Shown: in pieces, positions 1 through 32,000 of the stretch
Position numbering within the stretch: the first letter of the stretch is position 1
How the letters are laid out: every line of letters begins with the position of its first letter
Source: Haloferax volcanii DS2
Lineage (GTDB): Archaea > Halobacteriota > Halobacteria > Halobacteriales > Haloferacaceae
NCBI RefSeq assembly: GCF_000025685.1
Contig: NC_013964.1
Span: forward strand, 120,001 to 152,000
Length of the DNA stretch: 32,000 nucleotides
Direction: 5' to 3'
Made by a program: the position numbers and the translations under genes
The notes under the pieces: model-generated
What the model was told of the DNA's origin: nothing
The model's database searches: none
What the model saw: only the letters and a program-made list of their open reading frames with translations

Positions 1-539
1 ACGCGAACGCGGTCTACCAGACGACCGGCGCGCCGCAGGCGTGGCTCGACGGCGAGGGCCACACCGTCACCCGCGCGCCGCTTCCGGACAGCCCGTCGGG
101 GAGCTTCGAACCCCGCGACCTGCTCCTGCAGAACGCGCAGGGCTTCATGCTCGGCAACGGCACCGACTCGGAGGCCGAACTGCAGGCCGCCTTCGACTTC
201 ACCGAGTGGTGGAACTCCGAAGAACAGCTCGCGCCGTGGACCTACGACGCCGAGAACGACGTGGGCATCCGCGGGCGCGTCCCGACGCTCGAAAGCGCCT
301 TCGAGGACCCGAGCGACCTCTTCCGGAGCCAGTTCGGCGACCTCGTGACGCTGTACGAGAACGACGACCTGTTCACGCGCACCTCGCGGTTCCCGTCGTT
401 CTCGGGCATCGCGTCGGTCCAGAGCATCATCAACACCGAGGTCATCCAGCCGGTCGTCCTCGGCAACGCGACGGCAGAGGAGGCCTGTAGCGCCGCCAAC
501 GAATCGGTTCAGGAAGTCATCGACGAGGAGCTGGCCTGA
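1..539 (+). CDS. ABC transporter extracellular solute-binding protein, C-terminal part (5' end lies outside the window)
   Basis: Frame 3 is open from nt 3 to the TGA at 537-539, so the ORF-track Met at 147 is internal. Composition is acidic. The gene sits directly upstream of two MalF/MalG-type permeases and a MalK-type ATPase, which is the usual binding-protein position. The family call rests on context only. Confidence 0.7.
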   Translation, partial: ANAVYQTTGAPQAWLDGEGHTVTRAPLPDSPSGSFEPRDLLLQNAQGFMLGNGTDSEAELQAAFDFTEWWNSEEQLAPWTYDAENDVGIRGRVPTLESAFEDPSDLFRSQFGDLVTLYENDDLFTRTSRFPSFSGIASVQSIINTEVIQPVVLGNATAEEACSAANESVQEVIDEELA

Positions 540-597
540 CGATGCGACTCGAACCGTCGCTCGAACGACGGCGGCCCAACGGCGGTGAGTTACGACC

Positions 598-1524
598 ATG
601 AGTTACTCGAAGCAGGCGAGGGGCTCGTTCGAGAGCGTCTCCAAGCGGATTCCGGAGGGCGTCAAGGTGTACCTCCCGGTCCTGCCGGTGACGGCGCTCG
701 TCGGGCTGTTCATCCTCTACCCCATCGCGCAGGCGATCTATTCGAGCTTCTTCAACAAGGACCTGCTCGCGCCCAGCGAGGCCGAGTTTATCGGACTGGC
801 GAACTACGCCGAAATCTGGTCGAATCCGACTATCCATCAGGTGCTGTGGAACACGCTCATCTGGGTCGTCGTCGGCAGTTCCGCCGCTATCGTCCTCGGC
901 TTCCTGATGGGTTGGCTCCTCCACGAGAAACTGCCGTACACGAGCGTCGCGAGCGCAATCGTGCTCATCCCGTGGGTCCTCCCGCGGGTCGTCGGCGCGT
1001 CCATCTGGCAGTTCATGTTCGGCGGGTCGCAGGGCATCATCAACGAACTGCTCGTCCAGCTCGGCGTCATCGACGAGTACATCGTCATGCTCGGCTCGAC
1101 GGAGCTCTCGCTGTGGCCGCCCATCATCGGGATGATTTGGCGGCTCGCACCGCTTTTCGCGCTGTTGACGCTCACGTCCCTGCAGGGCATCGACGAGCAT
1201 CTCTACGAGGCCGCGCGCATGGACGGCGCGACGCCGTGGGAGCAGTTCCGGTTCATCACCATCCCGATGATGCGGTACAACCTCGCCATCGGGTTCCTCC
1301 TGATGCTCATCTACAACATCAGGAACTTCTCGATGATTTGGGTGATGACGAAGGGCGGCCCCGGCGTCTCCAGTAGCACGCTCCCGGTCATGATCTACCG
1401 GACGGCGTTCGTCGACTTCGACGTGGGGCTGGCGTCGGCGCTGTCGCTCATCCTGTTCGTCGTCCTGCTCGTGTTCTCGTACTACTACATTCAGGTGTAC
1501 GACCAAGTGCGGGGTGACGTCTGA
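598..1524 (+). CDS. Sugar ABC transporter permease (MalF/UgpA type, CUT1 family)
   Basis: 308-aa ORF with multiple hydrophobic spans. EAA loop is EAARMDGATPWEQFRFITIP. Confidence 0.9.
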   Translation: MSYSKQARGSFESVSKRIPEGVKVYLPVLPVTALVGLFILYPIAQAIYSSFFNKDLLAPSEAEFIGLANYAEIWSNPTIHQVLWNTLIWVVVGSSAAIVLGFLMGWLLHEKLPYTSVASAIVLIPWVLPRVVGASIWQFMFGGSQGIINELLVQLGVIDEYIVMLGSTELSLWPPIIGMIWRLAPLFALLTLTSLQGIDEHLYEAARMDGATPWEQFRFITIPMMRYNLAIGFLLMLIYNIRNFSMIWVMTKGGPGVSSSTLPVMIYRTAFVDFDVGLASALSLILFVVLLVFSYYYIQVYDQVRGDV

Positions 1525-2489
1525 TGGCGGCGAAAGACCCCGACACGGCCGCCGAGTTCCGGCGGAACGAGTCGTGGCTGTTCGACACCACGGCGGGCGC
1601 GTACGTCCGCAAGACGGCGGTTTCGCTCCTGACGCTCGTCGTCTTCGCGTTCGTCCTCTTCCCGCTGTACTGGATGGTCGTGACGGCGTTCAAGACCACC
1701 GCGGAGATTCAGCAGATTCCGCCGACGGTGTTCCCGAACGATTTCTCGTTGGAGGGCTTCCGGCTCGTCGTCGAGTCGTCGATTCAGGCGGGCGGCTACA
1801 CCTCGCTTTTCGCTAACCTGTTCGGCTGGCAGGCGTCGTCGGCCATCGACATCGACATCCTGTCGCTCGTGCTGAACAGCCTGAAAGTCGCGATCGGCGC
1901 GGGCGCAATCGCGCTCGTCTTCGGGACGGCCGCGTCGTACGTGCTCTCGCGCCGCGACTTCGCCGGGAAGAACGCGCTCATGAGCATCTTCCTCGCGTCG
2001 CTGATGTTCCCCGGGACCGCCATCATGGTCCCCGAGTGGGAACTCGTCTCGGCGCTCGGCCTGTTCAACACGCACCTCGTGTTGATCTTCATCTACGGCG
2101 CGATGACCGCGCCGTTCGTCGTCTGGCTGATGAAGGGTTTCTTCGACGACTTCCCGGACTCGATTATCGAGGCCTCCCGCATCGACCAGTGTAGCTCGAT
2201 AGAGACGTTCTGGTACGTCATCGTCCCGATGGCGCGGAACTCGCTCATCGCGTCGTTCATCTTCGCGTTCCTCCTCGCGTGGAACGAGTTGGTGTTCGCG
2301 CTGACGCTCCTCGACAACTCGCGGTACACGGTTCCGCCGGGACTCCTGACGTTCGTACAGGGGTTCAACACCCAGTGGAACGTCGTCGCCGCGGCCTCGA
2401 TTATCATCTCGCTTCCCGTCCTGCTCGGACTGGCCTACATCCAGCGCTACTTCGTGCAGGGGCTCACCGGCGGCGCGATTAAGGGATAA
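1524..2489 (+). CDS. Sugar ABC transporter permease (MalG/UgpE type, CUT1 family)
   Basis: 321-aa ORF. The ATG overlaps the upstream stop (TGATG at 1522-1526), indicating translational coupling. EAA-like loop is EASRIDQCSSIETFWYVIVP. Confidence 0.9.
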   Translation: MAAKDPDTAAEFRRNESWLFDTTAGAYVRKTAVSLLTLVVFAFVLFPLYWMVVTAFKTTAEIQQIPPTVFPNDFSLEGFRLVVESSIQAGGYTSLFANLFGWQASSAIDIDILSLVLNSLKVAIGAGAIALVFGTAASYVLSRRDFAGKNALMSIFLASLMFPGTAIMVPEWELVSALGLFNTHLVLIFIYGAMTAPFVVWLMKGFFDDFPDSIIEASRIDQCSSIETFWYVIVPMARNSLIASFIFAFLLAWNELVFALTLLDNSRYTVPPGLLTFVQGFNTQWNVVAAASIIISLPVLLGLAYIQRYFVQGLTGGAIKG

Positions 2490-2584
2490 TACCCTTCGCC
2501 CGCCGTCTCTCGGTGCCGCACGTCGCGGTCAATTTTCGTCGTCAGTCGCTAGGTTTAAGGGGTGTTCTACGGTAATGTTTTACA

Positions 2585-3766
2585 ATGACACACCTAACAG
2601 TAGACGGTGTCACGAAGATTTTCGGCGACCCCGACAAGGACGGTGTCGTCGCAGTCGACGACCTCGACATCGACGTCGAAGACGGGGAGTTTCTCGTTTT
2701 GCTCGGCCCGAGCGGGTGCGGGAAGACGACGACGCTCCGGATGATCGGCGGACTGGAGACGCCGACCTCCGGTGAAATTCGCTTCGACGACGTCGTCGTC
2801 AACGACATCAAAGCCCGAAACCGCGACGTGGCGATGGTGTTCCAGGACTTCGCGCTCTACCCGCATATGACCGTCCGGGAGAACCTCGGGTTCGGCCTCA
2901 AGCGGGAGGACAACGGCATGTCGACGGCGGACGTCAACGAGCGGGTCGAGGAGGTGGCGACGATGCTCGAAATCGAACAGCTCCTGAACAACAAGCCCGC
3001 ACAGCTCTCGGGCGGACAGAAACAGCGCGTCGCGCTCGGCCGGGCTATCATCCGCGAGCCGCGGCTGTTCCTCTTCGACGAGCCGCTTGCGAACCTCGAC
3101 GCGAAGCTCCGCAAGACGATGCGGACCGAAATCGACGAACTGCAGTCCGAGGTCGGCATCACCTCCGCGTACGTCACCCACAACCAGGAGGAGGCGATGA
3201 CAATCGCCGACAAAATCGCCGTCCTCAACGACGGCGCGCTCCAGCAGTTGGGTCGCCCGGAGGAGGTGTTCAACGAACCGGCGAACCTCTTCGTCGCGCA
3301 GTTCGTCGGCAGTCCGGACATGAACATCTACGACGGCGTCGTCGAGGAGGCCGCCGACGGCGTTCGCGTCGAACTCGACGGCGTGAGCTTCGAACTGCCG
3401 AGCGACGCCCTCGACGCGGAGGTCCCGCCCGGCGGCGTCAACGTCGGCTTCCGGCCGCAGGACTTCTACCAGACGGGCAAGCGGCGCGCCGACGGACTGA
3501 CCTTCGACGTCGATATCCGCGTCATCGAGCCGGTCGGAACGAAAGCCATCGTTCACGGCGACGGCCCCATGGGCGACGTCACCGCCGAAATCGGCGAGTT
3601 CCACGGGCTATCGGCCGGCGACACGCTGTCGCTTTCTATCGCGCCCGAACACGTCTACCTGTTCGAGGCCGAGACGGAGGCACTGCGCAAGGGCCGGCGT
3701 ATCGAGAACCGGGCGTCCGTCCAATCGCAGTCCCAGTCGTCGGAGTCGGACGGCGTCGAAATATAA
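2585..3766 (+). CDS. ABC transporter ATP-binding protein (MalK/UgpC type with C-terminal regulatory domain)
   Basis: Walker A GPSGCGKTT, signature LSGGQKQR, Walker B LFLFDEP, H-loop YVTHNQ. A roughly 150-aa C-terminal extension is typical of MalK-like ATPases. Confidence 0.95.
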   Translation: MTHLTVDGVTKIFGDPDKDGVVAVDDLDIDVEDGEFLVLLGPSGCGKTTTLRMIGGLETPTSGEIRFDDVVVNDIKARNRDVAMVFQDFALYPHMTVRENLGFGLKREDNGMSTADVNERVEEVATMLEIEQLLNNKPAQLSGGQKQRVALGRAIIREPRLFLFDEPLANLDAKLRKTMRTEIDELQSEVGITSAYVTHNQEEAMTIADKIAVLNDGALQQLGRPEEVFNEPANLFVAQFVGSPDMNIYDGVVEEAADGVRVELDGVSFELPSDALDAEVPPGGVNVGFRPQDFYQTGKRRADGLTFDVDIRVIEPVGTKAIVHGDGPMGDVTAEIGEFHGLSAGDTLSLSIAPEHVYLFEAETEALRKGRRIENRASVQSQSQSSESDGVEI

Positions 3767-3934
3767 CTCGGCGCGACTGCCCCCATCGAACGTCAGCGGG
3801 CGTGGTGTCTCGCGGCACCCAGAGCCGCGGCTTCAGCCGCGCTACCGCCGAAATTCTCCGCCCGCACCCAAACATATTAATCGGTGTGTTCACATGATGT
3901 AAAACGAGACGAACCCACACGGTTATTCGCAACT

Positions 3935-4969
3935 ATGAAAGCCATCATTCAGACCGGGCCGCGCTCGGTAGAGACACAGGAGCGGGAGGTTCCCACTCCC
4001 GGCGCAGACGAACTGCTCATCAAGGTCCACACCGCGGGACTCTGCGGGAGCGACGCTCACGCCTACAAGTACGACGGCGGCTACGAGTGGATTCCCATCC
4101 CGCGAATCATGGGCCACGAGTACTCCGGGACGGTCACGGAAGTCGGCGCGAACGTCGAGACGTTCGAGGTCGGCGACAAGGTCGTCGAGGAGCCGATTCA
4201 CGACTGCGGTCACTGCTTCCAGTGTCGGAACGGTCAGCCGAACGTCTGTCAGAACTTCTCCATTACGGGGATGCACCGCGACGGCGCGTACACGGAGTAC
4301 GTCACCGTCACCCCCGAGCACGTCCACGCGGTTCCCGAGGGCGTTCCCCTCCGGCACGCCGCCATCACGGAGCCGACGAGCATCGCCACCCGCGCGGTCC
4401 TCGACCAGTCGGTGACGACGCCCGGCGACAACGTCCTCGTCGAGGGGCCGGGCCCAATCGGCGTCCTCGTCGCCGCCGTCACCGACTCCCTCGGCGCGAA
4501 CGTCGTCGTCTCCGGACTCAGTCAGGACGCGGCGTATCGCCTCCCGCTGCTCGAAGACCTCGGCATCGACACGGTGAACCTCGAAGAAGAAGGCGGCCTC
4601 GATGGGCGGGTCGAGTCGCAGACCGACGGCATCGGCTTCGACGTGGTCTTCGACGCGACGGGTCACCACAGCGGCGTGGTCTCCGGGAACGACGTGGTCC
4701 GCAAGGGCGGCCAAATCGTCGTCGTCGGCATCCCGAACTCGGCTAGCGAACTCAGCCTCACCTCGACCGTCCGCGGCGAGGTCGACATCAACACCTCCTA
4801 CGGCTCGACGTGGACGAACTTCGAGCAGGCGCTTCGCCTGATGGAGCGCGGCGAAATCGCGGTCGAGAAGATTCTCGACACCTCTTACAGCGTCGACGAC
4901 CCCGCCGCGGCGTTCGAAGCGTTCCTCGGTTCGGAGACCTGCAAGCCGGTCTTCCAGTTCGACGGCTGA
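3935..4969 (+). CDS. Zn-dependent medium-chain dehydrogenase/reductase (threonine/sorbitol-dehydrogenase-like); candidate sugar 1-dehydrogenase
   Basis: Start chosen at ATG 3935 (MKAIIQTGP), inside the longer 3884 ORF. Catalytic-Zn motifs CGSDAH and GHEYSG, structural-Zn Cys cluster CGHCFQCRNGQPNVC, Rossmann GPGPIG. Confidence 0.9.
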   Translation: MKAIIQTGPRSVETQEREVPTPGADELLIKVHTAGLCGSDAHAYKYDGGYEWIPIPRIMGHEYSGTVTEVGANVETFEVGDKVVEEPIHDCGHCFQCRNGQPNVCQNFSITGMHRDGAYTEYVTVTPEHVHAVPEGVPLRHAAITEPTSIATRAVLDQSVTTPGDNVLVEGPGPIGVLVAAVTDSLGANVVVSGLSQDAAYRLPLLEDLGIDTVNLEEEGGLDGRVESQTDGIGFDVVFDATGHHSGVVSGNDVVRKGGQIVVVGIPNSASELSLTSTVRGEVDINTSYGSTWTNFEQALRLMERGEIAVEKILDTSYSVDDPAAAFEAFLGSETCKPVFQFDG

Positions 4970-5056
4970 ACAGCCCCGCATTCCGGCCGCGAACCGCTTG
5001 ACGACAGAAACTATTTTACCCGTGCCGATTAGATGTGAGGTCGTACCAAACAAATC

Positions 5057-6262
5057 ATGGAGATTACAGACATCTCAGCGACGAAAATCAGCAACGAGTC
5101 GTGGGGCGAGTTCATCGAGTTCCCGCTCGTCACCATCATGTCGAAGTACGACGAGTACCGCAACGTCGACGGTGAGAACCCGCAGGCCCGCCGCAAGTGG
5201 ATGGGCCCCGTGGGCGACGTGGTGGTCGAGGTCGAGACGGACGCGGGCATCACCGGCGTCGGCGTCGGTAACTGGGGTACCGGAGCCATCGCCACCGTCG
5301 TCGAGGAGACGCTGTCGAAAATCGTGGTCGGGGAAGACCCGATGCAGCGCGAACTCCTCTGGGAGCAGATGTACCGCGCCACGCTCCCGTTCGGCCGGAA
5401 GGGCGTCGCGGTCATGGCCATCAGCGCGGTCGACCAGGCGCTGTGGGACATCGCCGGGAAGGACGCCGGCAAGCCGGTGTACGAACTGCTCGGCGGCCCC
5501 ACCAAAGACGAGATTCCCGCCTACGCGTCGAACCTCCACCCCGTCGACATGGAGAAGCTCGAACGCGAGGCGGTCCAGTACGTCGAGGAGGGCTTCGACG
5601 CGATGAAACTCCGCTTCCTCCACGGCCCCGAGGACGGCCGCGCGGGCATGAAGAAAAACGAGGAAATCGTCGCGACCGTCCGCGACGCCGTCGGCGACGA
5701 CATCGAAATCGCGGGCGACGCCTACATGGGCTGGTCGGTCAAGTACGCAAAGGAGATGACCCAGCGCCTCGGCAAGTACGACATGGCGTGGGTCGAAGAG
5801 CCTGTCATCGCCGACGACATCTCCGGCTACGCCGAGGTCCGCGAGGCCGCGCCGATGCCGATTTCGGGCGGCGAACACGAGTTCACCCGCTGGGGCCACG
5901 AGGACCTCCTCGAAGAAGGTGCGGTCGACATCCTCCAGCCCGACGTGGGTCGCGTCGGCGGTATCACGGAACTCCAGAAGGTCGCCGACATGGCCGAGGT
6001 CCACGACGTGCCCGTCATCCCGCACGCCGGCACGAACCCGACGCTCCACGCCATCGCCGGTCACACGAACATGCCGATGGCGGAGTACTTCCCGACTCCC
6101 GAGTGGTTCGAGGAGCGCCAGGAGAAACGCGAGTCGACCTACGCCGACGCCATCTTCCAGAACCCGCCGTCGCCGGAGAACGGGTCGATCCCGCTGCCCG
6201 ACGAGCCCGGCGTCAGCACGCAACTGAACCGCGAGGCGCTCGAACACTTCGCCATCGAGTAA
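5057..6262 (+). CDS. Enolase-superfamily sugar-acid dehydratase, L-rhamnonate dehydratase-like
   Basis: 401 aa. The N-terminal part (IMSKYDEY, VVVEVETDAGITGVG, AISAVDQALWDIAGK..PVYELLGG) aligns by eye with E. coli RhmD/YfaW as I remember it. Acidic-ligand regions are AGDAYMGW, WVEEP and SGGEHE. Confidence 0.85.
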   Translation: MEITDISATKISNESWGEFIEFPLVTIMSKYDEYRNVDGENPQARRKWMGPVGDVVVEVETDAGITGVGVGNWGTGAIATVVEETLSKIVVGEDPMQRELLWEQMYRATLPFGRKGVAVMAISAVDQALWDIAGKDAGKPVYELLGGPTKDEIPAYASNLHPVDMEKLEREAVQYVEEGFDAMKLRFLHGPEDGRAGMKKNEEIVATVRDAVGDDIEIAGDAYMGWSVKYAKEMTQRLGKYDMAWVEEPVIADDISGYAEVREAAPMPISGGEHEFTRWGHEDLLEEGAVDILQPDVGRVGGITELQKVADMAEVHDVPVIPHAGTNPTLHAIAGHTNMPMAEYFPTPEWFEERQEKRESTYADAIFQNPPSPENGSIPLPDEPGVSTQLNREALEHFAIE

Positions 6263-6264
6263 CG

Positions 6265-7293
6265 ATGTCGGACATCAGCTTCGAGTACAACGTCCCCGTC
6301 TTCGCCGGCGCGCCCGACGAGGGGACCGAGCCGACGCACCGCGACACCCCGCAGTACGAGGCGCTCGACTGGGTGACGACCAAGATGGGCGTCCAGAAGG
6401 CGGAGGAACTCGGCTTCGACGCGGTGTGGGCACCAGACCACCTGCTGTTGGGCCGCGACCACGCCGAGTACGAATGTTGGACGCTGCTGTCGGCCATCGC
6501 CGGCTTCACCGAGGACATCAACCTCGGCTCGCTCGTCCTCTGTAACGACTACCGCAACCCGGCGCTCGTCGCCAAGATGGCGGCCACGCTCGACGTGATT
6601 TCCGACGGGCGGCTGGAACTCGGCCTCGGCGCGGGCTGGCACGAACCGGAGTACGACGCCTACGGTTGGGAGTACCGCGACGGCTTCGAGCGCCTGATGC
6701 GGCTCGACGAGTCCATTCGTCTCATGAAGCGCATGTGGGCCGCCGGCACCGACGGCGCGAGCTTCGACGGGAAGCACTACCAAATCGAGGACGCCTACTG
6801 CGTCCCCGGTCCCGTGCAGGACCCCCATCCGCCCATCCTCGTCGGCGGGCAGGGTGAGGAGGTCACGCTCAAACTCGTCGCCAAGCACGCCGACGTGTGG
6901 AACACCGACGTGTTCAACGGCGACGTGGAGACGCTCGAACACAAAATCGGCGTCATCGAAGACCACTGCGACACCGTCGGCCGCGACCCCGACGACATCG
7001 AGTACTCGTGGGACGGCCACGTTATCTGCACCCGCGACGAGGAGAAGTTCGACCGCCTGCTCGACCTGATGACGCCCATCCAGTTCGAAGCGGAGTATCA
7101 GGACCAAGCGCCCATCGTGACCGAGGAAGACGCTCGGGAGTACTTCATCATGGGAACGCCCGAGGAGTGCGCGGAGGCCATCGAGCGCCGCATCGACGCC
7201 GGCGTGACGAAGTTCCAAGGCTGGTTCATCGACTTCCCCGACACCGGCGGCATGGAACTGTTCGCGGACGAAGTCATCCCGCAGTTCAGCTGA
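6265..7293 (+). CDS. LLM-class (luciferase-like) flavin/F420-dependent oxidoreductase
   Basis: 342 aa from ATG 6265, 2 nt after the dehydratase stop. The upstream part of the 616-aa ORF is an out-of-frame overlap artefact. Motifs GFDAVWAPDH and NPALVAKMAATLDVISDGRLELGLGAGW. Paralogue of 22343-23296. Confidence 0.85.
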   Translation: MSDISFEYNVPVFAGAPDEGTEPTHRDTPQYEALDWVTTKMGVQKAEELGFDAVWAPDHLLLGRDHAEYECWTLLSAIAGFTEDINLGSLVLCNDYRNPALVAKMAATLDVISDGRLELGLGAGWHEPEYDAYGWEYRDGFERLMRLDESIRLMKRMWAAGTDGASFDGKHYQIEDAYCVPGPVQDPHPPILVGGQGEEVTLKLVAKHADVWNTDVFNGDVETLEHKIGVIEDHCDTVGRDPDDIEYSWDGHVICTRDEEKFDRLLDLMTPIQFEAEYQDQAPIVTEEDAREYFIMGTPEECAEAIERRIDAGVTKFQGWFIDFPDTGGMELFADEVIPQFS

Positions 7294-7380
7294 GACGCCC
7301 CGCGGGTCGCGCTCGCGTCTCCCTCGGGCACTCGTTTTCTTTTTGCCACCCTCGCATCATACGTCTACCTGACTACTCGC

Positions 7381-7421
7381 AATATCTGAATCATCTAAAT
7401 TATTTAGACAATTCAGATATT
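7381..7421. promoter_or_regulatory. 41-bp AT-rich near-perfect palindrome (candidate operator or bidirectional terminator) upstream of the IclR gene
   Basis: AATATCTGAATCATCTAAAT-T-ATTTAGACAATTCAGATATT. The arms are complementary except for one central dinucleotide (18/20). It lies in the 215-bp AT-rich gap between the LLM gene and the IclR gene. Confidence 0.5.
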
Positions 7422-7508
7422 CCTCACATCGGCTCGTCGCTCGTAACGGCTACGCTATTTCCGGCCATAGCGGAAAGACATTTCAGGGATGAGGATTCAT
7501 AACCAACT

Positions 7509-8267
7509 ATGGCGAAGGACGTTCCGGTCAACGCGGTCAAAATCTCGCTCGAACTCGTCGACCTCCTGCGGGAACTCGACGGGGCGGGCGTCTCGGAGGT
7601 AGCCAAGCGACTGGACAAGCCGACCAGCACGATTCACGACCACCTGCGGACGCTGGAGCAACAGGAGTACCTCGTCAAGGAGGGCGACACCTACTACGTC
7701 AGCACGCGATTCCTCCAATTGGGCGCGCACGCGCGCTCTCGACAGAAGGTGTTCAACATCGCCCGCCCCGAGATAAACGAACTCGCGCAGGTGACCGGCG
7801 AGCACGCGAATCTGATGATCGAGGAACACGGTATCGGCGTCTTTCTGTACCGCTCGCGGGGTCCCGACGCCGTTCGTCTAGACACCCACGCCGGGATGCG
7901 CGTCCCGTTGCAGACGACGGCGCTCGGGAAGTCTATCATGGCGAACCGGCCGCGGGAGGAAGTCGAGGGCATCTTGGACCGCCACGGACTGGAGGCGGTG
8001 ACCGACCGCTCTATCACCGACCGCGAGGAACTGTTCGACGTGTTGGAGCAGGTCCGCGAGCGCGGTTACTCCTACGACGACGAAGAACGGGTCAAGGGCA
8101 TGCGCTGTGTGGCCGCGCCGATACTCAACGAGGACGACTACGCCATCGCCGCCGTGAGCGTCTCGGGGCCGAAAAGCCGGATGCGCGAGGAGCGCTTTAC
8201 CGAGGAGTTGCCGAACCAGATTCTCAAGAGCGCGAACGTCATCGAGGTGAACCTCACGTACTCGTAG
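7509..8267 (+). CDS. IclR-family transcriptional regulator
   Basis: 252 aa. N-terminal wHTH (GAGVSEVAKRLDKPTSTIHDHLRTLEQQEYLV) and C-terminal IclR effector domain (GMRCVAAPI..AAVSVSGP). Confidence 0.9.
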   Translation: MAKDVPVNAVKISLELVDLLRELDGAGVSEVAKRLDKPTSTIHDHLRTLEQQEYLVKEGDTYYVSTRFLQLGAHARSRQKVFNIARPEINELAQVTGEHANLMIEEHGIGVFLYRSRGPDAVRLDTHAGMRVPLQTTALGKSIMANRPREEVEGILDRHGLEAVTDRSITDREELFDVLEQVRERGYSYDDEERVKGMRCVAAPILNEDDYAIAAVSVSGPKSRMREERFTEELPNQILKSANVIEVNLTYS

Positions 8268-8366
8268 TCGGCGGGTCGGCGGCCTCGGGCCGCCCGCCTC
8301 GCTCCCGTCGTCGCAATGCTGCGTAGAGCGCAACAGTTACGTACCACGGTGTGACAGAGTGTAACG

Positions 8367-9218
8367 ATGCAACTCGTTCGATACACCGCGGGCGGTGCTC
8401 CCGAGTGGGGCGTCCGCCGCGACGACGATGTCGTCCCGCTTTCCGGCCTCCGCGAAGACGTGACCGTCCAGAACCTCAACAGCCCCGGCTTCCTCACCGT
8501 CGTCGAGGACGCCGCGGACGCCGCCGAGGACCAGTCGGTCCCCGTCGAGGACGTAAAGCTCCTCGCGCCCGTGCCGCGCCCCGGTAAAATCGTCTGCGTC
8601 GGCCTCAACTACCACGACCACGCCGAAGAACAGGACGAGGAAGTTCCCGAACGCCCGCTCCTGTTCGGGAAGGCCGGCACGTCCGTCACGAACCCCGGCG
8701 ACCCCATCGTCCACCCGGCGGCCATCGACGAGGTAGACTACGAGGTCGAACTCGGCGTCGTCATCGGGCAGACGGCCAAGAACGTCGACGCCGAGGACGC
8801 TTTCGACTACGTCGCGGGCTACACCGCCATCAACGACGTGAGCGGCCGCGACGCGCAGTTCGACGACGGGCAGTTCTTCCGCGGCAAGAGCTACGACACG
8901 TTCGCCCCGATGGGGCCGACGTTCGTCCCCGAGGGCGACGTCGACCCGCACGACCTCGACGTCGCCTGCCGCGTCAACGGCGAGACGAAACAGGAGTCCA
9001 ACACCTCCGAGTTCATCTTCGGCGTCGACGAGGTCGTCGAGTACATCAGCGGCATCACGACGCTCCGCCCGGGCGACGTCATCTCCACCGGCACGCCCGG
9101 CGGCGTCGGCATCTTCCGCGACCCGCCGGAACTGCTCGAACCGGGCGACAGCGTCGACGTGGAAATCGAGGGCATCGGCACGCTCACCAACCCGGTCGTC
9201 TCCGAGCGCGACGAGTAA
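8367..9218 (+). CDS. Fumarylacetoacetate-hydrolase (FAH) family protein; candidate 2,4-diketo-3-deoxy-sugar-acid hydrolase
   Basis: 283 aa. Motifs GLNYHDHAEE, DYEVELGVVIG and GDVISTGTPGGVG. Confidence 0.9.
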   Translation: MQLVRYTAGGAPEWGVRRDDDVVPLSGLREDVTVQNLNSPGFLTVVEDAADAAEDQSVPVEDVKLLAPVPRPGKIVCVGLNYHDHAEEQDEEVPERPLLFGKAGTSVTNPGDPIVHPAAIDEVDYEVELGVVIGQTAKNVDAEDAFDYVAGYTAINDVSGRDAQFDDGQFFRGKSYDTFAPMGPTFVPEGDVDPHDLDVACRVNGETKQESNTSEFIFGVDEVVEYISGITTLRPGDVISTGTPGGVGIFRDPPELLEPGDSVDVEIEGIGTLTNPVVSERDE

Positions 9219-9238
9219 CCGCCCGCCGTACAGCACAA

Positions 9239-9247
9239 TTATTTATA
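9239..9247 (+). promoter_or_regulatory. TATA box (TTATTTATA) for the SDR gene
   Basis: The only AT-rich element in the 51-bp gap. It is centred about 27 bp upstream of ATG 9270, the spacing expected for a leaderless haloarchaeal mRNA. Confidence 0.5.
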
Positions 9248-9269
9248 GGATATCCCGGTACTACCGACT

Positions 9270-10067
9270 ATGAGCACGCACACAGACACCCGACTGAGAG
9301 ACAGGCATATCGTCGTGACCGGCGGCGCGCGCGGCATCGGCCGCGGCATCGCGGTTCGCTGCGCCCGCGCCGGGGCCGACGTATCGATTTTCGACACGAA
9401 GCCCGAGGTGGCCGCCGAGACGGCCGACCTCGTCCGCGAGGAGGGCGGCGAGGCCGAGGTGTACGAGGTCGACGTGACGGACGCCGAGGGCGTCGAGACC
9501 GCCGTCGACGCCGCTATCGACTCGCTCGGTGACATCCACGGCCTCGTGAACAACGCGGGCGTCCAGCAGGCCGTCCCGCTCCTCGAAACGACCGAAGACG
9601 ACTGGGACCTCCACTTCGAGGTGAACGCCAAGGGGACGTTCCTCGTCTCCAAGGCCGTCGCCAGCCGGATGGTCGACGGCGACATCGAGGGCAGCATCGT
9701 CAACATCTCGTCGGTCGGCGCGGAGCGGCCGTTCTCCGGACAGGGCGCGTACGGCGCGTCCAAGGCGGCCGTCCTCGCCTTCACGACCGTGCTGGCGAAG
9801 GAGCTGAGCGACCACGGCATCACCGTCAACGCGCTCAAACCGGGCACCGTCGAGACGCCGATGGTCGAGGAATGGCTCGACGAGCACGCCGAGCAGTCGG
9901 GCAAGTCGCCGGACGAAATCCTCGCGGAGACGCTCGACGTGCACATCCTCGACCGAATCGGCCAACCCGAAGAAGTGGGCCACGTCGCGGTCCTGCTCCT
10001 CTCCGAGGAGGGCGACTGGATAACCGGCGAGTCCATCGCCGTCGACGGCGGCTACCTCAAACACTAG
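9270..10067 (+). CDS. Short-chain dehydrogenase/reductase (SDR); candidate 2-keto-3-deoxy-sugar-acid dehydrogenase
   Basis: 265 aa with the complete classical SDR motif set: TGGARGIGRG, NNAG, NISS, YGASK, PG, and C-terminal IAVDGG. Confidence 0.9.
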   Translation: MSTHTDTRLRDRHIVVTGGARGIGRGIAVRCARAGADVSIFDTKPEVAAETADLVREEGGEAEVYEVDVTDAEGVETAVDAAIDSLGDIHGLVNNAGVQQAVPLLETTEDDWDLHFEVNAKGTFLVSKAVASRMVDGDIEGSIVNISSVGAERPFSGQGAYGASKAAVLAFTTVLAKELSDHGITVNALKPGTVETPMVEEWLDEHAEQSGKSPDEILAETLDVHILDRIGQPEEVGHVAVLLLSEEGDWITGESIAVDGGYLKH

Positions 10068-10826
10068 TGTTCGTCGCGACGACTTCGAAAGCCGCCCGAA
10101 GCGTCCGAAATCGATGCTTTCGACTCCCCGAGCCGGAGCCGGAACCCGAGCGTTCGGCCACAGCACTCACACGCAGTCCGGTATTATCGGATATTGACTG
10201 TGTAGAACCTGGCGGCCGGGCGAACTGAACCGAGGCGTGCCCGTCGCGGCGCGCGCGACCGCCGTGAGGATGCGAAATCAAGCGACTCGGAGATGTCCGC
10301 ACCGACTCGCGCCGCCGCAGTTGGTGGCCTGTCGTCGCCGTCCGTGACTCGTCCAATTCACCTCTGGCACTCAGCGACGAGCTCGTGGCTTTGAGCACCG
10401 GATTTCGCCTCCGTGGCAATAATAGTCATAAACCTAATTCACATATCGGTGTGTCGTGTAACAGCACGTGGGTGGAGCAATCCGACCCATGTGTAATCAG
10501 CATCCCGTGTATCCAGCACGATAGCCATCAGTACGTCAGTCATACTGTACGCACGGTAGCCCCCACCGAGTACGCCTGCCCAACTGATACTCGTGAACAC
10601 GTGGCGCGGCTACCTACCGAGCACAACGTCCCATTGATGCTCTATTTTTCGGTCGTCTCCCGTCGGCTACGTAGCGTCTGCCTTCCCGACTCCGGCCCCG
10701 CGTTATGCCTAGTCTCCGCGTGAGTCGTCGAACCCCATCTATTCCATCCGACATTGCCGGATATTACTGGTTCGATTCCGACGAACGCGCCTCTCCGAGT
10801 GTGACGAATCGCTCTCCAAACCTGAA

Positions 10827-10834
10827 GATATTTC
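10827..10834 (+). promoter_or_regulatory. Possible TATA box (GATATTTC) for the 208-aa gene
   Basis: AT-rich element centred about 29 bp upstream of ATG 10859. Confidence 0.35.
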
Positions 10835-10858
10835 ACGCCACCGTGTGAAAAGCGAGTA

Positions 10859-11485
10859 ATGGGTACCGACCAAAGCACGAACCGTCGCCTAAGCAAGGTA
10901 GAGCGGGTCATCGAGACGTACGACTTGGACGGATTCGGCGAGCAGCTCGCCGACCGCTGGACGGCTCCCGAGGACAGCGACAGCCTCCGGGACCTCGCGG
11001 ATCTGATGAACGAGAAGGTGCTCGACGCCGCGCTCCGCAAGGCGGGCGAGGACGTCCTCGAAGGCGAGGTCGAGAACCTGTACACGCTTCTCACCGGCGA
11101 CGAGACCACGGAGGGGATGCGCGTTCAGGCGAAGAACACGCTCCAGTCCCGCGGCGTCGACGTCGACCAACTGCTCTCGGATTTCGTCTCTCACCAGGCG
11201 GTCTACACCTACCTGACGGATATTCGCGGCGTCTCGAAGGACTCCTCGTCCGGAAACAGAATCGACAACGTCATCGAGTCCATCCAGCGACTCCGCGGCC
11301 GACTGGTCGCGGTCATCGAGCAGAGTCTGAGTTCGCTCCGCAACACGAGCAAACTCCGACTCGGTGACTTCGATGTCCTCGTGGACACGCAAGTGTACTG
11401 CCGCGACTGCGGGACGCAGTACGAGGTGGTCGAACTGCTCCAGCGCGGCGGGTGCGACTGCGACGAGAGCGAATCGAACTACTGA
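10859..11485 (+). CDS. rdfA: Small acidic protein with C-terminal Cys4 zinc ribbon; RdfA-like (rod-determining factor family)
   Basis: 208-aa acidic ORF. Cys4 motif CRDC-x14-CDC (C181, C184, C199, C201; nt 11399-11461). The overall pattern (EVENLYTLLTGDE, SDFVSHQAVYTYL, YEVVELLQRGGCDC) matches my memory of the haloarchaeal RdfA family. I am confident this is a real gene, but only about 0.6 confident in the family name. Confidence 0.75.
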   Translation: MGTDQSTNRRLSKVERVIETYDLDGFGEQLADRWTAPEDSDSLRDLADLMNEKVLDAALRKAGEDVLEGEVENLYTLLTGDETTEGMRVQAKNTLQSRGVDVDQLLSDFVSHQAVYTYLTDIRGVSKDSSSGNRIDNVIESIQRLRGRLVAVIEQSLSSLRNTSKLRLGDFDVLVDTQVYCRDCGTQYEVVELLQRGGCDCDESESNY

Positions 11486-11529
11486 TTACATACTTAGCGC
11501 TGTCACATTATCCTCGACTCAACGGGTGA

Positions 11530-11537
11530 TTTTATAT
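11530..11537 (+). promoter_or_regulatory. TATA box (TTTTATAT) for the SMC-like gene
   Basis: Centred about 28 bp upstream of ATG 11561. This supports 11561, rather than the GTG at 11537, as the start of a leaderless mRNA. Confidence 0.55.
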
Positions 11538-11560
11538 TGGTGTACCTGTTGGGTCAAGGT

Positions 11561-13510
11561 ATGAGCTCAGAACAAGTGTCAAAATCCAAAGTCCACCTTT
11601 CGGTCGAGAATATCGGTGGCATCGACGACCTGTCAACGTCGTTCGAGCCGGGTGTGACCGTCTTGGCGGGTCGAAACGCCACGAACCGAACGTCGCTCTT
11701 GCGGTCCATCATGGCCGCCCACGGGAGCGACGATGTGGCGCTCAAAGGCGACGCCGACGAGGGCTCCGTCGAACTCACTATCGGCGACGAGGCGTACACT
11801 CGAACGTTCGAGCGGCAGGGCGACACGGTCATCTCCGGCGGGAACCCCGTCCTCGACGACCCGGACCTCGCGGACCTCTTTGCGTTCCTGCTCGAGACGA
11901 ACGACGCTCGACAGGCGGTCGCCCGCGGCGACGACCTCCGCGACCTCATCATGCGTCCGGTGGACGTCGAGTCGATAAACGAGCAGATCGAGTCGCTCCA
12001 GCAGGAGAAACGCGACATCGCCGACGAACTCTCGACGCTCAGCAACCTCTCGGACCGCCTGCCGCAGCTCGAACGCCGGCGGACGAAGCTCGAAGACCAA
12101 ATCGAGGAGAAGGAAGACGAACTCGCGGAGAAAGAACAGGAAGTCGAAGAGTACGACGCCAGCGTGAGCGAGCGGCAGGAAGTCGAGAGCGAACTCGAAT
12201 CCAAGCTCGGTGACCTCCGGAGCAAGCGCCGCGACATCAACGACGTGGACCGCCGCATCGAGACGGAAAAACAGAGCCTCGACGCGCTCGAATCCGAGGA
12301 AGCGGAGCTTGAGGACGACGCCGAGGACCTCCCGGAGGTCGCCGGCGGCAAAATCGACGAAATCGAGTCCGAAATCAGCCGGCTCCGGACGCGTCGGCAG
12401 GAGATTCAGTCGACCGTCAACGAGCTTCAGTCCGTGATTCAGTTCAACGAGGAGATGCTCTCGGGCACGTCCTCGGACGTCGTGGACGCGCTCCGCGACG
12501 CCGACGACGCCGGCGGGAGCGTCACCGACCAACTGCTCGGCGACGACCAGGTCGTCTGCTGGACGTGCGGTTCCGAGGTCGACAAGTCCGAAATCGAGGG
12601 GACGCTCGAACGCCTCCGGACGCTCCGCGAGGAGAAGCTCGAAGACAACCGCGACCACCGCGAACAGCTCTCCGAACTCGAAGACGAGAAGTCCACCTAC
12701 GAGCGCCGCCAGCGCGAGCGCGACCGCATCGAGCGCCGCCTCTCCGAAATCGAAAGCGAGCGCGAGACCCGCCAAGAGCGCATCGAGGAGCTCAAATCCG
12801 ACCGCTCGGACCTCGAAGCCGAAATCGACTCGCTCGAACAGACCGTCGACGAACTCGAAAGCGAGGAACACGGCGACCTGCTGGACCTCCACCGCGAGGC
12901 GAACCAGCTCGAATACGACCTCGGCCGCCTCCGCAGCGACCTCGAAGACGTCGAAGACGAAATCGCAGACATCGAGCGCAAACTCGACGAGCGCGACGAA
13001 CTCGAAGCGGCCCGCGAGGACATCGAAGACGAACTCGAAGAGCTTCGGACGCGCATCAAGCGCCTCGAATCCGAGGCCGTCGAGGAGTTCAACACCCACA
13101 TGGACGACGTGCTCGACGTGCTCGAATACGACAACCTCGAACGCATCTGGATCGAGCGCACCGAAAAGCGGGTTCGGGAGGGCCGAAGGAAGGTCACGAA
13201 ATCGGTGTTCGACCTCCACGTCATCCGGACGAACGAAGACGGCGTGAGCTACGAGGACTCCGTCGCCCACCTCTCGGAGTCCGAGCGCGAGGTGACCGGC
13301 CTCGTGTTCGCGCTCGCGGGCTACCTCATCCACGACGTCTACGAGACGGTGCCGTTCATGGTCCTCGACTCGCTCGAAGCCATCGACTCGAACCGCATCT
13401 CGCGGCTCGTGGACTACTTCGCGGACTACGCCGACTACCTCACCGTCGCTCTCCTCGAAGAGGACGCGCAGGCGGTCGACAGTTCCTATCCGCGCTACTC
13501 GCCGGCGTAA
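11561..13510 (+). CDS. Archaeal SMC/Rad50-architecture protein with central CxxC hook and non-canonical ATPase motifs (Sph-like)
   Basis: 649 aa. N-terminal head half with P-loop-position GRNATNRTS (nt 11669-11695). About 450 aa of E/D/R/L-rich coiled coil. CWTC at residues 333-336 (nt 12557-12568). C-terminal head half with LSESER (13271-13288) and FMVLDSLEAID (13355-13387). Confidence 0.9.
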   Translation: MSSEQVSKSKVHLSVENIGGIDDLSTSFEPGVTVLAGRNATNRTSLLRSIMAAHGSDDVALKGDADEGSVELTIGDEAYTRTFERQGDTVISGGNPVLDDPDLADLFAFLLETNDARQAVARGDDLRDLIMRPVDVESINEQIESLQQEKRDIADELSTLSNLSDRLPQLERRRTKLEDQIEEKEDELAEKEQEVEEYDASVSERQEVESELESKLGDLRSKRRDINDVDRRIETEKQSLDALESEEAELEDDAEDLPEVAGGKIDEIESEISRLRTRRQEIQSTVNELQSVIQFNEEMLSGTSSDVVDALRDADDAGGSVTDQLLGDDQVVCWTCGSEVDKSEIEGTLERLRTLREEKLEDNRDHREQLSELEDEKSTYERRQRERDRIERRLSEIESERETRQERIEELKSDRSDLEAEIDSLEQTVDELESEEHGDLLDLHREANQLEYDLGRLRSDLEDVEDEIADIERKLDERDELEAAREDIEDELEELRTRIKRLESEAVEEFNTHMDDVLDVLEYDNLERIWIERTEKRVREGRRKVTKSVFDLHVIRTNEDGVSYEDSVAHLSESEREVTGLVFALAGYLIHDVYETVPFMVLDSLEAIDSNRISRLVDYFADYADYLTVALLEEDAQAVDSSYPRYSPA

Positions 13511-13529
13511 CGACGCCGACAGCGCTTCG

Positions 13530-13543
13530 TTTTTCTCGTTTTT
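13530..13543 (+). terminator. Oligo-T terminator (TTTTTCTCGTTTTT)
   Basis: Two T5 runs 20-33 nt downstream of the stop at 13508-13510. Archaeal RNA polymerase terminates at oligo-T tracts. Confidence 0.45.
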
Positions 13544-13643
13544 CATCCCCGCGTCGAGTCGCGTCGCGAACGGCGCATCTCGTTTCGAGTTACACTATTA
13601 GGTGCGTCACGAACTGGGCATTGACGGCGACAGGGCGACGCGC

Positions 13644-14408
13644 TCAGGAGAGCGCGATGCTCAGTTCCAACTCCTCTGCGATGCCGAGGAGGACTTCGGT
13701 GAGACGGTCGAACTGCTCGCCTTTCATCCGGTTGGAGGGGCCGGCGACGCTCAGCGCGCCGAACACGTCGCCGTCCGGCCCCATGACGGGCGCACCGACC
13801 GCGCGAACCCCGCTGATCTGCTCTTCGACGTTCAACGCGTAGCCGCGCTCTCTGATTTCGGCGAGTTCGTCGAACAGCGCCTCCTCGTCGTGAATCGTCT
13901 GTTCGGTCTCCTTCGGGAGGCCGATTCGGTCGACGATTTCTCGGACCCGTTCTCGCGGCATGTTGGCGAGGATGGCTTTCCCGCTCGCCGTCGAGTGGAG
14001 ATAGACGCGCTTTCCCACCGTCGACTGCGTCCAGACGCCGTGTTTTCCGGGTGCGGTGTGGACGTACACGCCCCGCCCGTGTTCCTCGACGGTGAAAATC
14101 GAGCGCCGTTCCGACTCCTCGGAAAGGACGTTGGTGTAGTGTTCGGCCTTCCCGAATTTGCGTTTCCGCGTTCGGACGAAGTTCCCGAGACCGAGGAATC
14201 GAAGCCCGAGATGGTAGGTATCGCCCTCTTTAACCACGTATTCCTGCGCTTCGAGAGTCGTCACGTGAGTGTGTGCGGTGCTCGGCGCGATGTCGAGTTC
14301 GCGGGCGATTTCGGTCACGCCCGCCCCGTCGCGCTCCCTGAGTAGTTCGACGATTCTGAGGGTTGTGACCGTCGTTTTGAGCGAACGGTCGTTCGCGGTT
14401 TCGGTCAT
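13644..14408 (-). CDS. IclR-family transcriptional regulator
   Basis: Start taken at ATG 14408 (MTETANDRSL); ATG 14435 is an alternative. wHTH GAGVTEIARELDIAPSTAHTHVTTLEAQEYVV and effector domain GVRAVGAPV..GALSVAGP. Paralogue of 7509-8267. Confidence 0.9.
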   Translation of the reverse strand: MTETANDRSLKTTVTTLRIVELLRERDGAGVTEIARELDIAPSTAHTHVTTLEAQEYVVKEGDTYHLGLRFLGLGNFVRTRKRKFGKAEHYTNVLSEESERRSIFTVEEHGRGVYVHTAPGKHGVWTQSTVGKRVYLHSTASGKAILANMPRERVREIVDRIGLPKETEQTIHDEEALFDELAEIRERGYALNVEEQISGVRAVGAPVMGPDGDVFGALSVAGPSNRMKGEQFDRLTEVLLGIAEELELSIALS

Positions 14409-14772
14409 TATCTGTGGGTCGTCACCATTGCACATAGTATTTTCGCCGCTCCCGAATACCAGTTGTTCGATAACGAATGCGGGCCACGCTGACGCCGAAA
14501 CGAGTTGTTTGTGAACTATGTGCATGCTTTGCGGCTGGATTGGGGTGCGACGCCCCGCCTCGAAGACGGCGAGGTCAACGACCGAAAACCGGCAGAGAGC
14601 GGTCCGGAAGCGTCCGAAACGCGGGAGCGACAACGCTCGTCATATTTCGGCGTCTCCCGGTGTTTGGATTCGTTCCTCGTGAATCGTGCGTTCAGTGGGT
14701 GATTCGAAGCCCGAACGTTCACCGATCCAGAAGTGTTATTATCGTTTCTCCAGTTAAATCGCACGAGACGCA

Positions 14773-15720
14773 ATGAACCACAACGAGACGTTCGAGACGG
14801 TCGAGTCGCTGGAGGCGGAACTCGTCTCACTCACCGAGTCGCTCTGGGAGCAGCCGGAGCTCGGCCTTCACGAGACCGAATCCGCCGAGTTGCTCTCGTC
14901 GGTTCTCCGCGACGGGGCGTTCGACGACCTCGACGCCGTCGAACTGCTGAACACCGGGTCGGAGTTCATGCGCGAGCACGTCTCCGACGACGCCCGCATC
15001 CACTACACCATCCCCGACGGCGGCGGCGCGCCGAACGTCGTCCCCGCGGAGGCGACGGCGTGGTTCTACGTCCGCGCGCCGACCCGAGACGAGGTCGACC
15101 GCATCACCGACTGGCTCGACGACGTGGCCGAGGGCGCGGCGCTCATGACCCAGACGACGGTCTCCCGGCGGTTCCACACGGGCTGTTACGACTACGTGGC
15201 GAACCACGCGCTGTCCGATGCACTGCTGGAGAACATGCGACTCGCCGGCCCCATCCCGTACACCGACGAGGACCGCGAGTTCGCCGCGGAGCTTCAGGAG
15301 ACGCTCTCGGCGGAGACAATCGAGGCGCGGACGGCGCAGCTCCCCGAGGAGCGGCGCGAGGCGGCGCGCTCGTCGGTGCTGTATCCGGACGCCCAGCCCT
15401 CCTACGACGTGGGGACCGTCCTCAACGGCTCGACGGACGTCGGCGACGTGAGTTGGATTACGCCGACCGCGCAGTTCTGGGCGGCGTCGTGGCCGGTGGG
15501 GACGCCCTCGCACACGTGGCAGGCCGTCGCCACAAACGGGAGCTTCGGGTCGAAGGCCGCGGTGTACGCCGCGAAGGTCCTCGCGGCGACGACGCTCGAC
15601 CTGTTTTCGGACGAGGCGCTGGTGGCGGCGGCCCGCGAGGAGTTCGAAGCGTCCGTCCCCGGCGACTACGAGTGTGCGTTGCCCGAGGGGACGGAGCCGC
15701 CGTTCCACCTCACGTTGTAG
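14773..15720 (+). pseudogene. AbgB-type M20 amidohydrolase remnant (ORF intact, about 160 aa of the catalytic core deleted in frame)
   Basis: 315 aa. The N-terminal roughly 50 aa and the C-terminal roughly 260 aa align by eye with E. coli AbgB (481 aa as I recall). The junction is ..LRDGAFD|DLDAVELLNTG... The segment carrying the HxCGH, Asp and Glu-Glu metal ligands is absent. Confidence 0.65.
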
Positions 15721-15820
15721 GTGGCGAGCGTCGGGAAAATCAGCTCTCGTTTCGGTTTGCGGTTTCGCTCGATTTCGTCCGTCTATCCGTCTCTCCGCCT
15801 CTCCGTCGCCGAGGCCCGCG

Positions 15821-16561
15821 TTACTCTAGTTCCGACCGGAGATGCGTCAGGATGCGGTCGGTCGTCGACTCGATGACTTCTTCGAGGAACTCCGGGTCGG
15901 ACTGCGTCGGGTCGCCGAGGCCGCCCTCGACGGTCAGGTCGTCGAAGTGGGCGTACTGGCGGACCTCGTATCGGTTCTTCTTCGTCTGCGGGGTCTTGCG
16001 GTCGCCGCGGACGAGGTCGGGATGGCAGTGCTCGATGACGCTCGTCTCGTACTCGCCGGCGTGGCCCCACTCGGTGCCGAACCGCGCCTCTAACTGGTCG
16101 CGGGCGAAGTCGGTCCAATGTGCGTAGTACGAGTCGAGTCCGTGGTCGCGCTGGAGTCGGTCGAGGGCGAGTTTGTGCGGTTCGGTGTTGCCTCCGTGGA
16201 AGTTGGCGACGAGAAACCGGGTCCCGCCGTGGCGCTGGACTGACCGGCCCACGTCGATGATTATCTCCTGGTACGTGTCGGCTCCGAGCGAAATCGTCCC
16301 CGCGTAGTTGATGTGGTGCTCCGAGTAGCCGTACGGGAGCACCGGCAGCACGAGGAGATTCAAGTCGTGTTCCGGGGCCGCCGCGGCGAGCTCCGCGGTC
16401 AGGTTCTCCGCTCGGATGGAGTCGACCGAGGTCGGGAGGTGCGTCGAGTGCTGTTCGGTTGCCCCGCAGGGGAGCACGACGAAGTCCGCCTCGTCGAACG
16501 CGGTTTCGGCTTCCTGCCACGTCATCTCCGCTAGGAGCGACTGTGACTCCGTTGAGTCCAT
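15821..16561 (-). CDS. Creatininase-family amidohydrolase
   Basis: Motifs CGATEQHSTHLP, LPYGYSEHH, NFHGGN and HAGEYETS. Start taken at ATG 16561 (MDSTESQ); the ORF track starts at the upstream GTG 16573. Confidence 0.9.
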   Translation of the reverse strand: MDSTESQSLLAEMTWQEAETAFDEADFVVLPCGATEQHSTHLPTSVDSIRAENLTAELAAAAPEHDLNLLVLPVLPYGYSEHHINYAGTISLGADTYQEIIIDVGRSVQRHGGTRFLVANFHGGNTEPHKLALDRLQRDHGLDSYYAHWTDFARDQLEARFGTEWGHAGEYETSVIEHCHPDLVRGDRKTPQTKKNRYEVRQYAHFDDLTVEGGLGDPTQSDPEFLEEVIESTTDRILTHLRSELE

Positions 16562-16614
16562 AGAGTGTCTCACGTAGAGATATACTGAAAACGACGGGTG
16601 CGTCGATACCCGTC

Positions 16615-18201
16615 TTGCTCGCCGGCTGTACGTCCGACTCCGGGTCCGAAACGACGAGCGAGGGCGACGGCGGTGGCGGCGAAACGACCGCGGGCGGCGC
16701 GACCGAGACGGCCGCCGGCGGTTCCGACGCGACGATAAACATCGGCCAGGCGCTGAACCCCGTCCGATTCGACCCGATAACGCAGCTTTCGAACCCCGAC
16801 GCGCTCGTCGCGAACCGGGTGTTCAGTCAGCTGTACACCTACGGCGAGGGGACGGACGTGGTCCCGAACCTGGCGACAAGCATGCCGACCATCGAGCGGG
16901 ACAACACCCGATACATCGTCGAAATCGTCGACAACGCGATGTTCCACAACGGCGACCCGGTCACCGCCGAGGACGTGGCCTACTCGTTCCGCACGCCCAT
17001 CGAGGAGGAGACGCCCCTCCTGGGCATCTTCAGCGTCATCGACACCGTCGAGGCAATCGGCGAGACGACCGTCCAGTTCGACCTCTCGAACCCCTACGCG
17101 ATGTTCCAGCACGTCCTCACCCATCAGGTCGTGCCGGAGGCCGTCCGCGAGGAGGACAAAGAGGCGTTCAGTACCCAACGGCCCATCGGCTCGGGACCGT
17201 TCAAGTTCGTCGAGTGGGAAGAGAGCAACTACGTCACGCTCGAACGCTGGGACGACTACTGGGGCGACGAACTACCCGACGTCGCGGGCGTCGAGTTCAC
17301 CCCTATCACGGAGTCGACGACGCGCGTCACCAACCTCCGGACGGGCGACGTGGACGTTGTCGAGACGATTCCGCCCCGACTTTGGGAGACCGTCGAGAGC
17401 ACCGAAGACACGAGCATCTCCGAAATCGAGAGCGTCGGGTACTTCTACGTCGCGTTCAACTGCAACGAGGGCCCGACCGCCGACAAGCGCGTCCGCGAGG
17501 CCATCGACTACAGCTTCTCGATGGACGACGCGGTCGACCGCTACATCGACCCGGCCGGACTCCGCCAGTACGGCCCGCTTCCGGGGCAGATGGTCGAAGA
17601 GTGGGACATGCCGCTCGAAGAGTGGATGGAGATTCCGAACGACAAAGACGTCGAGCAGGCGACGGCGCTGTTCGAGGAGGCGGGCGTCCCCGCCGACTGG
17701 GACGCGAAGATTATCGTCCCGCCGGACGACAACCGCGAGAACATCGGCCTCTCCATCGCCAACGGCATCAAGGAGGCCGGCTACGAGGCCCACGTCGAAC
17801 GGCTCGACTGGGGCGCGATGCTCAGCCGCGCGTACACCGGCAACGCCTCGGACTACAACATCTACGTCCTCGGGTGGGTCCGCTACCCCGAACCCGACGA
17901 CTTCATCTACAACCTGTTCCACGAGGACTCGGAGGGCGTGAACCAGGGCGTCTACTACAAGAACGACGAGGTGATGGAGCAGATTCAGGGCGCGCGGGAG
18001 TCGACCGACCGCGACGAGCGCCAACAGCTCTACCAGTCGGCCATCTCGACGCTCCTGGAGGAGAAGGTCCACCTCCCGGCGTTCAACTACAAGAACTCCT
18101 ACGGCGTGAAGTCCACCGTCAGCGACTTTCAGGTCCACCCGGTCTCGCCGCAGAACCCGCGGCTCCTCACCGGCTACAACAACGTCTCCGTCGACAGATG
18201 A
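16615..18201 (+). CDS. ABC transporter substrate-binding protein, family 5 (peptide/nickel, DppA/OppA type); start-codon problem
   Basis: 528-aa ORF from TTG 16615, with an acidic T/G/E-rich linker after LAGC. The in-frame sequence upstream (16564-16614) encodes SVSRRDILKTTGASIPVL, a Tat/lipobox signal, but has no start codon. See findings. Confidence 0.8.
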   Translation: MLAGCTSDSGSETTSEGDGGGGETTAGGATETAAGGSDATINIGQALNPVRFDPITQLSNPDALVANRVFSQLYTYGEGTDVVPNLATSMPTIERDNTRYIVEIVDNAMFHNGDPVTAEDVAYSFRTPIEEETPLLGIFSVIDTVEAIGETTVQFDLSNPYAMFQHVLTHQVVPEAVREEDKEAFSTQRPIGSGPFKFVEWEESNYVTLERWDDYWGDELPDVAGVEFTPITESTTRVTNLRTGDVDVVETIPPRLWETVESTEDTSISEIESVGYFYVAFNCNEGPTADKRVREAIDYSFSMDDAVDRYIDPAGLRQYGPLPGQMVEEWDMPLEEWMEIPNDKDVEQATALFEEAGVPADWDAKIIVPPDDNRENIGLSIANGIKEAGYEAHVERLDWGAMLSRAYTGNASDYNIYVLGWVRYPEPDDFIYNLFHEDSEGVNQGVYYKNDEVMEQIQGARESTDRDERQQLYQSAISTLLEEKVHLPAFNYKNSYGVKSTVSDFQVHPVSPQNPRLLTGYNNVSVDR

Positions 18202-18230
18202 CGGTACCCTGTCGGTAACAGTTACCAAAC

Positions 18231-18238
18231 GTTATATG
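18231..18238 (+). promoter_or_regulatory. TATA box (GTTATATG) for the DppB-type gene, preceded by palindrome GGTAAC-A-GTTACC (18214-18226)
   Basis: Centred about 28 bp upstream of ATG 18262. Confidence 0.45.
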
Positions 18239-18261
18239 CTCACTCCCCATCCACTCCACTC

Positions 18262-19269
18262 ATGACGACAACCGGTTACATCGGACGACGATTACTCTAA
18301 ATCGTTCCGGTCTTGCTGTTCGTCGTTACGGTCACGTTCGTCCTCATCAACTCGATACCCGGCGACCCGGTTCGCATCTTGGTCGGGCCGAGCGCCGACG
18401 CGGCGGCCATCGAGGCCGCCCGCGCGAGATACGGCCTCGACCAACCGCTGTACATCAGGTACGTCAGGTACGTCGCGGCCGTCGCCACGGGCGACTTCGG
18501 GACGAGCATCCACTACGGTGGAGTCGCGGTGACGGTGAAAATCTTCGAGCGGCTTCCGGTAACGCCGCTGCTCCTCGCGTCGAGTTTCACCCTCGCAATC
18601 GGCTCCGCGATTCCGCTGGGCATCTTCGCCGCCAAGAACCGTAACAACGGCTACGACCACCTCGCCCGTATCACGTCGCTTATCGGCGTCAGCACGCCGA
18701 GCTTCTGGGTCGGCCTGCTTCTCATCATCGTGTTCGCGTACTACGGCGACCTCCTGCCGCCGAGCGGACTCGTCATGCCGTGGGCCGACCCCGCGTCGGT
18801 CGAGGGGGCGGCGTCGAGACTGGACGTGCTCGCGACCGCCGCGTCGCATCTGATTCTCCCCTCTATCACGCTGGGGACGCTTCAGATGGCGGCCATCACG
18901 CGCATCGAGCGGTCGTCGATGCTCGAAGTGCTCAACAAGGACTACGTCCAGCTCGCTCGCGCGTACGGCGTCTCCGAGCGGACGATTCTCCGCAAACAGG
19001 CGTTCAGGAACGCGCAACTGCCGGTGCTCACGGTCATCGGCATCCAGATGACGACCGCCCTCGGCGGCGCGGTGCTGACCGAGACGGTCTTCAACATCAA
19101 CGGGATGGGGAACCTCATCATCACCGCGGTCCGGGCGCAGGACTACCAGCTCATCATGGGCACGACGATATTCTTCGCCATCGTGTTCGTCCTCGGCGTG
19201 CTCGTCGTGGACGTGCTGTACGCGGTCATCGACCCGCGCATCTCCTACGGGGGTGGTGCCGGTGAGTGA
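18262..19269 (+). pseudogene. DppB/OppB-type ABC permease interrupted by an in-frame TAA at codon 13
   Basis: ATG 18262 gives MTTTGYIGRRLL, then TAA (18298-18300), then in frame IVPVLLFVVTVTFVLINSIPGDP... This is the canonical DppB N-terminus. The ORF track restarts at TTG 18313. The rest of the gene is intact. Confidence 0.7.
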
Positions 19270-20242
19270 TTCGACGGCCGCCGCCGGCGACTCGGCCCGC
19301 ACGGGCGGCGTCGCGGACGCCGACGAGCGCTCCGCCGTCTCGCGCACCTCGCAGGTGCTTCGACAGCTCAAGCGCAACTCGGCGTCGCGCGTCGGTCTCT
19401 ACGTTATAGGGCTCGTGACGCTCGTCGCGCTGGTGACGACTATCGACGCCGACCTGTTCGACTACCAGTTCGCGGCGACGTTCTGGTACCACCCGGAGAA
19501 CGACCCGTCGGGGAGCACCATCTTGCTCCCGCCGGTCGGCATCGAAAACAGCTTCGGGACGGGGACGTGGGCGCATCCGCTCGGGACGGACCACCGCGGC
19601 CGCGACGTACTCGTCAGGCTGGTGTACGGCACCCGCATCGCCGTTCAGGTGGGTCTCATCGCGACGGGCATCGGGATGACCATCGGGACGGTCGTCGGCG
19701 CGGTCTCCGGCTACTACGGCGGCTGGGTCGACGACGTGCTCCAGCGGTTCGTCGAATCGCTGTACGCGATTCCGTTCCTCATCCTCGTCATCGCAATCAT
19801 GTCCGCGTTCGGCCGCGAGCTCGGTATCGCCATCATCGGCGTCTCCATCACGACGATTCCGGTGTTCACGCGCCTGATTCGCTCGCAGGTGCTGAGCGTC
19901 CGGGAGATGGAGTACGTCGAGGCCGCGAAGGCCGCCGGCGTGCGCGACCGGCACATCATCTTCCGCCACATCATCCCCAACAGCTTCGCGCCGGTGCTCG
20001 TCCAGTCGACGCTTCAGGTCGGCGTGAACATCCTCATCGTCGCGTCGCTGTCGTTCCTCGGCTTCGGGGTCCAGCCCCCGACGCCGTCGTGGGGGCAGAT
20101 GCTCGCCCACTCGCGGCAGTACATGATCGTCAACTCGTGGTCCAGTCTCTGGCCCGGCCTCGAGGTTCTCGCGACGGTCGTCGGATTCAATCTGCTGGGC
20201 GACGGCCTGCGCGACGCAATCGACCCGCGGTCGAACGACTGA
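19253..20242 (+). CDS. DppC/OppC-type ABC permease
   Basis: 329-aa ORF overlapping the upstream stop. The start is uncertain among GTG 19253, 19256 and 19262. Typical HPLGTDHRGRDVL motif and EAA loop EYVEAAKAAGVRDRHIIFRHIIPN. Confidence 0.9.
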   Translation: MVPVSDSTAAAGDSARTGGVADADERSAVSRTSQVLRQLKRNSASRVGLYVIGLVTLVALVTTIDADLFDYQFAATFWYHPENDPSGSTILLPPVGIENSFGTGTWAHPLGTDHRGRDVLVRLVYGTRIAVQVGLIATGIGMTIGTVVGAVSGYYGGWVDDVLQRFVESLYAIPFLILVIAIMSAFGRELGIAIIGVSITTIPVFTRLIRSQVLSVREMEYVEAAKAAGVRDRHIIFRHIIPNSFAPVLVQSTLQVGVNILIVASLSFLGFGVQPPTPSWGQMLAHSRQYMIVNSWSSLWPGLEVLATVVGFNLLGDGLRDAIDPRSND

Positions 20243-20422
20243 CGATGAACGGACGACACCTCTCACCGACCGTTCGCCCCGGGGCCGGGAGTCGCCCGGC
20301 CGCCGTCAGTCGCTCGCCCGCCGAACTATCGCTCCCTCCCCGGGGCGGCGTCGGCATTCGCTCTTGCGGTTTTGCTGAGGCACCCATCTCACGCACCGAC
20401 GCCCCCCACGATTCCACGACCA

Positions 20423-21673
20423 ATGTCTGATACGCTACTCACCGTCCGCGACCTGCACACCCACTTCCGCACCGACGCGGGGACCGTTCGGGCCGTCGAC
20501 GGTATCTCGTTCGAGGTACAGCGCGGCGAAGTGCTCGGCATCGTCGGCGAAAGCGGCGCGGGAAAGAGCGTCGCGGCGCGGAGCATCATGCGCCTCATCG
20601 ACTCGCCGGGCGTCATCGTCAACGGCGAGGTCCGCTTCGAAGACGACCTGCTCGTCGGCGTCGAGCGCGGCGACGACCCCGACGGCGAGCCCCGACAGGA
20701 CCCCGAGATGCTGTCGAGCCGCGAGATACGCGAGCGCATCCGGGGCCGCGAAATCGCGATGATATTTCAGGACCCCACGGAGAGCCTCAACCCGGTGTTC
20801 ACCGTCAGCGAGCAGTTGAGCGAGATTATCGGGCTCAATCGCGACGTGTCGGCGGCCGAAGCCGAAGCCATCGCCGTCGAGCGCCTCCGCGAGGTCGGCA
20901 TCCCCGAGGCCGAACGCCGGATGGACGACTACCCCCACGAGTTCTCCGGGGGGATGCGCCAGCGCGTCCTCATCGCCATGGCGTTCGCGTGCGAACCGAG
21001 CCTCGTCATCGCCGACGAGCCGACCACCGCGCTCGACGTGACCGTCGAGGCGCAGATTCTCGACCTCGTGAAGGACCTCGCGGCGCGCTACGACACGTCG
21101 TTCGTCTGGGTCACCCACGACATGGGCGTCGTCGCCGAGATATGCGACCGCGTGGCCGTGATGTACCTCGGCGAACTGGTCGAACTCGCCGACAAGGACG
21201 ACCTGTTCGAGTCCCCGAAACACCCCTACACCCGGGCGCTCCTCTCGTCGATTCCGGTGCCCGACCCGCGGGTGTCCCGCGAGACCGTTCCGCTGTCCGG
21301 CGACGTGCCGTCGCCGATTCACCCGCCGAGCGGCTGCCGGTTCCACACCCGATGTCCGAGCCTCGTCGCCCCGGCGGAACTCGACCTCAGTGACGACGAG
21401 TGGGACCGCGTGCGCCGGTTCGTCAGAGCCGTCCAGCGCGAGTCCCCGGACGCGGCCGCTGACGACGCGCGGGCGACCTACTTCCCCGACGACCTCCCCG
21501 CCGGAGAAGCCGTCGAGCGCGCGCTCTCGCTCGCAGCCGAGGGTGCGTGGCGCGACGCCGCGTCGCTCCTGACCGAGACGTTCGTCGAGCCGAGCGTCTG
21601 CACCTCCGAGGTGCCGGCGCTGGAGTCCCCCGACGAACTCGACCGTATCGTCAGCTGCCACCACTACTCCTGA
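20423..21673 (+). CDS. DppD/OppD-type ABC ATP-binding protein with an enlarged Cys-bracketed C-terminal domain
   Basis: Start at ATG 20423 ([15 protein letters not shown]). Walker A GESGAGKS, signature FSGGMRQR, Walker [12 protein letters not shown], oligopeptide C-terminal motif [20 protein letters not shown]. Confidence 0.9.
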
Positions 21674-21700
21674 AAAAGCGTCGCCGTCCTTATTTCGCCC

Positions 21701-22273
21701 TCACGCCGACCGGAATCGGTCTGCGACTTCGGCCACGGTTTCGAAGACGACGCCCGGCGTGTCGGCGACGTGTTCGACGAACGATTCGAGCCGGACGAGC
21801 CGGTGTGACTGCCCGATGACCTGCGGGTGCATCGTGAGGACGAAGACGCCGTCATCGACGTTGTCGACCATCCAGTCGAACTGCTCGCGCCACTGGCGGA
21901 ACACCGATTTCTCGTTCGCGTAGCCCCGCTTGCGGTTGAAGGCGAACGCCGGGAAGTCGTCGCGTTGCCACGAGACGGGTACCTCGACGATGTCGGTCTC
22001 GGTGCCGCGCTCGAAGGGGGCGTCGGCGGGCGCGGCCCACCCCTCCCGAACGCGGTACGGCTCGAAGTCGGTCGCCATCTGGCTGGAGTCCCACTCGAAG
22101 CCGAGTTCGTCGAGGATGCCGAGCGTGTGGGTCGAGAAGTCCCACGATGGCGAGCGGTAGCCGGTCGGCCGCCGCTCCGTGAGGTCCACGATGCTCTCGA
22201 CGCCGAACTCGTCCAAGCGGTCGAGGACGCGGGGTGCGCCCACGTCGACGCCGAACAGTCCTCTCGACAGTTT
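21701..22273 (-). pseudogene. PuuE/NodB-type polysaccharide-deacetylase-fold remnant (5'-truncated plus internal in-frame deletion)
   Basis: The ORF has only a GTG at 22243. The in-frame upstream peptide ..KLSRGLFGVDVGAPRVLDRLDEFGVES joins directly to IVDLTERRPTGYRSPSWDF... By eye against Pseudomonas PuuE, the first roughly 70 aa and a roughly 50-aa block holding the His motif are missing. Confidence 0.6.
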
Positions 22274-22342
22274 CGTCGGGCTGTCCGGCGGTTTCCCTGC
22301 CGCACCCGAACGCTGGCGGCCTCTCGTCTCTCGTCCCGCGAG

Positions 22343-23296
22343 CTACCGAAACGCCGGCGCGACCTCTTCGGCGAACAACTCGGCGCTCGTCGTCTCGGGG
22401 AAGTCGACGAACTCCACGACGACCTCGTCGAAGCCCATCTCGACGAACGTCGCCAGTCGCTCGCGCACCTGTTCGGGCGTGCCGACGAGCGGGAACTCGC
22501 CCTCGGCGACGTTCTCGGGCTTGAACCGCGGGAAGTGCTCGTCGAGGAGGGCGTCGAGTTCCGCCTCGTCCTCGCGTAGCAGACACCGCGCGAACCACGA
22601 GCGCTCTATCTCCTCGAACGGTCGGCCGTAGCCCTCGCAGTGGCGTTCCAGCACGTCCAGTTTGTGTTGCATCACCTCCGGCGGTCCCCAGAAGTTCCAC
22701 GAGTCGGCGTACTGAGCGGTGATTCGGAGCGTGAACGACTCGCCGCCGCCGCCGACCATGATAGGCGGGTGCGGGTCTCGGACGGGGTGGGGCCGGCACA
22801 TCGCCTCGTCGAGGGTGTAGTAGTCGCCGTCGAAGCTGACCGTCTCCTCGGTCCACAGGCGCTTGAGCAACCGAATCGACTCCTCCAGCATCCGAAGGCG
22901 AGTCGGCGCGTCCGGCCAGTCGTAGCCGTAGGCCCGCGCCTCGCTTTCCTTCCAGCCGGCGCCCATGCCGAGTTTCAGTCGGCCGTCGCTCACGGCGTCG
23001 AGCGTCGCGGCCTGCTTGGCGAGGAGCGCGGGGTTTCGGAAGTGGTTGTTCACCGTCTTCGGGTAGAGGTACACGTCCTCCGTCTCGCGGGCGATGGCGG
23101 CCAGCGTGACGAAACACTCCGTCGTGGGGCCGCTGCCGGTCATGACGTGGTCGGGGACGGCGACGCCGTCGAAGCCGAGGCCCTCCATCGCCACGGCGAA
23201 CTCCACCTGCGCGTCCCACGAAATCTCGTCGCAGAACGCCAACTGGGAGTGAACGGAGTCGCCGGCGCTGGTCGGAACGTTGACTGCGAACTGCAT
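22343..23296 (-). CDS. LLM-class (luciferase-like) flavin/F420-dependent oxidoreductase
   Basis: 317 aa. Motifs GFDGVAVPDH and NPALLAKQAATLDAVSDGRLKLGMGAGW. Full length and colinear with 6265-7293. Confidence 0.9.
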   Translation of the reverse strand: MQFAVNVPTSAGDSVHSQLAFCDEISWDAQVEFAVAMEGLGFDGVAVPDHVMTGSGPTTECFVTLAAIARETEDVYLYPKTVNNHFRNPALLAKQAATLDAVSDGRLKLGMGAGWKESEARAYGYDWPDAPTRLRMLEESIRLLKRLWTEETVSFDGDYYTLDEAMCRPHPVRDPHPPIMVGGGGESFTLRITAQYADSWNFWGPPEVMQHKLDVLERHCEGYGRPFEEIERSWFARCLLREDEAELDALLDEHFPRFKPENVAEGEFPLVGTPEQVRERLATFVEMGFDEVVVEFVDFPETTSAELFAEEVAPAFR

Positions 23297-23444
23297 ACGA
23301 ACGGCTCACGCGCGACCACGAAAACAGTTACCACTTCTCTCGCTTTCTCACTCTCACTACCTCACTCAGTTTCTCATTTCCCCACTGGTCTCCTCACTCG
23401 CCGCCACCCCAACACGTACTACAATTCGAGCCGTTCGGTATTAC

Positions 23445-23975
23445 ATGACGGACCACCAGCACGCGGCAATCGTGACCGGCGCGTCCAGCGGTATCGGACG
23501 GGCGGTCGTCGAGCGACTCCAAGCGGACTATGACTACGTCGCCTGCTTCGACATCGAGACCGGCGAGACCGACTGGGACGACGAAGGCGTCCACGAGTTC
23601 GCGGTCGACGTACGCGACCCCGACGCGGTCGCGGACGCGGTGGCGGCGGTCGAGTCGGTCGCTGACGTGGCGGCGCTCGTGAACAACGCGGGCATCTCGC
23701 GGGCCGTCTCCCTCGCGGACCTCGACCCAGACGAGTGGGACCGCGTCCTCGACGTGAACCTCAAAGGGCAGTACGTCGTCGCCCGCGCCGTCGCCCCGGG
23801 TATGGTCGAGCGCGGCGAGGGTGCCATCGTCAACGTGTCGAGCGTCGCCGACCTCCCGCTCGAACGCATCGGAACGCCCGAGGAAGTCGCTGACGTGGTC
23901 GCGTTCCTCTGCGACGGCGCGAGCTACGTGACGGGGACGGTGCTGACGGTCGACGGCGGGTCGATGCTCCGGTGA
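23445..23975 (+). pseudogene. SDR remnant (ORF intact, catalytic YxxxK region deleted in frame)
   Basis: 176 aa from ATG 23445. TGASSGIGRA, NNAG and IVNVSSVA are present. The sequence then jumps to DLPLERIGTPEEVADVVAFL..TVDGG. The roughly 70 aa that hold YxxxK and the PG motif in the SDR at 9270-10067 are absent. Confidence 0.65.
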
Positions 23976-24246
23976 CCGAGGCCGCCGGTCGCCGGACGCC
24001 GAGCGAACAGCCAGTACCCGCGAACTGACCGAGACATACTAAATCCAAAGATAATATTGTAATTTGATAGTTCGACGCCTAATCTCTCGTATTCTCCGAC
24101 CAGCACTGTCTCGGCGCTGCTCACTCGGCCGTCTCCGGACCAGCCAGCGCGTCTATGACGAAAACGGCTAGTACAGCGCCTTCAACCGACTTGTAGCGCC
24201 GTCACAACTCGATGACGAACTCGGCACCGAGCTGCGTCACCGAATT

Positions 24247-24312
24247 GGCGCGCGTCGGCGCGCGTCGGCGTGTCTCTGTGCGTGCCGGTGCGTTCCGGTA
24301 CGTGCCGGTGCG
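24247..24312. repeat. Short tandem/direct repeats in a non-coding spacer
   Basis: GGCGCGCGTC occurs twice in tandem (24247-24266, plus a partial GGCG). CGTGCCGGTGCG occurs twice at 20-bp spacing (24281-24292 and 24301-24312). Confidence 0.6.
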
Positions 24313-24547
24313 ACTGACCGCTTGAAGTTTGACCGTTGTCTCCTGAACCGCCTCCGTTCGCGGCCGCGTGGTCGGTGTCACTACCGGTCGAGTCGTCGTT
24401 CTCGATTTCGTATTTTCATCTGATATTTTAGTGAACAGAGAAAATATCGACAAAACAATATTTTTAGCATCCGCGTTCGTCCCGCACCGTCGAGTCTTTC
24501 AAAACATATTACGTCACCGCCGGTGTACCGGACGCTCGGGCACAACC

Positions 24548-24955
24548 ATGGACTATGTCAACGAAGGCGACACGGTCGTCGTCAGGCTGGACCCCGGCGA
24601 ACAGGTCCTCGACTCGCTGGCCGCGGTGCGCGACGAACTCGACATCGAACACGGCTTTCTCACGGGTATCGGCGCGGTCGACGCCGTCACGCTCGGCCAC
24701 TACGACGTGGACGACCAGGAGTACCTCGAAGAGGAGTTCACGGGCCAGTTCGAGGTGACGAGCTTCCTCGGCAACATCGGCCCCGACAAGATTCACACGC
24801 ACATTCAGGTCGGCACTCGCGACTTCGAGACGCTCGGCGGCCACTGTTCCGGCGCGCGCGTCTCCGGGACGTTCGAGGTGGTCATCCACCTCGGCGAGAC
24901 GCCGCTGACCCACCACCTCGACGAGCGGACCGGCCTCGACGTGTTCGACATCTGA
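24548..24955 (+). CDS. PPC (DUF296) domain protein, putative DNA-binding
   Basis: 135 aa from ATG 24548. The pattern VVVRLDPGEQVL..L, EVTSFLGNI, HTHIQVG, LGGHC and TFEVVI matches the PPC/DUF296 fold. Confidence 0.8.
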   Translation: MDYVNEGDTVVVRLDPGEQVLDSLAAVRDELDIEHGFLTGIGAVDAVTLGHYDVDDQEYLEEEFTGQFEVTSFLGNIGPDKIHTHIQVGTRDFETLGGHCSGARVSGTFEVVIHLGETPLTHHLDERTGLDVFDI

Positions 24956-24999
24956 GCCGGCCCGGACCGAGCCGAGCCGGACTGAATCGAACTGAATCG

Positions 25000-25038
25000 G
25001 ACCGAGCGCGTCGCGGTGCGGACGCTCGGTCGCTTTTT
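25000..25038 (+). terminator. Hairpin plus T5 terminator after the PPC gene
   Basis: GACCGAGCG (25000-25008) pairs perfectly with CGCTCGGTC (25023-25031), followed by GCTTTTT (T5 at 25034-25038). It is preceded by the direct repeat ACTGAATCG x2 (24981-24999). Confidence 0.5.
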
Positions 25039-25116
25039 CCCACGCCTGCCGTGAGTCGAGAGCGTCGCGTCCGTCGGCTGGTGTGAGGCAGTTCGGAGAA
25101 AGAAAAGACGGCGCTG

Positions 25117-25201
25117 TCGGGGCGTCGGCCGGTGGTGGAGGGCCGAAGCGAGGGGGGCCGGAGGGCGAGGGCGTGTGTCGGCGGACTGGCCGACGCCCCG
25201 A
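25117..25201. other. Long perfect-stem hairpin in an ORF-free GC-rich region (candidate structured RNA or repeat element)
   Basis: TCGGGGCGTCGGCC (25117-25130) is the exact reverse complement of GGCCGACGCCCCGA (25188-25201), with a 57-nt G-rich loop. Further nested stems lie at 25231-25239/25286-25294 and 25258-25264/25275-25281. Confidence 0.3.
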
Positions 25202-25515
25202 GCGCACCGAACGAGGGTTCCGGGGGTTGTCCGCCGACGCGGGTTCCGCCGCGGAGACGCGACCGGGGACCGCTGGTCGCGCCGCCGTCGGCGGGTCGCA
25301 ACCGCCGGTGCGTTGGAGGGCGCGGCCGGCGGCAACTATTCGTAGTCGACATCCCACATTGGCGGTTTCTCGGTTACTACCGTTACTTACGTGAGTAGCG
25401 TGAATAACGTGTATTCTCCGGAAGTTCGGGGTTACGGGCGTTCTCTCGTTCGCCTCCGGACGAATCACCCAATCGAATGACTTTCGACGCGGGGGGTCGT
25501 GGCCGAGAGTGACAG

Positions 25516-26379
25516 ATGAAACGACACCTCCGCGTTCACATCGTCCCCCTGTGGCGCGAACACGACCGCATCGTCGGCCCCATCGAGGACGACCGACCGG
25601 ACAAGGTCTACCTCCTCGAACACGAGGACTCCGCGGTCGAGCGCCCGACCTACCACGAGGCGGTCGTCGACCGCATCGCCGACGTAGTCGGTTCTCCGCC
25701 CGACGTCGAATACTTGGACCTCTTCGATATGTACGAGGTGATGGGCGCGGTTACGACCATCGCCGACTGGCACCCCGACGACTTCGTCCGCGTCAACGTC
25801 ACCGCCGGCACCAAGCGCGCGGCCGTCGGCGCGACGATGGCCTGCATGGACGAACACACCGACGCCGAACCGTACGTCGTCGACCCCGAGGTCCGGCCGC
25901 ACGGCCTCGACGCGCCGGTCACGGAGGGCTTCGCGCAGGCGTCGCTCCTGACGACCTACCAAATCGACTCGCCGTCTCCCGACCAGGTCGCCGCGCTCGC
26001 CATCATCGAGGCCCACGACACCGACGCCAAGCACGCGAAAAAGAAGACGCTCATCACCGAGGCGGCCCGCTACGGCCTCGAGTTCATGCGCGGCCGCGTC
26101 GACGGCGAGGCCGACGACTACGACCCCGTCACCGGCGACTACAACGTCCTCGACAACCGCGTCACCGCGACGCTCGAACATCAGGGCTACGTCACGGTCA
26201 CCCAGCGCGGTACTCGCCGCTATCTCGAACTCACGGAGGAGGGGCGACAGACGCTCCGCGCGTTCCGCCACCGGGCCGAATCGGTCGTCTCGGACCTCGA
26301 AGCGCGGACCGACGACCCGTCCGAGAGCGTCGATTTCGCCCTCGACAACCCGGTCGACGCGCTCGTGGAGAATCGGTAG
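25516..26379 (+). CDS. Csa3/CARF-like Rossmann domain fused to a winged-helix DNA-binding domain (putative ligand-sensing regulator)
   Basis: 287 aa. The N-terminus (LRVHIVPLW..DKVYLL..VNVTAGTKRAAVGATMAC) has the same strand/loop pattern as Sulfolobus Csa3 as I recall it. C-terminal wHTH is LEHQGYVTVTQRGTRRYLELTEEGRQTL. Confidence 0.8.
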   Translation: MKRHLRVHIVPLWREHDRIVGPIEDDRPDKVYLLEHEDSAVERPTYHEAVVDRIADVVGSPPDVEYLDLFDMYEVMGAVTTIADWHPDDFVRVNVTAGTKRAAVGATMACMDEHTDAEPYVVDPEVRPHGLDAPVTEGFAQASLLTTYQIDSPSPDQVAALAIIEAHDTDAKHAKKKTLITEAARYGLEFMRGRVDGEADDYDPVTGDYNVLDNRVTATLEHQGYVTVTQRGTRRYLELTEEGRQTLRAFRHRAESVVSDLEARTDDPSESVDFALDNPVDALVENR

Positions 26380-26477
26380 GGCGAGTTGCCCTCGCGGTTA
26401 CTGCCTCCGCCGCTCCCCGGCCGCCCCGCCGCTTCGAGGGGAACTGTTAGTACGGTCGCGACACGAGCCAGATATGT

Positions 26478-27707
26478 ATGCCCTCCAACATGCACACGCG
26501 CAGAGCCGTTCTCGCGGCCGGCGGGGCGACCGCTCTGGCGTCGCTCTCTGGCTGTGTCGGCCGCGCGCTCGGTGCCCTCGACCTTGAGCGAGACTATCGG
26601 CGCGACGCGCCCGTCGGCGACGTGACGGGCGCGTGGCCGACCGCCCAGCACGACTTCGCCAACACCGGTTACACGACCGACTCCGGCCCCTCGGCTGACG
26701 CGAGCGTCGAACGAATCGCGTCGGGCGACGCCGCGCTCGCCACGTCAGTCGCCCTCGCCGACGGGCGCGGCGTGCTCGGCCACAGCGACGGCGACGGCGA
26801 GGACGGCGTCTATCGCGCGCTCGACCTCGATTCCGAAACCGCCCCCGCCGAGTCCGACGACGCGTGGACTATCGATTACGCGCACGGCAAGTCCACGCCC
26901 ACGCTCGCCGGCGACGCGATGTTCGTCTCGACCGCCGAGTTCGTCGCGGCTTACGACGCCCGGACCGGCGAGCGGTGCTGGCGGACGACCGAGGGCGGCT
27001 ACGGGACCCCCGAAAACGCGCCGGTGCTCGCCGCGGAGACGCTCGTCGACGGCGGGAGCGCGCCCGTCTTCGGGCGAGACCCCGAGACTGGGGCGGAGCA
27101 ATGGTGCTACGACGCCGGCGAGGCGTATCCCGGACTCGTCGCCCGCGACGGCGTCGTCTACACGCCAATCGGCGCTGACCACGAACAGACCGGCGTCGCC
27201 GCGCTCGATGCCGCCACCGGCGAGGAGCGATGGCGGCGCGAGGACCTCCCGCAGAGCGGCGTCCCGCTCGCGGTGGGCGGCTCTCACCTGTACTACAACG
27301 CCCACCGCGGGAACGTGTTCGCTCTCGCCCTCGAAGACGGGTCGACGCAGTGGCAGGCGTCGATTCCGCTCCCGGAGAACGGCAGTCCGCGGACCGCCGT
27401 CGCGGGCGACACGGTCCACGCCCAGACCTCGCGGGGGAGCCTCGCCGCGTTCGACGCCGCCGACGGCGCGACGAAGTGGACGCTGTCGCTCGATGCGGAT
27501 ACGTTCGCCCGACCGCCGGTCGTCGCCGGCGACACCCGCTTCGTGGGGAGCGACGACCGTCTCTACGCGGTTTCGGCGGCGTCCGGTGAGAACCTGTGGT
27601 CGACGGCGCTCGACGCCCGACCGTCGGGCGGCCTGTCGGTCCGCGGGTCTGAACTCTACTTCGCCGGGATGGGTCGGAACCCCGGCGTGTTCCGCGTGGC
27701 GGACTGA
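26478..27707 (+). CDS. Secreted PQQ-like (BamB-type) beta-propeller repeat lipoprotein
   Basis: Tat motif TRRAVL and lipobox LSGC at the N-terminus. Repeated blades of the form G..Y......l.A.D...G...W. Confidence 0.85.
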   Translation: MPSNMHTRRAVLAAGGATALASLSGCVGRALGALDLERDYRRDAPVGDVTGAWPTAQHDFANTGYTTDSGPSADASVERIASGDAALATSVALADGRGVLGHSDGDGEDGVYRALDLDSETAPAESDDAWTIDYAHGKSTPTLAGDAMFVSTAEFVAAYDARTGERCWRTTEGGYGTPENAPVLAAETLVDGGSAPVFGRDPETGAEQWCYDAGEAYPGLVARDGVVYTPIGADHEQTGVAALDAATGEERWRREDLPQSGVPLAVGGSHLYYNAHRGNVFALALEDGSTQWQASIPLPENGSPRTAVAGDTVHAQTSRGSLAAFDAADGATKWTLSLDADTFARPPVVAGDTRFVGSDDRLYAVSAASGENLWSTALDARPSGGLSVRGSELYFAGMGRNPGVFRVAD

Positions 27708-27762
27708 CGCCCACTCGTCGCCGCCGATTGCGTTTCGCGCCGACCGACGATGCCACCTCCCG

Positions 27763-29388
27763 TCAGTCGAACGTGTACGTCCGGTATCGTCGAATCGCGT
27801 AGCGGTACGAGCCGTAGGAGACGCCGACGGTCACCAGAAGGTACAGCCCGACTCCGGCGGCGAGAAGCGGCGTCGGAGCGAGGTGCCCGGTGACGCCGAA
27901 CCACGTCGCGACGAGGCCGATGACGGTTCCGGGGCCGACGACGAACATGAACGCCATCAGCACGAGCGTCGAGGGGACGACCGTGGTCGCACCCCAGAAC
28001 TCGCGTTCCTCGTATATCGGGTAGGCCGCGCCGATGCCGACCGAGAAGGTCGCGGCGGCGAGGCACATGCACACGCCGACGAGCGCGAAGCCGACCGCGG
28101 ACAGCGGCGACGTACCGAGGGCGACGGTCACCAGCGGGAGCGCCGCCGCGACCGGAGCGCCGAGAAGCACACCGGCGAGGACGCGTCCGCGGACCAGCGT
28201 TCGCGGCGCGGTGGCGGTCAACAGCAACATCGGGAACTGCGGGCGGTCGTCGCCGACGGGGTTGAGGCCGAACGTCGCGCCCGCGAGATAGGTTCCGAGG
28301 CCGGCCCCGCTCGCGGCGAGTATCGGTCCGAGGCCGTCGGCCGAGGACTGGACGATGGTCGTCCCGAGCGGGCCGAGGAAGAACACCAGCATGACGAGGT
28401 GCGTGAACTGCTGGGGGTGGCGGACGCCGCGGACGAGCAGGCCCCACGCGACGTTGCCGCCGTTCGTCCCAGCGAGCGGCTTCGGCGTCGAGAAGCCGCC
28501 GGCAGACTCGTCAGCCTTCGCGCTCGCCGCCGAGCCTCGGTCGCCCCCGGGCGCGCGGTCGGTGAACCAGAGCGCGCTCGCCTGCCGGGTGGCGACGACG
28601 AGGCCGAGAGGCGTGAGCGCGGCGATGGCTGCGAAGGTGGCGACGGCGGCCGCCGAGAACGGTCGGGCGAGCGGGGTGCCGACGAATGCGAGCGCGAGGT
28701 AGTCGGTGAGCGGACCGAACGTCAGCGTCGCCGCCAGCGTGTCAACCGGAAGCGACCCATCGCCCAGCAACCGGCCGAACGCCTGCGAGACGAGGACGAA
28801 CGCGGCCATCGCGACGAAGCCGACGACCTTGAGAACGCGCCGGACGCCGGGCAGACGCTTGAAGCCGCGGAGCACGGCAACGCCGGCGGCGTAGCCCCAG
28901 ACGGTCGTACAGCACGCGAGCGGGACGACGACGACAGTCGTCGTGAGCAGCAGCGACGGCGCGCCGAGCCCGGCCGTGAACGTCGCGGCGACGACCGCAA
29001 TCGGGAGTCCGAACCAGAGGGCGATTCGGGCGATTTCGGCCGTGATGAGTCCGATGACGACGGCCCGCGGGTGGACCGTGGTCAGCACGAGCGACTCGTG
29101 TTCGACGCGGCCGATTCGTTCGAGCGTTCGGAACGTCGCGAGGAGCGTGAGCACCACGGGCACCGCGGTGGCGACGAGGCCGAAGAGGGGAATCTCGGTC
29201 ACGGACTGCGCGCTCCGACCGGCGACGTAGACGGCCGGGAGCGAAAACAGGAGGCTGCCCCCGAAGAACAACAGGAGCAACAAGAGGCCGACGACTCGGC
29301 GCGTCTCGGAGGTGTACCCCCGGATACTCCGAACGAACTCGGCGCGCCCGATTCGGAGGCCGCGGCGAACGTCTCGTCGGAGGCTCAT
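27763..29388 (-). CDS. ABC exporter permease, large polytopic (about 12 predicted hydrophobic spans)
   Basis: 541-aa hydrophobic ORF. The start overlaps the upstream ATPase stop by 4 nt (29385-29388). No family motif recognised beyond topology and context. Confidence 0.8.
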   Translation of the reverse strand: MSLRRDVRRGLRIGRAEFVRSIRGYTSETRRVVGLLLLLLFFGGSLLFSLPAVYVAGRSAQSVTEIPLFGLVATAVPVVLTLLATFRTLERIGRVEHESLVLTTVHPRAVVIGLITAEIARIALWFGLPIAVVAATFTAGLGAPSLLLTTTVVVVPLACCTTVWGYAAGVAVLRGFKRLPGVRRVLKVVGFVAMAAFVLVSQAFGRLLGDGSLPVDTLAATLTFGPLTDYLALAFVGTPLARPFSAAAVATFAAIAALTPLGLVVATRQASALWFTDRAPGGDRGSAASAKADESAGGFSTPKPLAGTNGGNVAWGLLVRGVRHPQQFTHLVMLVFFLGPLGTTIVQSSADGLGPILAASGAGLGTYLAGATFGLNPVGDDRPQFPMLLLTATAPRTLVRGRVLAGVLLGAPVAAALPLVTVALGTSPLSAVGFALVGVCMCLAAATFSVGIGAAYPIYEEREFWGATTVVPSTLVLMAFMFVVGPGTVIGLVATWFGVTGHLAPTPLLAAGVGLYLLVTVGVSYGSYRYAIRRYRTYTFD

Positions 29389-30161
29389 TCGTCGGTGGCA
29401 CCCGACAGCTGCGGTTCGTCGCTCGTGACCGCGAGGAACGCGTCTTCGAGCGAGCCTTCGCCGCCCGTCTGGGCGCGCGATTTCACCTCGTCGGGCGTCC
29501 CCTCGGCGACGACGCGGCCGTCGAACAGGACGCCGACCTCGTCGGCGACGGCCTCGACCACGGGCAGGATGTGCGTCGAGAGGAAGACGGTCGCCCCCGA
29601 GTCGGCCACGTCGCCGATGGAGGTCCGAATCTGCCGCGCTGCGCGGGGGTCGAGTCCCGAGGTCGGCTCGTCGAGAAACAGCACGTCCGGGTCGTGGAGC
29701 ACGCTCTGGATGAACGCGGTCTTCTGTTTCATCCCCTTGGAGTACGTGCCGATGCGCTTGTTCGCGTCGCCGACGAGGTCGAACTGGTCGAGGAGGTCGT
29801 CGATGCGCGCCTCGGCGGTCTCCGACGAGATGTCGCGGAGGTCAGCGACGTAGTCGAGCTGCTCGCGGGCGCTGAACTCGTCGTACAGCGGCGGCGTCTC
29901 CGGGAGGTAGCCGACGTGCGGCGCGAGTTTCCCGCGGTCGCTCGCGTCGAGGCCGCAGATGCGGACCGACCCCGAGGTGGGCTGTGACAGCCCCGTCAGG
30001 ATGCGCATCGTCGTCGTCTTCCCCGCGCCGTTCGGCCCGAGAAAGCCGTACACCGTTCCGCTCGGAATCGACAGCGAGACGCCGTCGAGCGCGACCTCGG
30101 AGCCGTAGGCCTTCCTGAGGTCGGTCGCTTCGACCGCGGCGTCCGCGTTCGTGGAGGGCAT
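29385..30161 (-). CDS. ABC transporter ATP-binding protein (ABC-2/DrrA-like exporter ATPase)
   Basis: Walker A GPNGAGKTT, signature YSKGMKQK, Walker B VLFLDEPTSGLD, H-loop FLSTHIL. Confidence 0.95.
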   Translation of the reverse strand: MPSTNADAAVEATDLRKAYGSEVALDGVSLSIPSGTVYGFLGPNGAGKTTTMRILTGLSQPTSGSVRICGLDASDRGKLAPHVGYLPETPPLYDEFSAREQLDYVADLRDISSETAEARIDDLLDQFDLVGDANKRIGTYSKGMKQKTAFIQSVLHDPDVLFLDEPTSGLDPRAARQIRTSIGDVADSGATVFLSTHILPVVEAVADEVGVLFDGRVVAEGTPDEVKSRAQTGGEGSLEDAFLAVTSDEPQLSGATDE

Positions 30162-30247
30162 GGGACGAGCCTCGATTCACTCTCCGGACGCGTAATGGTT
30201 GCGGCTTGACACACGGGCAACAGAAACGCGTCGATTCGCCCGCCGTC

Positions 30248-31114
30248 TCAGGGAGTCGTCGTCTCGGGGTTCGTCGGGCGAATCGACCGGTAGAACGCGG
30301 TCGAGTACGCGGCGAAGAAGCCGCCGATGAGGCCGCTGACGAGCACGAGTCCGACCGCGACGGCGACCATGCCGACGACGCCGATTGCCGGGAGGCTCGA
30401 AAACGCCGACGCGGCGGGCGCACCGCTTCCCGGGCCGGCCACCGCGGTCCCCTGATGCCGGAGCGACGGGGTGAGGAGGAGCGAGGCCACGCCGCCGAAC
30501 ACGCCGGCGACGAGGCCGCCGAGGCCGACGATGACCGAGTAGCCGAAGACCGATACGAGGTTGTTTCTGACGCAGGCGACGCTCCGCTTGACGCCGTCGA
30601 CCGCGCCGAGGTCGTCGATGACGATGGCGTGGCCGAAGAACTGCACGACGAACGCCACGGCGAGGTAGGTGAGCACGACGGCGAGGACGACGATGGCCAG
30701 AATCGCGAGCCCGACCGTGCCCAACTCGATTCCGCTCCCGAGGACGGCGAGGCCGACGAACACCGCGGCGAAGCCGCCGACGAACGACAACACGAGGTTG
30801 ACGACGAGCAGGCTGAAGTAGACGACGAGCAGCGAGACGTAGTGCGACTTCCCCTCGCTGACGAGCGTGCCGAGCGAGGTGCGACCGTCGATAGCTTCGT
30901 TGGCCATGCCGAGGACCCCGCCGAGGAAAAACGGGATGACGAATACCGTGACCCCGCTGAAGACCAGCGAGACGATGCCGCCGACGAGCGGGCCGACCGC
31001 CTGTGCGAACAGCGACGGGAGTTGGACGAGGCTGAACGCCATGGCGACGACGAACAGTATCGGGTTCCGTCTGAGAGAGCCGGCGGCTGTGCCGATGGAT
31101 TGGAGGGCTGCCAT
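30248..31114 (-). CDS. Polytopic membrane protein of unknown function
   Basis: Start taken at ATG 31114 (MAALQSIGTAAGSLRRNPILFVV). The 59 codons upstream in the ORF track are non-hydrophobic, R-rich and overlap the hydrolase stop. About 7 hydrophobic spans. Weak TATA-like ACATTCTTT on the minus strand about 30 nt upstream. Confidence 0.75.
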   Translation of the reverse strand: MAALQSIGTAAGSLRRNPILFVVAMAFSLVQLPSLFAQAVGPLVGGIVSLVFSGVTVFVIPFFLGGVLGMANEAIDGRTSLGTLVSEGKSHYVSLLVVYFSLLVVNLVLSFVGGFAAVFVGLAVLGSGIELGTVGLAILAIVVLAVVLTYLAVAFVVQFFGHAIVIDDLGAVDGVKRSVACVRNNLVSVFGYSVIVGLGGLVAGVFGGVASLLLTPSLRHQGTAVAGPGSGAPAASAFSSLPAIGVVGMVAVAVGLVLVSGLIGGFFAAYSTAFYRSIRPTNPETTTP

Positions 31115-31268
31115 ACCGCCCACGTCGCGGTACCGCACAAAGAATGTTGGGTTGACAGGTCGTCCCTCCCGTCCCCGGTCTCCGACCCACAACTCGGTCG
31201 TTGACGAACGGGAGGCGGCCCGTGTTGCCGAGACCGCGATTACGCGTGTACCCGTGTAATCGGCGCTT

Positions 31269-32000
31269 TCACGGGAGACCGGCTCGGTCACGAAGGAACG
31301 CGTCGACCGCGGCCGCGACCCGCTCGGGGTCGTCGCCGGGGCCGCCGTGGCCGAGCGCGTCGAACTCGACGAACCGACTGGTCGGGAGGGCGTCGTGGAC
31401 GTTTCGGGCGCTCTCGCGGAGGAAGTCGGGACCGTCGGTGCCGGCCAAGACCACGGCCGGCGCGTCCACGTCCAAGCGGGCCGGAAGCCGGTACTGCTCG
31501 ACCGCGCGGTTCATCCGGACGACCTCCTCGGCGAGGGCGACGCAGTCGGGCCAGACGGGCCATTCGTCGAGCCACGCGTCGAGGTCGTCGATGCCGTCGG
31601 GGTGGAGCACCTGCTCGACGTAGCGTTTGACCGCCTCGCGCCGCTGTCCCGCCTCCACGAGCGCGGCCATGCGCTCCGAGAGGTTCGCCTCGGTTCGGTT
31701 CGCTTCCGGGAGTACCGCCGGTTCGTAGGCGGCGACGGCGGCCACCCGCGCGTCGGTCGCCGCTTCGAGGGCGGTGAGCGCGCCGTAGGAGTGACCGAAC
31801 AGCACCGGGTCGCGCCCGGTCGCCGCGCGAATCCCGTCGACGAGTTCGCGGACGCACTCGACCTCGCGCTCCAGCACCGCCTCGGCGGGCGTCGTCTCGG
31901 CGTCGTCCAGACAGGTGCCGAACCCGGGTCGCTCCGGGACGACGACCTCGTAGTCCCCGAGGTGCGGGACGACCGGGTCCCAGAACGCCGGCGGTGCCAT
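31269..32000 (-). CDS. Alpha/beta-fold hydrolase (N-terminus outside the window)
   Basis: Nucleophile elbow FGHSYGA, followed by a lid region and a C-terminal GHGGP (His) motif. The Met at 32000 is probably internal, because the oxyanion HG region is missing. Confidence 0.85.
   Translation of the reverse strand: MAPPAFWDPVVPHLGDYEVVVPERPGFGTCLDDAETTPAEAVLEREVECVRELVDGIRAATGRDPVLFGHSYGALTALEAATDARVAAVAAYEPAVLPEANRTEANLSERMAALVEAGQRREAVKRYVEQVLHPDGIDDLDAWLDEWPVWPDCVALAEEVVRMNRAVEQYRLPARLDVDAPAVVLAGTDGPDFLRESARNVHDALPTSRFVEFDALGHGGPGDDPERVAAAVDAFLRDRAGLP

Follow-up and report, generated by a model that had tools for sequence, protein, structure and literature searches.

Among the systems described so far, the gene pair studied here compares most directly with RdfA (HVO_2174) and Sph3 (HVO_2175) of Haloferax volcanii, the pair on which the PF21811 family was defined. 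Both proteins are needed for the formation of rods, and the sph3 deletion gives disks only (PMC10869688; PMC11276520). The H. volcanii genome carries four paralogous modules of an RdfA-family gene and an Sph gene, three of them on megaplasmids (PMC10869688), and a count taken from the literature puts an RdfA-family gene next to an SMC-like gene in 42 of 54 cases. The larger of the two proteins has relatives among the archaea-specific SMC-related proteins (ASRPs), such as the coalescin ClsN of Sulfolobus and Sph1 and Sph2 of Halobacterium, which are like it in having ~650 aa, a coiled coil of ~350-385 aa and a CxxC hook in place of the hinge (PMC9389158). A zinc hook was described for ClsN and for most ASRPs (Yoshinaga et al. 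2022, PMC9389158). The same paper reported no conserved neighbour gene, while members of the haloarchaeal clade are accompanied by RdfA. Also, ClsN comes from an organism without SMC, where it associates with transcriptionally silent chromatin, whereas H. volcanii keeps both SMC and Rad50.

We analysed a stretch of 32,000 nt of H. volcanii DNA (the window) around a two-gene module. On exact-sequence look-up the locus is the pair D4GPB8 (HVO_B0117) and ‘SMC-like protein Sph2’ (HVO_B0118) of the megaplasmid pHV3, and it is already catalogued. The pair is not new, since RefSeq and UniProt already carry names for both genes, a 2024 paper tabulated the pairing and the phenotype of an sph2 deletion has been described. 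Its weight as a discovery is small; the interest lies in the mechanism of the Sph/RdfA family. Added here are the TATA footprints, a count of adjacency along with co-diversification of the partners, the non-canonical ATPase motifs, and the parA/orc1 neighbourhoods on other megaplasmids. The motifs and the neighbourhoods sharpen the mechanistic question and can be tested cheaply. Coordinates of the features are given in Table 1.

Table 1. Features of the HVO_B0117-sph2 locus, with positions counted from the first letter of the window.
Feature	Position	Strand	Basis
Spacer of 791 nt between L-rhamnose catabolic genes and the module, with no annotated gene	10068..10858	.	GC, alignment
TATA box of HVO_B0117, centre ~28 nt 5' of the ATG	10826..10834	+	A.ATATT at 10826-10832
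HVO_B0117, RdfA-family protein, 208 aa	10859..11485	+	PF21811 over full length; exact match to D4GPB8_HALVD; AF2
Cys4 zinc-ribbon codons C181, C184, C199, C201 (CRDC-x14-CDC)	11399..11461	+	Sole cysteines of the protein
TATA box of sph2, ~28 nt 5' of ATG 11561	11530..11537	+	TTTAT at 11531-11535
sph2 (HVO_B0118), archaea-specific SMC-related protein, 649 aa	11561..13510	+	NF045487; exact match; AF2; Foldseek
Walker-A position (aa 37-45) with the unusual P-loop GRNATNRTS	11669..11695	+	Aligns with GPNGAGKSS of T. maritima Rad50
CWTC of the zinc hook (aa 333-336), coiled-coil apex	12557..12568	+	Sole cysteines of Sph2 (C333, C336)
Basic loop KRVREGRR, aa 538-545, C-terminal head, specific to the Sph2 subgroup	13172..13195	+	Alignments
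Signature-motif position HLSESEREVTG, aa 570-580; LSESE replaces LSGGQ/E	13268..13300	+	Aligns with LSGGEKTV of SMC1A
Walker-B and D-loop position PFMVLDSLEAID, aa 598-609	13352..13387	+	Aligns with PFFVLDEIDAaLD of SMC1A
Oligo-T terminator TTTTT-CTCG-TTTTT	13531..13544	+	Sequence reading; 20 nt past the sph2 stop codon

A preliminary description, made from the sequence alone, had taken the module either for a pair of the RdfA/Sph type or for a paralogue that has diverged from it, and had suggested profile searches. Both family models were passed well above their curated thresholds: HVO_B0117 scored 250 bits against PF21811 (RdfA; cut-off 27, E 2.1e-74, residues 12-202 on positions 1-195 of 195), and Sph2 scored 710 bits against the ASRP equivalog NF045487 (cut-off 300, residues 17-634 on positions 1-593 of 593). 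The paralogue option was the right one, because HVO_B0117/HVO_B0118 form paralogue group 3, while RdfA/Sph3 form group 1 (Schiller et al. 2024, Suppl. Table 2, PMC10869688); that table also lists the 75-nt gap that we found between the end of HVO_B0117 and the ATG of sph2. With exact sequences of HVO_B0117 and Sph2, the pair is, by this published grouping, not orthologous to RdfA/Sph3 proper, and neither HVO_2174 nor HVO_2175 was among the best 120 matches in our searches. The two pairs have in common both protein families, the gene order (the RdfA-family gene first), the organism and a short intergenic gap. They differ in sequence (<55% identity by the Schiller grouping rule, PMC10869688) and in location, the present pair lying on pHV3 rather than on the chromosome and without an adjacent ddfA. 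In addition, the deletion phenotypes are opposite (sph3, disks only; sph2, persistent rods), and the protein levels of HVO_B0117 and Sph2 do not depend on cell shape. The genetic link of RdfA/Sph3 with rod formation, which the preliminary description had mentioned, agrees with the literature. Its remark that no mechanism is known still holds biochemically, though the phenotype of the sph2 deletion was already in print.

The context had been called accessory-looking. This is true of the replicon, a megaplasmid, but not of the codon usage, which is native (GC3 of 0.85 in both genes, with a range of 0.79-0.94 in the neighbours); recent horizontal acquisition is thus unsupported. No second copy of either gene was found within the 32-kb window.

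The association of the two genes extends across genomes, as a check of co-occurrence and synteny proposed at the outset bore out. Among 80 sampled RdfA-family loci, a set from which H. volcanii itself was absent, a tblastn match to Sph2 was directly adjacent in 60, while about a quarter of the RdfA-family genes had no adjoining Sph gene. Three gene orientations were seen among the 58 RdfA-Sph loci that could be paired by ORF. The pairwise divergences of the partners correlated with r = 0.89, a value reached in none of 2000 permutations of a Mantel test.

HVO_B0117 is the acidic protein (pI 4.41) ending in a cysteine motif that had been read from the sequence, with coordinates and motif exactly as claimed. 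All four ribbon cysteines are invariant in 42 RdfA-family sequences, as are conserved residues of the helical core (K13, W34, S42-R44, N51, Y75, F109, Q113, Y118, R123 and R148), and the CxxC-x14-CxC ribbon places the protein in the family together with these. The AF2 model (pLDDT 89.3) has an all-helical body of eight helices and a C-terminal zinc ribbon, the cysteines being carried on two strands (E178-181 and E186-189). Foldseek found no fold match for this model in BFVD or in the PDB (none significant to any solved structure), and a profile search found no recognisable nuclease domain.

Sph2 is still more acidic (pI 4.28). In its AF2 model (pLDDT 82.6), a head half (residues 1-131) is followed by helices 137-300, the CxxC apex, helices 342-521 and the second head half (526-649). 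The SMC/Rad50 layout suggested earlier is therefore present in the order head, coil, hook, coil, head, but the inter-head region is ~385 aa rather than ~450 aa, as the head halves end at residue 131 and begin again at residue 526. The CWTC motif lies at the apex, between helix 262-300 and helix 342-476, where Rad50 carries its hook, so its reported placement stood; residues 303-327 of the hook region are modelled with low confidence. The reading as a zinc hook is in line with what has been published on ASRPs (PMC9389158), and the AF2 secondary structure and the Foldseek matches both support the ASRP layout of a split head, an antiparallel coiled coil and a CxxC instead of a hinge. In an alignment of 137 Sph sequences (136 representatives and the query, with identity down to 34%), C333 and C336 are present in all 137 and CWTCG is invariant. 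The basic loop of the C-terminal head continues as K546-V547-T548-K549; in alignment A2 its G541 is invariant and R542 and R543 are nearly so (>=90%), while about half of the wider representatives in the 137-sequence alignment have a gap there.

The best Foldseek match of Sph2 was full-length Rad50 (7zr1, E 6.5e-16), and Smc5/6 and MukB were matched as well. Sph2 resembles Rad50 in the CxxC hook at the apex, in the split ABC head and in the N-terminal strand-loop-helix, whose residues align one to one. It is, however, no member of the Rad50 family: Rad50 models gave 22-61 bits against cut-offs of 700-1087 (the best one 61 against 700), the coiled coil is much shorter, no gene for an Mre11 nuclease partner is adjacent, and the P-loop Lys, the Walker-B Glu and LSGGQ are all replaced. 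Sph2 is not a canonical SMC protein either, with 51-53 bits for TIGR02168 and TIGR02169 against cut-offs of 567-729, and with a hook instead of a hinge in Sph2.

The ATPase motifs were located by aligning the heads with the PDB sequences of Rad50 and SMC1A, alignments that are individually weak (E 0.25-0.9). At the Walker-A position Sph2 has Arg (Arg43) instead of Lys, and Ala and Asn instead of the glycines, all invariant in alignment A2. In the AF2 model helix 40-54 starts immediately after G37-N39, giving a shortened P-loop. Of the 137 Sph sequences, 128 have Arg and 8 have Lys at the position of the P-loop Lys. The position of the catalytic Glu is taken by Ser604 in Sph2, which reads FMVLDS there; across the 137 sequences Ser stands at this place in 131 and Ala in 6, and none has Glu. 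At the signature position S572, S574 and E575 are found in 137 of 137. By Walker A, Walker B and LSGGQ/E, Sph2 does not qualify as a catalytically competent SMC/Rad50 ABC ATPase. Arg variants of the P-loop are still able to bind nucleotide, and E606, two residues past S604, might stand in as the catalytic base. Taken together, the non-canonical motifs of the sampled haloarchaeal Sph proteins favour a static tether over a motor; with the lysine replaced in 128 and the glutamate in all of the 137 sequences, they argue against carrying over from SMC and Rad50 the models of loop extrusion or ATP gating.

We cautiously lean towards an account in which Sph2 is a zinc-hook tether that has an RdfA-family subunit and acts on genome copies. 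The chain would fold back into an antiparallel coiled coil that has the CWTCG hook at its apex and brings the two head halves together at the opposite end, and an arm of ~165-180 residues would measure roughly 25 nm by our own estimate. A single Zn2+ may be bound jointly by the hooks of two protomers, the arrangement of Rad50 and the one proposed for ClsN, and this would produce a long bivalent tether. The heads appear to keep the ABC-ATPase fold while the P-loop lysine, the P-loop glycines, the Walker-B glutamate and LSGGQ are missing, so that a static or ligand-gated bridge would be more likely than an ATP-driven motor. The RdfA-family protein would be a dedicated accessory subunit of Sph2, its ribbon and helical body probably docking on the head or neck. 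Published genetics suggest that the module acts on genome copies, as gene conversion needs it and as it is jointly essential with Sph4; they also suggest that it counteracts motility and the rod shape, the opposite of what RdfA/Sph3 do.

The phenotypes in question are those of the sph2 deletion, which shows a slight growth defect and a survival of ~3-5% in gene conversion, is synthetically lethal with sph4, and forms persistent, over-swarming rods; the gene is highly expressed (PMC11276520). No deletion of HVO_B0117 was found in a literature search. Since losing the partner Sph2 promotes rods and does not prevent them, the PGAP name ‘rod-determining factor RdfA’ may be misleading for HVO_B0117. 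Cas1 co-purified Sph2 alongside Rad50, UvrABD, MutS and Hel308 (PMC9051519). Quantitative values for both HVO_B0117 and Sph2 are available in published H. volcanii proteome tables, where their abundance is the same in rods and disks.

Such data can also be read in terms of shape only, with Sph2 as a cytoskeletal scaffold, a DNA-independent element like arcadin-4/crenactin that antagonises RdfA/Sph3, e.g., by competing for CetZ1 or volactin. The opposite phenotypes of the sph2 and sph3 deletions, together with the need of rods for RdfA and Sph3, would fit such an antagonist; degenerate ATPase motifs would suit a passive filament or tether, and the analogy with arcadin-4 was drawn by Schiller et al. 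(PMC10869688). However, neither the poor survival in gene conversion nor the synthetic lethality with sph4 has an obvious connection with shape, DNA-repair proteins co-purify with Sph2, and the two proteins are equally abundant in rods and disks. The arcadin-4 model itself matched at 22 bits against a cut-off of 860, and related pairs on other replicons adjoin parA or orc1. We regard the scaffold as a minority reading, somewhat unlikely on this evidence. Against the genome-copy tether that we favour, the shape and gene-conversion phenotypes of the sph2 deletion could both be indirect; the equal abundance in rods and disks and the RdfA-family genes with no Sph neighbour also count against it.

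The neighbourhoods of related pairs bring in a further alternative, that RdfA-Sph is a cohesion or segregation device of secondary replicons, working with ParA-type partition, and that the present copy serves pHV3. Sph homologues were found on 126 PLSDB plasmids, and among 60 of these that were listed, 12 had the gene within 10 kb of the record origin (4.0 expected, P = 4e-4), a test that is biased by records beginning at parA. In Haladaptatus salinisoli, Haladaptatus halobius and Halolamina the four genes for ParA, a small protein, RdfA and an ASRP lie side by side, and ParA or Orc1/Cdc6 was present within ~7 kb at 10 of 15 inspected plasmid loci. Plasmid-borne pairs are often beside parA or orc1, which points to the handling of replicons, and in H. 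volcanii three of the four pairs are on megaplasmids. This alternative is nevertheless rather improbable. We found no ParA homologue in the 32-kb window and no annotated orc1/cdc6 in the ~28 kb inspected of the homologous H. alexandrinus region; ParA was within 5 kb at just 4 of the 80 genome-sampled loci, many orthologues are on chromosome-size contigs of 2.5-5 Mb, and the growth defect of the sph2 deletion is merely slight. A wider conjecture, to which we give limited credence, is that RdfA-Sph pairs are ATPase-dead zinc-hook tethers that hold or sort replicon copies in highly polyploid cells and are tied to ParA/Orc1 loci on secondary replicons. Shape and motility phenotypes would then be downstream of genome organisation, and the RdfA-family protein would be a new SMC accessory subunit replacing kleisin or Mre11.

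The megaplasmid location could also suit a defence system, i.e., a Lamassu- or Wadjet-like SMC-based module against plasmids or viruses. Sph2 is similar to LmuB and JetC in its compact SMC-like build with a small accessory partner and by Foldseek matches to their structures, and PADLOC matched both weakly, LmuB at 58.8 bits and JetC at <=42 bits. Still, no profile match exceeded 59 bits; the matches were mostly over the coiled coil and ~12-fold weaker than the match to the ASRP model, and the RdfA-like protein, which has no nuclease domain that could be recognised, was not matched by PADLOC at all. Genes like LmuA or JetA/B/D were not found nearby, either in the window or in the inspected part of the H. 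alexandrinus record, and the pair has no effector or kleisin-like partner genes. Sph2 also does not have the catalytic ATPase residues that Lamassu and Wadjet require, and its high expression and housekeeping-type phenotypes do not fit defence. We rejected this reading as very improbable and did not assign the pair to either system.

The flanking DNA was compared among orthologous loci, as the scan for bacterial promoters and terminators is unsuited to archaea (its few matches were on the wrong strand or due to chance) and phylogenetic footprinting was used instead. The TATA box of HVO_B0117 contains A.ATATT, unchanged in 11 orthologous loci whose DNA on either side has diverged; that of sph2 contains TTTAT, invariant in 10 loci within an intergenic region of GC 0.427. 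Both are footprints within upstream DNA that is otherwise unalignable, which bears out the earlier proposal of a separate TATA box for each gene. The start of sph2 is conserved, and an alternative TTG at 11537 is not. The distance of ~28 nt to each ATG implies that each gene would have a leaderless mRNA, made from a conserved TATA box of its own. Termination in archaea occurs at oligo-T tracts, and the oligo-T terminator described at the end of the pair was recovered as two T5 runs.

Sph2 has as neighbours the RdfA-like gene and an IclR regulator. An IclR gene was within 5 kb in 33 of the 80 loci, a count that has no matched background and is inseparable from the density of IclR genes on catabolic megaplasmids. 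A search for Rfam families and tRNAs gave no match in the spacer or elsewhere in the window. The spacer, described earlier as a low-GC and ORF-free stretch of 791 bp, has that length and a GC of 0.587 (0.658 for the window), but mechanical ORFs of 112-155 aa overlap it; none of these is annotated in the H. alexandrinus record, which is 98.5% identical. Among Haloferax orthologous loci the spacer is unalignable except for the last ~45 nt, and in H. lucentense pSVX82-1 an IS1595 element is inserted at this place.

Both genes of the pair have been described and named before, and a deletion study exists for one of them. By exact-sequence look-up the small protein is HVO_B0117 (D4GPB8_HALVD; ADE01283.1), while the large one is the 'SMC-like protein Sph2' of Haloferax volcanii (ADE01555.2). 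HVO_B0117 was a full-length member of the RdfA family (Pfam PF21811, 250 bits, E 2.1e-74), and Sph2 matched the 'archaea-specific SMC-related protein' (ASRP) equivalog (NCBIfam NF045487) with 710 bits against a cut-off of 300; the NCBIfam models of Rad50 and SMC gave 22-61 bits, with cut-offs of 567-1087. In the published grouping, where sequences of >55% identity are placed together, RdfA and Sph3 make up group 1 (PMC10869688). The group of the present locus is a different one, so the locus is a paralogue of RdfA/Sph3, as the preliminary description had anticipated in proposing an RdfA/Sph-type pair or a diverged paralogue. We regard the identity and the architecture of the pair as essentially certain.

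The two genes lie on one strand and in one frame, 75 nt apart. A check of ORFs and composition reproduced the coordinates first reported for both genes and for their cysteine motifs, and the oligo-T terminator that had been proposed was present as a T5-CTCG-T5 tract past the second stop codon.

Features of the HVO_B0117-sph2 module and its surroundings (nucleotide positions in the window; residues of the respective protein)
Feature	Nucleotides	Residues	Strand	Remarks
L-rhamnose catabolic cluster	1-10067			from annotation of the 97-98.5% identical H. alexandrinus plasmid
IclR-family regulator gene	7509-8267		+	flanks the pair
Spacer 5' of the module	10068-10858			791 nt; GC 0.587 vs 0.658 for the window
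Footprint A.ATATT	10826-10832			5' of the HVO_B0117 gene
HVO_B0117 gene	10859-11485		+	ORF, 208 aa, pI 4.41
Zinc-ribbon cysteines CRDC-x14-CDC	11399-11461			only four cysteines of HVO_B0117
Footprint TTTAT	11531-11535			5' of sph2
sph2	11561-13510		+	ORF, 649 aa counted from ATG, pI 4.28
Sph2 N-terminal head half		1-131		beta-rich (AlphaFold2 model)
Sph2 Walker A position GRNATNRTS	11669-11695	37-45		alignment to Rad50 and ABC transporter
Sph2 ascending helices		137-300		breaks at 205 and 256-261 (AlphaFold2 model)
Sph2 acidic linker		303-327		poorly modelled (AlphaFold2 model)
Sph2 CWTCG region		330-341		motif between two short strands (AlphaFold2 model)
Sph2 CWTC	12557-12568	333-336		only two cysteines of Sph2, nearly at exact midpoint
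Sph2 descending helices		342-521		AlphaFold2 model
Sph2 C-terminal head half		526-649		AlphaFold2 model
Sph2 basic loop KRVREGRRKVTK	13172-13195 (residues 538-545); run ends at 13207	538-549		in C-terminal head
Sph2 signature position LSESE	13268-13300 (residues 570-580)	571-575		alignment to human SMC1A
Sph2 Walker B position VLDSLEAID (LDS)	13352-13387 (residues 598-609)	601-609		alignment to human SMC1A
Oligo-T tract T5-CTCG-T5	13531-13544			3' of sph2 stop codon
IclR-family regulator gene	13644-14408		-	flanks the pair
Amidohydrolase (M20-type) gene	14773-15720			468-bp in-frame deletion vs H. alexandrinus, junction near 14925-14929

The AlphaFold2 model of Sph2 (pLDDT 82.6) has a Rad50-like architecture. 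The layout of head, coiled coil and head described earlier was borne out by the model, but the region between the heads comes to about 385 residues rather than the 450 or so of coiled coil first suggested. In Foldseek searches the top structural match was full-length Rad50 (7zr1, E 6.5e-16), followed in order by Smc5/6, MukB, an SMC head, LmuB and JetC. A defence system, which the last two matches might bring to mind, is not supported and seems to us extremely improbable: PADLOC scored Sph2 as LmuB with only 59 bits, mostly across the coiled coil, it had no match for HVO_B0117, and the partner genes are absent from the window. In the C-terminal head, a strongly basic loop stands out in a protein of pI 4.3 and is a candidate site for contacting nucleic acid or an acidic partner protein. 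Among close Sph2 orthologues G541 of this loop is invariant and R542 and R543 nearly so; across the broader Sph family, roughly one half of the sequences have a gap at the loop.

We found that Sph2 has lost the canonical catalytic residues. GRNATNRTS aligns gaplessly to GPNGAGKSS of Thermotoga Rad50 and to GRNGAGKST of an ABC transporter, while LSESE aligns to LSGGE and VLDSLEAID to VLDEIDAaLD of human SMC1A. By these alignments, therefore, Sph2 has Arg43 in place of the P-loop lysine, Ala and Asn in place of two P-loop glycines, Ser604 in place of the catalytic glutamate, and Glu and Ser in place of the signature glycines. The alignments to solved structures are individually weak (E 0.25-0.9), but the positions correspond exactly, which is consistent with the fold match. 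In the model a helix begins at residue 40, directly past G37-N39, and the phosphate-wrapping loop is thus shortened. All the replaced residues are invariant in 30 Sph2 orthologues of 55-81% identity. For a wider view we used 137 full-length haloarchaeal Sph sequences, made up of the query and 136 others that each represent a 50%-identity cluster; these share 34-51% identity with the query and come from 805 matches in 1.8 billion proteins. Here the position of the P-loop lysine was R in 128 and K in 8 sequences, and that of the Walker B glutamate was S in 131, A in 6 and E in none; both hook cysteines were conserved in 137 of 137. The accessible published descriptions of Sph and ASRP proteins go no further than calling Walker A and B present and do not discuss the non-canonical residues. 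The degenerate ATPase site and the biochemistry of Sph2 appear worth following.

HVO_B0117 was also modelled confidently (pLDDT 89.3, 42-sequence alignment), with eight helices (residues 13-161) leading into a ribbon of two strands and a short helix bearing the four cysteines. These cysteines and about 15 further residues are invariant throughout the family alignment. In Foldseek searches with the model, neither the PDB (best E 0.54) nor the viral models (best E 0.19) had a significant match, and none of the matches was kleisin- or Mre11-like.

The two families are tightly co-inherited. A published survey of 24 haloarchaeal genomes had 42 of 54 RdfA-family genes directly adjoining an SMC-like gene, with four RdfA-family paralogues in H. 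volcanii (PMC10869688); the study that defined the ASRP family, including ClsN and Sph1/2, found no conserved neighbour gene, reported that most members carry a zinc hook, and saw antiparallel coiled coils in AlphaFold models (Yoshinaga et al. 2022, PMC9389158). We scanned one genome per species, which yielded 339 RdfA-family loci, and took the best 80 by similarity. A Sph homologue directly adjoined the RdfA-family gene in 60 of these 80 (tblastn). Among 58 loci paired by ORF, 37 had the RdfA-family gene and the Sph gene in series, 12 were divergent and 9 convergent. At three loci (L017, L022 and L073) the ASRP frame beside rdfA was split into short ORFs of 104-349 aa, which may be pseudogenes or assembly errors. 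The identity matrices of the partners correlated with r = 0.89 (56 pairs with full-length partners) and with r = 0.855 for the 45 pairs less than 70% identical to the query, a correlation to which shared species history adds; none of 2000 Mantel permutations reached either value. Distinct paralogue groups of differing orientation coexist within genera, for example in Haloferax, and the genes therefore duplicated and diverged as a unit. Such joint divergence, as read from sequences, would be the expected signature of a physical complex, short of proof.

Each gene has its own conserved promoter, in line with the TATA boxes proposed at first. When orthologous loci of eleven Haloferax genomes were aligned, the DNA 5' of each gene could be matched up only in a block that stops about 20 nt short of the ATG. 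Within these blocks A.ATATT and TTTAT, both about 28 nt 5' of the respective start codons, were invariant even in orthologues of 74-83% protein identity. TATA boxes combined with leaderless transcripts are the typical haloarchaeal arrangement, and the two footprints fit it. The start of sph2 at ATG 11561 is conserved, whereas the alternative TTG at 11537 is not. A bacterial promoter scan of the window was set aside as irrelevant to archaeal DNA. Apart from the promoter block, the spacer is unconserved between Haloferax species. It had been called low in GC and free of ORFs; the former is correct, but mechanical ORFs overlap it, with no annotated counterpart in the near-identical H. alexandrinus record. 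At the equivalent position, H. lucentense pSVX82-1 (L002) carries an IS1595-family transposase (3515-4399).

Several published observations bear on function. RdfA (HVO_2174) and Sph3 (HVO_2175) are required for rod shape and motility (Schiller et al. 2024, PMC10869688); HVO_B0117 and Sph2 are quantified in the proteome tables of the same study, where neither differs significantly between rods and disks. All four sph genes were deleted in a 2024 study (PMC11276520), where loss of sph2 slightly impaired growth, left gene-conversion survival at about 3-5%, and led to over-swarming with rods persisting into stationary phase, the last two being the opposite of the sph3 deletion. In that study no double deletion of sph2 and sph4 was viable, and out of smc, rad50 and sph1-4 only sph2 and one other gene were highly expressed. 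Sph2 also co-purifies with Cas1, along with Rad50, UvrA/B/D, MutS and Hel308 (PMC9051519).

On balance we are inclined to see the module as a tether acting on genome copies. Two Sph2 protomers would be joined at their hooks through one shared zinc into a bivalent tether, each arm of which we estimate at roughly 25 nm. It would more likely be static or ligand-gated than a motor, because the heads are without the residues on which ATP hydrolysis by Rad50 and SMC depends; this non-motor step, like DNA bridging, is uncertain. HVO_B0117 may serve as an accessory subunit. According to the published genetics, gene conversion between genome copies requires the module, which is also jointly essential with Sph4 and holds back rod shape and motility. 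A purely cytoskeletal or regulatory role of the pair in cell shape matches the shape phenotypes and the analogy with arcadin-4; we consider it unlikely, since it is at odds with the gene-conversion defect, the lethality with sph4 and the Cas1 pull-down.

The context of related pairs on other replicons raises the possibility of a replicon-maintenance device. Homologues of Sph2 occur on 126 haloarchaeal plasmids (tblastn, PLSDB), and 12 of 60 plasmid ASRP genes among the matches listed were within 10 kb of the record origin (4.0 expected, P = 4e-4). In Haladaptatus salinisoli, Haladaptatus halobius and Halolamina pCBA1230-01, parA, a small-protein gene, rdfA and the ASRP gene are contiguous on the same strand. 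Two Natronosalvus plasmids have parA, a small-protein gene and the ASRP gene with a convergent rdfA, and on Natrinema, Natronorubrum, Halorussus and Natronococcus plasmids parA or orc1 is 2-7 kb away. Of the loci sampled away from record origins, pHBOR04 has orc1/cdc6 about 2 kb upstream and pHTIA has ParA 0.8 kb downstream, while four further ones showed no parA/orc1 linkage. ParA was within 5 kb in 4 of the best 80 of the 339 genome-sampled loci; the linkage, then, is real although only partial, and worth following. At the HVO_B0117-sph2 locus, however, it is absent: the window yielded no parA, and the homologous region that we inspected has no annotated orc1/cdc6. Replicon maintenance thus appears quite improbable for this pair, more so than a role in shape alone.

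On other megaplasmids, then, such pairs are often neighbours of an operon of parA and a small-protein gene, or of orc1/cdc6 (loci L083, 327-4620; L086, 575-4583; L058, 3382-7701; and L084, L085, L087, L088, L089, L091, L092 and L097). On Halolamina pCBA1230-01 a second rdfA-family gene (L086, 5214-5801) lies just downstream of the parA-rdfA-ASRP block, with an Lrp/AsnC regulator gene between them. Two plasmids carry genes with the HalOD1 output domain about 5 kb or less from the ASRP gene (L093, 12193-12495; L096, 12140-12415); HalOD1 is also the domain of DdfA, the disk-determining factor encoded beside rdfA/sph3 in H. volcanii.

The DNA of the locus is 98.5% identical to H. alexandrinus pBNX82-1, where RefSeq names the pair 'rod-determining factor RdfA' and 'archaea-specific SMC-related protein'. 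Upstream in pBNX82-1 is an L-rhamnose catabolic cluster (rhcC...rhcF, rhcB, with an IclR regulator), and downstream are an IclR regulator, an amidohydrolase, a creatininase and an ABC transporter. The L-rhamnose part comprises a sugar ABC transporter, rhcE, rhcD, an LLM oxidoreductase, an IclR regulator, rhcF and rhcB. Of 80 loci (L003-L082), 33 had an IclR gene no more than 5 kb from the RdfA-family gene, a raw count that could simply reflect the density of IclR genes on catabolic megaplasmids. In the amidohydrolase gene, the deletion shortens the protein from 470 aa in the H. alexandrinus orthologue to 315 aa and takes out the region with the HGCGHN motif. The sole domain still recognised in the protein is the M20 dimerisation domain. 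Since the HGCGHN motif is presumably the M20 metal site, the H. volcanii amidohydrolase is, judging by its sequence, probably inactive.

Follow-up and report, generated by a model that had tools for sequence, protein, structure and literature searches.

The Sph proteins are emerging determinants of cell shape, motility and genome-copy equalisation in haloarchaea, and are routinely termed SMC-like ATPases. In the literature, Sph2 of the salt-loving archaeon Haloferax volcanii is treated as an SMC-like protein involved in cell shape and genome maintenance. Published phenotypes of sph2 deletion comprise the formation of rods only, over-swarming, a defect in gene conversion and synthetic lethality with sph4, which indicates that Sph2 is functional. 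The publications found describe the Sph proteins as P-loop ATPases that carry the Walker motifs A and B, and the substitutions in these motifs are passed over. In literature searches, no comment on Walker motif substitutions in Sph proteins or on SMC-like pseudo-ATPases was found, and no report of biochemistry on any Sph protein. The gene described below is already known as Sph2; the reading of its motifs is new.

Sph2 was compared to two groups of related proteins. The coalescin ClsN of Sulfolobus and the other archaea-specific SMC-related proteins (ASRP) from outside the haloarchaea resemble Sph2 in their similar size, their zinc hook, the signature LSxSER and the lack of an H-loop His. They keep GK[ST] and DE, whereas Sph2 has NR and DS at these positions, and the role of ClsN is chromosome compartmentalisation, whereas Sph2 is tied to cell shape and gene conversion. 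A zinc hook similar to that of Rad50 has been described in the literature for ASRP and ClsN. Rad50/SbcC and SMC proteins share with Sph2 the bipartite head fold, the antiparallel coiled coil and the order of the motifs, and the zinc hook of Sph2 is of the Rad50 type. Unlike these proteins, Sph2 is without the Walker A Lys, the Walker B Glu, the GG of the signature and the H-loop His; nor is a Q-loop Gln recognisable, in a register of low confidence.

The sph2 locus and its RdfA-family neighbour

The window (the whole stretch of DNA that was analysed, 32,000 nucleotides) contains an open reading frame called at 11537..13510 (+) with a TTG start, which adds 8 residues before an ATG at position 11561. 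The ATG was taken as the start of sph2 because all homologues comprise 649 residues and begin with MSSEQ. The reading frame at 11561..13510 (+) is Sph2 (HVO_B0118), encoded on the H. volcanii megaplasmid pHV3 and not identified as such in the preliminary description, and its product was 100% identical to a database protein in the homologue search. Sph2 is a member of the haloarchaeal Sph clade of ASRP. It reached 710 bits with the NCBIfam ASRP model NF045487 (cutoff 300), and residues 17-634 spanned positions 1-593 of the 593 profile positions. In the 649-aa protein, two coiled-coil segments separated by the zinc hook connect the N-head to the C-head. In length, in this layout with a CxxC hook, and in the presence of an RdfA-family neighbour, the gene corresponds to Sph1/Sph2 of H. 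salinarum and Sph1-4 of H. volcanii.

According to Pfam, the neighbourhood comprises an SDR gene, an RdfA paralog, sph and an IclR gene, which is the order of HVO_B0116 to HVO_B0119. These locus names and the gap of 75 nt between the RdfA paralog and sph2 are given in the supplementary tables of PMC10869688. The chromosomal rdfA-sph3 locus (HVO_2174/2175) was considered and ruled out, as the downstream gene encodes a regulator of the IclR type instead of DdfA, a HalOD1 protein. The best DNA matches, which were Haloferax megaplasmids, and the fit of spacing and neighbours to HVO_B0116-B0119 also speak against an identity with the chromosomal Sph3.

The RdfA-family paralog (HVO_B0117; 10859..11485, +) encodes a protein of 208 aa, all-alpha with a C-terminal Cys4 zinc ribbon, and ends 75 nt 5' of sph2 on the same strand. 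It matched the Pfam family PF21811 (RdfA) at 250 bits, the cysteines C181, C184, C199 and C201 were invariant, and the AF2 model had a pLDDT of 89. A fold search of the PDB for a kleisin, Mre11 or another known SMC partner gave no significant match (best E 0.32). Sph2 differs in this from Rad50 and SMC proteins: neither an Mre11-like nor a kleisin-like partner was detected for it, and the partner is an RdfA-family protein without a PDB fold match. Exact motif peptide patterns matched 556 confirmed relatives in species-representative genomes, and the 80 of them that were kept all come from Halobacteria. An RdfA-family gene was located within 3 kb in 66 of 80 related loci, and in 57 it was the immediately upstream gene in the same orientation; the adjacency of RdfA-family and Sph genes is given as 84% in the literature. 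The upstream zinc-ribbon gene, put forward in the preliminary description from the DNA sequence as a possible partner of Sph2, is a genuine conserved one.

Motif register and head fold

Head fold and motif register were assigned by structure prediction, fold search and profile alignment, and column conservation was determined for 96 cluster representatives of a library clustered at 50% identity. The AF2 model of Sph2 (pLDDT 83) matched Rad50, Smc5/6, MukB, Lamassu LmuB and SMC heads in a Foldseek search of the PDB. E-values for Rad50, Smc5/6, MukB and SMC heads ranged from 7e-17 to 1e-7, and both head halves were covered; a bipartite head of the SMC/Rad50 type, formed by the N- and C-termini, is thus present. 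The zinc hook (C333-W-T-C336-G337; 12557..12571, +) sits at the coiled-coil apex, between the modelled helices 262-301 and 342-434, and C333, C336 and G337 were 100% conserved among the 96 representatives. The scaffold and the hook had been read correctly from the sequence in the preliminary description.

Profiles of the heads only were used for the motif register because the full-length profile was swamped by coiled-coil matches (HP0958, spike HR1) when searched against PDB sequences. The N-head profile segment GvtvLsGrNAtnRtSlL was aligned with GITVVEGPNGAGKSSLF of Thermotoga maritima Rad50 (E 4e-4) and, in the same Walker A register, with GINLIIGQNGSGKSSLL of Pyrococcus furiosus Rad50; the probability of this register in hhalign was 83%. 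The C-head segment LSeserev was aligned with LSGGERIA, and flllDs.leaiD with LLILDEpTPYLD of P. furiosus Rad50 and with FFVLDEIDAALD of human SMC1A. C-head matches to solved structures were individually weak (E 0.06-0.9) and mutually consistent, and the register of a published ASRP/SMC alignment was identical to that of the profile alignments.

At the Walker A position (11669..11695, +), Sph2 reads G37-R-N-A-T-N-R43-T44-S45 (GRNATNRTS). Compared to GxNGxGK[ST], two Gly residues are replaced by A40 and N42, and the Lys by R43. A Walker A of the form GxxGxGK[ST] with its invariant Lys is absent from Sph2, and in the alignments R43 stands opposite the Lys of Rad50 and HmuV. The signature or C-loop position (13271..13288, +) reads L571-S572-E-S-E575-R576 (LSESER), in which the Ser and Glu of LSGG[EQ] are retained and GG is replaced by ES. 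Walker B and D-loop (13355..13387, +) read F599-M-V-L-D603-S604-L-E606-A-I-D609 (FMVLDSLEAID). The Walker B Asp (D603) and the D-loop Asp (D609) are retained, and S604 takes the place of the catalytic Glu, standing opposite the Walker B Glu of Rad50 and SMC1A in the profile alignments.

The H-loop position (13448..13468, +) reads A630-L-L-E633-E634-D635-A636 and contains no His; the family consensus is ALLPEDA. Alignment with VILVSHDEEL of P. furiosus Rad50 puts the His opposite D635, and the published alignment puts it opposite P/E633. No His follows residue 591 in Sph2; H591, the sole His of the last 60 residues, lies upstream of Walker B. In the region equivalent to the Q-loop (L103 to R117, LADLFAFLLETNDAR; 11867..11911, +), N114 and R117 were nearly invariant, and a conserved Gln was absent from residues 96-122 among the 96 representatives. 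A second HMMER domain below threshold placed Q140-R158 of Rad50 (QGQIDAILESDEAREKVVR) opposite a region ending in the Sph segment aRraver. When aligned by eye, ILESDEAR may correspond to LLESNEAR, which would tentatively put A104-D105 at the Q-G position; the pLDDT of the AF2 model in this region was 65-68.

A mistaken alignment or gene call, with canonical motifs elsewhere or in another frame or start, is hardly conceivable as the cause of the degeneracy. The TTG start at 11537 and the ATG at 11561 differ by 8 residues only, and no other point was found in favour of this explanation. In a regular-expression scan, GK[ST], G....GK, hhhDE and LSGG were absent from all 649 residues; four independent alignments shared one register, and the fold match spans both head halves. 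The three motif stretches had been placed exactly in the preliminary description, as verified by translation, and the assignment as Walker A, signature and Walker B/D-loop is borne out by the Rad50/SMC profile alignments and the published alignment. Its statement that Sph2 lacks the Lys of Walker A, the Glu of Walker B and the His of the H-loop was corroborated by alignments and scan alike, and a canonical GK[ST] or DE, the finding that would have spoken against it, was found nowhere in the heads.

Conservation and evolutionary origin of the variant motifs

The search of representative sequences listed the best 150 matches, among which there were no non-haloarchaeal ASRPs; these were taken from the published alignment. 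In that alignment, ClsN and the other non-haloarchaeal ASRPs carry PNA[ST]GK[ST]S, LSxSER and DE, and the Methanosarcinales sister group carries PNASGKTS and LLDELTFLD. The Sph1 clade differs from Sph2: GK[ST]S is kept (as GKSS), Walker B is D-G (LLDG) and the D-loop Asp is missing. Intermediate sequences combine NASNK[ST]S with D[AT], and Sph2-4 combine NATNRTS with DS. The norm of the Sph2-4 subclade is G-x-NATNR[TS]S, LSESER, DS-x-E-x-x-D and ALLPEDA. As judged from these sequences, the Walker B Glu was lost in all haloarchaeal Sph proteins, with an additional exchange of GK for NR in the Sph2-4 subclade.

The signature LSxSE[RL] and the lack of an H-loop His are common to all ASRPs in the published alignment, including ClsN. 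Both variants are ancestral, occurring also in members whose Walker A and Walker B are canonical, and are therefore uninformative with regard to inactivation. They account for two of the four defects listed in the preliminary description.

The variant motifs are the best-conserved columns of the Sph2 family; they are fixed and do not drift. Mean column identity among the 96 representatives was 0.92 in Walker A, 0.945 in the signature and 0.82 in Walker B/D-loop, compared to 0.61-0.64 in the heads and 0.42 in the coiled coil. Identity of at least 95% was found in 44 of the 649 columns, 17 of which are inside the three motif stretches. Within Walker A, G37, N39, A40, N42, R43 and S45 were conserved at 96-98% (S45 98%) and T41 at 94%; position 44 was Thr in 86% and Ser in the remainder. 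S572, S574 and E575 of the signature were each 100% conserved, as were D603 and D609 of Walker B/D-loop, with S604 and E606 at 98%. At the H-loop position, conservation was 97% for L632, 82% for E634 and 90% for D635. The preliminary description had called for a check of conservation across the family; among homologues of 55-100% identity, GRNATNRTS was invariant in 119 of 120.

The residues for Mg-nucleotide contact and the clamping of the heads are among those kept, namely T44/S45 of Walker A, D603 of Walker B, S572 of the signature and D609 of the D-loop. Their conservation of 86-100% suggests continued use of the site, and the ATP site of Sph2 looks repurposed and not decayed. The term pseudo-ATPase, applied to Sph2 in the preliminary description, does not fit in the sense of a decayed site, since conservation is highest in the variant motifs and the engagement residues are kept. 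High conservation of the motifs could equally reflect a protein-protein interface (e.g. with RdfA) or contacts between heads free of ligand.

Possible functions of the altered pocket

Lacking the Walker A Lys, the Walker B Glu and the H-loop His, Sph2 is unlikely to cycle ATP in the canonical way, as had been expected in the preliminary description. The head is proposed to act as an engagement latch which hydrolyses very slowly or not at all and in which the pocket is still used and not dead; chances for and against this proposal are judged to be about even. The bipartite head retains the ABC/Rad50 fold with the residues for hydrolysis replaced (GK by NR, DE by DS, no H-loop His) and no recognisable Q-loop Gln. 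The pocket would have been kept as an interface for binding and head engagement, probably with a nucleotide or a phosphate ligand, and ATP would not be turned over at the rates of SMC proteins. Ligand binding by the pocket is purely an inference, and a Walker A with Asn and Arg may bind no nucleotide at all. To our knowledge, no Walker A has been characterised in which Asn replaces the Gly that precedes the basic residue and Arg replaces the Lys.

Two kinds of altered ATP site were used for comparison. ATP binding or engagement is kept, and hydrolysis nearly abolished, when K-to-R is introduced into Walker A of RecA or Rad51, or E-to-Q into Walker B of SMC or Rad50. The same two positions are changed in Sph2, in a chemically similar way, and Sph2 might behave as a natural combination of both changes, which would bind and engage and barely hydrolyse. 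The engineered mutants differ in being made in the laboratory and usually showing loss of function in vivo, whereas the state of Sph2 occurs in nature, is ancient and is maintained by purifying selection. Degenerate ABC sites as in CFTR NBD1 have the Walker B Glu replaced by Ser (a natural D-S) and the H-loop His lost, with the Walker B Asp kept; ATP is bound stably without hydrolysis, and the role of the site is structural or regulatory. The replaced Glu, the lost His and the kept Asp are shared by Sph2. Unlike Sph2, sites of the CFTR NBD1 type have a canonical Walker A GK[ST], and each is paired with another site that is competent; a homodimer is expected for Sph2, in which both sites would be degenerate and Walker A altered too.

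A fully dead pocket is a possible, if doubtful, alternative to the latch. Sph2 would then bind no nucleotide, the head would be a folded end-cap, and the motifs would be kept as fold core or as a docking surface for the RdfA-family protein or other partners. Two of the Walker A changes, Gly to N42 and Lys to R43, affect residues that contact phosphate, catalytic Glu and His are absent, and no Gln is recognisable. In the AF2 model, helix alpha-1 begins at A40; in solved P-loop structures, it begins about three residues later than at the equivalent of A40. The early helix start hints at a remodelled, possibly closed Walker A loop. Dead active sites usually drift, however, while the motifs of Sph2 are the most conserved columns, and the Thr/Ser that ligates Mg is kept together with the Asp of Walker B, the Ser of the signature and the Asp of the D-loop, as predicted by nucleotide-mediated engagement. 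The substitutions are also conservative, as the charge is preserved when Arg replaces Lys, and a backbone conformation similar to that of Gly is tolerated by Asn. The tight linkage of the RdfA-family partner and the cytoskeleton-like roles proposed for Sph proteins by published authors are consistent with an end-cap.

Conversely, Sph2 could be a working NTPase with relocated chemistry, which is considered improbable. R43 or K62 would substitute for the Walker A Lys, and E606 or E634/D635 would serve as the base, or a different phosphorylated ligand would be used. In the form proposed for Sph2-4, the Arg P-loop NATNR[TS]S and a relocated acid (E606 or E634/D635) or Lys (K62) would constitute a new functional site in the ABC-ATPase fold, which would either hydrolyse NTP non-canonically or sense another phosphorylated ligand, the latter switching cells between rod and disk shape; this form is given an equally small chance. 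The extreme conservation of the pocket overall is compatible with it, as are the residues named above, R612 (100%) and K62 (invariant in an alignment of 46 sequences), which are near the motifs in sequence. E606, E634/D635 and K62 would, however, have to reach the gamma-phosphate. The loss of the Glu first and of GK afterwards looks like relaxed catalysis and not like relocation, and we know of no precedent for relocated catalytic chemistry in the SMC superfamily.

As an engagement latch, Sph2 would be a long coiled-coil latch or scaffold linked by the zinc hook, and not a motor. Its partner would be the co-encoded RdfA-family zinc-ribbon protein, in the roles published for Sph2 in cell shape and genome-copy equalisation. 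An Sph clade without the Glu and an Sph2-4 subclade without Gly-Lys, with the replacements under strong purifying selection, constrain the models that are plausible for these proteins. For Sph, loop extrusion, an ATP-driven cycle and other motor models lose plausibility, and a latch, a scaffold or cytoskeletal assembly gains it. The natural series that starts with ClsN and the Methanosarcinales proteins and leads by way of Sph1 and the NK intermediates to NR could inform how an ATPase of the SMC family turns into a structural protein that does not cycle.

Identity and surroundings of the gene

GRNATNRTS (11669-11695), LSESER (13271-13288) and FMVLDSLEAID (13355-13387) were exact translations of these intervals and lay in one ORF (11537..13510, + strand). 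Homologues all have 649 aa and begin with MSSEQ, which places its actual start at the ATG at 11561. The protein matched the NCBIfam model NF045487 of the archaea-specific SMC-related proteins (ASRPs) with 710 bits (cutoff 300). Just 5' of it, at 10859..11485 (+), lies a paralog of rod-determining factor A (Pfam RdfA, 250 bits), and domain identification placed a short-chain dehydrogenase (SDR) gene upstream and an IclR regulator gene downstream. Schiller et al. 2024 (PMC10869688) tabulate in their supplement HVO_B0116 as an SDR, HVO_B0117 as an RdfA paralog, HVO_B0118 as Sph2 and HVO_B0119 as IclR, and the B0117/B0118 pair as 'serial-R-S, +75'; in the window, exactly 75 nt separate 11485 from 11561. 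Based on the neighbours, this spacing and DNA matches to Haloferax megaplasmids (95-99% identity), the gene was identified as sph2. An assignment to rdfA-sph3, a chromosomal pair of Haloferax volcanii, was rejected on the basis of the IclR gene downstream, the SDR gene upstream, the megaplasmid matches, the agreement with HVO_B0116 to HVO_B0119 and the absence from this locus of DdfA, the HalOD1 protein encoded after sph3. According to published genetics, delta-sph2 cells are rods only, over-swarm and have a severe gene-conversion defect, loss of sph2 and sph4 is synthetically lethal, and the delta-sph3 shape phenotype is opposite to that of delta-sph2.

No convincing gene was detected in the approximately 790 nt between HVO_B0116 and the RdfA paralog (10068-10858; GC 0.60 vs about 0.65, only short unsupported ORFs), which presumably hold the promoter/regulatory region of the B0117-B0118 pair. 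A 637-aa ORF (11633-13546, - strand) antisense to the entire sph2 and further long mirror ORFs overlapping the gene are typical high-GC artefacts, not genes. At 12001-13000, AT skew reached +0.425, coinciding with the Glu/Asp/Arg-rich coiled-coil codons (GAG, GAA, GAC, CGN) of sph2. HVO_B0119 was called at 13644-14633 (- strand; 329 aa from a TTG at 14633); its start is ambiguous, the HTH_IclR and IclR_C domains being in keeping with a start near 14450 and a product of about 268 aa.

Register and conservation of the motifs

Both the N-head by itself and a profile built from 25 N-head sequences aligned G37-RNATNRTS with GPNGAGKSS and GQNGSGKSS of Rad50 and GRNGAGKST of HmuV (best E 4e-4; hhalign probability 83%). 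From these alignments, A40 and N42 replace two Gly residues, R43 stands in for Lys, and the Ser/Thr position is filled by T44. A C-head profile placed LSESEREV opposite LSGGERIA, LLLDS-LEAID opposite LLILDEPTPYLD (P. furiosus Rad50) and FFVLDEIDAALD (human SMC1A), and ALLPEDA opposite VSHDEE. The C-head matches were individually weak (E 0.06-0.9), mutually consistent and in agreement with the published ASRP/SMC/Rad50 alignment. The motif readings and register of the preliminary description were thus borne out, and an origin of the readings in faulty alignment is effectively refuted. A canonical GK[ST] or DE elsewhere in the heads was sought by pattern scanning; GK[ST], G....GK, hhhDE and LSGG had no match in the whole Sph2 protein. 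The AlphaFold2 model (pLDDT 83) resembled the heads of Rad50, Smc5/6, MukB, Lamassu LmuB, cohesin and condensin (Foldseek, E 7e-17 to 1e-7).

The substitutions proved to be near-invariant. GRNATNRTS was unchanged in 119 of the 120 closest homologues (55-100% identity), and LSESERE and LDS[LIV]EA[IVL]D were invariant among the 120. An N-head search of 1.84 billion cluster representatives yielded no more than 423 clusters with E of 1e-3 or lower; the best 150 of these had G-x-N-A-[TS]-N-[RK]-[TS]-S, the [RK] position being Arg almost throughout and Lys in three. Exact peptide patterns gave 556 confirmed relatives among species-representative genomes, and the 80 listed were all Halobacteria. Conservation was computed over 96 near-full-length cluster representatives. 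Only 44 of 649 columns were at least 95% identical, 17 of them within the three motif stretches. Column identity averaged 0.92 in Walker A, 0.945 in the signature and 0.82 in Walker B/D-loop, against 0.61-0.64 in whole heads and 0.42 in the coiled coil, which indicates that the strongest purifying selection falls on the non-canonical motifs.

Beside these motifs, K62 (11744-11746), in the conserved 'LKGDADEG' just past helix alpha-1, was invariant in a 46-sequence alignment; E606 (13376-13378), within D-S-x-E-x-x-D, was 98% and R612 100% conserved. The three are candidates for relocated functional residues. That the chemistry itself has been relocated at this site, via E606, E634/D635 or K62, is regarded as quite improbable.

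Motif variants across the ASRP family

The series was read from the trimmed alignment deposited by Yoshinaga et al. 2022 (PMC9389158 Data_Sheet_2). The coalescin ClsN and other crenarchaeal, Asgard and Archaeoglobales ASRPs carry APNA[YST]GK[ST]S, LS[ST]SER and [ILV]DE, with VTR, VTS or similar and no His at the H-loop. The Methanosarcinales sister group has PNASGKTS, LS[KT]SELEV and LLDELTFLD, and the Sph1 clade GK[ST]S, LSEGERE and LLDG with the D-loop Asp lost. Intermediates combine NASNK[ST]S or NASNRSS with LS[KTE]SERE and D[AT]; H-loop His is absent from these three groups as well. The bulk of the Sph2-4 clade has NATNRTS, LSESERE, DS-x-E-x-x-D and, at the H-loop position, ALLPEDA. Haloarchaeal intermediates in the same file include GENASNKSS with IDAVEMLD, GPNSSNKTS with IDTLGAFD and GENASNRSS with LDAIESID; one strongly divergent haloarchaeal outlier has AGDAADRTS at the Walker A position.

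The series indicates that the LSxSER signature and the missing H-loop His are ancestral ASRP traits and no evidence of inactivation, that loss of the catalytic Glu dates to the root of the haloarchaeal Sph clade, and that the change from GK to NR is confined to the Sph2-4 subclade. As signs of a pseudo-ATPase, the losses of Walker A Lys and Walker B Glu therefore stand; the signature and the missing His fall away, being shared ASRP-wide, including by ClsN with GK[ST] and DE.

In the text of Yoshinaga et al. 2022 (PMC9389158), Walker A and B motifs are simply ascribed to ASRPs, the H. volcanii shape paper leaves Walker motifs unmentioned, and a literature search found no discussion of Sph motif degeneracy or SMC-like pseudo-ATPases. 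Sph2 itself was already known; its motif rewiring, the clade-wide fixation and the stepwise origin seem to have escaped discussion so far.

RdfA partner and fate of the nucleotide pocket

The RdfA paralog was modelled as all-alpha with an invariant Cys4 zinc ribbon (AF2, pLDDT 89). A fold search of the PDB returned nothing significant (best E 0.32); evidence for a kleisin- or Mre11-like protein was thus not found, and the paralog may represent a fold without a solved representative. Among the 80 related Sph loci (of the 556 relatives), 66 had an RdfA-family gene within 3 kb, in agreement with the published adjacency of 84% (H. volcanii shape paper), and 57 had it directly upstream on the same strand. 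GRNATNRTS was present all the same in the 14 loci with no such gene within 3 kb (L013, L017, L023, L039, L046, L048, L049, L051, L053, L063, L065, L069, L071 and L079 of this set). In several genomes, e.g. of Haladaptatus halobius and H. salinisoli, secondary replicons harbour more than one Sph paralog.

Sph2 is devoid of Walker A Lys, Walker B Glu and H-loop His, and probably of the Q-loop Gln, which makes canonical ATP hydrolysis very unlikely. Retained are the Walker A Thr/Ser (T44/S45), the Mg-ligand position, and, at 100%, Walker B D603, D-loop D609 and signature S572; the signature Ser touches the gamma-phosphate across the dimer. The substitutions are conservative: R43 preserves the Lys charge, and Asn is able to take a Gly-like backbone conformation.

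The unusual motifs noted in the preliminary description are thus real, and its term 'pseudo-ATPase' finds partial support: the case for a loss of canonical catalysis is good and does not extend to a pocket that has decayed or become static, since no part of the family is under tighter constraint than this site. A fully dead pocket, with conservation reflecting fold or partner docking, is held to be unlikely on the same grounds. It would fit the start of helix alpha-1 at A40 in the Sph2 model, earlier than in canonical P-loops, which is a caveat to the reading favoured here. A K-to-R change at Walker A combined with E-to-Q or E-to-S at Walker B permits binding and engagement and no turnover; examples are K-to-R mutants of RecA and Rad51, E-to-Q mutants of SMC and Rad50, and CFTR NBD1 with its natural D-S at Walker B. 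On these precedents and the retained residues the favoured reading, given roughly even chances of being correct, is that the Sph2 head pocket would still be in use, as a head-engagement latch that cycles very slowly or not at all.
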